Shown here one piece after another: positions 1-64,000 of a stretch of 64,000 nucleotides of DNA (positions are counted from its first letter, which is position 1; each line of letters starts with the position of its first letter). The stretch lies in the NCBI GenBank assembly GCA_025594325.1, contig JANHCV010000009.1, forward strand, positions 1,426,001 to 1,490,000, written 5' to 3'. The translations under genes and the position numbers were made by a program. Below the pieces are notes generated by a model. It searched no databases. It was not told the DNA's origin and was given only the letters and a program-made list of their open reading frames with translations. Source of the DNA: Blastocladiella emersonii ATCC 22665 (taxonomy: Eukaryota; Fungi; Blastocladiomycota).

Positions 1-1099
1 GAGGTACCGCGCGTCTGTGATTGCTGACAACGTCCCGGTCCAACAACTCACACACGCTTGTCCGTTCCCCTGCTCGTGTAGAATCGTGTTTCGGCTCGCG
101 GAGCGGTTCGAGTGCTTCTCCAAGTCCAGTACGTGCAGCTGCAGCAGGCCGAGATCGTGCGTCGGTCGCTCAGTCGCGAGGGCCGCGTCATGTCGCGCCG
201 AGCGCCGGCATTCGTGATCCCGACGCGCGCTCTGCTCAAGGCTCGGCAGCGGCGGGTCTACCCTCTCATCGGCGATGGCAGCACCATCAACAAGGGTGCG
301 TACGCTCATGGCTATGGCCCGGACACTCATGATCCACAGACGACTCACTCGCGCGCCAACTGTAGGCGGATCGGCGACACTCAACGACTCTAGTCAGCAT
401 CAGCTCATGGTCTGCGACATTCTCCTGATCGGTCATCGGCATCAAGGCCGTCGCAGCATCCACCGTGGCCACGGCGTCGCTCATCCGCTGGTGGTCGCCG
501 GTACGCCCCACGACGGCGCAGCAACGTGGTCGCCCGCCGTGGCTGCGACCGCCCCTCGCTCGCTCGCACGGCTGCGTGTAGTGTCGACGCCCTGGTGCAG
601 AGCCGGCGTACTCGCCCAGCCCTAGCACCCCTCCCTCGGCACGCCCTTCTTTGCTGCGGGGAAACGAGCTCCCGCACCCCCGCCGTAAGCACCGCCCACA
701 CCTCCCCCACCATGCGCTCGTTCGCCGCAAACGCATGGTGCAGTGGGCCCGATGTGTGGCGCGGTCAGGCAAAAGGGAGCTCGGCCGTGCGGAGGCGCTA
801 ACGAAGGGCGGCGAACCGTGTGGCGGCGCAATAGTACGTGGCTGTGCAACGGCCCATTGACGACCCTCGCGGCGTCCGGCGGTGGTGGGCGACCACCCCA
901 TCAACGTTTGCACAGCTTTCGGGAATGCGTCGCCCGCTCTGCACCGGTGCATCCGTGTGTTCAAGTCCAAGCGCGAGGCATCGCTAGCAGCAGCAGCGGC
1001 AGGTACGGCGCGGCACCTATGCCCGCGACTCTTGACTGGTCCCCACCGCGTGCTCACCTCGAGACCCTCGCCTGCCATGCGTGTAGATCATCTTCTTCG

Positions 1100-2250
1100 A
1101 CATCGTCATCCGCATCCGCGCGTGCGTGCATGATCGTCGAGTCCAAGACCACGCGCGCGCTCAGCGACCTGTTCACCTGTTCGGGCCGCCGGCAGCTTCA
1201 CGTCGCGCAGCACCCGAGTCGGGCCGAGGCCATGGCCGTGCTTCGCGGCCCGTTCAAGGTACCGCGTCCTGACTTGTCTCTCGTCTCGGGTCAGAGGAGC
1301 TCACTCTCACGCTCACCCTCGCGTAGCTCGATCCACCAAGGGTCCCGCGGCGCGCGTGTACCCGACAAGGTCGTGCTGTCGTACCGCATCGTCGAGTCGC
1401 TCGGCGGTGGCCCTTTGCCTTCAAAAAGATCAAGCGCGCGTGCCGTCGGCGACGAGGCCATGGTGGGCACAACATCTCGTCTCGGTCTCGGGCTCAATGG
1501 CCAAGTTCCGCTGCAACCACCAGTACACGCTCCGCTCATCCGTCCGCACCGTGCCGCCGCCGCGTTTGTCGTCAAGCTGCCGCCTCGGTCGGCCACGCTC
1601 GACTCAAGCTGTCTGTCGTCGTTCGCGCCCTGGTTGGCCCACCATCCATCCATCCTCCTCGGGTTGCCGAAGCCCAAGACCAAGGACCACCTGGTGCACG
1701 ACAGGTACTGACGGTCGCGAATATGGGAAGCGTGTCTAACGACGAATACATTCACCCCCGGTCCATATCCGTGACCCTCGTTACTATATTCTTGAACCAC
1801 ATGTCGAACGAGTGGTCAGCGGCGTGCTCGAGGTTAGCGAGCGGTTGCGCGACGTCGCGGACCGAGATCCAGCGCGGATCGCCGCCGGGGGCCGCGGTGG
1901 CGGGCGGCGTCGTCGAGTCCACGAGCGACTGCCACAGGTCGAGTACGCGGAGCACGATCCTTGCGCGCTGGGAGGCGAGCGACTCGGCGAACGCGTGGCC
2001 GCGCGCGGCGAGGTAGTCGGCGAGCCACTGGAGCTCGTCGCTGGACAGCGAGAGGTCGCACACGAATCGCGTCTGTGCGGCCACTACCCCCTGCACGCCG
2101 CGGTCCAGCTTCAGCAGCAGATGCACCCGCGCGGCCTCTACGGCCGGCTCGACGGCATCGGACGTGAACCGCCACACATCGAGGTACGAAAGCAAGAACC
2201 GGTCGACGCTCTCATCGAGCGAAGCGTGAAGCGATGCGGCCGAGGCTGGG
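1100..2250 (-). pseudogene. Decayed hypothetical gene with several in-frame TGA stops and weak ankyrin-like AAxxGH motifs
   Basis: ORF 1752-2195 continues in frame past several TGA codons (e.g. ...VLVVAAELGH*); AAKHGH occurs near 1250. Segment 1850-2090 is homologous to 17995-18250 on the opposite strand. Confidence 0.3.
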
Positions 2251-2545
2251 GCCGAGCGGCGGGGGCGGCCCGCGTGACGACTTATCGCCGTGGACTGAAG
2301 CGGCGCGGGGCAAGTTGCACATAGTCTGGGATCCTTTGCTCTTCATTTGCTTCATGGGAGTGCGAGTTGCTTACTGGGTGGGGGAGAGAAGATGTCGGGG
2401 GCTCGAGAGATGGGCGTCGCGTGCGCCACGGGGCTGTGGCGCAACGGCCGCGGTCGGGCGGAAGCCTTTCGAGGTCCGCGTTCCCTTGCCCCCTCTTCCT
2501 CCCCGAGCCGTGTATCGAACACTCTCTCACTGCAACGTAAACTCC

Positions 2546-4295
2546 ATGCAAATGCTCGAGGCTGTCCATGTCCCCGAGATTCTCGAGCGCATCCTGTGCT
2601 GCGCCGTCGATTCGCACGACGACCCGGACGACCTGCCCGGGCTCATGCAGTACTCGCGCGTGATGCTGCAGCACCAAATCCCAGGCGTGCAGCCCGCTAT
2701 TCTTCAGCGCTGCCCGCGGCTCTCGTTGGATGCAGCGACCGCGCGGGGCGACATCGTCGTTCTCAACAAGTGGTCGTCGTTTGGGCTCCCGCTCCACCAA
2801 TGCTCGCTCGAAGCGCTTTCCGATGCCTACCGCGGTCGTTGCCTCGCGACGGTCGAGTGGTGGCGCGATTCGGGAGTGCTCGAGCTGGAGAAATTGTCCG
2901 AGGCGCTTTACGACCAACATCCATTTGATTGGGACTTGTTCCTCGCCCTGGGTCTTTGCCCACCAGTCGAGGACGAGCTGAGTTATAATCCGAGTGGGTC
3001 GCTCACCATACCACTTGACGAAATGACACTTGCCCTGTGCGACGGCATTGCATCGGGTCGAACGCGCGAGCTCCGAATTTCGTGCCAGGCCGTATCCCTC
3101 GCCGGCATCGCGGCCCTGAACACCGCCATGGCGAGCCCGACGCAGGCGCTCACGTCGTTTAGGGTCGGCGACAGCACAGTCGATCTTGCGCGGATCCTCG
3201 CACTTGATCTCCCAGCCACCGTCGAATCGGTTTCGCTAAGCGGGCTGTGGCTCGGCAATGTTGAGCGCTCCGACCTCGCGCGCTTCGTCAACTGGCCGCC
3301 TCACATCGAACGGTTCCGGATGGGTCCTACCATGGTACCAGTCCAAGTTATGCCTGCTCTTTTCGCTCGACTCCCAGTCAACCTGCCCGAATTCGTCCTT
3401 GACAATGTTCCACTGGACGACGACACCGCCGCTGCGCTGGCTCGCTCGCTCCCTGCTGGCCTCGTCGCTCGCGCTTGATGGGAACACGGTGAGCGGTTCC
3501 ACGCTCGTCAGCATGGGACCACATCTCCCGCAAGCGCTCGAACGCCTGTGTATCGGTGTAGCCGACTTGGACAAAATTGACCCCAAGCTTGACTATTGGA
3601 CCTTCCCTATTTCTCTTCGCGAGCTCGCTTTGCACGCCACGAGGCTTGGTGATTGCGGGACAAATGCCCTGGCGGCTGCTCTCACTTCAACCCAACTGCA
3701 AGCGTTGTGCCTTGCAAATGTGCGGATGTCCACGGCCAACTTTGTACATCCCTTTGCATCGCTTCCAACCTCCTTCAATGCACTTCACCTGACCTCCAGC
3801 GCTCTCGAGCTTACGGCCGTTGACGCGCTGTTTCCAGCGCTTTCCGCTGGATTCAAGGTCCTCGAGTTCCACAACGTAAGGTTTGAGCGCGATGTTTTGG
3901 CGCGTCTCTTTGAAATGCTCCCCGGTTCGTTACACACCCTCATCCTGACTATCTCGCCCATCACCGCCAAGGAAGCCCGGCTGCTTGCCAAGCGGATGCC
4001 ACCTGGCCTGCAGATTCTCAAACTCAACAGCACGCAACTCACGGATAAAGCCGTCTGCCATCTCGCACCGCGCCTTCCCGCCGCCTTGCGCGAGCTGGTG
4101 CTTTCAAGCAACAGGATAACCGACGAGGGCGCGATCGCACTGGCGGCACATCTCCCAACTGGGCTCGTTCGCCTCGACATGGACTACAACCCCATCGGAT
4201 CCGCCGGTGCGGCCGCACTTCGGGCTGCAGGGCCTTCAACGTCCACAGGCGTGACGAATCACACCTTCAAGGGCAGGGGAAGTTTCTTTTTCTAA
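2546..4295 (+). pseudogene. RNI-like leucine-rich repeat protein (~580 aa) with one frameshift near 3470
   Basis: ORFs 2234-3478 and 3258-4295 join into one protein with RI-type LRRs (LRELVLSSNRITDEGAIALAAHLPTGLVRLDMDYNPIGSAG). LPAGLV/SLALDGN is restored by a 2-nt indel at gtcgctcgcg, which is either a pseudogenising mutation or an assembly indel. Confidence 0.75.
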
Positions 4296-5136
4296 AGGCG
4301 TTCCCTCGAGGCCTCGCCAGTTTGGATACCTCCTCGAATAACGTGTTCTGTTGACGTGCATGTAAATTTCATCATTTGATGTGCCCACGGCATCGGTCGA
4401 ATTTGAAACGAGGCAGGCCGTTTGGAACTTGACCCGCGAACCCAGGGTGCAGCCGACTACTTTCCGCCTCGCTGCGACATGACCTAGTGCGAGCCTTTGA
4501 ACAACAACCTCAGCGTCATAATCAACGGATCACAAGCACGCTACGGCGCGCCACAGCGAATCCTTTAGCTGCAGAGGCTCTTATACGATGCGTCGTTATG
4601 CGTGACCACGGCCACGGCCACGGACGCCGCGGTTTCCGCGTTTTCCGAGCGACTCTGTGAGCGTCAGATGGAACCTCCGTTTCTTGCTCGCACTGGAGTT
4701 TTAACCCAGCCATGCGATCGGAAAGGTTGACGTGGCCATGTACGCGTACACGTCGGCCACGATGCGAACAGGCGCGATTGTAGTTGGTGTTGGGGAACCC
4801 TTCGGCCGCAAGTCTGAGTAGGTTGAGCGTGTCGGTCAGAATCGCGACGCGTCGCTCATCCAAGTCGCGTCGCGCCACACTTGGTTCGGCTGCCCGCCGC
4901 GCCGGCGCCACCACCATCGCGAGATCAGCTTTTTCGGACAAACTCCCCTCACTCTGGCGGCCAACTCCCTGACCGGGAGCGGCCCACGGCAGCCACCGCG
5001 GCTTGCAGCGCGGTTCGTGGCAGTCGCGCGTGGAGACGGCAGTCGCGCGTGGAGACGGGACATATTGCGAGCACGCGGACGCGTTGGTGTACTAAGAGAT
5101 TGATCGTGTATCAGGACGAATGAAATGTACAAGGTG

Positions 5137-6972
5137 TTACTGCACGATGAGGCGCGTGCTTTCGCTCCACAGGCTCTCACTGATGGGTGGCAGGCTGCCT
5201 GAAAAATACACGTCGCACCCGAACGTGTAGCCCGACGCGAACCCGCCGAAGATGACGAGGTAGAAGACGCCCCACACGAGCGGGACGACCTCGAGCAGCC
5301 ACACGAACTTGCCCGGCTTGGGCGCCACCTTCTTGGGGTCGATGACGGGCACCCCAAACTTGTTGTAGTCGAGCCGCTCGCGGCGGTCCGCCGGGCCCTT
5401 GTTGAACGTGAACAGCACGTACACCACGGGCGCCATCACCGACTGCACGTTGAGCAGCACGTACAGGATCTGCGACGCGAACTTGAACGAGTCGACGCAC
5501 GAGCTCGGGTCCCACTGCAGCCCGCGGTACACGACGGCGGCAATGCCCAATCCCAAATACGCGACGTGGAACCAGCACTTGAGCAGGTCCGAGACGATCT
5601 CGGGCGGCTCGAAGCACTTGCGGTCGCCGTCCTTTTTCTTGGCGTTGGTCACCTTGAACGAGGTCGGCTTGACGAACGAGATGACGAACCGCCACAGCGC
5701 CACGCACAGGAACGGCGACATCCACAGGAACAGCTGGAAGTCGCGGTTGCGCGCGGTCGTCGCGTCCTGCACGTTCCAGTACATGACGTAGATGACGAGC
5801 CGCGTCACAAGCAGGTACGGCACCAGCAGGAAGATGAGCGTCTGCGTGTTGCCCGCGGTGACGGGCATGATGGGCCAGTCCCAGAACAGCGTGAGCAGCG
5901 GGAGCACGATGAACACGACGATGCCCGGCGGCGTCAGGTACGACATGGCCGCCGACATGTACATGACGCGCTGGTGCCACGAGAGCCCGGGCGCGAATAG
6001 CGGGTTGCGTTTCGCGAGGATCTCGAGGGTGCCGATCGCCCAACGCTCGCGCTGGCGCAGCGCCGACCGCAAGTCCGTCGGCACGAGCCCGTACTGCAGC
6101 TTGTCGGTGATGTAGACCGTGTGCCAGCCGCGGCCGTGCAGCTTGAGCGACGTGTCGAAATCCTCGGTGAGGGTACCCGTCGAGATGCCGCCAACCTCCT
6201 CGAGCGCCTTGCGGCGGAAGACCACGCCGGTACCGACCGAGGGCGCCGAGTTGCGCGTGTCGCGGTGCTTCATGATGATGTCGTAGAAGAAGGTGCACAC
6301 CTGGCCGAGCGGGTCGCCGTCGGGCACGTTGTAGTAGGCCTGGGGACACTGCACGAAGGCCACGCGAGCGTCTGAGAACTGGGCCAACATGCGCCGCAAG
6401 TATTCACTTCTCACGAGCATGTCCGCATCGAGAATGCCCACAAACTCGCCCGTGGTGAGCGAAATGGCGTGGTTGACGTTGCCGGCCTTGGCGTGGTGCG
6501 GGACGCCGGGGGTCTTGACGCGGCGAATGTAGCGGACGTTGGTGCCGTTGACGGCGTGCTCGTGCTCGATCCACTCGCGCAGCTCGTCGTCCTTGCCGTC
6601 GTCGCACACGTGGACCGTGAACTTCTCGGCCGGGTAGTCCTGCCACAGGGCGGCGAGCACCGTCTCCTTGACGAGGTCGGTCGGCTCGCGGCAGCACGGG
6701 ATCAGGATGTCGACGGTCGGCCAGTCGCGGTGGTTGTCGACGGGCAGGATGGCGGGGCGGCGCGGGCGGTCGCTGGTCCACAGCATGTCGACGAACCAGA
6801 GCACGCTCGAGAAGTACATCATGAACTCGAGCGAGAAGAAGATGTAGGGGACCGGGTGCCGCGACCCGACGAGCCACAGCTGCCACGCGCGCCACCCGAG
6901 GTACGTGAAGCCGGTGCCGGTGACGAGGACGCCGAACAGGGCCTGGGCCCAGAAGTTCCACGTCAAAATCAT
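5137..6972 (-). CDS. Processive GT2 cellulose-synthase-like glycosyltransferase (BcsA/CesA-like, no PilZ domain), ~611 aa
   Basis: Motifs DDG, HAKAGN, DAD, QCPQ, TED, QRERW and FKVTNAK (FxVTxK gating loop). Two N-terminal and several C-terminal transmembrane segments. Intronless ORF; likely start at MILTW (6972). Confidence 0.93.
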   Translation of the reverse strand: MILTWNFWAQALFGVLVTGTGFTYLGWRAWQLWLVGSRHPVPYIFFSLEFMMYFSSVLWFVDMLWTSDRPRRPAILPVDNHRDWPTVDILIPCCREPTDLVKETVLAALWQDYPAEKFTVHVCDDGKDDELREWIEHEHAVNGTNVRYIRRVKTPGVPHHAKAGNVNHAISLTTGEFVGILDADMLVRSEYLRRMLAQFSDARVAFVQCPQAYYNVPDGDPLGQVCTFFYDIIMKHRDTRNSAPSVGTGVVFRRKALEEVGGISTGTLTEDFDTSLKLHGRGWHTVYITDKLQYGLVPTDLRSALRQRERWAIGTLEILAKRNPLFAPGLSWHQRVMYMSAAMSYLTPPGIVVFIVLPLLTLFWDWPIMPVTAGNTQTLIFLLVPYLLVTRLVIYVMYWNVQDATTARNRDFQLFLWMSPFLCVALWRFVISFVKPTSFKVTNAKKKDGDRKCFEPPEIVSDLLKCWFHVAYLGLGIAAVVYRGLQWDPSSCVDSFKFASQILYVLLNVQSVMAPVVYVLFTFNKGPADRRERLDYNKFGVPVIDPKKVAPKPGKFVWLLEVVPLVWGVFYLVIFGGFASGYTFGCDVYFSGSLPPISESLWSESTRLIVQ

Positions 6973-7622
6973 GGTGTCGATGCGTAGTGGTGGTGGGTTG
7001 GTCGATGCGTGGTGTTGATGCGTAGCAGAGAGGAGAGGGAGGGGAGGACGGGGCCGGTCGCCGCTAAGTAATGCAGTAGGAGATGAGGGCGGCACGGTCC
7101 GGTCGATGGGCCTGCGACGAGGACGGCGGCGGTGGAGGGGAGCGGGGGAAGGAGGGGAGGAGATGGGAGCGCGCGGAGGGTGGGAGCGCCAGCCACCCGA
7201 AAGCGAAAGCCGCAGCGATAGCGCCCAGAATAGAAGGCGGCCGGATCGACCGCTCCCGCCTGCCACTCCCATCGGCACCGCCGCGGCCACTCTGCTCCGC
7301 GCCCGGCCTCCGCTCGGCCGCCAATTGTTCCCGCCGGCGTTCCCACGGCGGCCTTATCCACACCGTGCACGGTGGAGGGCTTGTGAGAGGGGAGATGGCT
7401 CAGTGACGCAGAGTTTCGGCCGTGGCCGCCGCCGTCCCTGCCCGACCGAGATCCTCGCTCGCGCCGTCGGTGATCCTCGCCCTCTCTCCCTCGACCACCA
7501 CCGTCGCCGCCGCTGACTTCCCTCGCGCACCTTGCACACCGATCGCGTCGCCACCGCCCCCGAGATTGCGGTGACCCCCTGCTGAACCCCTCCAACTGCA
7601 AGTGGTTTCGCAGCCATCCCTG

Positions 7623-9407
7623 ATGCGGCCCATGCAACAACCAGCGCACGCGGTCCGCTCGTTTGCGACCGCAGCGGCGCGGCGACCTTCCCTTTTGGAC
7701 TCGACGGCTGCCGCGACCGGCCGCCTCAGCCACCCGCCATCGACAGCCTCGCTCTCTCTCCTCGCCGACGACTCGCCCCACCCTGCTACGAATCAACACC
7801 ACGCACCCGCGGACGTTGCCGTCGACGTCGCACTCCCCGCAACGCACTCGCTGCTCCTGCACCCGCACCACCCGCCCTCGGCCGCCTCCTCGTCCGACGC
7901 CTGGCTGGCCAGTGCGCAAACCGTCGTCGACCCCGCAGACGCAGACGTAGACGACCGCTCGTCCGGCACCGAGCACGCCGCGCCATCGTCGCTCCCCGAG
8001 CACCGCCCGCTGCACCCGAAGCGCCACTCGGGCTCTTCCTCCTCTACTTCCACAACGCCCCGCCCGCTGCCCGCCATGAAGCCGTCGCACGGCTCGGCCG
8101 GGTCGGCGCCGTGCCTGCGCGTCTTCTTCACCGCGACGCTGCTCGCCGTGGCCGCCGCCATGGTGCTGCTCAACCTGGTGCTCTACGACGTGGGCGGCCT
8201 GCGCAAGTCGCTGCTGGGCGACTGGAAGCCGCCCGCGCCTGGGTCCTGGGGCGGCAACTCGACGACGAAGCCCGACCTCGGCCGCGACCCGACCAACAAC
8301 CGGCGCCAGCTGCTGCTCAACGCGACGGCCAAGGGCGCCTTCTTCGGCGTGTCGCTCGACTGGGAGGCCAAGGACACGCCGGCCAAGTTCAACGCGCGGT
8401 TCGGGAAGCGCGCCGCCGTGTTCCAGCACTTCATGGACATGGACACGGCGCTGCAGCGCGTCGACGAGCTCAAGTTCATTGTCGACGCCATTCTGCAGGT
8501 CGACGGCGCCCTTTTGGCGCTGACCGTGGTCCCCGTCTCGGTGCGCGGCATGGACGGCATCTCGGAGCCCGGGTGGGACCAGCTCGGCCGCGTCATGGCC
8601 GAGATCAACCGCCAGGGCGTGCCCGTGCTGCTGCGTTTCGCGCACGAGATGAACGGCAACTGGTACGCGTACGGCCAGAAGCCCGCCGCCTACAAGCGCG
8701 GGTTCGTCAAGTGCGCGCAGGCGGTCCGCGCCAAGGGCGCCAACCACACGTACATGGTGTGGGCGCCCAACACCAACGCGGGTTACCCGTTCTTCGAGCC
8801 CGGAGACGCCAAGGCGCCGACGCCCGGGTCCGACGACTTCCGCGCCCTCGACACCAACCGCGACGGCGCCATCACCCAGGCCGACGACCCCTACACGCCC
8901 TTCTACCCGGGCGACGAGTGGGTCGACTGGATCGGGTACTCGCTGTTCCACTTCGGCGGCGCGGGGCTCACCACCAACGCGCTGCCCGACGCCCAGGCCT
9001 TCATCGCGGGGATCGAGGACACGCAGAACCCGGCCAAGCCCGGGTTCAACATCTACCGCGACTTTGCGCAGGCCCGCAACAAGCCGTTCGCCATCATGGA
9101 GACGGCCGCCGCGTACCACCCCGAGAACCTGCGCGCCAACGACCCCGAGGAGCTCCCCATGAAGCGCGCGTGGTGGCGCCAGGTGTTCTCGGACGCGACG
9201 CTCAAGCGGTACCCGCTGCTCAAGCTCATCTGCTGGTTCGACATCGCCAAGCGCGAGTCCGTCAACGGCGGCCTGCCCACGGCCCCGGCGGCCGGCACCG
9301 ACCTGCGCAACTTCCGCATGTCCTGGGACGCCAATGTCCGCGACGCGTTCAAGGCCGACCTTCCCGCGAATATCTTCTTCGCCGACACGCCCGAGAACTT
9401 GCTCTAG
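7623..9407 (+). CDS. Type II membrane-anchored glycoside hydrolase family 26 (beta-mannanase/lichenase-like) with an EF-hand-like loop
   Basis: LLRFAHEMNGNWY (acid/base Glu), FAIMETAAAY (nucleophile Glu), FYPGDEWVDWIGYSLF. Transmembrane helix VFFTATLLAVAAAMVLLNLVLY follows a long low-complexity N-terminus. Loop DTNRDGAITQAD. Confidence 0.9.
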   Translation: MRPMQQPAHAVRSFATAAARRPSLLDSTAAATGRLSHPPSTASLSLLADDSPHPATNQHHAPADVAVDVALPATHSLLLHPHHPPSAASSSDAWLASAQTVVDPADADVDDRSSGTEHAAPSSLPEHRPLHPKRHSGSSSSTSTTPRPLPAMKPSHGSAGSAPCLRVFFTATLLAVAAAMVLLNLVLYDVGGLRKSLLGDWKPPAPGSWGGNSTTKPDLGRDPTNNRRQLLLNATAKGAFFGVSLDWEAKDTPAKFNARFGKRAAVFQHFMDMDTALQRVDELKFIVDAILQVDGALLALTVVPVSVRGMDGISEPGWDQLGRVMAEINRQGVPVLLRFAHEMNGNWYAYGQKPAAYKRGFVKCAQAVRAKGANHTYMVWAPNTNAGYPFFEPGDAKAPTPGSDDFRALDTNRDGAITQADDPYTPFYPGDEWVDWIGYSLFHFGGAGLTTNALPDAQAFIAGIEDTQNPAKPGFNIYRDFAQARNKPFAIMETAAAYHPENLRANDPEELPMKRAWWRQVFSDATLKRYPLLKLICWFDIAKRESVNGGLPTAPAAGTDLRNFRMSWDANVRDAFKADLPANIFFADTPENLL

Positions 9408-9641
9408 CCGCGTCGCGCCACCGAGTTCACCCTCTCCATATACAGTACAGTACTCCCTATATACATATGCGCAGTTCGTTTTTGACCATCATCCGCTCTC
9501 GTCTCTCTTTCTCGTGTGAGGCTGGCGTGCTCTCGGCCGTGGTCGGCGTTGCGGTGCGCCTCACGCGTTCGACCGACGCGTTGAACACACGCGCTCTGCT
9601 CCCCGCCCGACCTCGCTCCTCACCGCTGCCGACCAACCACT

Positions 9642-10890
9642 ATGATAGCTGATGAACTAGCTGCAACGCACTTCTCACACGTACCTGTCGAGGTGGTCGA
9701 GGTCGTGCTGCTGCAGCTCGCGATCCCGCGGCTCGCGCTCCCGCTCGCGACCGCCGGCTTGGCTGCCGTCGCGGCCGCCGACCCGACGACGCAGTGGGTC
9801 TGGCGGTGCTCGGCCATGTTCGGCCCAACGCTTCCTGACTGGGTCAACTCGGAAAACCCACCCGCGCTCGCGGCCGCACCCGCCAAGCGGACGACAAGCG
9901 CGTCGTCGTTGGCTGGTCGCACTCGTTCGTGGCGTACCTGCGGCATATCCGCTGCCTCGCAGCGCACCAGGGGCTAGATCAAGCCGACGATGTCTTTGAC
10001 GAACCCACGCTCGTCCGTATCCTTGCCCGCTTCACGCGCTCGCCGCCGCGGGTGGAAGAAGACCACATTTATAACACTGGGGCAAGTGGTGCACCGCGCG
10101 CGACCCGGACGCGTACACGTGCCTCAGCCTTGACGGGGCGTGTCCGATCGCGCACCTGGACCCGGTGCTCCACCTCGCTCTCATGTTCGTGACCCAAAAC
10201 CGCACGGCGCTCGTCCACCACATCCTCCACTCGCTCCAGGACACCACCACCCATCTGCGGTGCCGTCGCCTGCTTCTCTACACGTGGCTCAACCTTGACC
10301 GCGCGTGGCAGGACCGCGACCGCGGCGTCGTGCCCTTACGAACAATCCAGGACTACGCGGAGCACTTCGCGCACCGCGACAACGCTCGCTCTGGCTGACC
10401 TTCGCCAAGTATCTCGCGGTCGCGGTCGCGGTCGCGGCGCTGCGCACGTGGCGGCTCGACGTCCTCTGATGCGGACAGGCTCGGATTCAACAAAGACACG
10501 TTCTTGCGCGCGTTCCACCGGCACGAGTACCTCCACATCGCCGTGCTCGCGTGCAACCCGGGGCTTCCGTCGCGTCGCGTCGCGTCGGCGAGACGCTAGC
10601 CTGGTTTATTGGAGACCGCGGCCGGCGTGTTGACCGCCGCCGGCATCCGTCGGTGGCCGCGATGTTTGACGGCAGATGCAGCGCGGATTGCGCGTCGGAG
10701 TTGGAGGTGCGGTTCGACAGCGGTCGATGAAGCTTTGCTGTGGAACTGTTTTGAGGCGCAAGAAATGTCCTGCTGTGCTTCTCTTCGACGGAACTCACTC
10801 TCACTCCGACTTTGATGCGAGAACGTCAGATCCCGGGGGCCCTGGCACGGACTTGGGCGATCATCCACAACGGCCTCGGCACTGAGGAGC
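9642..10890 (+). pseudogene. F-box-like family A member, multiply frameshifted
   Basis: The N-terminus HFSHVPVEVVEVVLLQLAIPR...TTQWVWRC matches copies at 23802, 35377 and 41281. The coding homology shifts across three frames, and a cgcggt microrepeat lies near 10420. Confidence 0.7.
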
Positions 10891-11335
10891 TCGACTAGAA
10901 CTGTGGCCAGATTTGGGCGCAGATTTGGGCGCAGATCCCGTGACATGAAATAAGTAAATTTCATCGGTTTCACTCGTGGTCGCCGCAGGGAACGATCGGG
11001 CGGCGAACACCGACTCGAAACTTGGGAATGGCGAGTGGCGCACCACGTCAGTGGCGCGTCACGTCAGTGGCGCAACGCGAGCAGGTCCACTTCCCGTTCG
11101 GAGTTGCTGCGTGTTGCCTTGGGCTCGCCGAAGAAATTGCAAGTGCATGCTCGCTTCTGACGCATTCCATCGAGGATGTGAGGCAGTTGCGTTGTGTCAA
11201 ACTTCTGCTATAGTCTGATGAGCGAATGATGATCATCTCAAGGCCACGCAGGGATTTGAAACTCGGTTAAGTAGGTTTGTCATTAAAATAGTATATGCGC
11301 TGCTACAATGAACATCAAACCTGCTGCTCGGTTGC

Positions 11336-13383
11336 TCAGCGGCCAAGCTCGGCGAGCAGGTCCGTGCGCTGGAGGATTTCGGCGACCGCTTGATCCGAGC
11401 ACACCAAATGATTGCACGGAGGCTTGCACGCATCCTCTTGCGGTGCGTTTTTGCCCAATCCTTCGCGGAAGCGAACGACTGCAAAGTGCTCCACAACGTC
11501 CTGCGCGTTGGGAAACGGCATTCGGCGCGTGCGCCGGCAGTTGATGGCCAGCAGCTCGCGAATGGTATCGAGCCACACACGCTGCTTGTCGAGCGAGCAC
11601 TCGCCGCAAGTCTCGGCGAGCGGATCGGCCAGCGGAAGGCGGTGGTGACCAACGTGGCCCTTGGCCTGCGCCCAAAGCATCGCGCCCAGGAACAAGCTGG
11701 CGGTCCCCTGCGCCGCCACGTGTTTGGCAGCTGCTTTGCGGAGGGAGGGATCCTGGAGCACCGCGACCGGAATCCACGCAATTGAAGCAAGGGTCGTGGA
11801 ACACGGGCGATGACGGAGCGCTTCAGTCGCCACGAGGTAAACGTCCCACAGGTTCGTCTCGAGATCGCTCGAAAAGATGTCCGCGATCTTGCGCGACTTA
11901 CGGTCGTCATACCAGTCATTCATGTCATCCAGGGTCGACAGGAACGAGGGAACCAAGTCGAGGAACAACGCGGGTCGATGGTGGCGAGCAAATTTCATCA
12001 CCCGTTGCGGGCTCAAGGAAGGGCAACGACTGATTGAAAATACTAGATGGCGGACGAGCGAGGGTAGTGAGTGATTCCATTTCCGTGTGGTCCAGCCAGC
12101 TCGACAAAGAAACGCGTACCATCAATTACGACTTCTTCGAACCAATTGCCAAGGTTCCAGCCCACGTGCGTTGCCAACGGACCCAAAGGCCCACCATGGC
12201 TTTTGCCAAGTGCAATGCAAAGGATGCGCTTCCACGCATCGATATCAAGAAGATCAAACTTACTCCATGCGAAAGCGACATCAAGGCTGAGCGGTACGTC
12301 GCTGCTGCAGATCGTATTGGAGAATTGTGTGCGCTCCGTGTTGGTAATGGCAATGTCCAAACGACGAGGGATAAGCCGGGACAGCTCGCAAAAGACCGCG
12401 GGGCAATCTGCGAGGTAGGTTACGAGGTGCCGACCGCCAAACCACACGCGGTTGTTGCGCCACGAGTGGGACAGTAGCCACTGGAGCGTGTCGATGATGT
12501 TCTGCGTTGGAGTTTCTTTGTTGCAGGGAATGTCATTTAGGATAGCGACCGCAAAGTCGTCGCGGTTGAAAGTCTTGGCGAGCCGCTGCTTATCGAACCC
12601 AGGGAGCGCGGTCAGGGCAGGAAGCTGGCACCTGAAGATGGCAAGGATGCCCAGGAAATCGACGAGCCGCACATGCATCCGTCGACCACAGCGGCCCAAT
12701 GTCGCACTGGCACGCAGGGACTGCCTCCGCCAGGCATCGACCGGCAGCCGCATCAGAAAAAGCCGGGGGACGCGCTTGAGCGCAAAGGACACGAGCGAAG
12801 CAACAGACCGGTAATCAAGCCGTAATGCAGCAATGATCAAGAGCTGGCAAACGAGTAAAGCGGGCGACGGCGTGCATTCGTCGACGACAGCGCCGTCAAT
12901 AGTCGCTTCGAGCTCGGTAGCGAGCGCGTTGAGATCGGCTCCGTGAGAATGCAAGCTGCTGCGCGCCGAGGGAAGAATCCGGACGAGAACCGCGTGGAAT
13001 AACGACACAACAGGGTTGTAATGAGGATCGCCAGGATTCGTTTGGTATCTGCTGCCCTTGTGGACAAACTCCAGAAGCGCACTGCTGCCAGACGTAAGGA
13101 TGCAGGGTTGATCATGGAAGGAGATGTCAGAACCGTTCGAGTCGGCCGAGTCGTCAAGATAGTCCGAGTCGACAGCAGGCACACCACGAGCGAGCAGCGG
13201 ATCGATCCAGGTGCGGTTAACAATCAGGGTCTGAGCGGCAGAGTACGCTTCGCGTGCTGAGGCGCAGAGAGCGGAACGCGGCCGCGCGAGCTGGAACACG
13301 CGCGCAAAAACTTCGAGGGGAAGATCCGTGAGGCGGAAGAGATGGCCTTGCGGCATTGCTGAGTGTAATCCGTTGAGGTGCAT
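11336..13383 (-). CDS. F-box-like family B protein (intron 12043-12119), probably truncated at the C-terminus
   Basis: The N-terminus has LTDLPLEVFARVFQLA. Splicing at gtacgc...ctag joins ORF 12043-13383 in frame to ORF 11336-12016. The C-terminal half aligns with 45061-45987 and 54027-55055 but stops earlier. Confidence 0.7.
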
Positions 13384-14559
13384 GGTGGTGGCTGTGTTGT
13401 ATTGGCGAGAGAACGAAGGGAGGCGAGACCCACTGCGCTTTTGAGCGCCAGGAGGGTGAACAGCTCGTTTTACTGTTCACGTCGATCCCGAGGGTATAGC
13501 TCACGCGTATCCCGCGTATACTGTTCATTCGTATCCCGCGGGTGGCGCGACGCGACTGAGTCCCACCCGACTCACACCGTCGCGCTTTCGAGTCACTCCA
13601 TACTGCAATGAAACGCGGGCAGTAAGCTGACGCCGATCAACGCACTGAAAGGTTGAGGTTTTGGACGGGATGGGTCAAAGCAGACTCCATGTCGTCGCCG
13701 AGCAGATTTGCAGCGATGGTTGAAAGCGAGCCCGACGGTCCGCGAGTCCAATCGTTCCCATCGAGGTCTCCGTGATCACACAGAAGCTCTAGCACTTTGC
13801 GGCTGACGGAAATGAGTGAGCAAGGCAGGACCGGTTGCACAACCGCTAACACTCGTCAATACGCTTCAACTCATAATCGAGAAAGTGTTGAAGCGCGCGA
13901 GGAAAGCGAGAGTGTTTGATTACGAGCGGCATCAGCTGCAGCACGCAGTTCAGTAGCTCGACTAGAAGCATGTCATTATTTGGGCGCTTGTTCCATTGCA
14001 GCAAGATTTGTTCATTGGTTTCACTCATGGTTGGTGGTATTCGCGTCAGCGGGGAGCGACTGAAGGCGAACGCGGGCTCGAAAGTGTTGGGAACGGCGAG
14101 TGGCGCACGTCACATGTGTGGCGCAGCGCGAAGCAACGTGGAGTTGGTGCCGCCTTTGTCGTTTGCCTTGATTATTCGCCCCAAAGGGTTGCTGGAAAAA
14201 TTAACTGGTGGTTATATTGTCATTTTCAAAAACCGTCTGAAGCTCCGCGGCTAGGGCAATGGTGCGGACAATTCGTCGTTCCAGCACTCAGTGACCAAGT
14301 GCTGCAAAGATGTCGGTACGCTTCAATAGTCGAGCGGCCTCAATGCAAGGGCCTTTCAGCTGCTTGCAATGAGATTCGCACACAACATTCCTCTGCGTGG
14401 AACAACTATCGGTCAAACTGCTCTCGGACACGGATGACAGCGGCGAGTGGGTGACGGCGGCGGACGCCTCGAGTTCGCGGAATGTAGCGGCCGTGACCTG
14501 GCCCCTGCTGCGCGCAGCGCCGTCGTGGTCGGTTCCTGTGAGCCCGGCGCGGTCGCTGC

Positions 14560-15800
14560 ACTTTGATCGGGCAAGACCATGTCCATCCCGCTGTCGCCGC
14601 CGCGCAGTAGCGGTAGCGGCGTGCGCGGGAGTGACGCGTAACCTGCGCCACGCCATCAACTTCGCCCTCGTCCTCGCCACCTTCGACGGCAACCAGATCA
14701 CCGCCGTGTTGCACGACGAGATTGCGGACCGCTTCCACGGAGCCGCCGCGACGTGAACCGACTTCTCGGACACGTTCGTCACGTCCCGACGCGCTTTCTT
14801 TGAGAACGTGGTCGTGGCGTGTCGCCGCGCGAGCTCGGCCGCCCCGCCGAGGCGCCTGGCCACGTCGACAACCTGTTCCACATCACGCGCTAACAGCTCG
14901 ACTTCTTCATCGCGTCGTCGGAGCGCAAGTACGGGAAGTAGCTCGTCGATCCTGGCTCGGCCGTCGGCGCGTTGTCAATTGGCGAGCTGGGTACCCAAAA
15001 GACGCTTCGGACCCTCGACCACACCGGGTACGGGTCCATGATCGTGACGGTCGGCGTGCCGCGCCTCAGGGAGCTGATCAACGCGGCCAAGCTCATCATC
15101 GGCACGCCCGTGATCTCGGCCCGGCTCGAGAACCCCGACCTCAAAATCGTGGCGGGCATCATCAAGGGCCAGATGAACAAGTCACTCCTCGGCAACGCGA
15201 CGCACTGTCCATCACGTAGGTCATCCAGCCGACGGACCTGTCGTAAACGTGCCCCGAGCTCGACATGCAGGTCATCCACAAGCTGCTGCTCGGGCGGTAC
15301 GCGGCGACTGCTCGCGACTAAGGGCCTCAAGCTGACGGGCAAGCAGGTCATGGTCCCGCCGCAGCCGCGCGGCTGCCTGTTCGCGTCGAGGCTCAAAGAG
15401 ATCGGCAAGGTCAAGCGGCGGCTGCCGTTGATGCTCATCAACGGGTACACGGGTGTCGACCACGTCTCCGCCTCGTACGAGAACGCGGGCGGCACGCTCA
15501 ATCGGTTCGTCGAGGGGTACGGCCTGCGCCAGGTCGTGTCCGCGGACAGCGTCCTCAGCACCGAGACCACGTCCAACCACGCGGCCGAGATCGAGAGCGT
15601 GCTCGCCATCGAGTCGGCGCGCAACACCATCATGCGCGAGGTCCAGGACACGATGCTGCGGCGCAGCACGGCCATCGACCCGCGCCACCTCCGGCTGCTC
15701 GCCAACGCCACGACCTACACGGGCGAGGTACTCGAGATCACGCATTTCGGGGCGTCCAAGCCCGCGACAGGCGAGCCGCTCCCGCTCGACGTACCCGAGA
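14560..15800 (+). pseudogene. RPC1: Fragment of the RNA polymerase III largest subunit (C-terminal part) with in-frame stops and deletions
   Basis: [13 protein letters not shown]...[16 protein letters not shown], then VEGYGLRQV...[25 protein letters not shown]...IDPRHLRLL...[12 protein letters not shown]. These match the RPC1 motifs SIGEPGTQMTLKTF, GVPRIKEIINA, VEGYGL and DPRHIQLL. TAA and TAG stops lie at ~14890-14940. Confidence 0.85.
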
Positions 15801-17989
15801 TGCGCGCTGCTGCGGGCCGGGTCGCGAACCCATGATCGCCTTTGGCGCGGTCCGTTCGTTGGTCGTGATCGGTATACCGAGTGTCTGTGTGCGAGTGAGA
15901 TTTGCGTGCGTACATGATTCCGCGCTCAAATTACGAGGATTCGGTCCCATGCGATGTCAATGTTGTCTCGCTCGTCGACTCGCGTCCCTCCACGGGCTGC
16001 GGCCGCTCCGGATCGTGGCCTTGCGCGGCTGACGGTGCTGGACGTGGCATGTGTTTCGCGCTGACAGTAGCCGTGAGGTTCACGGGCGGCAAGAGCGCAG
16101 TTTGCTCACGGGACGACGAGGTTATGCAGGACTCAAGAGAGATCTGAACGCGCAGGAAAGGGACACACAGGGATAGGAACATGTCGCTGCGACGGATGGG
16201 CGATTGTATGCTTACGCGAAACATGCGGTGCGTCGTCGCGAGGGCGCGAGCGAGCAGACGGCGGACTGAAACCGGGCGACGAGGAAATGCTTGATGAGCC
16301 GCTTAACCGCGGCGATGGCGGCGAGGCGGCTCGGACGGGCCGAGGATGGCGAGTGGTCGTCGCTGCGGGCTTGCGGAACTCGCCGAGCGTGCCGGACTTG
16401 AGGAACTTGGGGTCCGAGGCAGGACAGCGCCCGCGACGGGCGAGTACCTTGGACTTGTTGCGGCGGCTCACAGGCACGGTCGGATCCGACTTGGACGGCT
16501 CGGGCCCGATGCCGCCGTGCACAACGTGAAGGACGGCGACGACAGATGGTCGGACGCGAGGATCTTGGTCGCCGAGTATATCACCCTGAACAACGACGCG
16601 CGGCAGTGAGTGCCCGAGCAGCGCGCACCTGCGCCGACCGACATACCTTGATCCAGTCGATGGACACACGCGGCCACGGTCGAGGTTGATCGATCGGGAT
16701 CCCACGCGAGCGCGAGCGCGGCGGCGCGGCGGACGAGTGTACGCGGTGCAGCAGCACATGCGTGACAGGGGGCGGCGGTTGTGGACGACAGGAGGGTTCA
16801 AGTATGGTCATTGCCACCCCGGGCCGTAGGCATCCATAACCAGGGCCGTCCTCCGTCCCGTACTTGGCCGCCCCCACCGTTCACCATCCCTTTGTTAGTC
16901 CTTCCGGCGAGTTCCAGCCTTGCCCGCCACGTTGGATGCCGCCGCGACGTGTCTCGCGTGAATGAGCGCACGAAGGGGCCCGTCCGTGGCAGGTGCCGGA
17001 GGCAGCACGAAGCCGCCCCTCGCTTCCAGGAACTAGGGCCGGGTGGCTAGTAGGCCTGCAACCGGTGTACACGTACGCCGCGCCGCACTACGCACCATGG
17101 ACACGCAGTTGTAGTCGACTTGTGCTCGAGAAGGTCAATGGACTAGTACATGGACTACGGGACGAAGACGAGAATCGCGGCCGCCCGGCGGAGATGGCGG
17201 GTGACGGGTTACTGCAGCCTGGATCGACCGGCGTGCGAGCGCGTGCCGTGAACCGTCGTCAAATTCCGGTCGTTCTCGAGCGACCCGGCGCGAACTTCAG
17301 CGACGCAGCGCCCGGAGCTCGAGGCCGAAGTAGCCTTGAGATCGGCTTGGTTGATGTCATGGAAGCGCAGGAGCGAGCGCGTTTCGGGATGCTCTGCATA
17401 CGGCGGCGGTGAGGGAATACATTGCATGGAGGGCCGGGAGCGGGCGGTGTGGGCATCCCGCCAAGCAAAGTACCGCAGCCGGCGCGAGCGAGCGAGCGAA
17501 ATCAGTGTGGTGCATCAGCTGCAATCAGGTGGGAGAAGACGCGCGAGCTGCCACAAAGCCAGGGGTGACGAAGCACCCCTGGACGAAGCGAGGGAGACGC
17601 GCGGGACGAGGACGCGTCGCGCCGTCACGTGTCGGGCGCGAGACAATTTCCCGGACGCGCGTTTTGGAAACACTTGGAGACATTTTCCCCTTGACACAAC
17701 AGTCATCTACTATCTTGGAGGGGCTCGCCGGCCACAAGGCGGTTATTTTACGGCGGCGGCCATGGATGACGCGTTGTGAACCTCGCGCCGCTGTTCGCTC
17801 AGTCGCGCTCTCTCGACACACCATAAATTCTCAATGAATCGGTCCATTGACCCACTTTAACTTGCTGCAACCTTATCTTCAAGCGCACCATGTTCGACCT
17901 CGACCCAGCCCTGACCAGCATCGCGCCACCGGCGGAGACCCGCACCGCGCCAAGCGAGCGGTTCGCCGGTTCGCCCACGACGCGATATC

Positions 17990-20046
17990 GTGCCGAAGGT
18001 GGTCGTGCAGACGCGCATGGGCGACCTCTCTCTGTCCAGTGACGAGCTCCAGGGACTCGCCAGCGACCTCGCTTTGAGCGGCCACACGTTCGCCGAGTCA
18101 CTCGTCGCCCACCGCGCCAATGACGTGCGCCGCGGACTCGACTTGTGGGAGTTGCTCGTCGACTTGACGCCGACCACGACCGCGGCACCGGGCAGCGAGC
18201 CGCGCTGGGTCTCGCGCGGTCCGCGACGTTGCGCAGCTGCTCGCCGATCTCGGGTACCGTACGCCGCCGATCGCGCGTCCGACATCCAGTGGTTACTCGC
18301 ACGCGACCGCGACCGCGCCCTCGCATCCCACGTCCTACGCGCCTGGATCCCGACATTCGATGAGGAGCGAAATTTTGCAGCGCTTCGACGACCGCGACAA
18401 TCTGCGTCAGCTCATGTGGCTCGATTGCCGCGCGCTGGAGTCGGCGGTGTTGGGTGAACCGGGCGTACCGCACATGTCGTACCAGGAAGACCTCAGCGAG
18501 TATGAAGGGCGGCTCATGACGCTTGCGAAATGCGGCCCGCTCCATTCCGAGTATTGGTGCCGTCTGCTGCTCTACTTTATCCGGACCAACTCCGTCACCA
18601 AGCTGCATTGGTTAGCGTCGTACCTCCCCCTGGATGACGACCAGTTCATTCTTGCCGATGGTACGCGCCTCGCTTGCTGCATGTGCTACTCTTGGCGAAA
18701 CTGACTTGATTCCCTGGCTTCAACTGCCCAGCTATCGAAATATCAATTCAGCAGCATGACCACCGCGACTTGATCAACCGCGACAAGGATGCATTTGACT
18801 CCGACCATAGCTCTACCGATGGCGCGAGTTTTCGAACCGATTTTGACGCAACTCCCAACGACCGCTCAACGTGCTCCGCAAGGCGACGTTCACACTCTCG
18901 TCCGCGAGGTGACTCTGATCATGCAGCTTGCCATGCGCCGCAACATTTCCGTGTCCTACTTGTTGAGTCCTTGGTTGCTTGCCTCATTGGGCCGGCTGAA
19001 AGCTCTCAATGACGTGAACGCCTTCATCAACAACTACAATGGCGCGTGCCGTGTGTTCAAGACCTTTGGCTTGGCGATCAGACGTCGCACCGTCAAGGGG
19101 CCACGTGTGGCCTATGATGCCGAGCTCGCAGTCCCGTACAGCCGCCTCCTTGGTGTGATTCTCCGTGACCCAAACGTTTCACCTAGCATGCTCGCCTATC
19201 TCGCTCGGAGTCCAAAGGATGAGGATGAAGATGAAGTTGAGGAACGCCCTCACGCGTTTTGGCACTTGTACCCGCTCCTGCTGCCTGACGTTCGCCACGG
19301 CGCTGGTCCCATGCCTCGCTGGGGTTTGAGCGCGTCGGGATATCTGGATGCGCTTCCTCGTGCCCATTTCACGAGCGAGGACTTGATCAACGCGCCGGAA
19401 ATCTCAATGTCGACGGGCGCGGAAGACCTGGAGGACGGGGATCCATCGCCGCAGATTCTGGCTCTCAATCCTCGGTCGCGCTCAAAGGAAATGCTTGCTT
19501 CGCCCCTTCCCGTCGACCTGCCTGACACCGCCACTTGGGCTCCGTGGCGGTATGCGCTCCACTGCAATGCTCAACAAGGTGTCGGGGTTTGAAATTACTG
19601 TTGAGTCGATCCCGGAAGCCGTCTGTCGCATGCTGTTCTCGCGTGAGGCGCTCTTTCGCGCTGACTTTCTCCGCTGCGGCGAACTTGTCAGCGGTGTACC
19701 CAGTCCCGGCACCGAGACGGCTTGGATCCTCCAGCAGCTTTATCGCGCTGCGCCCGCGGTCCTGATCAACGACCTGGTTTGTGCCAGTGTGACCAGTCCG
19801 TCCTGTGTGTGGAGAATGCTCCCACGCGGCGCTCTCGATGGCGTGCGCTCGCCCAAGTGGCTTCTTGCTGCCGCGGTCGTGATCATTGAGCAGTACTGCG
19901 ACGACGATGAAGAGTTGCTGCACGCGATGCTAGCCGACTTGTTCGCTGCGGCGGCAGAAACTGCTAAATCGACTGAGTTTCGCAACTTATTTCAAGCCGA
20001 GTGCGAGCTCCGCGCGCTTGACGTTTCGCGACTGCTTCCGCGTTAA
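17990..20046 (+). pseudogene. Family A member lacking its normal N-terminus (preceded by a copy of the 1850-2090 segment), with frameshifts
   Basis: ORFs 18360-18704, 18789-19592 and 19495-20046 align with 24800-26300 and 42300-43876 (GAGPMPRWGLSA; LPRGALDGVRSPKWLL). An extra A at ~19565 shifts the frame. Confidence 0.75.
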
Positions 20047-20338
20047 TAGATATACTCACGCGCAAAGTCGACTGACATATAACGGTTCATGGCATATATG
20101 AGCCGCTGGTCCCGGGACGATGGTGTCAATCAACGGGCCAGTTCTGCTCGTGCGAGAGTAGGCAACCGCCATTCGAGCAACTTGAGACGCGACGTAAAAT
20201 CATGTGACTGCGTGCAGTCATGTGACGCGTGAGAGTCGTGTTACGCGTCGCCAAACGCGCGGAGGGTCTCGGCCTCTCTTTTTCACCCAACCCCACTCCA
20301 TGAAACATATACCATTGATGTAGCTACTCAATGCAAAA

Positions 20339-23300
20339 ATGAAAGCTGAGCCCTTTATGCCGATCCGGGCCGGTTGCCTCGCCCGGCTCGCTGGCGCGAA
20401 CGACGGCGTCCCGCTCGACCCGTTCCGCAGCACCTACTCGAGCGACGTCTTTCTCTATCATGACGCCAGCGAGCCGGGCCGCTACCTCGACGCACTGCTG
20501 TGCGGGTTCCACGACTTGCGCGCTGTCGCTCAGACGCTGGCCGATGCCCAACGCAAGGGCTCTGTCGCGTCCATGTCCTTTTTGCTCAACGACGCTCGCG
20601 CCGAAATTGTTGCTCGTTCGCTCTTGATTATGCACGCGATCGCTCAAGAGCCGCAAATCGAGACCTCGTTGATTGGCCAGCTCTGGTGTTCTGCGCGTCT
20701 CGAGCCTGCCGCGCACGCTTTCTGGAAGGACCAGATGCTCAAGTGCATCGAATACGATTGGCTCAACTCGACCGGCCCAATTCGCGTCTTGGACGAAACC
20801 ACGCTGCAGGCGGTTCGGCACTGTTGGCGAGGGTGGCTGCTCCACGCGCCCGTTCACGCTCCGGTCGACGGCACGGCGGCTAGCCACGTCCAAGTTGAAA
20901 AAGGTGCTCCGACCGTCTCGGACCCCGACTCGATCTTGCATTTACGTTGCGAGGGCTCGCTCTTCTTGCTCAACTCGGGATGGCTGCGGCCCTCGGCTCA
21001 AAGCCGAATCCGAGGCGCCATTGACCGCCACGTCGCTGACAAGGTTTTCTTCGTCAAGTCGGACGACAAGCTCAAGTGCTCTATCGGCGACCTCGTCATC
21101 AATCCGACCTTCCTCGGAGTCCGCGCCGACGGCACAACCATGCCACTCTCCAAATCACTCCCTAGCCCGCTCACCGGCTTCTTTATTCCCGTTGATACCG
21201 GCATAAATCTCGAGGGCGCAATGCTTGATCAACTTCGCACTTGGCTCAACGCGCTCTTTGACTCATTCAACAAAGCTCGCTCAAGTGACCAGCCGCAACA
21301 CTCAGTAACCTTCGTCGTTGACGACGCGGTCCTGTTGCTTCAGCGGCTCATTTCCGATCCAGGCCGCCGATTTGACGTGGTTGACACGGCTTCACTGCTC
21401 GACACATGCGGTCTCGTCAACCTTGTCATCTACGGCGCCGTCCTCCTCAAGCCCAACTCAAAGTCGAACCGCGACCGCTCGCTCCTGCTCGCGTGCTCTC
21501 AAAGGCTCAATGAGCGGCGGATCTCGCCTGCGGACCTCACAACGGAGCTTCTACTTGTACCTCCTGCCGCGCATCCGGTCGTATTTGGCGTTTCGCTTCT
21601 CGAGTATCCCGGCGCGGAGGACTGGTGGTCCCAGATGCGACCCCACGCTTACTTCGACCGCCGACTCACTCGATACGGCGTGTCCATGCACATTCCCTTC
21701 ACTTTCGTGAAGGCGGAACCACCTGCCGTTCCCATGGCGCTCGCCAATGCCTCCGCAACAGGCTTGCTTTCAATGCTTGGCTTTGGGTTCAGCCAGTTTG
21801 GGAAAGGCCACCCTTGTACGGAGCTCCCTGGTACGGTTCTTGCTGTGAGCTTGCTCCGTCTGCGTCGTGCTGACTCTGCTCATTTGTGTAGCCTCGGCTC
21901 ATCCACGCACCGCGCACGTACCAATCATGCTTGCGTATGCTCAAGCCGCTGGTCGGATCACCGCTGCGTCCGCGCCTTTGACATCGCAGACGGAGCTGCC
22001 GCTTCCGTTCATTGCCTTCGATCTGTTCACCGAGACGCGGAGCTTCCTCAGTTCCGAGTGGACCGAGCTTATGGTTCAAGCTCAGCTCCACGGCTTCGAC
22101 CGCGGGGCTCTCCCCGCGCCTCCCAAGAAAATTGTCGAAAAGGGCTCGACTGCCAAGGCGAAAGCCTCGCACTTGTATCACGTCGACGCAACTTTTACGC
22201 TCTACGATGATGCCGACCTCCCGTCTCTTGCAACGCTTCTTCTCGTGATCGAACGGGGCTCGCGCGAGACGCCGCACCAATTCTATTGTCTCCACGCGAA
22301 GCATGGGCCCGGCAGGACCATCACAGTTTCGGTGCACGTCCCGCCCGAGTTCGTCGAGGACGACATCACCACGCTGCTTGTGCTGTACGCGAACCCGAGC
22401 GAAAACGGGAGTCCCAGCACTCCGTACAACCCTATTGCGCAATCCCCCTTGTACATGAACGACGCCGAGTTTGTGACTGCGACCAAGATCGAGGCAGCCG
22501 ATTACCGTGGCCCAATCCGCGACGCGATTGCTGCCGCTGCTCTCGAGCCACGCGCGCCGGCGCGTTGCTCTCTTCCAATCGTTGCAGTCAAAGAGTTGAA
22601 CATGTATGGGTGCGAAATCGTGCTCGGGCTGCCTCGTGCCGGCCGCATTCCACAGCTTTCCATTCCAGCGATTTTCATGCGCGGAGCTGCTGTTTTCTTT
22701 GTCGATGGGATGATCCAGTCGATCCAATTGGCCTACCCATGCCGCGTCGGGCGGATCGACGTGAACAAGCAGCAGCGCCGTGCGTCTGTGAAATGTGGGC
22801 CGACCCTCTCGTGTGTGGTTCCTTCCCTTGGACTTGGCGCGCTGGTTCCACGGGTTCCCACTCTGCATACGCTTGGAATCAACTTGACGCCGATTCTCAC
22901 CCACGTGGCCGAACAGTCGCTGGCCCTTATGCTCAAATGCGAGTTTCCGCCGAACGGGCAGGAACCGGTCCTCATGACCCCCAGAGGGAAGCCCACTGTC
23001 AAGTACTTCACCTTGGGGCTCAAATCGGTCGTGTCCAAGTTCTTTGGGGTGTTTGACGAGGCGGACTTGGCCAAGTCGTGCTTCTTCTTGACGCATGATC
23101 TCTCATCCGAAGCTTTCGCTGTTGTTTTCCCGCGCGTCTATCGCGTCCTGCCTCCGCACGGCAAGGCCTATGCACCGACGCCGGCCTTGGAAGCTGATGT
23201 GTTGCTTCTTTCGGACGAGCGCCGGTTTACGCCACAGCCAACGGACGGCACTTCTGTCCCGGTCCAGGAACCGCTGGTCGAAGCAGTGCGCGAGTATCTC

Positions 23301-23543
23301 GAGTTCTCGCTCGACTCGTATGCCGGACTCGCAACGACGCTTATATGGGTGGACCTCGCGGGTTGGAACCTGTCCGCGCAGACGCAGGAAAAGCTCTCTG
23401 CGATCCTGGAAGCGGGCATCGGATTGAAGCGCGCGATTTTTCTGCCGCTGTTCTCAAGCGCTGGGTATGGGATCTATCTCGAGCCCGCCAGCACGAAGCA
23501 GACGCTTCTCATGCAGCTCAATAACTACCGCTCCAGGGGGTGA
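20339..23543 (+). CDS. DUF4470-like domain protein (~1050 aa), intron 21831-21891
   Basis: The N-terminal LDALLCGFHDLRAV...FLLND...IVARSLLIM...LWCSARL pattern resembles DUF4470. The gtacgg...tgtag intron joins the two long ORFs in frame. Confidence 0.55.
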
Positions 23544-26319
23544 ACGACCCCAATGTTTGTTGTCGTAATTTCTTTCGCACCTGATTGACTACTATATTAT
23601 TGCTCCCCGATATTCTGATATTCCAACGGTTCAGAGCGCGCTTGGGGGAGAGACATTCGAGACGCGTTGCGCCACCGCCGTGGATTCCGCGTGACCTCGT
23701 TTTCCGAATTGTTTCAGCTCCGGTGAAGCGGCGATGCCCGCTCACCGCTCGAGCTCTTCGCAGCTCCCCGTATGCTGCTACGAAAACTCATGAACTTGCT
23801 GCAATGCACTTCTCAGATCTTCCCGCCGAGCTGGTCACTGCGGTGCTGCGTTTGGCGACCCCGCGGCCTGTGGTCCCCGTCGCAACTTCCGGTTTCGCTG
23901 CAGTCGCCACCGAGCCCACGACGCAGTGGGTCTGGCGCTGCACCGTGTTGTTTGATCCGGCGCTCCAGGAGTGGATGTACCCAAACTCGAGAAACAACCG
24001 GCGCCTCAGCTTCTGGAGCCCGCAGCCCTTTGTCGACTTTTTCGAAAACCTCGTGACTCGTTATTATGACGATGATGACTTTTACTCCTCGATTTCGGAC
24101 AAGAATGTGCGCTGGTCGCCCGCGGTCGACGTTTTCGACGAGCCGACTCTTAAACGGATTGCCGCTCGGTTTGCGCAGGCACCACCGCCGCTTGGTCCGC
24201 CGTATGGAGTTGGCTCCGGAACCTGGTGCACAAACTACGACCCCGATCGCTTCGATTGTTATGGCGTCGCTTGGCCGAGACCAGCCGTCCGCATTTGTGA
24301 ACTGTTCCGTTTGGCACTAATGATCGCGGCGCAGGGTCGCGTCAGCCAAGTGCGTGCCTTGCTCGAACCGCTTTTGCAGACGCACATGCGGTGCCACCGC
24401 ACGCGCCTCCTCCACTGGGTTGTTGTCGATCTGGACATACGCCATTAGGTGCGCAACGCTATACATGACCACGCCCGCGCAATTGATCGCATCCACGGAT
24501 GGGACAAGGTTCGGCACTGGCCGACTTTTCCCGAGTACCTTGCACTCTCAGCGCTCAAGTGGTGGCGTCCCGAAATCCTTAAGATGCTTGAATCGCCCGA
24601 GTATTGTCTGAACAAGCCGCGTTTCCTCGACACCTTCCACCAGTACGGCCACATCCAATTCGGCGTGGCATCATGCGACCCTTGTCTTCCCACGACGCTG
24701 GTCATCGAAACACTTGGTTTCTTGGAGACCAGAGCGAGGACATCGAACGTCACCATTATCCCTCTGTCGCGGCTCTCTTTGCGAACAAGTGCAACGCGGA
24801 CTGTACGATGGAGCTGCTGCGCCGCTTCGACGACCGCAAAGTCCTCCTCGAACTTAACACCGATGTGCAACGCGCGATTGTGAAGTCGGCGCTTGGTGGC
24901 ATCGGCCTTGATACACTGCTTGCACGGGACGATCTGCAGGGGAACGAGGAGCGGCTTTTGATTCTCGCCGATTTTGGATTATTCGGCTATGACCAGTGGT
25001 CTAAACTCATTCTCACTCTTATTCGAAACGAGCCGCCGATGCTCCACCAGTTCGATCAACCCAACTTTAACTTCTACCGCTCCGAGGTCTACGCTCAAGG
25101 TATGCGTCTGTCTGCAGTAAACTCATGTCGGTTTTCAGGATAGATGACCGCGCATCCAATTTAGCGGTGTACTTTTCGACTGGTCTCGCCCAATTCGGAG
25201 ACGATCACGAGTTCGGGGAGGATGATTTCAGCGAAAACACGGATACTGATACTGACCCGGAGCCTGACGGCGATGCCAGCTCGATGTCCGATTTCGATTC
25301 CGATTTGCCGTCTACGGCCGCACGCACTGCTTCAGCAGGTCGTACTTGCTCAATCGTCCACGAGGTGACCTCACTCCTCGAGCTTGGAATGCGTCACGGT
25401 ATCCGCGAGTCATGCGTGCTTGACAGCCCCAATGTCTTCTCCGCCCTTGTGCGCGTTCGAGCTCTCAACGACGTGAATGCTTTCATCAACATTTATCGCG
25501 GTGCCTTTCACGTGTTTGAGACCTGCGACCGGTTGACGCGAAACTGCGCCCCAGACGCATCCTTGGAGTACGATGTCAGCCTCGCCGTTCCGTATGGCCG
25601 CTTGCTTGTCGCGCTTCTGTGTGATCCGGTCACTGCACCCGCCACGCTCGCCTATCTTTCAAAGCGACATGACGAGACCCGCCTCATTGCATTCTGGTAC
25701 TTTTACACGCTTCTGTTGCCCGAGGTCCATCACGGCACTGGTGCGATGCCGCGATGGGGCTTGAGCGCGTTCGCGTACTTGCATCAACTTCCCCGCGTCT
25801 ACTTCACGAGCGACGACTTGATCAACGCACCGATTATCCCGGTGTCGACGGGCGATTCCCGCAGCGACTCGCCGAATGGAGATCAGTCATCGCAGCCGCA
25901 ATTTCTCGTACCATTGGCTGGGGCTGCTGAACCGCACGATTCGCCACTGCCCGCCGACTTGCCGGATGCGGCGTGGGCTCCGTGGCAGTACGCGGTTTAC
26001 TCCATGCTCACGAAGATTCCCAACTTCAAAATCACGGCCAGTGCGATTCCCGAACCCGTCCGCCGGGCTTTGTTCTCGCGCGAAGTGCTCTGCCGAGCCA
26101 ACTTTCTTCGCCGAGGCGAGTCAATGAGCGGCGTGCCTAGGCCAGGTTCCGAAACGGCATGGGTTATTGAACAGCTCTACTTCATTGCACCTGACGTGTT
26201 GTTCAACAATCTCGTTTGCGCCAGCGTCACGAGACCAGTCAGCGTTTAGCGCATGCTCCCACGTGGCGCGCTCGATGGAATGCGCTCGCCCAAGTGGCTG
26301 CTTTAGAGTTGCCGCCTCA

Positions 26320-26610
26320 GCATATCGCTCTGGTCGATATGCGATATTGGGAAAAAATTTCGAGATCGATATCAAAATAGCGCCCAGATTTCGACTCCCA
26401 GCGATAGCGATTTTTTCAATTTTTGCTTGAGGGAGGGTCGATATTTGGGGGTCCGATATCGATATTCCAGGTCTTATGTGGGTCGCGATAGCGATATTCC
26501 AGGTCTTATGTGGGTCGCGATAGCGATATTGCAGGCGTGGGTGAGCGTGCGATATTCATCTCACCAGCACGAAATGTCAGCGATATCTGAGGATCAGGTT
26601 AGCGATATCA
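26320..26610. repeat. Left subterminal GCGATA(T/G)CGATAT repeats of the hAT element, including a 32-bp tandem duplication
   Basis: More than 10 CGATAT/GCGATA motifs. gatattccaggtcttatgtgggtcgcgatagc occurs twice at 26461-26524. Confidence 0.85.
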
Positions 26611-26896
26611 ATTTCCTTTCTTGCATTTAAGGCGCTAATTCGCCCACAAGGCTTGTGGAAGACAACAGCAGTCAGAAAACGTTGCAACTATAATCCTTAC
26701 TTTAAATGCACACACATCAACATGCAGAAATTGCGCAACAGATTTAACAATGATGAAGTCTCACAGAAAGGACCGCCAACGTGCAAAAACGAGTGACTTC
26801 TCTGAGGCAAATAGGGACAAGGGTGGATCAATGGACTAAGAAGGACTATGACTATATTTTAACAGGGGGAAGGATTCAAACACCTAACGTTCACAA

Positions 26897-29117
26897 CTAC
26901 TTGCGCTTGCCCTTGGCAGCGGCTTCCGCTGCCTCACAGCCAAGGAGCTCCATTTTGTTCAGGACAAATGAGCGGAACATCTTGGCACCAAGACGGCTAC
27001 GGTTGTGCCGCAGAACAGTTCGGCAGACAGAGAATAGACGTTCAACACTAGTTGTTGTAGCTGGGACAGCAAGCAGGTCAAGCGCAACGCGGGAAAACTC
27101 TGGGAACGACTCCCGCTTTTCGCGCCAGAAGTCAAGAGGCGACTGCTACCTTGTCATTGGCAATGCTGTTCATGAGAATGATGAAGCGCTCGTTTTTGTC
27201 GACAAGAGTTTTCGCTGGCTTGCGGACGTCAAATGCAAGTGTGTCGTCATCTGAGTCGGAATCCAAGTCAATCGGATCTGTCATGGAAGCGCTCCATCCA
27301 TCAAGCAAAGGTCGGGTGCGATTGACAGCCTGGAGCTTCTCGAGTGGCTCAAGGACGTACTCGGCGTAGTAAGGATCAGACGCTCCGTAGTTTCGCCAAT
27401 CAATAACGCTTGCACGGTTATGGCTGCGCGGGCTGAGCCAGGTGGCCACTGTGAAAACGTAGGGCAAGCGTTTGTAAAGTTTGTTCAGCAAGCCGTAAGA
27501 AGCGAATGCGGCGATTGCGACAATGAGACGAGCTTGCTGGTCTCGAAGCATCAGCTGGCGCTCTTTTCCTGCAGGCAGCCTTTTTGCAGGGCCCACAAGG
27601 ACTGGCACAGTCTTGATTTCGTCTTCAAGCGTTTCAGCTGTGCAGGGAGGAGCGCGAACACCAAGCTGACGTCGCGCTGCACACTACGGTTAACGCTGTG
27701 CTGAACACAAAAGACAAGAACGAGATGGTCGCCGCCGTGCTCATCCCAAAGAACCCGGAGCGCGGCCTCGTTGGCCGAAGCACTGTCGGCAGCAATCAAA
27801 AAGATCTGGTTGAGGCCGAGGTCGTAGTCGCCGAGCACGTCGAGGATGGTCTGCGCAATTCCCTCACCAGTCTTCTCGTCCGTTGGCACAAGATCAAGCA
27901 CGCATTCGTGACGCTCCCACTTCCCGTCCACAAGAATGATGAATGAAGCGCGTATACCTAAGGTGAGAACGCACGGCGCGGTGTCAGTCATCTTGATCCG
28001 AGGAACGGGACAGGGCTGGCGCGAAAGTCAGACGCTGGCGTCTGACTTCCGCGCCGAGCAAAAGTGCGACGCCAGCGTCTGACTTTCGCGCCGAGCAAAA
28101 GTGCGACGCCAGCGTCTGACTTTCGCGCCGAGCAAAAGTGCGACGCCAGCGTCTGACTTTCGCGCCGAGCAAAAGTGCGACGCCAGCGTCTGACTTTCGC
28201 GCCGAGCAAAAGTGCAACGCTGGCGTTCGACTTTCGCGCCGAGCAAAAGTGCGACGCTGGCGTTCGACTTGAGCGCCGAGCAAAAGTGCGACGCTGGCGT
28301 TCGACTTGAGCGCCGAGCAAAAGTGCGACGCTGGCGTTCGACTTGAGCGCCGAGCAAAAGTGCGACGCTGGCGTTCGACTTGAGCGCCGAGCAAAAGTGC
28401 GACGCCGGCGTTCGACTTGAGCGCCGAGCAAAAGTGCGACGCCGGCGTCTGACTTTCGCGCCGAGCAAAAGTGCGACGTCAGCGTCTGACTTTCGCGCCG
28501 AGCAAAAGTGCGACGCCAGCGTCTGACTTTCGCGCCGAGCAAAAGTGCGACATCAGCGTCTGACTTTCGCGCCGTGCAAAAGTGCGACGCCAGCGTTCGA
28601 CTTGAGCGCCGAGCAAAAGTGCGACGCCGGCGTCTGACTTTCGCGCCGAGCAAAAGTGCGACGCCAGCGTCCGATATCGCGCCGAGCAGAAGCCGGACCC
28701 AGACGCGCAAGAAGGAGAAAAAAACGTACCAATGAATGCGAGTGAGTTGGAGGACGTCCAGCCGTCGATCATGAGCGTGATGAGCGAGATGCGCAACGTG
28801 AGAAGGGCGCGCGTGCGGTCGCCAACGCGGATCGCCGCGCGGAGGATGCGGTTGGACGTGGCTGTGCGGTGCAGGATCTTGACGTCGGGACAGACGGTCC
28901 CAATGAGCTTGCGGAACGACTTGGACTCGGCGACCGAAATCGACTGGTCCTTGGTGCACACAGACTTGACGAGCGCCTCCTCGAACGCAGCCTGCGTCGC
29001 GGCCTTGCCGCTGGCCGTTGAACCAGCGGGCCGCTTGGTGCCCGATGAAGATGATGGCGTAGATGCCGAACTCGATGCGGCCTTTGCGGTACTCCCGCCG
29101 CTGCCACGAGTCGCCAT
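26897..29117 (-). pseudogene. hAT transposase, internally deleted and frameshifted; intron 27958-28729 filled with a minisatellite
   Basis: IDGWTS (first Asp), AADSASAN (second Asp), CVQH (CxxH), and C-terminal PLDFWREKRESFPEFSRVALDLLAVPATTTSVERLFS (dimerisation domain and catalytic Glu). The region after CxxH is too short and lacks the RW motif; there is a frameshift near 27145. Confidence 0.9.
28020..28690. repeat. 37-bp hairpin-forming minisatellite, ~18 units, in the transposase intron
   Basis: Unit ccgagcaaaagtgcgacgccagcgtctgactttcgcg, with variant blocks (tggcgttcgacttgagcg). Confidence 0.95.
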
Positions 29118-32100
29118 GATTGAGTTACGTTTCAAGATCGAATTCAAGCCGATCGCTAAATTGGCCCAAGTCTGGCGCGACGGGAGAGAGAGGAAGCACC
29201 GCGGCGGCGCGGGAGGGCGAGAGTGTGCAGGGCAGGCCGCCGCCGCTGCGACCGAGTGATGAAATACTGTGTACTCGGCTCACGTGAGATGCACCTGAGC
29301 GCGTTGCCACCGGCATGTCCCCCGCCTCGCACGCGGGCAGGTTCCAAGCCTGCACGCATAGCGCCAAGCATGTCGACCAGATCAGTCAGAGCAGGTTGTG
29401 TGTACACGCATGTTCGCGAGAAGGGGTCAAACTGTCCCTTGAAGCCCTGAGCTGGTGGATCGCGACTCGCGAGACGCGCGATGGCTTCTCCAGACGCATC
29501 TTTCGCGCACAGGAGAGTTGCCCTAGAGCACGGCAGCGCAACGGTGAACAAGCGAGGGCTCAGAGAGTGAGAGCTGGTCGCAGATCGTGGCGAGAATGCA
29601 AGGCGGCGCGCAGAGTGCTCGTGTCGCGATCGCAGACCGCGGCGGCGTGTACTCGCTGTAATCGCGTGATTCGCGGGCGAGCGCTTGTTGTACAGCTTCA
29701 GCGCATCGCACAGGTCCTCGGACTTTGTGTTGGGAAGCAGGCAGGCGAGCAGGAAGGCGCCCGCGCCTGTGCGCATCGCGGGCAGCGAGGTACAGCATCT
29801 ACATGCGTTGAAACAGGGCGCAACGTGTCCGAGGAATCGTGCCTGGTTACCGCTGACAACATGCGGCGCGATAGAAGACTCTCGCGGCCTCTAACGCGTT
29901 CGTTCTTTTGTTGATCGCTCATCAATCCCGCGTCGCTTAAGGCGCGCTTGTCTCAAGCAGCTCAAGACGGCGCACGGCAGCAAGTTGCATGAAGACCTCC
30001 GTTGCATGTAAGCCCGTCGGTTGAGATCTAACCAGGGGAGGAGGCGGCGAGTGTCCGTGGCGGTGCGCGGAGAAGCCACCTGCGCCGTGTGGCGCGACGC
30101 GTCTCCCCCGCGCGACTATGGTCGCGGACGAGCCCCGTTGCTGGGCACGAGACTCGGTGCAACCGGACCGAGTGAATCAGGTGCCGCTCCGTGGTTTTGT
30201 ACCCTGGCAGGCACGGTGAGGACGGTCGCCACTCCGCGTGAAGCTTGGGAGAGATAGAAGAGGCGCGGACCGACCTGTCCGACCATCGCCGCCCATACGA
30301 ACGAGTACCAAGCGCGGACGCGGGAAAGGCGGAAGCTACCCGACTAACACCGAGTTGGAGCTCAGCGAGAGAGTTCAACGACCGCGTTGTCCGCGGTCGC
30401 AACGCAGAACGGCGGTGCTCACTCTCTTGAACGGAGCACCACTCAAGGACAACGTGCAGTAAGAGTCTGCCGCAAGTGACCCCATACACTTTGTGCATCG
30501 TGTCGCGGCGCCCCAAAGTCGCTGAATTCGAAACGGTGCCGCGGAAGTCGTGGTCGTCCGCTGGGAGTGACCTTGGCGCGACGCAAGCGACGCGGGCCGA
30601 TCCGCTACTCGTCGGCGGGATCCCACCTTGCTGTGGGCCTCGCGCGTGTCAGAACCGGTTGCAGGGACACTGGATGGATGGCTAAGTACGAGATCGCGGC
30701 TCCGGCGAGCAACAGCGAGCTCGGGAAGCGCCGATACGCGCGCACCACGAGTGCAAGTGACGCGGGCCACCTTGAGGCTCGTCCCATCGCCTCGCGACTC
30801 GCACGACGGTAAGCCCCCGTCAGGCGTGAGATATGGTCTCAGGACCCAACGCAACTGCATCTGAGGCTCGCGAGTCTGCGGCCCTGTGTGCTGGACACGC
30901 GGGACGTGCTCGCTGCAGCGCGCTGCAACGGGCGGGTGAGAGACTCAAGGGACGCGGTGAAGCGCGTGGTAAGCGCTGTTCTCCTCGACACCACCTCACC
31001 AAACACCATGGTCCATGGCGCTCGGGTTACTCTTGAGTCGGCATCGACATGGAGTGCGAGAAGCCGGCGAACCTGAGCCGCAAGGACCGACGCGAGAGTT
31101 GTTGCGGCGCGGGACAGTCGCTCGCCCACGCTTGCTGCGCCGTCCCTCAGCGCGCAACGTTTCGATGTGCCTGACCCTCTGCCTCCTCCTGGCTCCCGGC
31201 CCGCGGTATCGCCGGGATTGGAAGTTGCGCGGCCGCCCCGCTCAGCCTGAAGTTGAGGCGGCGACCCGCTGGGCCGTCCCTCACGATCACGCAACTCTTC
31301 TGCAACGAAACCTCGCCGCGCAGGCAGCGCGCAGTTTGCAACCACTGCGGGGATCCGCGGTACACGCGTCGCCGGCATCTCGCTCACACGAGCACGGCGA
31401 CGGTGGAAAAACAGCCGCCTCCCTCCGAGGTCGAGGTCGAAGGCGAGTCACGCGCGGCCATGGTCACCGCGCAGCGAAGTTTGCGCCGATCCTTCCTTTC
31501 CACGCAACGTTCGCGTTACTCAGCGCGGCCATGGGCGGGAATCGTGAGACACGGGACGGGTTTCACAGGGACACGGCAGTCGGTGGGCCGAACTCCGACT
31601 GGTTCAGAAAGTGGGGTAACTGACAGCGGGTCGACCTGGCGGACAGGTGGCGAGCGAACTGTCGCGCGAGTTGCGGACGCGACAACTGCATGTGTGCGAT
31701 CATGCGCGAGAGCTCAACGAGGAGACGGCTTCGCTGAAAGATATATATGAACTTTAGAGCGAGGGAGGCGGTGCGCACGCGGCGGCGTAAACAGTGCGAC
31801 CGCGGGAGGATGGCAGCGGGATGTGCGTGTTTTGTCTCGCGTAGGCGTATGCTCACGTTGCGCGAGGAGAGACGGACGTGTCAAGATGCACGCGGAGAAC
31901 GCGCACAGGGCGGCACGGGTGTGGCAAGACATGAGCGGATACGGCGTGGGTCGGGACGCGGGCGATTAAGCGCAGCGTGAAGCTCGTGGTGCCTGGTTCG
32001 CTGCGCGGTGCAGGACGACGAGGGCATGCAAGGGCGTCAAGAACGTCACATGCGGATGAGCGAGTACATCGCGATCCGTAGCGGGATACGCACGTCGCGA

Positions 32101-32139
32101 GGAACGGGTGTAGCGCGACCCGTCGCAGGGAACGGGTAC

Positions 32140-32570
32140 TGCGCGATACGCGGCGAGGTGAGAGGGAGCGTCGCAAAGAACGAGGGCAACGCTATCCACG
32201 GCGAGGCGCGGGCGAGCGTCGCGAGAAACGAGTGCAGAGCGATCCACGGCGCGACGCCTGCGTCGCGAAGAATGGTCACAGCGCAATCCACGGCGAGATG
32301 CGGGCGTCGCGAAGAACGAGAGCAGCGCGATCCACGGCGGGGCGCGGGCTTCGCGAAGGTCGGTCGCGACGCGATCCGCGGCGGGATGCACCGCGTGCGG
32401 TGAATGCGACATGGTGTGCGGCGAGGTGCGGGCGTCGCAAAGAACGAGCGCAGCACGATCCGCGGCGAGGTGTGGGCGGGGTGCGGGCGTCGCAAAGAAC
32501 GAGCGCAGCATGGTCCGCGGCGGGATGCACCGCGTGCGGCGAATGCGACGTGGTGTGCGGCATGGAGCGG
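32140..32570. repeat. Degenerate ~43-45-bp tandem repeat inside the hAT element
   Basis: Recurrent gcgatcc(a/g)cggcgag...gcgggcgtcgc(g/a)aagaacgag, about 8-10 diverged copies. Confidence 0.7.
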
Positions 32571-33586
32571 GCGGTGCTAGGGACGAGGTCAACGAGTACT
32601 GAGGGGCGAGGTTGGGCGAGCGGCAGGTGAGTGGGCGGCATGTGCGTGGAACGGAGTGGGAGCTGTGTAGCGCGCCGTACGCGCCGTGCGGCGACAGGCC
32701 GAGCGCCGCACATCGCGCGCGTTACGCCACGAGGAACATTCGCGACTGAGAGCTGGGAACTTCGAGGGGTCCGTGTTGCAGCGCAGTGGGGGAGGCGCGG
32801 CTTATCGCGCGGCGGAGGACGAGAATGAATGTTGAATGGCAGTGCGTCAGTACAGCGGGTCGCATCGCGAGGAGCGAAGCGCGAGTACAGCGCGGCAGGG
32901 AGCGAAGGGAGGGGTTTAGCGAGGAGCGGGGGAGCTGGCTGGCGCGGAGCGGGTGCGAAGAAAGGGGATGAGGGAGGCGAGGGGCACGGCGAATACGCTG
33001 TGGGGCGGGGAACGAGAGCACGGCGTCATAGAGGGAAGGTTGCAAGGGCAATCACGCGATGCTAGAGGAGACCAAAGTAGCAGTTCGAGGTCACGCGCGC
33101 GGGTCGCACTGCGAGCGAGCCATGGCGCCGGTCCGAGTGGGAGCGGCACGAATGTAGCGAGCGGCGCGCGAGGAGACGAGGCGTCGCGGGACGAGGCGAT
33201 GGAAGCGCTCGTGTTCGAGTCGCACAGGCGGGCGGCGGCGCAGTGCAGCGAGTTACATGTTCAGATCATCGGAATACATGGCAGGCGGGATCGGACGAGA
33301 GGAGAGACGGAGCTGGTCGCGCGTTGTGCAATCGACTGGGCGAGGGACGCGAGACAAAGATCGCGCGTCGCGGTGATATGGGATCCCACGTGCGGGCGAA
33401 TTCGCCACGTGGCGGCAGGCTTCTCGTTTTCGCTCCACGGAGATCAACGGGCCAGGCCGGCGCCGAGCTGCCCCGCCCGCCCTCGCTTGCTCACCGCCGT
33501 GCACACTCTCCCTCCCTCCCTCCCGCCTCTCTTCCGCCCCCGCTCGCGCATCTTGGATCGCTCCCTCCCAGAAAGTGCTCTTGACC

Positions 33587-34694
33587 ATGGCATCAACACC
33601 CGACGCACCCGCCGCGCCGCCGCCAGCTGCAGAACCAGGCGTCAAGGGCAACAACTCATTCATGGCGTTGGGCGTGGTCCCGGAGACGGCGTTGGCAACG
33701 GGCGGGGGCGCCTCCAAGGGCAAGGCTAAGCGCGCCGCCTCGTCGCCGGGCGCCCCGCCGTCCAAGAAGCGCAACAGCAAGCAGCCGCCGTCCAAGGAGT
33801 CGAGTGCCGCCGCCGCCGCCAGCACCGTTGACAAGGGCTATGCCGATTTCGTCGACGCTCAGCTGGCCATCAACCAGGTCGCCAACGACGCGCTTCCGCC
33901 GCTGTCCAACGTTAAGGTACGCTTTTCTGTGTCACCCTCCCGCTGGCGTCACACTTTTGCTCGGCGCGAAAGTCGAACGCTGGCGTCACACTTTTCCTTG
34001 GCGCAAAAGTCAGACGCTCGCGTCACACTTTTGCTCGGCGCGAAAGTCGAACGCTGGCGTCGCACTTTTCCTCGGCGCAAAAGTCAGACGCTCGCGTCGC
34101 ACTTTTGCTTGGCGCGAAAGTCAGACGCTGGCGTCGCACTTTTCCTCGGCGCAAAAGTCAGACGCTGGCGTCGCACTTTTGGTCGGCGCAAAAGTCAGAC
34201 GCTGGCGTCGCACTTTTGGTCGGCGCAAAAGTCAGACGCTGGCGTCACACTTTTCCTCGGCGCAAAAGTCAGACGCTGGCGTCGCACTTTCGTGCCAGCC
34301 CTGTCCCGTTCCTCTCCAATGCTTCCATGCGTGCGCGATCACATCACTCACTGTGTTCAAGCCTCTCTCATAGGCAATTATGTGGACTCCCTTGACGACA
34401 CTGGTTGGTCACGCCATTGTTGGTGCTTCGTGCCTTCTGGAAGGAAAGGTGCAGGCTGTGGACGTTGAGCTTTCAGCCGAGTCAATCCAGAATGTGATTG
34501 AGGGCAACGCTCCAATCCACGCCAGTAAACTTCTCGTTCCGCTGTTTGTATTACATATATTTAGTTTGATTCATAACTCAATTGGTTGCATCACTTTGAG
34601 GGCTGTGGAGACGTCACGCATACGGTTCGCGCGAACTGAACTGACTACCCTCTCTAAAAACTGTAGCAATATACGCGATGTACGTTTTTTATAA
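33587..34694 (+). CDS. Passenger gene of unknown function inside the hAT element (~215 aa if spliced 33917-34372)
   Basis: Lys/Ser/Ala-rich exon 1 with a basic NLS-like PPSKKRNSK. Donor gtacgc after ...SNVK; acceptor ctcatag gives in-frame AIMWTPLTTLVG... The intron holds the 37-bp array. Confidence 0.45.
33943..34312. repeat. Second copy of the 37-bp minisatellite (~9-10 units), opposite orientation
   Basis: cgctggcgtcgcactttt(g/c)ctcggcgcaaaagtcaga units. It ends in the same tail (gccagccctgtcccgttcctc) as the first array. Confidence 0.95.
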
Positions 34695-34910
34695 TAGATC
34701 CGGAGGCGATATCAGGGATTTTTGGCATTTGGGCGGCGATATCGATACTCTGATCCCCTGGTGGGGCGATAGCGATATCGCGTTTCGCGAGGGCCGGGCA
34801 AGCGATATTTAGGGGGCCAATATCGATATTTTGGAAATTCATGTAGGCGCGACGGCAAGCGATTTCGATACCCTGGCGGGGACTGTTGAGCGATTTTGAT
34901 ATATGTGAGC
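34660..34910. repeat. Right subterminal GCGATAT repeats of the hAT element
   Basis: Multiple gcgatat, cgatatcgat and gcgatagcgatat motifs, as at the left end. Confidence 0.8.
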
Positions 34911-35376
34911 TGAGATGGGGGCGGCAAGCAGCCGCTGCTTGCTGCGGCGACTGTGATCCTTGATCAATACGGGCATTTGGATGCGACTTTAGCCGGACCT
35001 CTGGGTGCGTTGTTTGCGGCAGCGACGAAAGCGGCGACGTCGGGTGAGTTCCAAGTCCTGTTTTGCGCAGAGTGCAAGCGCCGTGCGCTTGATGTTTCGC
35101 GGATAACGCGTTTTGTATGAGATACATTGCCACTCTATTTATCAAGCCTGTGTAGTGAGGGTCGTTGGTGAGGTTTGTTTTCGCCATTCGCTCGACGTGA
35201 ACGGTTTGCTGCAGCGGAGACACGTTGCGCCACACCTTGTTTGTGACAGCCCCAAGGCGTGACCTGACTGAGACTGAGACTGAGACGACGCCACACCGCT
35301 CGGCCGCTCAAGTGGCGCCCGCGGACCGTTTGCATCCGCCCTCGCTCTCTCGTATCGTTAAGCCCACCACGCACCC

Positions 35377-36400
35377 ATGGAAGCTCATGAACTCCGTGCA
35401 TTGCGCTTTGCGTACCTTCCCGCTGAACTTGTCGCGACCGTTCTGCAGCTTGCGATCCCGCGGCCTGTTGTCCCTCTCTCTCGACCAGCGGCTGGCTTTG
35501 CGGCGGTCTTGGCGAACCTGGCGAACCCGTCAAACCGTCAAACCATCAAACCAGTGAGTGAGTGAGTGAGTGGGTCGGTCCAATACCACGCGCTTCGCTT
35601 CCCGGTTTGCGCCACCGTTGGCCGACTGGCTCAAGGACTTGCAACCAGCTTCACCGAAACGGGCGGAGTACTTCTCAAGCATGCGCCGGCCTGCTGCAAT
35701 CGCCATGGAACCTCGCCGATTACCGCCCTTTTCCCACCCACACTTTCTTGCGCACGACTTGGTGGGTCGTATGCGCTGCGCCCTTGCGTGTTGGAATCTT
35801 GCCTCAAGGAGCGGCTTGCCCCGCCCGCTTGGCAAGCGAGAGCTTCCAAGCGCGATGGCAAATGGCCGTCCAAGCCCAACGACACCTTTGAAGAAACCTC
35901 CGCTCAAACCGCAGGGCGCAAATGACCGCTTGACGCCAAGTCCGCGCGACCTTTGCCGCCAGAACTCGCGATCGCGATGTACGCCGAGCCGACTCTTCTA
36001 TACCACAAATGGTATTGTCCTGCCCGCCATCTTGCTTTTATTACGCGATGCGCAGTTCTTTGCGCTGCGCCGGATCGCTCGCATGGTTGCCGCGGCAGCG
36101 TTGTGTGTGTTGCTCTGCCCATCACGCTGCTGAAGTGGACGACGCGTTCGGCAGGAGCACGTTTGCCCACTGGCCTGCCTACACTTGTCGAGATACTAGA
36201 TCGGCGTGGCTCCGTTCCGTCTCTCGCTGCCCGACAAGGCTTGCGGTGTGGTCGGGTCGGTACTCTTGCGTAGTTTGCTGGCGCGACCCGCGGAATTTGC
36301 GTAGACCGAAACACGGGCCCGTCCGTCGCTGCTCTTCTTGCCAACCGAAAAGTGCAGCACTGACTGAATGCACCCTCCCCACTCCTGCGGCGGTTCAACA
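35377..36400 (+). pseudogene. Family A N-terminal fragment, heavily decayed
   Basis: MEAHELRALRFAYLPAELVATVLQLAIPRPVVP is nearly identical to the 41281 start, followed by an insertion (gtgagtgagtgagt) and frame breaks. Confidence 0.65.
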
Positions 36401-36964
36401 CTTATGATGGTGATGGGTTATTTCTATTTTCTTTCGGCCGCTTGAGCCCCCATCAAGCTCGTGTGGCAATCATTGCTGGTGTCGGCGGCAGCACTTGATG
36501 GGGATTCCAGCAATACGTTTGGTTTGCCACAGCGCACGATTTATTCGCTCTTTCGTCCGCGAGGTTACCTACCTCACTCGTAAGCCTTGGAATCCGACTC
36601 GGCGGCATCCATTGGAAATTGCGCTCGCTCGCCTTGGGTTATTTCTGGGTGGTCACTGAGCTGGTTGGTGGTTGGTGGTTGGTGGTTGGTCCTGGTCCGC
36701 TGTGCGCAGGTGATCCACATCCGTCCGTTCTTGCCCGCGGGTCCTCAACGCCATCCTGCCCTTGAGATGAAACGAAGAAAAAAAAAAAAAACGCAATGCA
36801 CCTATATTCTAGTCTAGATCTTGCCAGCGCGCGCGAGGCCCAGCGTCGGAGTCAGAGAGTCAGAGAGTCAGAGCTTCTGACCAGGCTTCTGACGCGTCGC
36901 AACGCGTCCGCACTCCCGCTCCCCACACCACGACTTTGCATGTATATAGACGAAGGACTGCACC

Positions 36965-37929
36965 ATGGAGCACTCTAATGACTTGATGCAACGGGCATAT
37001 CTGCCACCAGAGATCCTTGAGCCGGTTTTTGCCCTCACCCTTCTTCCGCGCCGTTGGTTTGGGGCGGCCTCGCGCGCCAGCTACAGCGCCGTCACTTCCA
37101 AACTCGGCCGCTCCACTTGGGCGCGGCTGGCCATGGACAGTATCTACAGCGTCACCTTTGAGCAGTATTCCAACTGCTGCTTTGAAACGGACGGGACTGT
37201 GGTTGACCGCCAACCCGGTGCCGCGCTCAACTTGCAGTACCCACGCGCGGCGCAGCTGCAGGTCCCCTTCACGTGGTACCTCAAGTCGCTCATCCCGGGC
37301 AAGCTGCGGGATGGTTCCGGCGGCCTTTGCGGCGGCGACGACCCTGCACTGGTCCGCGCGCGCACATCGCACCCGTTTTTGGCCGCGGTCCTTGACACCC
37401 TCTATCGGCCGCAAGACTCGCCGGGACTGCAAAGACTTGGCGCGCGCCAGGCTCGCGCGGCTGAGCAAAGCCAGGTAAACGGCGCCAACGACTTCACGGC
37501 CACCGCGCTCCAACTTCGCTCTGCCTTTTCACACGCGCCCGAGCTCCTGATGCTGCCCTGCTTCTTCCTCATGGTCAACGACCCGGAGAACATGGACAAA
37601 TGCCTCGCTCGGCTCAAGGCCCTCCTACCCGGCCTCGCCCGCATCCGCGCGCCCATTGAGGCGTGGCTGCCCTTATGGATCGCCGAGGACACAGCGACCC
37701 GCTTGCGACTTGACACCGCTCTCTTGCACGCACGCCGCGCCAACCACTGCGTAACGTTCCTCGAGTCGCTAACGCTGGCCTCACTGGTCTACTGGAAGCC
37801 CAGCCCCCTTTACACAAGCCTCGCCCACAACATGACCAAGTCGCGGCAGTTTGTAGCCTTTGCGTCCGACCCTTACGTGTGCGCGGCGTACCATGCTGTC
37901 AGCTGGCACAGACTCTTGGGCGGCCTGCG
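36965..37929 (+). pseudogene. Family B N-terminal half, truncated by unrelated sequence from ~37930
   Basis: F-box-like YLPPEILEPVFAL. Homology ends at VSWHRLL (compare DAWKRIL and ASWSHIL in paralogs), and the C-terminal half is absent. Confidence 0.55.
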
Positions 37930-40900
37930 TGTCACGGCGCAGCGTGACAGTGTGGCGGACCGTGGCGCGAGTGGCGCCGCCAGTTTCCTGTCTCGGACGC
38001 GTGTGTTGGTGTTTGGTATTTAACCTGGAGGAGCGGTCCGCCCGGTCCTCGCTCCTTGCAGAACAAGATCAATTATTACATCACCGTAATACTCGCCCGT
38101 CCAACCACCCCTGGGACCTGACCCTCACACTGCGCAACATGTTTGAGTCCAGCCTCAGTTCCAACCATGGACCACGGCTTTGATTGCTTGCGCGGCAGAT
38201 TACCATGTTTTTCCGCAGCCACGTTGCTCATGGCCGTGGTGGCGTTGGCCACGGACGCGTGCCCGCCACACGCCTTGTACCTGCGCCGCTGCTCTCATCA
38301 CTGGCACCACAGACTAAAGCTACAGCTGAGACCCAAGTGTGTGCGCAGCACACACACCTAGTTTTTATTAGACTCAGCTGAAACCAATGCGGGGATTCGG
38401 AGACTTGGAAAAAGAATCGAAACGCGTGCATTGGGGTCGGAGGTCAAGACTGAAAACGGATCTGTGCTTTGGGTCACGCACGTGAAGGTTGATGTGCTTG
38501 GTAGCTTCAAATTGCTCAAACAAAAACTCAGCTTCGCTAAATCTACAGCTGAGAATAATGCATGGAGTTGGATGGCCAGAGCTCGAGTTTCAGTCAGGGC
38601 ACAAGAGATGGAGGTCAGAGCGGTCAATAGGTGACACGTCTCCCAGTGTTGCGCCACCTGGCTGCGCCACCCGCTGTGCCACTGCTATCCGGTCCGAAAC
38701 TTGGTTCAACCAGGTCTCGCTGGCCGGAAAGTTGAAAGCGCCAATCCGACCAACCAAGCCGGAGCTTTACTGAGCTTTACTGCGCAGAGTTGGAGCTGAA
38801 AGAACTGAAAAGGCGAAAGTTGGAGGACGGATATTGGAGGCTGTAAAGGCGGTGAGCGCGAGTACCAGTGGTCAAAGCGGGACGAGAGTAGTATCAGAAT
38901 CTTCGTTAGAAACAATCGTTCCCATTGCCGGAAGTCAAAGAGTTGGCCAAGCTGTTGGATCACCAAACTGTGACAGAAACGGAAGCGACAGTTGGCGCCC
39001 AAGGAAAACTGACAGTCATGAGCGTTCAAACTAATCTTGAAATTGGTCCCAAGTGGTGGGTCGCGCTTGACATGGCATTCCCTTGCCCTGCAACAAACAA
39101 CAAAAAGGTATTGTTTTGGAGAAACAACAGCAACCTCACCGCCCTTCAGCGGCCGCAAAACCGCAACGGCTTGGAACGCGAGGGTACAGTGCATCCGCTC
39201 TTGATGAGACAACGTAGTGCTGCGCTCAGCTTTTGGAGCACCTCAACGAATCAAGCGATTCTCTCCCAATCAAGGCCAAGAATTTTTGAGGAACCGAGCC
39301 AGATACGGAGCAGAGATGGAGAGAAGTGTTGTGAGTACTTCTAAACGACGGACGGCGGGGCGAGATGAGGTGTGAGCAAATCGAAGTGCATCGGAGGTGA
39401 CCGCAAAGAGCGACCCACACTTGCGCACGCACAACGCCCGCTTCTCCAGATCGCAACCACACACACATCACATCGGGGAACGCGTCTGAGGCTCACAGGC
39501 AGGGGATGATGCAACGCGCCGCGCGGCGTCTGCTTACACAGTGTGCGCACTTGCCTAACGCGCAAGGCGGTGGTGCACCAATACGCGGGACGCCTGGCGG
39601 CGGGGAGGTTGCTGGAACGCGCGGCGCAGGGTCTGCTAACACAGTGTGCGCACTGGGCAGACGCGCAAGGCGGTGGTGCACTGATACGCGGGATACACAA
39701 CGGCACGATCTGCTGCCGTGAGCGCAAGGTGGCGCACATGTTGATGTGAGGGAGAACGGAGGTGGGCGGCTGGGCTAACCGCGCCAGCGGCCCCGTGTCA
39801 ACCACTGCAGGCACTGGGACCCGCCACCGGGGCAGGCTGCGATTCCCGCCCTGGTGCTCGGCCGCTTGCACGGTCCGCGGCCCGCGCCAGCACAGCGGGC
39901 GCAAGTGAGGTGACTGCATGGCAGCAGGAAAGTGGGGAAGCGAATTGGAGGAAGCGGAGGCCGTACGTACATCAAGCTTCAAGGGCGAGCAGGGCTCATA
40001 ACCAGTTGAAGCGTACAGGTGCAGGGTGCGAGAGGAAGGTTGAGCACAATGCACAGAAGGCTGAGGAGATGATGGAGATGGTGATGGGCACAGCGAAGGA
40101 GGTAGACACAGAAAGGGGGGAAGGGTGTATAACGACGGCTAATAGTAGCAGCGATCCAGAACAAAACAAGAGGGAGCGGAGACGCCCGCTCGAGGTGAGC
40201 GTGCGACCCCACGGCGAGGCAGTCCGCCAGCGGTGATTGGAGTGACACTGGCGGCACGTGCCACTTGCGTGATTGCCCAACGCGTCTCTCGCAGTTGGGC
40301 CAGCGTGCGCGTGTGTGCTTGAACTGTGCACGACACCTGTCACACAACGGATGCCACAAAACAGGTGCGTCACTTTGATCTTCATCCAGCACCAGGACCT
40401 GCTGCAACTGCAACGTCTTGCAGCGCGTGGTCAAATACTTTGGTTCACATTGATCAGATGTCTTTTTCGGCCAGCACCCAGACCAGCTTGACGACTAGAG
40501 CGACCAATTGCCCATCACAGCGCATAACTTGGTGCACGACGTGTGGAATACAATGGCCCCCGCAAACAACGCTTGTTGCCTTGGACTCTTGTCATTGAAA
40601 GCAGCGGTCTTGACAGAGACTCCTACAGCTGAGAGTCAACCCCATCGCCCCAGACTACTGTCTTGCGTGCGAGTCCCCAAATCTCCTCTACAAGCTGCTT
40701 AGCTTGGTGTCACATGCGCGTTTGGCATGGTGTGCAGTTTGAGGGCGTTGGTTGAGCTCACGCACGCCGCGCTGGTGCTAATGGTCTTGCAGCTTGGTGG
40801 TAGCCCTCAAGACCCCACACGGCAGTGCCCTAGTCTGGTGCGCGTCGCGTGCATGGTTCTGTCATCAACTTGTATTGGGGTTGCATCTGAAGAAAATATG

Positions 40901-41280
40901 GAGTGGTGGTGGAAAGGAATGGTTTCAGCTCATGGAGAGGTACACCACGGGACCTGGTTCGACTCTCGGCCAGGGTACGTTCATCTGATACAGGCCGTAC
41001 AGTGTCTGAGATGTCGTACCGAGCAAGAGATATCCCGAGCACGTGAGCGTGCCAACCGGCATTTCCGCTGATTTTTTTTGCAAGCAAATTTAGTCTCGAA
41101 AATATCATCAAGTGGTTTGTTTGAAGTTGTCGCCACTCGACACGCTGAGGACGCGTTGCGCCACAGACGAGAGTGACAGGCCGCTCGCGTGACCGCGCTC
41201 ACAAAACGGGTGGCGCTTTTCGAACGCGCAATCGCCCACTCTTCTCCCCCGCCTCACCTTAAACCACATGCAACTTCGCC

Positions 41281-43876
41281 ATGGAAGCTCATGAACTACG
41301 TGCAACGCGCTTCATGGACCTGCCCGCTGAACTTGTCACCACGGTCTTAAACCTTGCGCTCCCGCGGCCGGCCATCCCGCTGGCGACTCGAGGTTTCTCG
41401 GCAGTTGCTTCCAGAAAGACAACCCAGTGGATCTGGCGGTGCACATTTATGTTCGAATCGAGCCTTTTTGGGTGTACGGCGTCGCAGCGGTATGGCCAGG
41501 GAGCTGCAGTTTGAGTACTACCTTGAATACCTCGGCTTTTGCAAGTGGGCTGCTTCCCGTGCCAGGACGCATGACAAATTTCTTTGGATGCCTGGTCTTG
41601 ATGCCTTCGATATCCCAACGCTCAGTCGACTCCTTGCCCGATTTACCCAAGACTTACGCGACCTCCCCGACTGCCCGTCGAAAGATCCACTGAGCATGTT
41701 CAGCGATCCACATGCTCATTTTCGCCACAACATCCACTGCCCACCGTGTTCGCGCATTTTTTTTTGCTGCGCTTGTCGCACTGTTGTTTGCAGCGCAAGG
41801 CCGTCTTGGGCACCTCGGCGCTGTTCTAGATTCGCTTGTTCCGTTCCGCTTCGCTTGCCACCGCATGACTCTTGTGCAGTGGAGCATCCCTGGGCTCGAC
41901 TGGCGATGCAAAACCAGTCTGGCAGTCCGCGGTCACTTCCGCGATGTGGAGCATTTCTTACGCCTTGCCTTTAACCCTGTCCCCCCTCACAATTGGCCGA
42001 CCTTCATCGAATACCTTGCGCTCTATGAGTTGATGTGGTGGCGACCCGAGGTACTTGCCCTTCTCGATTTGCCGGAATACGGACTGGACAAGCCCCGCTT
42101 CCTTCAAACAGTTTACGAATGCGACCATCTCGGAGTTGCTTTGGCGGCGTACTACCCCTCGCTCACACCGAAACGCGTGGTCGACACCCTACATTGGTTT
42201 GTTGGCGACAGTGGCGAGCTGGTCGACCGCGACCGCTGTCCCTCCGTGGCGGCATTCTTTGCCCACGAGTTTACCACCGAGTGTATTCTCGAAGTCGTCC
42301 GCCGGCTTGACACGTACGAAGGGTTCTTGCATCTTGAGCAGGAGGATCAGGATTTATTGATCACGGCGGCGCTGAGCGAAGCCCGCTTTGAAACGGCCAT
42401 CATACCAGGTGACTCCAATCAACACGAGGACATTATTGTGCGCATTGCGAGGCTCGGCGTTGCTGACGAGGCTCGTATGACCAAGGTGCTCCTTGCTCTC
42501 ATTGAACTGAAGTCAGACAACTTGTATGATTTTGCTAGCTACGCGTTCGAGCGTCGTGGCAGCAAAGTCTTCACCGACGGTACATTTTCCGCATAGCATG
42601 CGACATTGTTCGAGATTATACTGACGCCCACTTCCGTGAGCTAGCCATGCTGCTCGCGCTTGGGGTGGACGAACACGGACGTCTCACAAGTGTTGGTCTC
42701 GACACGGGCGCTGAGCCTGTCAGTATTGAAGGGCCGGACTTGAATCTTGACGGCGAGTCTATCGCACACACCGCGTTCGTCTCATACGCGGCAAGGCGCA
42801 ACCTTCGCGATACAGTTCGCAACATCACCGCGATTCTTGAACTCGGAATGCGTCAGTCACTCGACGAGCAGCACTTGCTCAGTTACTCAACTCTCACGGT
42901 CCTTGCCCAACGTGGGCTCCTCAACGACGTGAGCGCCTTCCTCGGAAAACATCGCGGCTTGGTCAACGCGCTCAAAACTTACCAGCTTGCGATGGTCAAC
43001 TCTTTCGAAAGCTCTCAAAATCGCTTTGAGCCCCGCCTCGCTGTCCCTTACGGCCGGCTCCTATTGGCGCTTCTCTGCGATCAGGCCACTGCCCTGACGA
43101 CGCTCACGTTCCTCAACGAGGTGGATGACCGACGCCTACTTCCGTGCGCTCACTGGCAGTTCCACCAGCTTCTCCTGCCCGAAATCCGGCGCGGCGCGGG
43201 TGCGATGCCCCGCTGGGGCATGAGCGCAGCGGGGTACGTAGACACGCTACCCCTCATTTGCTCGACGCGCAAGGGCTTGGACAACGCGACTTTACTTGAG
43301 CCGTCAGTCGCTCCACCAGCACGCCCATCAAACACGTCCGCTTCATCTCTTCCTAATGATCTCCCAGAGTCATCATGGGCACCGTGGCAGTATGCGCTTC
43401 ATTGCATGCTCACCAAGGTCCCCAACTTTACGCTCACCGCCGACACGATCCCCGAGCCCGTCCGTCGCATGTTGTTCTCTCGCGAGGCACTCTTTCGCGC
43501 TGACTTTTTGCGCCGCGGCGAGTCGGCCAGCGGTGTTCCCGGTCCCGGCACCGAGACGGCGTGGATCATCGAGCAGCTGTACCGCGCGGCGCCCGCGGTC
43601 CTGATCAACGACCTCGTTCGTGTCGGCGTTACGAGTCCGTCCTGTGTTTGGCGGATGCTTCCGCGCGGCGCACTCGATGGCGTGCGTTCGGCCAAGTGGC
43701 TTCTCGCTGCTGCAATCGTGGCACTTGACCGGTTCCGTGGAAAGTATGCGGCACTCCGCGAGGCCCTGGCGGATCTGTTAGCGGCGGCAGATGCGACCGC
43801 CAAGTCGGCCGAGTTCCGCGGCATATTCAAGATCGAGTGCGAGCGGCGCGCACTTGATCATTCGCGGCTCGTGTAG
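41281..43876 (+). pseudogene. Full-length family A member with two frameshifts (~41480 and the T-run at ~41760); intron ~42580-42645
   Basis: ORFs 41281-41514, 41354-41974, 41712-42596 and 42647-43876 tile one protein ending LPRGALDGVRSAKWLL...ECERRALDHSRLV. Confidence 0.8.
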
Positions 43877-44365
43877 CTCGAATCACTCTCTCCTCCGGTT
43901 GTGTCGTTCCTGACAATATAATCAGCATCTCTCTCCCAAGTTTCTTGCCTTTCCTGCTCAGACACTCTGACTCGCAAACCTTCCGGCGATGACCATCATG
44001 TTCCGATACTCCTGTTCCTATTCGCTTGCTTCGGACCCCCTGCTCCGCTGCTTCAGCACCAATTCTCCAACTTCCATGTCCTTACTGCCCTGCTCCTACC
44101 ACCTTGCTCTCGAACGAGCGTGGACGCGTCGCGCCACTCAGCCACTGTGGCGGAACTTGAAACACGTCGGGGGTCCTGATCACTGACCTGATCCGGACTG
44201 AGGGCCCTGAATCAGGCGGATCGGGACGCCGAACACCGGTCCTCGGTGAAGTGGGACATCCCGCCAGCACCACCAATCAGGCCGTCGCTCACCAGCGTCT
44301 CCGCCGCCGCAGTTCCTGCCTCACTTTTTGCGAGCCGCGTGACTAGTCGTCGCCGTCACGGTGCG

Positions 44366-44913
44366 ATGGCCGGGCCATCGCACCGCCTGCGCCACGTCTA
44401 CTCACGTCCCCACCGTCCTCCCCAGGCGCGACTCTACGCAACAATCGACCAAACGCCGTTCGGCCTGCACTCGCCGGACGGCCGGCGGCTGCACTACCCA
44501 GAGTCGCTGGCCGAGATCGACGAGGCCGCAATGGTGAAGGAGGGCAAGAAGTCGGTGGCCGAGATGGCCGCGCGCGGCTACCACCGCGTTGCGCGGCGGT
44601 TCTGGCGGTACGGGCTGTCCGGCGGCCCGTGGCAAGAAGGGCGTGACGGGTCCGGCACCGGGTGACCGCGTTCCAGGCGGCGGTCCTTGCCCGCGACGAC
44701 CTGTACGTGCGCGCGGAGGCGGGGGAGATCGTGCTGGCCGACCCGCAGGAGCTGGCAAGGAAGAAGCACCCAGATGTGATCGAGGAGCGGCTGTATCGCC
44801 CGTCGTACAAGGACGTGCTCGCGCGCGGGTCGATCAAGCTCAATAATGCGTACCGCGACTTTGACACGATCGCGGCTGAGCTGCGCGCGTACCTTGCGCG
44901 AGGTGTGCCTTAA
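44366..44913 (+). CDS. Small hypothetical protein, possibly spliced or frameshifted
   Basis: Two adjacent coding-like ORFs (44246-44665 and 44662-44913) with host-like GC3. No recognisable motif. Confidence 0.3.
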
Positions 44914-45060
44914 CCCGCTGGCGACGGCGTCGGTTCTGACGGGCCTGTTGGCGAGCGAGTAGTCCGTGTTGTATCATTCAACCTTACCGCCTCCCTCTCA
45001 AACCGACGCGCCGCGCCACACCACGACCTACAAACAACTACAATACATCTACTCGTTCAC

Positions 45061-46750
45061 TCACTCATGCAACACCGCGACCATCGCCTCGGCATACTCC
45101 GCCCCCGCCACCATCTTCCCCGCGACCCGCCGAATCTCCTTGACCACCTCCCTCGCCCCCTCCCTGTCCCCGACCTTGACCCCGTGCTCCCTCGCCGCGA
45201 CGACCGCGCGCGCGACCCACGTCGCGTCGCGCACCCTGTCGAGCTTCCCGTCCGGCACCGCGCGCCAGAACGCGAGCGGGTACGTCGTCCCGTCGTCGTC
45301 GTCACCCGCGAGCACGTCGAGCAGCCCCGCGAGGTCCGCGTCCGCGAGCTGCCGCACCGTCTCGCGCAGCGGGTGCTTGACGGCCTGGCACGCCGCGCGG
45401 CACGGGGCGGATTCGGACGGCGTGTGCGACTGCGAGAGCCGCGCGGCGGACGTGGGGCGGGCGTTGGCGAGGTCGGGCACCGACTTGAGCAGCCCGAGCA
45501 GGTCCGCGACGACGGGCAGCGGGATCTCGCGCGTGGCGCGGGGGAACGCGGCGAGGAGCCGCGCGACGGCCGTCTGCCACGCTTGCTGCGCCGAGAGCGG
45601 ACACTCGCCGCACGCGTTGCGGTGTGCGGACAATTTGACGGCGTGGCGTCCAACGCGCCCGTGGATCTGCGCGCTCAGCATGACACCAAGAAACAGCGGC
45701 GCGGTGTCCGTGTCGCGCATGAGGGCGACGGCGCGGTCGCGTTCCGCCAAATCCAAAAGGGCGGCGGCGGGGACCCACGCGAGCGCGGTGCAGGACGCGG
45801 CGGCGTACTGCGCGACGCACGCGTTGGCGAGGAGGAGCATGTCCCACAGCGACGCGGGCGCGTGGGCGCTCGAGAAGACGTGTTTCAGGTCCCGCGCGGC
45901 CTCGGTCTGCTGTACGCGCGACGGGCCGTGGAGCGCGGCGACGCGGTCGGAGAGCGTCGAGGCGAGGTCCGAGGCGAGGGCGAGCATCGGAGCGTCGTCG
46001 GCGAGGTGCGTGCGGGCGAAGGCGAGCAGGAGGTGTGGGCGGGTTTCCGGGTTGAACCATGAGATGCACTTGGAAAAGGCTAGAAGCGCGCACGGGAATC
46101 AGTACGGGTCGGTGAGATTCAAAAATGTAACGTACTGGCGACGACGACGCGCTGCAGCCAGTCATCCAGCCGCTCAGCCACAAACTCGGTCGAGCACGGC
46201 GTCCAGTTCGCCGCTTCCCCGCGCAGCGCCGCGCACAGGACCGCGGACCACCCGGCGTCGTTGAGCAGGCCGTGGTAGTCGAGCACCTCGACCGTGTCCT
46301 GGGCGCACGGCACTGTGTTCTTCCGGATGCGGTCCGCGAGCTCGTCGCGGTCTTTGGGGAGGACCGACTCGAGGACGTGCGGCGGCGCCGTGGCCAGGAC
46401 ATGCTCAAGCACCGCAACAGGCCGGACGGCCGCGAGGTACAGCGCGAGATGCGGCTCGCCGGACCGGCACTGCGGCCTAGTCCACGCGTGGGCGAACAGC
46501 CAGTCAAACATGGCGGTCGCGTCGTCGGCGACTGCGGGCGGCATGTCGGTCGGGATCAGCGACAGGAGCTTGTCGTCGTTCCACATTGGGCGGACGAGGT
46601 CCACGACCAGGTCGGGGTCGGGCGAAAACTCGGGCGCGAGGAGCACGCCGAGCGAGCGGCCGCTCCACTGGTACACGCTCAGGACCGCGAGAAAGTCGGC
46701 GAGCCGCAGGTCCCGCGCGTGCGCGAGGAACGGCCGCGAGTACACGTTCC
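45061..46750 (-). pseudogene. Family B member missing ~230 N-terminal residues, cut by the viral insertion
   Basis: LRLADFLAVL aligns with VRLVDFLGIL of the 13383 paralog, and the C-terminal half (APLFLGVMLSAQIHG..CGEC) aligns with 11336-12016. Homology stops at ~46750. Confidence 0.75.
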
Positions 46751-46752
46751 CC

Positions 46753-48339
46753 AATGCCAAAGAGCTCCTTGACGTCTGGGTGCCTTACATCCTTGCCTTT
46801 GACTACAAGGTGACGCCCGAGAGCTATGCCAACGACTTTGGCTGCAAACGAGGCGACTCGCTGTTCTACCTCAGGCACCAGGACGGCGTCACTGGGTACG
46901 AGGTCAAGGACCTCCAGGAGCACGTCCAAGATACGCTTAAAGCGTGGGAAGAGCACCAGGCAACAGGCAAGGTCACTTGAGTCCCAGTCGCTCCACCAGC
47001 GGCAAGCCCCAGACCAGAGGCCCCCAAGTCGGCCACGGACAGCGACAGGGGCAGCAGCGAAGAAGAACGCGACGAGCTGGCAGAAGAGATCTCACAAGCC
47101 CTGGACGTCATTGACGAGGACGCTGTACCAGACCACTTGCTCCCCGTGCCCGTCCGGCCAGTCATGCCCGAGCAGTACCCGGTCGAGGCCGGCGACTATG
47201 TTGGTCAAGACATTGACAAGTACGGCGCCATGATCCCCGGCCAGTACCTGATCCAGAATGACAATGACGGCGGCAACGACCCGCCCCCAAGGCTTGACAA
47301 CGGCACCCGCGACCTCGTGGTCATGCCACCAAGCTACGGCCCGGACGTGGCACAGCGGCAAGGTGTGTACAACGAGGGTCACGTCCACCCAGCCATGGAC
47401 GAGGCACGCATGATCGAGGGCTCCAAGGACTTGCAGGTCTACAACCCCGAGCGGGCGCTGACAACCACGGACAACATGGAGGTCAACGTTGTCCAGAACT
47501 TTCAACAGTTTAACCAGTTCGTGTACAACAGCTACACGCAGCAGAACACGCAGAACGTCGACATGCGGCAGTTCATCACCCAGTACGAGAACAACTACTA
47601 CAAGCAGAACGTGGACATGCAACAGCAGATCCTGGTCCAGTACAACAATGACCCAAACGTCATGGCCGCGCTCGAGCTCATTGCCTCGCAGTTTGCTGGG
47701 TCCCAGGTCATGCAGTTCCAGGCGTACCAGGCGCTCATCGAGCAGTCGGCGGCCGCTCAGGGACTGGCCATGGACGCATTTGCCAACCTCGCGTCTGGGA
47801 TCGTGGACACGCTCCGAGCCAAACGCAACGACTTTGTCCGCCAGATTGACGCTGGCAACCGCGCGCTTGTGTCTGAGATTGCCACGGGCATGTCCTCTGC
47901 GCTCAGCAACCAGCAGGTGCTCATGAACCAGCTTGCAAGCGGCGTCCAGGGCGCGATCCAAGGGCAGACCCAGAGCAACAAGGCCATGACCAAGACGCTC
48001 CAAGACCTTGGGTCCAAGCTGGACACGATCCCTGCACCCCAAGTCATTGTCCAGCCTGCCGACACAAGCGGCCTCGAGGCCATGATCAGGGAGCTGGCCG
48101 CGCAAAACAATTCTGGTGGTAGTTCTAAGAAGACCGACATGCTCCTCGAACAGATCCTCAAGCAACTGGGCTACAAGAAGCCGACCAACGCGAAGCTGTT
48201 CACAGACAAGCGGGCAGCGGGTAGCGGGCTGACAGCGCCCAAGATCCAGCGTCACCAGAAGATCCCTGAGCGGCCCGTCAAGCAGGTCTGTGAGACCCCA
48301 AGGCGCAGCGGCATTGTGCTTGACCTCGGCTGGGACTGA
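46753..48339 (+). pseudogene. Viral large Q/N-rich helical protein (>=528 codons), 5'-truncated, with an internal TGA at 46978-46980
   Basis: NAKELLDVWVPY...GKVT*VPVAPP... reads in frame into ORF 47137-48339; the 156 nt between them is in frame. Confidence 0.7.
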
Positions 48340-48365
48340 CACCCTTTTTTGTTGGCAGTCTTTAA

Positions 48366-49163
48366 ATGTACGACATTGTTGCCATTGACAACGGCTTTAC
48401 GCGCAACGACGACGGCGAGCCGCTGCCAATCCCCAAGCACCCATTCACCATGAACGTCATTGGCGCCAAGGGTCAGGGCAAGTTGACGCTGATCGCAAAC
48501 ATGGTCTGCTTCCCGCACTTTTACAAGGGCCAGTTTGACAACATCTGGGTCTTTAACCCAACGTTCCACGCCAACAACAAGTACAAGTACATTGCCAGTC
48601 AACAGATCCTGCGACCGCCCAAGAAGGAGCGCAACGTGCTGGACCCCCAGGAGCGCGACCCGGACCAGCTCAAGATCAAGCCAAGCTGCATTGTCACGGA
48701 CCCCGAGCAGTTCATCCCGACCCTGCTCAAGATGCGCCAGGACCTGACCAAGACATTCAAAGAGTCTGGCAAGAAGGCGCTCCAGGACCAGCTGCTGATC
48801 ATTGACGACGTGCTTGGGCTCAAGCTGCTGAGCCACAGAACGCTGACCAACTTTCTGTGCAACTCGTGGCACTTGAAGATCAGCTGCATCATTGGCGTCC
48901 AGCGGTGGTGTGCCCTGCCCAAGACTCTGCGCATCAATTGCAGCTACAGCGTCGTCTACCCAATCTATGACAAGACCGAGGTCCAGACGCTGCACAAGGA
49001 GATTGGGTCGCAGTTCGACCTCAAGGAGTTTGAGGCCATCATTGAACAGCTCTTTGACACGCGTACTGGCAACACGAAGCGACGCTTCCTGGGCGTCAAC
49101 AACCAGAACCCGCCCAAGTACCGGCTCGTAGACAGCTTCAGCGAGTGGATTGTGAAGCAGTAG
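48366..49163 (+). CDS. A32/FtsK-HerA-type viral genome packaging ATPase with probable inactivating substitutions
   Basis: Walker A GAKGQGKLT, Walker B LLIIDD, NSWHLKISCIIGVQ (the RH..iS....Q motif), LPKTLRINC. 265 aa, typical length for the family. Confidence 0.92.
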   Translation: MYDIVAIDNGFTRNDDGEPLPIPKHPFTMNVIGAKGQGKLTLIANMVCFPHFYKGQFDNIWVFNPTFHANNKYKYIASQQILRPPKKERNVLDPQERDPDQLKIKPSCIVTDPEQFIPTLLKMRQDLTKTFKESGKKALQDQLLIIDDVLGLKLLSHRTLTNFLCNSWHLKISCIIGVQRWCALPKTLRINCSYSVVYPIYDKTEVQTLHKEIGSQFDLKEFEAIIEQLFDTRTGNTKRRFLGVNNQNPPKYRLVDSFSEWIVKQ

Positions 49164-49203
49164 ACTCTTGACTTTTTTTTGTTGCCGAGTCCTAAACTAA
49201 ACC

Positions 49204-50424
49204 ATGTCCAGTACCAACGCCCAGTTCTCGCAGGTCCTGTCCAAGACTCTCCCTCCTGAGATGTCGTTCAACCTGCCCAAGGAGTCCGTCTATGCCGAGC
49301 GCCAGACCGTCCAGTTCACGGCTCAGGGCGGCCCCGAGTTTGCTCCTGGCAACAGCATCAGCGTCCTGCTCCCGCCGCGTGACGACATGATGGACACGCA
49401 CTGTACTTTCCTGCAGTTCTCGGCCAAGACCACAGACGCCAACGTCGCTTTCTGCGATGGTATCTTCAGTGTCATTGACCGTGTCCGCATCTACAGCGCG
49501 TCTGGTGCCCTACTCGAAGAGCTCCCGTACTACAACCTGCGTCAGCGCATCGAGGCCGACGTGACGGTCCCCCAGTACCTCAAGGACTCGTGTCTCGGCG
49601 TGGCACAGGGCTACTTTGCGTCCGGCGCGGACAAGTTCGCCGTCTCGTCCGGGCTGCACCGGTACATGCTGCCCATCAAGTTGGCCCTGCTGGCAAACCA
49701 GAAGCACCTCCCAATGAAGTACACGGGCGGCATCCGCGTCGAGTTCACCCTTGCACCTGGCAGTGACGCCTGCGTGGTCAAGAACAATGCCATCCCGGGC
49801 TACACAGTCAAGGACGTCTGCATCGTCTTGGACCTGATCAAGCTCAACGACCAGCAGATCGCGGTCATGGACGCGGCCTTCAAGAAGCAGGGCCTCAAGC
49901 TCTTTGGCACGACCTACAACCACCACTTCCTGAAGTACTCGGTGCCCAACTCCACGCTCAACATCTCGGACCGCTCGGCCTCACAGAAAGACATCCTGCT
50001 GTTGTTCCGCGACAATGCCGTGCTCAACGACAATGCCAAGGACTCGTTCCTTTGTGCCAAGACCATTACATTGTACCAGTTCAGCGTGGCTGGCCGACTC
50101 TTCCCTCAGCGACCCATCCGCTGTGACGACTACGCGTCCGAGGCGTTCGTTGAGCTGACCAATGCCTTCCATGGCCACATCATTGGCGCTGGCCTCACAG
50201 TTGACAAGTTCAACGCGCCGGCCGAGGGTACCTTTGTCGTTGGCCGTGACCTCAAGTCGAGTCGCACCGTGGTCAGCGGCGACAAGTCTTGCAAGAGCCA
50301 GGCCGTGGACATGCAGGTGATCCTGACTTCAAGCGTGGCCCCGAACCAGCGCGTGGACGCCTTCATTGGCATCGACGTGGTCTACGAGTTCCTGCCAACC
50401 GGCGAGATCAACATCTACAAGTAA
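49204..50424 (+). CDS. Double jelly-roll major capsid protein, PLV/Polinton type (406 aa)
   Basis: Beta-strand-rich sequence with FAPGNSISVLLP, IDRVRIYSASGALLEELPYYN, LPIKLALL..QKHLPMKYTGGIRVEFTLA and YQFSVAGRLFPQRPI patterns typical of PLV capsids. It lies directly after the A32 ATPase. Confidence 0.85.
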   Translation: MSSTNAQFSQVLSKTLPPEMSFNLPKESVYAERQTVQFTAQGGPEFAPGNSISVLLPPRDDMMDTHCTFLQFSAKTTDANVAFCDGIFSVIDRVRIYSASGALLEELPYYNLRQRIEADVTVPQYLKDSCLGVAQGYFASGADKFAVSSGLHRYMLPIKLALLANQKHLPMKYTGGIRVEFTLAPGSDACVVKNNAIPGYTVKDVCIVLDLIKLNDQQIAVMDAAFKKQGLKLFGTTYNHHFLKYSVPNSTLNISDRSASQKDILLLFRDNAVLNDNAKDSFLCAKTITLYQFSVAGRLFPQRPIRCDDYASEAFVELTNAFHGHIIGAGLTVDKFNAPAEGTFVVGRDLKSSRTVVSGDKSCKSQAVDMQVILTSSVAPNQRVDAFIGIDVVYEFLPTGEINIYK

Positions 50425-50466
50425 CGGCCCTGTCCTTTCTTTTCTTGCGTAGAGTTAAACCCCGCC

Positions 50467-50733
50467 ATGATCTTCCGTAACCTCTGGACCAACTTTAGCA
50501 ATGTGCTTGGCCAGGTCGGGTCCTTTGTCAACAAACACATGCCAACCGTCCTCAAAGGCGTCAAGACTGTGTCCAAGTTCTTTGAGCGGTCGCACAACCC
50601 CGCCGTGAGCTCCATTGCGCAGATGGTGACCAAGGGCGCCAACCTTGCCCAAGACATTCACACCTGGTACAACCGACCAACGAGCGAGATCTTTGAGGCA
50701 GACGCTGACGACACGGGGACAGCTGTACAATAA
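50467..50733 (+). CDS. Small viral protein (88 aa) with an N-terminal amphipathic helix and acidic tail
   Basis: ATG ORF between the major capsid and penton genes, preceded by the shared viral motif. Sequence begins FRNLWTNFSNVLGQVGSFVNKH. Confidence 0.7.
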   Translation: MIFRNLWTNFSNVLGQVGSFVNKHMPTVLKGVKTVSKFFERSHNPAVSSIAQMVTKGANLAQDIHTWYNRPTSEIFEADADDTGTAVQ

Positions 50734-50751
50734 ATTGTTGTCTTTGTTTAA

Positions 50752-51495
50752 ATGTCCGAGTACAAGACGCTGACCATCTGCAGCCGCGACCTCAAGAACG
50801 GCATCCTGTACCTACCACGACCCCTGTCCGTGCGCAGCGTCAAGGTCAACTCGGCGTACCTCTGCAACAGCTGGCACACAGTCAACTCCAAGGCCAACAA
50901 AGTGTACCTGACCCAGAGCCGTGGCGCGCTGACGTTCCCGGGCACCATCACCGTCCCTGATGGCAACTACACGGTCGAGACGTTCACGGCCACGCTCAAG
51001 AGCCTGCTCAACAACGCGCCCTCAGCGTACCTCTGGCAGGGCACATGGGACGTCCAGGTTGACTCGACTACCCAGAAGATGCGCCTGGCCAACAACACGG
51101 TCGACTTTACAATTGGAACAGGGACGGCGTCGCTGAACGTCCACATGGGCTTTGTTGGAGCGTATGGCTACAGCAAGGTCCAGTACGCGTCGGCGCTGGT
51201 CAACATCTCGCCCATCAACCTGCTTCACGTCTACTCGCGCAACCTTGGCACCCGGCTTGCGGACAACATGTACAGCGCGTATCCACAAGACAACGGCGTA
51301 CTTTGTAGCATCCACGTCACGCAACCCTTTGGCAGCTGGTTCGAGCATTGACCACACATGGGCGACTACTTTCGCTTTGACGCGCAGGGACAGGCCCAGC
51401 AGATTGACTGTATTGACATTGACGTGGTAGACAAGAGCCTGCGCTCAGTCGACTTCCTCGGCCAACCCTTCTACGTCGAGCTCGCGTTCATCTGA
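50752..51495 (+). pseudogene. Minor capsid protein (penton, single jelly roll, 247 codons) with a premature TGA at 51349-51351
   Basis: NSWHTVNSKANKVY, ITVPDGNYTVETF and LVNISPINLLHVYS. Read-through gives ...IDCIDIDVVDKSLRSVDFLGQPFYVELAFI*, a typical penton C-terminus. Confidence 0.82.
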
Positions 51496-51526
51496 CGCTG
51501 ACTTTAATTGTTGTCGTACTGTAAAC

Positions 51527-51628
51527 ATGATCCTCGAGACGCTCCTTGTCGCGACCAACGCCCTGATCCTTGTAGCCAACCTGGCCATTGTCGGGTACAC
51601 AAGCAAAGTATTCCACGCCGTAGAGTAA
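51527..51628 (+). CDS. 33-aa hydrophobic viral micro-protein (single predicted transmembrane helix)
   Basis: MILETLLVATNALILVANLAIVGYTSKVFHAVE*, preceded by an exact TTGTTG-N8-TAAAC motif like the other viral genes. Confidence 0.55.
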   Translation: MILETLLVATNALILVANLAIVGYTSKVFHAVE

Positions 51629-51888
51629 GCAACAACATGTGCTTTAAATTCTTTCTGCAAAGGCATAGTAAGACACAGGACAATGAATACTGGCTCTACT
51701 GCATCAACGCCCCGCGCAGCTTCCACGAGCATCCCTTGGACTGGCCGTCCGGGCCCCCAGTCAACAGCCAACTACACGGCCATCCGCAACGTGGCCCTGC
51801 CAGGTGCCAAGGTTGTGTACACTGTCTGCTTTGAATAGATCCTTCAAGTTAACTTGGTTAGCTACCTTGAAGCCTTTACTGGTCGCTC

Positions 51889-52041
51889 TCAGACTACCCG
51901 CCAGTATGTGTACTTGTGCCCACAGCACGGGTACACAACTTGGACCCACAGCAGCTCATTGTCATGGACCCAGCTGGGAGCATCATAGTGATCGCATGGC
52001 GGCTTGGGCAGGGGGACGATCTCTTTGATACAGCCTCGCAT
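51889..52041 (-). CDS. Possible 50-aa Cys-containing viral ORF, perhaps the remnant of a longer gene broken by stops
   Basis: MRGCIKEIVPLPKPPCDHYDAPSWVHDNELLWVQVVYPCCGHKYTYWRVV*, preceded on the minus strand by TTGTTG-N8-TAAC. Confidence 0.35.
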   Translation of the reverse strand: MRGCIKEIVPLPKPPCDHYDAPSWVHDNELLWVQVVYPCCGHKYTYWRVV

Positions 52042-52277
52042 AGTTACAGTGGTCCAACAAAGTTAAAATTGACAAACGCGTTCAACGCACTTGGCATGAC
52101 GTAGCAACGGGACACACTACGGCAATGACATAAAGTAGAAATAAGGGGTGCTCCGCCCTGTCCAGGAAGCGTTGGCCAAGCGCCTCCCAGACTGCTCCAT
52201 GCTGGAGGTCTCCTTTCATGGTGGCCAGCCACTAATCAGAGTTCCAACACGGAGCAGGCATCATTGCTAATACTCAT

Positions 52278-52380
52278 TGAACCACACAGCGCCAACACAC
52301 CCAAAAGACTCATCGAACCACACAGCGCCAACACACCCAAAAGACTCATCGAACCACACAGCGCCAACACACCCAAAAAG
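52278..52380. repeat. 36-bp tandem repeat, nearly 3 copies
   Basis: gaaccacacagcgccaacacacccaaaagactcatc repeated. Confidence 0.9.
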
Positions 52381-52739
52381 AGAGGGAGATAGGAATGGAT
52401 CAAAGAGCACTGCATGGGTAGCTAATCCAAGCAGCGCCCACGATCCAGACCAAGACAGGGGATAACCAAGTCATTGCCGTGCACATACAGATGACTCAGC
52501 AGATCCCAAGCCAAAGGAATAGGGAAGTGGCCACCCGCAATGTTGGCCATGCACCCATACCAGAAGCCTACTGTGAGCGTTGGGCGCATTGCAAAGATGG
52601 CCTATACAATCAGAGTAGGGCTTGAGGCAGTGAATCTGTGACATGGCTTTCATGGTGAGTGGCAAAGAGCAGTTCTCAGGGCGGGGGGAGTGGGGGGTTC
52701 TTATAGGGCCAGGGTTAGCGCTAAATCCTCAGCCACAGG

Positions 52740-53535
52740 GCCCTGATCTGGCACCCCCAACCCTGACCCCCGACCTGGCGCCCCACCTGACCCCCACCTG
52801 ACCCCCCACCTGACCCCCCACCTGACCCCCCACCTGACCCCCCACCTGACCCCTGACCTGACCCCCGCCTGACCCCCCGACCTGACCCCCAACCCTCCTT
52901 GACCCGGCACCCCCAACCTGGCACGCCCCTTCCTGCTAAGACACTGCCTGCTAAGACGCTCCCCTGCCCTGACCCCCCGTACCCTGACCTCTTGTCTTTG
53001 AAAGTCCCAATTTCCCCTATAGAATGCTGGTACTCTATATAGACACTGACTGTTTCATAGGGGAAATTGGGACCTTTACGGTGAGTGGCTTCATAGCAGC
53101 CGCTTGCGGCAGGTGGTCAGGGACGGGCTCGGGGACTGGCTCGGGGACTGCTCACAGATCGACTTGCAGCTGTGCTCAGGGACCAGACCAGGGAACTCTG
53201 TCAGTGGGTAGCCGCAGCTGCGCTGCTCTTTGTCTCGCTGCGCTCGCCGGCCGCCGCCGACCGCTTGGGGTAAGCAATGGTCAGCCCGAGTGGTTGGTCA
53301 GGGACGGGCTCAGGGGTCAGGTCAGGGACTCACTCCTGGACCACTCGCCCCTCCCTTCCACCCACCCTCCCGCCCACCTGCTTTGGCCTTCGGCCTCCGT
53401 CCGCGTGTCATTGCCCTAAGGGCGATGACAGTCTCAGTGATGTCACCCGGGGTAAGCAACTGGGTCTCACGTGGTTACCCCGAGTGACTGCTGCCAACCG
53501 CTCGGGGTAAGCAATTGGTCAGCCCAAGTGGCAGT
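52740..53535. repeat. Strand-skewed CCTGACC/GGTCAGG repeats flanking a 17-bp perfect inverted repeat, plus GGGGTAAGCAA repeats
   Basis: About 10 ccccacctgacc-type units (52785-52890). Arms gtcccaatttcccctat (53004-53020) and ataggggaaattgggac (53057-53073). ggtcaggg units to the right, and three ggggtaagcaa copies. Confidence 0.85.
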
Positions 53536-53584
53536 GGGTCAGCCCATGTCATATCCCTTAAGGGATACAACACATTCTCGCCCA

Positions 53585-55055
53585 ATGGCGGAACGCTTGC
53601 CCATTCTCGACTGGCTATTGCAAACGCGCAAACCTGGCCCGCTTTGGACGGCCAGCGGCTTCCATATCATCAACTTCTTGCTTGGCCCAATCCCTCACGA
53701 CTATTTGCGCCACGCGGCGCAACGCTACCCAACTGCCTTACCGAGGGAATCGAGCAGCGCGATTTGGAAGCAGTCCGACTCCAAGTCGTTGAGTGGAAGT
53801 ACAACGACGTCGACACAAACCTTGTTGTGTTGCTCAACGGTCTGGGCCTCATCAACCACGCATCGTGGTCGCACATTCTCTCGCTGGGGCTCGCAAAGGA
53901 CGAAGGCACTGGCACCAGCGATTTGTCTACGTTCGTGTGCGTGCACTTTGGACCGCGCCTCAAGGAAGTTATTGTTGAAGGTACGCTGAAGTCTGACCAT
54001 GGATATGTTGACTGCTCACACTCTCCTTGACGCTAGCTTTCAGCACCAGTGTTCTTGCTGCCTACAAGGACGGTCGGAGCACGGCCCGCGTTCTGCTCCA
54101 CGGATACCGCCAGCTCGGGCGTGAGCAGTTTGAGGCAGCGCTCCCAAATTTTGGAATCGCACTCTGGAACGCTCTCGGGTTTATGCAGCAAGAAGCGACC
54201 GACGCATTTGTACGCTCGCGACTCACCATACGAACTCTGGACCGTCTGTTTGGGTGTGACGTACATTGGCGCCTCAATCCCTGGCTCCTCTTCCGCCTTG
54301 CAAACGAGTTTCTTGCAGTTGTCCAGGCACCGCACATAAACGACCCTTCCAGTATGGCATGGCTTCCCGTCGTTGTCCTCAGCGACCCCGCCACGCGCGA
54401 TTCCGCGCTCGCGCAGCTCCGCGCCAAGGGCACGGCAACTGCTTCCATCTTTCTGACTATTCTACTCAACGGCCTGGTCGGGACAACGGCCAGCTCACTT
54501 TTCTCCCCGATCCTGCGCAAGGAGACGCGGCGCTGCACCCTCGAGGTCCATGCGTCCTGGACTGCTGCTATGGACGATCTTCACCAGCTGATTCGCAAGG
54601 GCGCAGCCTCGTCTACGACCGCTTCCAATTGGCTCCCTCCCGAGCTCGCGAAATCAGTCCGCTTGATTGCGCAGGACGAGTCAGCCGGCGGGCTCCGCGG
54701 CCGCTTTGACCGCGAGCTCGCCGAGCACCCAGACGGAAAGTGCCCTCGGTGCCACGCCGCAGTCATTCCGCGACTGGAGCAGGCGTTTCGGTTCCTGCTT
54801 CGCGCCGAACCCGTTGCAATGCTCGCGGGCTTCAAGCCCGACAGGGCACTCGCGCTCGAGTTTTGGGAGCTCGTGCCAGACGGTGCACTCGATGGCGTCA
54901 AGGACGCAAAATGGCTCATGAAGATGGCGCGCAGCACCAAGCGCCAGCTCAGCGTGGACACGGCGCGCGCCGTCTTTTGCGAGCTCCGCCGTGTCGCGCC
55001 CGCGACGTCGGTCGGCGCACTCGAGTCGCTGCTCGCGTCGCTTGAGCTGAAGTGA
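53585..55055 (+). pseudogene. Family B member, 5'-truncated, frameshift near 53735, intron ~53981-54037
   Basis: LPILDWLL...GLINHASWSHILSLGL aligns with IIDTLQWLL...DAWKRILCIAL of the 13383 paralog. The C-terminus has FWELVPDGALDGVKDAKWL. Confidence 0.7.
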
Positions 55056-56909
55056 GCGAAGCGAGCGCTGATTTTCGATCGTTTCGATTGCGAGTATATC
55101 ATATGCTCTTGACCGGTTTTGTCAGAACCCGACAATGAACAAACGTCCATACTGGCTGGCTTTCCCATACGGCAGATAGAACACGGAGGCGAGCGATAAG
55201 TGTGGTTCAGCGACGCGTTTCATGGGCCAGAGTGCAAGCGGCACGCGCGATTGTGGCGCAACACGGAGCTGCGAGACACACGTGATATCGCGACACGTCT
55301 CCTGCGTCTCCCGCCACGCGTGCTGTGCGCGAGATGAGGGATAGAACCGATGTGCAAGTTTGTATTCAATGCACAAGACCGATCCGCTGCCCGCCTTCAT
55401 CGCAAGTCACTTTTTGCGGACAAAAGGACGACCGCGGCACCCGCCGCACGACTGCCGCAGCGAAGTGACAACGCACCGGACCCCGAAATCTTGAACGGCC
55501 CATGACCTGGCGCACGCGTCTCGATGGCGCCGCCACCCTCATTGGCAACGCCCTCGACTGCCGCCAGCTGGAGGTCGCGGCGTCCCGCGCTCGCGCCCGG
55601 GTTATCAGGGCTGGTGCGCGTAGCGGACGCGAGCAACGAAGACGCATTGGGACCACGCCGAAGCGACGAGTCGAGAGCAAGAAGCGGGAGGCCAGACCAA
55701 CGCGTACGCAAGATCACGGACCGTCCTTGGAAATGGGTTCCAGTTGTGTCTAGTGAGGACGGGTGCGCGAGTCAGACATAATCGACGAGGAGAGCGTCGC
55801 GGATACCGGACGTACCGCGCGGCTGAACCGCAGAACTTGGTGCGACTGCTGAAGCGACATTTCAGCGGCTCACCGGTAAACGGAGAGATGGTTGACAATC
55901 GATCGCCACAATCCCGAAACAGAAGCATTTAGTCCCGACACAGATTTCTAGAATCAAGCACGGGTGTTCAGACTCTGATTTTGTCTATGGTGGCCCGTTG
56001 AGCTACGCACACGAGAAAAGGTGCGCAAAACGAGCGACTCGTCACGCGCGCGAAGCGAGCGCGGCCATGGACTTGGCGATGCTGCCTGCGAAGGTTAGTT
56101 GCTGCTGAAAGTGTAGGACTCGAAAAAGAACATGTAGTACCTACGCAAGCGTCATTTCGCTGGTTGACACGGAAGCGCCTGTGCAGTCGGCACGGCTTCT
56201 ACGTGTGGCATCGAGAGCGTGAGCGCCTTTCGCTAAAGACGGGTCTAATCCAGTCGCAGGGCGGTAACGGTACCAATATCAGAGCGAGAATCGCGGCGCG
56301 CACAGGAAGTAATGGCTCTTGCCCTCGTGATCCAGGACCGTAAGGAATCCGGCTCGGTGATGTGACTGGGGCGATGGTCACGGCGGTAGCGCAGAGTTTG
56401 TTAGCAATCATACATGAGAAGCCACGTTGTTTGAAGCGGAGGCGATGGCGGAGAGGGGAGAGGGGAGAGACGGAGGCCGCGGGCGCCAGGCCGACCAGCG
56501 GGGGCGAGGGCGAGCATCGAGGCCGCCAGGCAACGGTATGGACAAGTCCTTCCCGAGGGATAGGGCACAAGTCGGTTCGCGTGAAGTAGCGGGGTTGAAT
56601 TGGTCAAGATAAATAGATACATGCGAGTGAACAGGAACCATGAACCGCCACAAAAGTCCTTGCCGCGGCAGTCACTTGGCAGGTATAACCACCTCGATTC
56701 AACAGCCTCGTGCTATATCAAGCAAGTCCATCTAGTTGCATAGAGTCAAAGCCGCGAACCGCGAAGCTTTATGGGCGACGGATAGAGAGCACGCAAGGGA
56801 AGCGTGGCGATCGCTCGAAACGTGATGCCTCGACGCGACGCGTTTCACTTCCTCTCACCAACGCGAACCCGTCCCCTCTCTCCTCTAGCCTCACCCCATG
56901 CATGCAACC

Positions 56910-57606
56910 ATGAACGACACCGACGCGTACCACGCGCAATCCGAGACCTTCGAGTCGCTGTCCGCGCTGTTCGCCGCGTCGGCGCAGGTTGACGACGCGC
57001 GGCCCGCGCCCGCTCCCCCAAAGCCCGCCCCGGCCAAACGCCGTGTGCCGGGCAAGTACGACTACACGGACAAGTCGATTTGGACCGCCGCCGAGCTCGA
57101 CACCGCGACCGAGCTCGCGCGCGGCGCGCTGGCGGCGGCCGCCGAGCACGATCCGCGCGAGCGGCCCGAGTACGCGCGCCCCTCACCCCGCGGTTTCCCA
57201 CGCGCGCCACTGATGAACGTTCGCGCGGTAGGGTGACGACGCGGTACGCGCAGTCGGTGCGGAGCGAGGACATCTTCCTGAGCCTGTCGGGCCGGCTGCC
57301 GGCGAGCTCGCACGCGGACACGCTGGTGGTCGAGGTGGCGATGCCGAGGACGCAGGAGATGGCCGAGATCGCGGTGGATGTGACGCGCACCGCCGTGGAT
57401 GTGCGGAGCTCGCACTAGTACGTGGACCTCACACTGAGTCGGCCGGTGACGGGGACTGACACGCCCACGCGCATCCGTGTGTGTGTAGCCGACTCGCGAT
57501 GCCGCTGCCGAACGAAGTGGTCGAGACGAAAGGCCAGGCGCGGTGGGACGCGGAGCGGCGGGTGCTCGAGCTACGGCTACCCATCATCAAGCTGTTCGAC
57601 GTGTGA
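56910..57606 (+). CDS. DNAAF6: Dynein axonemal assembly factor 6 (PIH1D3/Twister-like); introns 57170-57231 and 57418-57488
   Basis: Spliced product ...DPRERPEVTTRYAQSVRSEDIFLSLSGRLPASSHADTLVVEVAMP...VDVRSSHYRLAMPLPNEVVETKGQARWDAERRVLELRLPI matches the PIH1D3 CS-domain pattern. Canonical GT-AG introns. Confidence 0.8.
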
Positions 57607-57902
57607 CGAGGGAGGCGAGACTGGGAATAGAGGATGGGTTCAAACAAATGTAGTGCGGTGGATGGGTGCCGAGGGCGGCGGCGGTGGCGGGTGGAATCGA
57701 GGTGAGGTGGGGTGGGGGAGCGAGAGTCGGGCAACAGCGGGTGGGGTAGGGAGCGGTTTTTACAGAGCGGGCGGGCGGACGAGCTGCGCGTGCGAGCAAG
57801 CAGCGACATGGGAGGAGGGGGGAAGGGCAAAACTGGGACGAGGAGGAGCGAGGAACACACACGAGTCGAGGGCGGAGGGCGAGGGAACGGTTCCGGGCGG
57901 GC

Positions 57903-58808
57903 TCACGCGGCGTGCTTGGTCAGCCACTGCAGCGTGATGTCGATGTTGACCTGGTTCTTGGCCGACACGCTGTAGCAGGCGATCTCGCGCTGCGAATAGC
58001 TTTTGAGCTCCCTACACGTGGCGCACAAGTCGGTGAGACCCTGCACGAAACGCGTTCCACGCAGAAGCTGAGTCGTACAGCGCGTCGATCACGCCCTCGA
58101 CTGTCAAAGCTCCAGGCAGGTCGTTCTTATTGCCGAGGACGAGCAGTGGCACGTTGGCGAGCGTTGGCCGCTCGAGCAAACCGCGCAGCTCCTGCTTGGC
58201 GGCCTCGAGCTTGGTGTGGTCTGCGCTGTCGACGACGAACCTGGCAGGCGAGGGATCGGGGGCGAGCGTCAGTGGCGACGGACCGGAAAGCGGCGAGCGC
58301 ACGACGCGGGCGTACACGATGGCGTTGACGTTCCGGCAGTATCGTTCCCACATGCTGCGGAAGCGCGGCTGCCCGCCCACGTCCCACAGCTTCATGGTCA
58401 CCTTGCCCTTGGTGACCTTGCGCATGTTGAACCCGAGCGTCGGGATCTGTGCGGGCGTGCGGGTGCGCGAGGTCAGCTGCCGCTGTCGGGTGCGGCGGGC
58501 GAGCGACGGAGGCGCACCGTGTCTTCGGTAAACTCACCAGACTACACGGAAGCGGGAGAAGCTGGGTCAGCTCGAGTCGGGGCTGCGGGCGGATGGCCGG
58601 CAGACTCAACGTACCGCAATCACGTTCACGAGCGTCGACTTGCCGCTCGCTTGGAGTCCTGGAGGCGGTGCGACAGGGCGCAGTGAGTACGGGTTACTGG
58701 CACCACGCAGACCCGTGCGCGAGACGCACCGACGAGTGTCACCTCCATCTCCTGCGCGAAGAAGAGTGACCGGATCCAGTCGAGGAGCGACTTGAACAGG
58801 AACGACAT
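57903..58808 (-). CDS. ARL8: ARF-like small GTPase ARL8, multi-exon
   Basis: [35 protein letters not shown]...[38 protein letters not shown]...[14 protein letters not shown]...[22 protein letters not shown]. Confidence 0.96.
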
Positions 58809-59699
58809 GGTGGCAGCGTCGATGCAGCGGTGTGGTGGTGGCGGTGGTGTTGCGAGCGCTCACCGGACAGCGGCAAGAGTCGTCGAGATGGAGGGCGGGT
58901 GTGGCGTCGAGCGAGGCGCCGGTGCAACAGGGAAGCAGGGCGTCGATGACCCGAGCAGTGTCGTTGGGGCGGTGCGGCGGAGCGAGTGCACCAAGTAGCG
59001 CGGTGTGCGGTTCGGAGCTGATACGTGGGATGCGTTGGCGCGCGATGGCGATGGGAGCGAGCGCCGGCTGCGACTGTCGCGCAGAGTTCTTCCTCTGCCC
59101 GCGCCGCGCCGCGCCGAGCGCCAAATCCGGCCTCCCTTCTCACTCTCCCTCTGCGCCAACCCTTGACGCGAATGGCCCGCCAACTCGCGCGAATGGTGAA
59201 GAATACTCGGCGCTCGCCCGTGTGAAAGTTCTGGCCGTGTTCGGGCGAGCGGTGAGGCTCCCACGGCGCGAAGGGCGGCCGGGCGGCCACTTCACCCCCT
59301 GCAGCCGCGCTGGCCGTTGATTAATCATCACCGTCCGCCGTCCGCGGGTACGACCGTGCGGTGGGACTGGGCGGGCCCGCGCGAGCGGCAACGTCGCTCG
59401 GTTGACGCGATCGGGGCGCACGTGAGCCGTGGAACGCGTCTCACAGGCTGTCTCACGGCATCGTTCCTCGGCTCTAACCTTCTCACATCGCTCCTGATGC
59501 TAGGCGAACATGAAACTCGATGCAACTGATTCCACGAGACCACGTTAATACGCAGTGGTGCTCTGCGACTCCTCGCGCGCCGCGAAGGCGAGCTCGCCGC
59601 GGCTGTCTTGATCGCGCTCAGGCGCCTGACTCGCTCCACCGAAATACGAGGGATCGCTGGAACTTTTAAACTAGTCTCAGCTGATGTGTTGTCTACTCT

Positions 59700-60955
59700 G
59701 TGCTATTTGGACCTTGAGTCGGGCAGCGCTGGGTCACGGAAACGGCGCTGTCGCGCTCGACCGAAAGACCGTCGTGTGTACGCGGACCGGGCGGCTGCTG
59801 GCCAGCTTCTCAACCGTCTCTGCCGGTGCGTGCCCGCGCGCGACGCCGTCGGCCGACGTGGACGACGACGACGAGCCCGCGGTCCCCGCCGCGTCCGAGA
59901 TCGACCCCATCACGGTCCTGCGCATCTTCCCGGGCAACTGGGCCATGAATCTCATAAACCGCGTCTTTGGCCCGCTCGCCGCTGCGTGCCGCACCGACGT
60001 GCCCGAGGAGACCATCCTTGCCAACTGGTAACTCATGCTCTCCTTCAACGGCGCCACCAGCGGCCGCCACCACGTTCTCAACCCCGGCGAGAACGTGCTT
60101 GGCACCCTTGCCGCCATGTGGAAGCAGGCCGAGGAGGACGCCGCGCCCTCGGCGAACTCGACGGCCTCCGCTTTGCCCGCCATCTCGTCGTCCATCCGCC
60201 TCATACTGCACCAGCACTCGTTTTTCGCCAGCAAGGGCGAGGGCTCGCCGTCCACGGCGACGCGCAACCTCGCGCCCGCGCTGGCCACCACCGCCGCGAC
60301 TGGCGCCGCCCTGATCCGCATCGAGCTGCAGCAGCCCGCGGCCGCGGCAGCTGTAGACCCGACGGCCGCCGTCGACGAGCTGCCCGTGCGCATGGCCAAG
60401 ACGCTCAATGTCGACCGCTCGTCGCCCGCGTCCGTGGTCATGCGCGCCGCGCTCAAAAGGTACTCGCTCGCCGAGGGCCGCAGCGTCGGCGAGCTCCCCG
60501 AGTTTGAGCCGTACGGCCCGTCGCCATCCACGAGCGTCCTCGCCCTCGACGCGCCGCTGCCGCTCGACGCGGCGTCTGGTGGCAAGGCGACGCCGACCTT
60601 CACGCTGCGCCGCGTCGCGACCGCCGTCACGCGGACCACGCTCACGCTCGCCGTCACGTCGCCAACGGTCGAGGAGGCCGCGGGAAGCGTCAAGCTCCGC
60701 GTGCCCGGCCCGCCCGAGGGCTCGTCGCGGTCGCCCGCGCCCGGCGAGGTCGTCTCGCCCGGCTCGTCCAACAAGCGGTTCTCGGAGCTCTTTTCCGAGG
60801 CACAGCAGCTCGGCCTCACACGCATCTTCAACGAGGACGCGGTGGCCGCGGAAGCGATGGGTGCCTGGAGCGCTCTGGAATCCGTGTGCACAGTGTCAGA
60901 GGGCAAATTTATAGTCACAATCACTACGTTTATGTGCTCGACAAAGGCTTCATGA
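59700..60955 (+). pseudogene. Possible Ras-association (RA)-domain protein fragment with an in-frame TAA at 60029-60031
   Basis: VLRIFPGN and KTLNVDRSSPASVVMRAALKRYSL resemble fungal RA-domain motifs. Two in-frame ORFs are separated by a stop. Confidence 0.35.
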
Positions 60956-62758
60956 GTTGAGTCGCCTCGGGTGGTCGAGCTGCAACCTGTCACTCGGAAT
61001 GAAATTGTCTCACACCTGTCACGTGCTTTCGCGACGCGTGAGGCACATGGAGGCCGCCTGCCACTTCTGCGATACGTGGCACGTATACTCCATGCAACAC
61101 GTTAAACTAGACGCCTTCAGGCGATCAGTAATGTCAAGCGGTCATACATTAAGCTGAGCTTCCGCTCCTCCTTGGTCTGCTGCTCGCAGTCGTGCTTAAC
61201 GACCTGTCCGTATTCAAGGCGACCGCAACGGCGGCGGAGCGAGCGGAGGCAGTCCGGTCGGTCTGCAGCATGTGCGTGGAACGGCCGCGGAACAGGGAGC
61301 CCGGGCCGGACAAACCGATGGAGGCGCACAAGACCAGGTGCAACACGCAGATACGCTCGCAGGTCGCGGCAGACACTAACTAGCGGGTAAATCAGTTGGG
61401 CAAGAAATTCCAGCCGCAAAGCAGCTGGACTCGCCCTCGTTCGTAAGCGAGTCGACACACGGGCAGCGCGAGCCGCGGCTGTAACTATGTCCGCGCAGGG
61501 TCGCCGTTGCTGCGTATAAGAAAATGGTCTCCACGAGGTCAAAATACATGGTATTTGAAATGGTGCGAGAGATGCCGAGCTATGACTCGATCGGATTGCG
61601 TTGTCGCGAGCGGGAGCGGGGAGGGCCCCTCGCGCCACGCACTGCATTGCATTCACGATGCATACATGTATGTTTCGAGTGAGTGACCAAGTAATACTTA
61701 ATGCACTGTGAGCTGAGATCATATAATATTGCACGCGACTCGTCTCGCACCTCACGCATCACGCGTCGATCAATCACGTGAGCTGCGAGACAGTTTCGCG
61801 TCTCCTTTTCGTCGAGGCGCTTGACGCTCGATTTTGAGCGAGGCACGCGGCCATGAGTTGAAGAGGAGCAATGTAGAAGTTGAAGTCTATGTAGTGATAT
61901 CGGAGGAGGGGGGAAACCGACCCGCGCTCCTTCAGGAAGTCGAGTTGGTCGCGGACGAGGCGATGCGACGCGAGCGGGCGTCAAAGGTCTGGGTAGCAGT
62001 CGGCCATGGGTGAGGAAGAGAGCGAGGACAAAGGGGATGTACAAGAGTGACGATCTGGATGTCGTGAGGATGAGGTGCGTGCACGGCGACCAGAGCGGCG
62101 GAACAGGAGCACGGGTTTAGGCTCGAGCATGTCAACCGACGACCAAAAGTCGCTGCGCCGTGTTTCTCGGCAGGTTGTTGCGGCGGTCGCGCGGGAAGTC
62201 GAGGAGGAACGCGGCACCGATACAAGGAGCGGGCTGCTCGCGCGCATGCTTTGCGCCGCACGGCGCGAGGTTGCGGCCATGTATGCAGTGGTCGTTGATT
62301 TGCGACGGCAGGAGCGCGATGCGTTGGAGGCGACCTCAAGGGGACACCCGAGCCGTAGAAGCAGCTGAGGCGGGAGCGCCGAGGTGCGCGTGTCGTTGAT
62401 GAAGATCGTGTGCGCGAGTCGGGTAGAATGTTGAGGAGAACAGTAGCGAACAGCATTCGATGCGCGCGCGCGAGAAGGTTATGACGTCGTTGTTGGTTCA
62501 CGTCGCGCCGCGCGACAGTTGATGCGCGTGTAGCGGACGATGTGCGTCGACAGGAAAAGCTCGCGGTCTACAAGCGGGTTTTGAAGGTTAGTCTCGAGCG
62601 CAAGGTTTTGAACGGACGTAGGGATACGTACAAGGAGAGAGTTCGAAAAGAGTTGGGAAGCAACGAAAGTAGGATCGCGACAAGTAGAGCGCCAGAGGTG
62701 GTCAGGAGCGAGACCGCGGGCAGCGCGCGATGGTAAACACGAGATGACCCAGCGTCGC

Positions 62759-64000
62759 TCAATCAAAGATCTGGAGCTCCTCCTCCTCCTTGCCCTCTTC
62801 GACGACTTTGGCCTTCTTGCGCGAGTACGGGCGGAGCCAATCGGGTAGATCGTCGTCAGCGCTCGAGGGCTCACGGCGAGGGATCGGAATGCCAAGCAGG
62901 AAGGAGAGGCCAGTTCCGTAGACGGGTTGACGAGGAGGAAAAGCCGTTACCGCGGAGGACGAGTCAGACGCGTTACCCGGAGCCGCTGCGCAAGGCGAGA
63001 AAGTAGCGGACGACGTCGGCGAGGTTGAGCGGAAAGCGCTGCCGAGAAGGTCCAAGAGGTTGTTGTCGCGGCCGCCGCTCCTGCCGCCGGGCATGACGCG
63101 CTTGGGCTCAGGCGCAGCGTCAAGAACACTGCGCGCTGCGCTGTCGAGCTGGTGCTCGAGGCTTTCCACCTCGCGGTTGTGAACAATCTTGCCGATCCAG
63201 TCCGCGAGGCGATGAGCACTGCTGTCTTGGGGTGCCGGCGCGGGACCGCGGCTGCCACGCGCGCGAGCGGTTGCACGAGCGGAGTCGAGAGAAGCCAAGC
63301 GAGCCCGGACGTTGCGTGAGAGCTGGCTCGACGGCGAGGCCGAATCGTGCGTGCTGCCAGTAGCGGACGTGCTGTTGAGGGCCTGCGTGAAGTGCGAGCC
63401 CGACGTATCCATGGCCGATGAGTCGCCCGAGTCGAGATTCGACGGTGACGCGGCGCGCGAGTCGGACTTCATAAACTTGGTCCCATGTGCGTCAGTCGAC
63501 GAAGAGGAAGCGCCAGAGTCGACGCACCCCGCCGAGCGCGGCGCAGTACCGGTCGCCGCGAAGCTGTTGGTCGCGATGGACACGGCGCCAGCGGTTGGCG
63601 AGGTACGAGTGGAGAATGGTGCCGAGCTCGCGGTCAAGACGCTGTCAGAAGTTACCGAGGTGCCGTTGAGCGACATGGATCCTGAGCAGCCGGGGACCGT
63701 GGCGGAGCGAGTGTTCAAAGATGGCGAAGCGGCGGCCGCCGAAACCGAGGCGTCGAGTTCCATGAAACTGGATGCGGGCGCGCCGAGTTGCTGCTGGTCA
63801 CCAAGAGAAATCGAGTCGAGCGCCGCTGCCAATGGCGGAGCGGAAGGTAATGGAAGCGGGATGGTCAAGCCAGTCAGCGTGCGCGGGTTGATGCGGGCGC
63901 GCTTCGAGACAATGAAGAAGCCGAGCGCAATCGAGTTGGTCGGGTCCACGTCGTCAAACGCGCGCTTACGCGGCCGTACCACGCCGTACTCGGACGGCAA
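62759..64000 (-). CDS. Ser/Ala-rich, largely disordered hypothetical protein; the 5' end lies beyond the window
   Basis: 413-codon open frame running off the window end. Basic motifs RPRKRAFDD and RPYSRKKAK; no domain recognised. Confidence 0.55.
   Translation of the reverse strand: MPSEYGVVRPRKRAFDDVDPTNSIALGFFIVSKRARINPRTLTGLTIPLPLPSAPPLAAALDSISLGDQQQLGAPASSFMELDASVSAAAASPSLNTRSATVPGCSGSMSLNGTSVTSDSVLTASSAPFSTRTSPTAGAVSIATNSFAATGTAPRSAGCVDSGASSSSTDAHGTKFMKSDSRAASPSNLDSGDSSAMDTSGSHFTQALNSTSATGSTHDSASPSSQLSRNVRARLASLDSARATARARGSRGPAPAPQDSSAHRLADWIGKIVHNREVESLEHQLDSAARSVLDAAPEPKRVMPGGRSGGRDNNLLDLLGSAFRSTSPTSSATFSPCAAAPGNASDSSSAVTAFPPRQPVYGTGLSFLLGIPIPRREPSSADDDLPDWLRPYSRKKAKVVEEGKEEEELQIFD

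Follow-up and report, generated by a model that had tools for sequence, protein, structure and literature searches.

Small dsDNA viruses of fungi are, to our knowledge, known almost solely as scattered sequence hits. According to the cited text of Bellas and Sommaruga (2021, PMC7805220), Allomyces macrogynus harbors an integrated Polinton-like virus (PLV) with its MCP, ATPase and helicase, and a PLV was also reported in Spizellomyces. The cited portion of a 2026 preprint adds PLV ATPases in numerous chytrid genomes (bioRxiv 10.64898/2026.06.19.733378), and that of another describes terminal palindromes in Halocafeteria elements that accompany RVE integrases and non-pPolB replication genes (bioRxiv 10.64898/2026.07.28.741278).

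Here, we analyzed a 64-kb stretch of Blastocladiella emersonii DNA (hereafter, the window). We consider it highly probable that positions 46730-53572 of the plus strand hold the right half of an integrated PLV, a damaged copy of a family occupying at least 24 loci that has likely been silenced and mutated via CpG methylation. The locus encodes two proteins expected of PLVs, a predicted double-jelly-roll capsid and an A32-like ATPase, which bears out the original prediction of an integrated dsDNA virus relic in a zoosporic fungus. The main text of the B. emersonii genome paper does not mention viral elements.

Results

The remnant spans 6.84 kb, as delimited by contig depth, CpG o/e and the loose ends at its junctions. 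Six plus-strand ORFs were recovered between 47164 and 51628, co-oriented and spaced by 18-42 nt, in agreement with the tight packing first described. Summed contig depth in run X1 was ~25 times that of the flanks; the four sequencing runs used (X1-X4) represent one sample, which may be the source of the assembly itself. Paralogues 83-97% identical, named Blastocladiella emersonii, carry 68 locus tags; these form 24 groups, spread over 12 contigs of 1.07-2.84 Mb, and the tag order ORF1-ATPase-MCP-penton is kept among siblings (for example, tags 4802-4805). The pieces listed for one run differ by ~2% from the window copy, suggesting that the spread was recent. Public gene models join the viral genes through spurious introns. 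One candidate relative, the JGI 42-aa cluster member P0215, was judged by eye to be unrelated. Searches of viral contigs (queried with the capsid, with two of its relatives and with the capsid and ATPase alignments) and of metagenome contigs returned no DNA loci around relatives.

Siblings were examined as proteins, starting from the window genes, and those recovered belong to the virion module, to ORF1 or to a small 83-aa ORF preceding ORF1. As originally stated, matches to polymerase, helicase, protease and integrase families were lacking, both among 11 ORFs of the element and its surroundings and among 39 ORFs of at least 150 aa in the rest of the window; the scanned ORFs come from a list of 63, in which the others are mostly overlapping frames. 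The Maverick/Polinton (Polintoviricetes) set of pPolB, RVE integrase and cysteine protease is likewise missing from the remnant, and no chitinase was seen there. Loss of the left half holds for this copy, which is cut at 46730; it is not a lone relic but one of a family occupying at least 24 loci. The same observations could be produced by a family of non-autonomous, capsid-only elements that never carried their own polymerase or integrase in this genome and are moved by a helper, given that no replication gene was found among the recovered sibling proteins. However, searches based on window genes would have missed any unrelated genes upstream, loose ends show the siblings continuing leftwards beyond 46730, and the related Allomyces element was reported with a helicase in the cited text of PMC7805220. 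We therefore regard this explanation as unlikely.

Within the integrated PLV, the first gene, ORF1 (46730-48339, plus strand), lacks its 5' end and is interrupted by an internal TGA (46978-46980), leaving a 391-aa ORF at 47164-48339; its siblings are annotated as 571-638 aa, and it matches no significant Pfam family and has no assigned function. The next gene (48366-49163, plus strand) encodes a 265-aa A32-type genome-packaging ATPase that matches Pfam PF04665 (Pox_A32; E 1.6e-11, 44.6 bits against a cut-off of 22.8). A sibling matches PF04665 at E 1.6e-12, and FtsK reached E 0.2, upholding the proposed A32 type; PHROGs yielded nothing but a terminase-ATPase cross-hit. The Walker A motif reads GKL in the window ATPase and GKS in 10 of 12 full-length copies.

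In modules of this kind, the capsid forms trimers, the penton sits at the vertices and the ATPase pumps DNA into the shell. Between the capsid and penton genes, an 88-aa amphipathic helical protein (50467-50733, plus strand) is conserved in siblings. The hydrophobic moment of its residues 1-66 was reached in none of 2000 shuffles; it has no family or PDB match and is possibly an internal membrane-active virion protein. The ORF at 50752-51495 (plus strand), whose frame is interrupted by a TGA at 51349-51351 (codon 200) and is open in siblings, encodes a probable penton (single-jelly-roll minor capsid protein), an assignment favored by its position, its size and a by-eye likeness to a printed PLV protein. 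It has no Pfam, PHROG or PDB match, its look-alikes in Atlas are mostly viral hypothetical proteins, and its model, derived from a 5-sequence alignment, has a pLDDT of 35, at which a fold search is meaningless. The core morphogenesis module originally proposed was recovered for the ATPase and the capsid, the penton call not being confirmed by fold. Sequence-profile searches of PDB gave nothing informative for the capsid, ATPase, penton or 88-aa protein. A 33-aa hydrophobic ORF (51527-51628, plus strand), read from its translation and preceded by the upstream motif described below, is a possible small membrane protein.

The 406-aa major capsid ORF (49204-50424, plus strand) is still uninterrupted, as first noted, and the predicted double-jelly-roll capsid of ~400 aa was substantiated by a confident model (pLDDT 93.1, pTM 0.89) that matched the PBCV-1 capsid (Foldseek E 1.8e-17; VIA Z 28.4, rmsd 3.3 over 352 residues). 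The best 10 VIA matches were without exception viral proteins of the double-jelly-roll type (capsid or scaffold; Z 28.4-19.1), and virophage capsids scored lower than PBCV-1 (Sputnik, Z 20.9; mavirus, Z 19.1). No virophage-type maturation protease is found in the remnant. Trees were built from two sets, 119 of the 155 capsid search hits (330-530 aa) and a hand-picked 28, both made up of search hits rather than reference PLV sequences. In the tree of 28, the window capsid and Allomyces macrogynus AMAG_17996 (26% identity, E 1e-33) fall into one 13-row group with support of 100/99, the window capsid occupying a separate subgroup of the shared clade. AMAG_17996 may be the gene reported in the cited text of PMC7805220, whose searched supplement gave 0 matches for Allomyces, AMAG or KNE57041. 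The suggestion of an undescribed fungal PLV lineage is not fully supported: the capsid groups with an Allomyces protein, PLV genes from Allomyces and chytrids are already in print, and the lineage cannot be called entirely new.

As an alternative to an Aquintovirus-type PLV, the segment could be a piece of a giant virus (Mycodnaviridae) or of a small Nucleocytoviricota-related virus. This would be in keeping with the top fold matches, in which the PBCV-1 and faustovirus capsids stand ahead of the virophage ones, with some Nucleocytoviricota clusters among the Atlas look-alikes, and with the known integration of giant viruses in Allomyces. However, identity to the PBCV-1 and faustovirus capsids is ~10%, the window capsid has no Pfam family at E 0.1, and none of the 81 capsid alignment members matches Capsid_NCLDV at E 0.01. 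Capsid_N and MCP_V20_C each drew one weak match among these 81 relatives, and by such profiles neither the window capsid nor its relatives appear to belong to a Nucleocytoviricota capsid family. The adjacency of ATPase, capsid and penton, 1.4 kb from a terminal repeat and at 24 loci, further points to a small virus, and we consider a giant-virus origin quite improbable.

The genes of the integrated PLV share an upstream motif, TT[GC]TTG-N8-TAAA, with plus-strand copies at 48349-48366, 49179-49196, 50442-50459, 50735-50752 and 51508-51525. These are its 5 exact matches in the 64 kb, every one ahead of a viral ATG, and the aligned copies have 8 invariant columns, compared with at most 5 in 500 shuffles. 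Allowing one mismatch gave 7 matches, a number equalled in 3 of 100 shuffles, so that the exact form alone is informative. On these grounds, the motif is likely the promoter of the virion genes.

Three tandem 36-bp units (52269-52378) and a C-rich 12-bp tandem array (52743-52915) were observed, the latter adjoining a terminal repeat of ~645 bp (52928-53572) recognized from loose ends and raised depth. The loose end before 52928 was constant in X1-X3 and those after 53572-53575 were variable; the depth doubling over the repeat was evident in X1, with little or no sign of it in X2 and X4. From this repeat, read from one end of the element only, we infer an inverted repeat. An internal near-perfect palindrome (53405-53430) resembles the imperfect 26-bp palindrome at the terminus (53547-53572), which ends in CA-3' and has both of its mismatches at CpA, as expected from CpG decay. 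The upstream motif, the terminal repeat with its palindrome, the CpG depletion and the 88-aa ORF did not feature in the original prediction.

The CpG o/e of the element was 0.79, compared with 1.25-1.31 outside. Among the T/C and A/G differences listed, 29 of 32 lie in CpG context, and departures run in the deamination direction in 48 of 53 cases in the ATPase and 50 of 60 in the capsid; the window capsid itself differs at 10 positions from the consensus majority among 7 copies. This spectrum suggests that host CpG methylation likely both silenced and mutated the copies, although a RIP-like process could be the source of the same substitutions. The window copy is defective: its left end is deleted, its Walker A motif is altered, and both ORF1 and the penton gene carry stops. 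A capsid shell domesticated by the host, in a module that is no longer a virus relic, might account for the uninterrupted capsid ORF of the window copy and several siblings, but the capsid bears the same deamination-type substitutions as the rest, its neighbors are broken, and sibling divergence is so low that an ORF could have persisted by chance, making this very improbable.

The left boundary, originally placed at ~46750, was corrected to 46730, where a loose end in run X4 runs on into a sibling gene; this junction is spanned by 30 and 22 viral letters, below the 31-letter rule of the tool. The right end was set at 53572, as repeat depth drops past position 53571, with other copies diverging at 53572-53575. 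Zero-mismatch contigs with 34 viral letters bridged the right junction in three of the four runs, and other copies have flanks that differ from those found here. To the left lies a 5'-truncated member of a host gene family (45061-46729, minus strand) with a fuller paralogue at 11233-13383 (tblastn E 6.6e-11), the match beginning near residue 238 of this 446-aa paralogue. The right flank (53573-55055, plus strand) belongs to the same family on the opposite strand and, judged by eye, apparently also lacks its 5' part; its 3' ORF matches the family at tblastn E 1e-7 and 9e-13. At the left junction, the host frame stays open for ~20 codons into viral DNA; microhomology was considered here and, the undeleted allele being absent, was not taken as evidence. 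Contamination or mis-assembly, with foreign sequence attached to fungal DNA, can practically be dismissed: just 30 viral letters span the left junction, but contigs bridge the right junction in three runs, paralogues lie on 12 megabase contigs and HiFi long reads underlie the named assembly.

Discussion

We propose a model in which a linear viral genome with terminal inverted repeats was inserted by its own integrase, probably of the retroviral (RVE) type, as the CA-3' end and the terminal palindrome would indicate. The virion genes may have been transcribed as a single class from TT[GC]TTG-N8-TAAA, with the predicted capsid assembling into trimers, the penton occupying the vertices and the ATPase loading DNA into the shell. 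Repeated integration, together with some segmental duplication, would have led to the genome-wide spread, after which C-to-T changes at CpG, presumably through methylation, wore down the copies. In the window copy, a deletion probably took away the left end along with the upstream genes and the 5' portions of two host genes, and point changes struck the Walker A motif, ORF1 and the penton, such that this copy cannot produce particles by itself.

There is an outside but real chance that some of the at least 24 copies are intact, inducible proviruses whose promoter is read during Mycodnaviridae infection or upon demethylation. If so, B. emersonii would become a host-giant virus-virophage system among culturable fungi and yield a small fungal dsDNA virion. 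The family is young and present in many copies, and its host is a laboratory fungus of long standing for which a long-read assembly exists, so that complete proviruses, their ends, the integrase and inducibility are open to direct reading and testing. The shared promoter would provide a handle on whether a fungal giant virus drives the PLV family, and the concentration of decay at CpG sites suggests that Blastocladiomycota silence viruses by methylation.

Among described systems, the Allomyces macrogynus PLV comes from the same fungal order and shares the capsid and ATPase; it has a helicase, whereas none was seen in the window remnant, and the cited text (PMC7805220) is silent on its copy number, its ends, a promoter and CpG decay. 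The PLVs of the Spizellomyces punctatus group and other chytrids (Aquintoviricetes) likewise show the PLV morphogenesis module in integrated form in zoosporic fungi, although their hosts belong to a different phylum; Blastocladiella is not named in the main text of the corresponding preprint (bioRxiv 10.64898/2026.06.19.733378). Gezel-14T / PgVV is a PLV that carries MCP, mCP, A32 ATPase and TIRs and, in the cited portion of its description, uses AAAATTGA, which is an early promoter of its giant virus (bioRxiv 10.1101/2022.07.28.501842); the window motif is different, precedes structural genes and has no known helper virus. The PLVs and virophages of Halocafeteria seosinensis, a protist, similarly occur in dozens of copies per genome with end palindromes and promoter motifs, and carry TIRs, their palindromes measuring 52 nt in the figured subtype compared with 26 nt here; according to the cited portion of that preprint (bioRxiv 10.64898/2026.07.28.741278), they show no convincing 5mC, whereas the B. 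emersonii copies display CpG-focused decay.

Gene content of the element

The element (46730-53572) carries densely packed ORFs on the + strand, located between two GC-rich host genes, and works like the morphogenesis module of a Polinton-like virus (PLV). An ORF1 remnant (47164-48339, +, 391 aa) is followed by an A32-type ATPase (48366-49163, +, 265 aa; PF04665, E 1.6e-11), a capsid protein (49204-50424, +, 406 aa), an open frame for an 88-aa amphipathic protein (50467-50733, +), a probable penton, or minor capsid protein (50752-51495, +, a 247-codon frame interrupted at codon 200), and an open 33-aa frame (51527-51628, +). The original prediction of an integrated virus relic was borne out by both the capsid and the A32 ATPase, the element being a real, defective PLV copy.

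The 406-aa protein matched no Pfam family; among 1.84 billion cluster representatives searched, 415 were relatives at E 0.001. Its AlphaFold model, built from an 81-sequence alignment, reached a pLDDT of 93.1 and a pTM of 0.89. Foldseek matched this model to a PBCV-1 capsid chain (E 1.8e-17), and VIA-align also gave PBCV-1 as its top match, at Z 28.4 (rmsd 3.3, 352 residues), with lower scores for faustovirus (26.7), Sputnik (20.9) and mavirus (19.1). The model thus resembles double-jelly-roll capsids along its entire length, as had been predicted for a protein of ~400 aa, at a sequence identity of only ~10%. The putative penton yielded a model with a pLDDT of 35 and matched no family or PDB entry; its probable assignment is based on position, size, viral look-alikes in the Atlas and visual resemblance to a PLV protein from a published supplement. 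The 88-aa protein is strongly amphipathic (as high in 0 of 2000 shuffles) and may, by analogy only, have a role comparable to that of adenovirus protein VI. Public gene models (P0011, P0002, P0033, P0045 and P0205) merge adjacent viral genes through predicted introns (88-aa protein with penton, ATPase with capsid), thereby masking the viral layout.

The motif TT[GC]TTG-N8-TAAA occurs five times in the 64 kb, both strands searched, each time ending at most 7 bases from the start codon of the ATPase, capsid, 88-aa, penton or 33-aa ORF. Shuffled sequence gave a mean of 0.09, a comparison that is biased, since the pattern was derived from these same sites; in a fairer test, the five upstream 40-mers shared 8 invariant columns, and none of 500 composition shuffles gave more than 5. 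Judged from sequence, the motif probably serves the structural genes as a promoter, and its TAAA resembles poxvirus intermediate and late initiators.

Boundaries and integration history

Junctions were examined in four DNA sequencing runs (X1-X4) of a single sample, not independent of the assembly. The left viral boundary lies at 46730, where a loose end, at which assembled contigs leave the window sequence, runs on into a sibling gene; the first gene is truncated as predicted, at this point rather than at ~46750. Flank contigs extend 30 and 22 bases into viral sequence there, just under the bridging threshold. On the right, repeat depth drops sharply after 53571, and other copies split at 53572-53575 into differing sequences. 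Contigs without mismatches extend from 53539 onward in X1, X2 and X3, including 34 viral bases.

A constant loose end ahead of 52928 in X1-X3, combined with outer flanks that vary, suggests a terminal repeat of ~645 bp, whose partner at the far end would be inverted. In X1 the doubling of depth expected over it was clear and in X3 it was partial, but X2 and X4 showed little or none. The final 26 bases form an imperfect palindrome with a CA-3' terminus, both mismatches being CpA, and a comparable palindrome lies at 53405-53430. Over the last ~130 bases (53444-53572), depth exceeded that of the rest of the repeat and several distinct inner loose ends were seen, which suggests sharing of the tip only by subfamilies or other elements.

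The host genes on the two sides are members of a single family, on opposite strands and directed away from the element. Compared with a fuller paralogue, the left gene is missing roughly 230 codons at its start, and the right gene is apparently shortened in the same way. In the simplest history, the virus would have integrated into the right-hand host gene, and a deletion would then have removed the left viral end and the 5' parts of both host genes; no target-site duplication is legible in this copy. Unannotated host genes of an expanded tandem family occupy 9700-13400, 18800-26300, 35400-38000, 41300-46700 and 53600-55050; several begin, by eye, with an F-box-like stretch, and many are frameshifted.

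A young multi-copy family marked by CpG decay

The element is one defective member of a PLV family that is young and present in many copies. All seven capsid clusters nearest to its own capsid, at 83-97% identity, carry the name Blastocladiella emersonii ATCC 22665, and a gene model named in this way contains the same residues as the 88-aa protein and penton of the window. In all, 68 locus tags fell into at least 24 groups (window copy counted; 15 of 26 capsid-cluster members were among those listed), spread over 12 contigs of 1.07-2.84 Mb. Some pairs with identical proteins may be segmental duplicates. Summed contig depth in X1, which does not equal copy number, was ~177 for the flanks versus ~4400 for the element, roughly 25-fold. 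Eight listed pieces from X4 showed 62 differences from the window over 2806 bases (2.2%); subfamilies of greater divergence also exist (capsid identity 85-89%).

The observed/expected ratio of CpG is 0.79 within the element and 1.25-1.31 in the flanking DNA; TpG and CpA in the element are elevated to 1.3. Among the 40 best-supported of 490 differences, 32 were T for C or A for G in the window, 29 of these in CpG context. Departures from the majority were of deamination type in 48 of 53 cases across 12 full-length ATPases (1 reverse) and in 50 of 60 across seven capsids (8 reverse). The window copy has TGA at 46978 and 51349, where siblings carry Arg, and Leu replaces Ser in the Walker A of its ATPase, a change present in 2 of 12 copies; these lesions are consistent with the same process. 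Such decay is what 5-methylcytosine leaves, and provides sequence-based evidence for CpG-directed silencing; a RIP-like process may instead have been its source.

A second CpG-depleted stretch (38000-41000; observed/expected 0.77-0.98, TpG and CpA elevated) has no recognised ORF and is likely another methylated repeat. A 6.4-kb segment (27910-34314) is not CpG-depleted (1.35) and is bounded on both sides by tandem arrays of a 37-bp unit in inverted orientation, with arms up to 374 nt and 88% complementary. A frame at 28482-29279 (-) has no significant Pfam match and contains a DGWTS motif, typical of hAT transposases. Elsewhere, two long ORFs are divergently arranged: 5137-7272 (-) encodes a GT2 enzyme of cellulose-synthase-like type (PF03552, E 6e-32), and 7623-9407 (+) encodes a GH26 glycoside hydrolase (E 2e-11). 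A cellulose-synthase-like gene in a fungal genome may reflect horizontal transfer. A broken fragment of the RNA polymerase largest subunit (14600-15835; RNA_pol_Rpb1_5, E 1.5e-14) is apparently a pseudogene copy.

Relation to known systems

In capsid trees (119-row FastTree; 28-row IQ-TREE, LG+G4), which contain no named PLV, a branch (100/99) set apart the Blastocladiella capsids together with A. macrogynus AMAG_17996 and environmental proteins. Bellas and Sommaruga (2021, PMC7805220) described from A. macrogynus an MCP that they considered novel, accompanied by ATPase and helicase, and from Spizellomyces a PLV; a 2026 preprint (bioRxiv 10.64898/2026.06.19.733378) places ATPases of numerous chytrid genomes at two positions among Aquintoviruses. 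Given this grouping and these published genes, the suggestion of an undescribed fungal PLV lineage is not fully supported. Fungi were left out of a 2023 survey (PMC10120064), and the accessible main text of the genome paper (PMC9730499) does not mention viral elements. A literature search, with most subscription journals outside it, found nothing linking Blastocladiella with Polinton-like, capsid, 5mC or gamma-particle.

What makes the family valuable is that complete siblings probably exist, that it has a promoter motif and that it offers evidence of silencing directed at CpG, all in a laboratory fungus. Allomyces harbors integrated giant viruses, one partly CpG-methylated (PMC13533422). For Halocafeteria elements, terminal palindromes are reported to go with RVE integrases and non-pPolB replication (bioRxiv 10.64898/2026.07.28.741278). 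Finally, because Gezel-14T, an isolated PLV, employs the promoter of its giant virus (bioRxiv 10.1101/2022.07.28.501842), helper dependence is possible by analogy for the Blastocladiella family.
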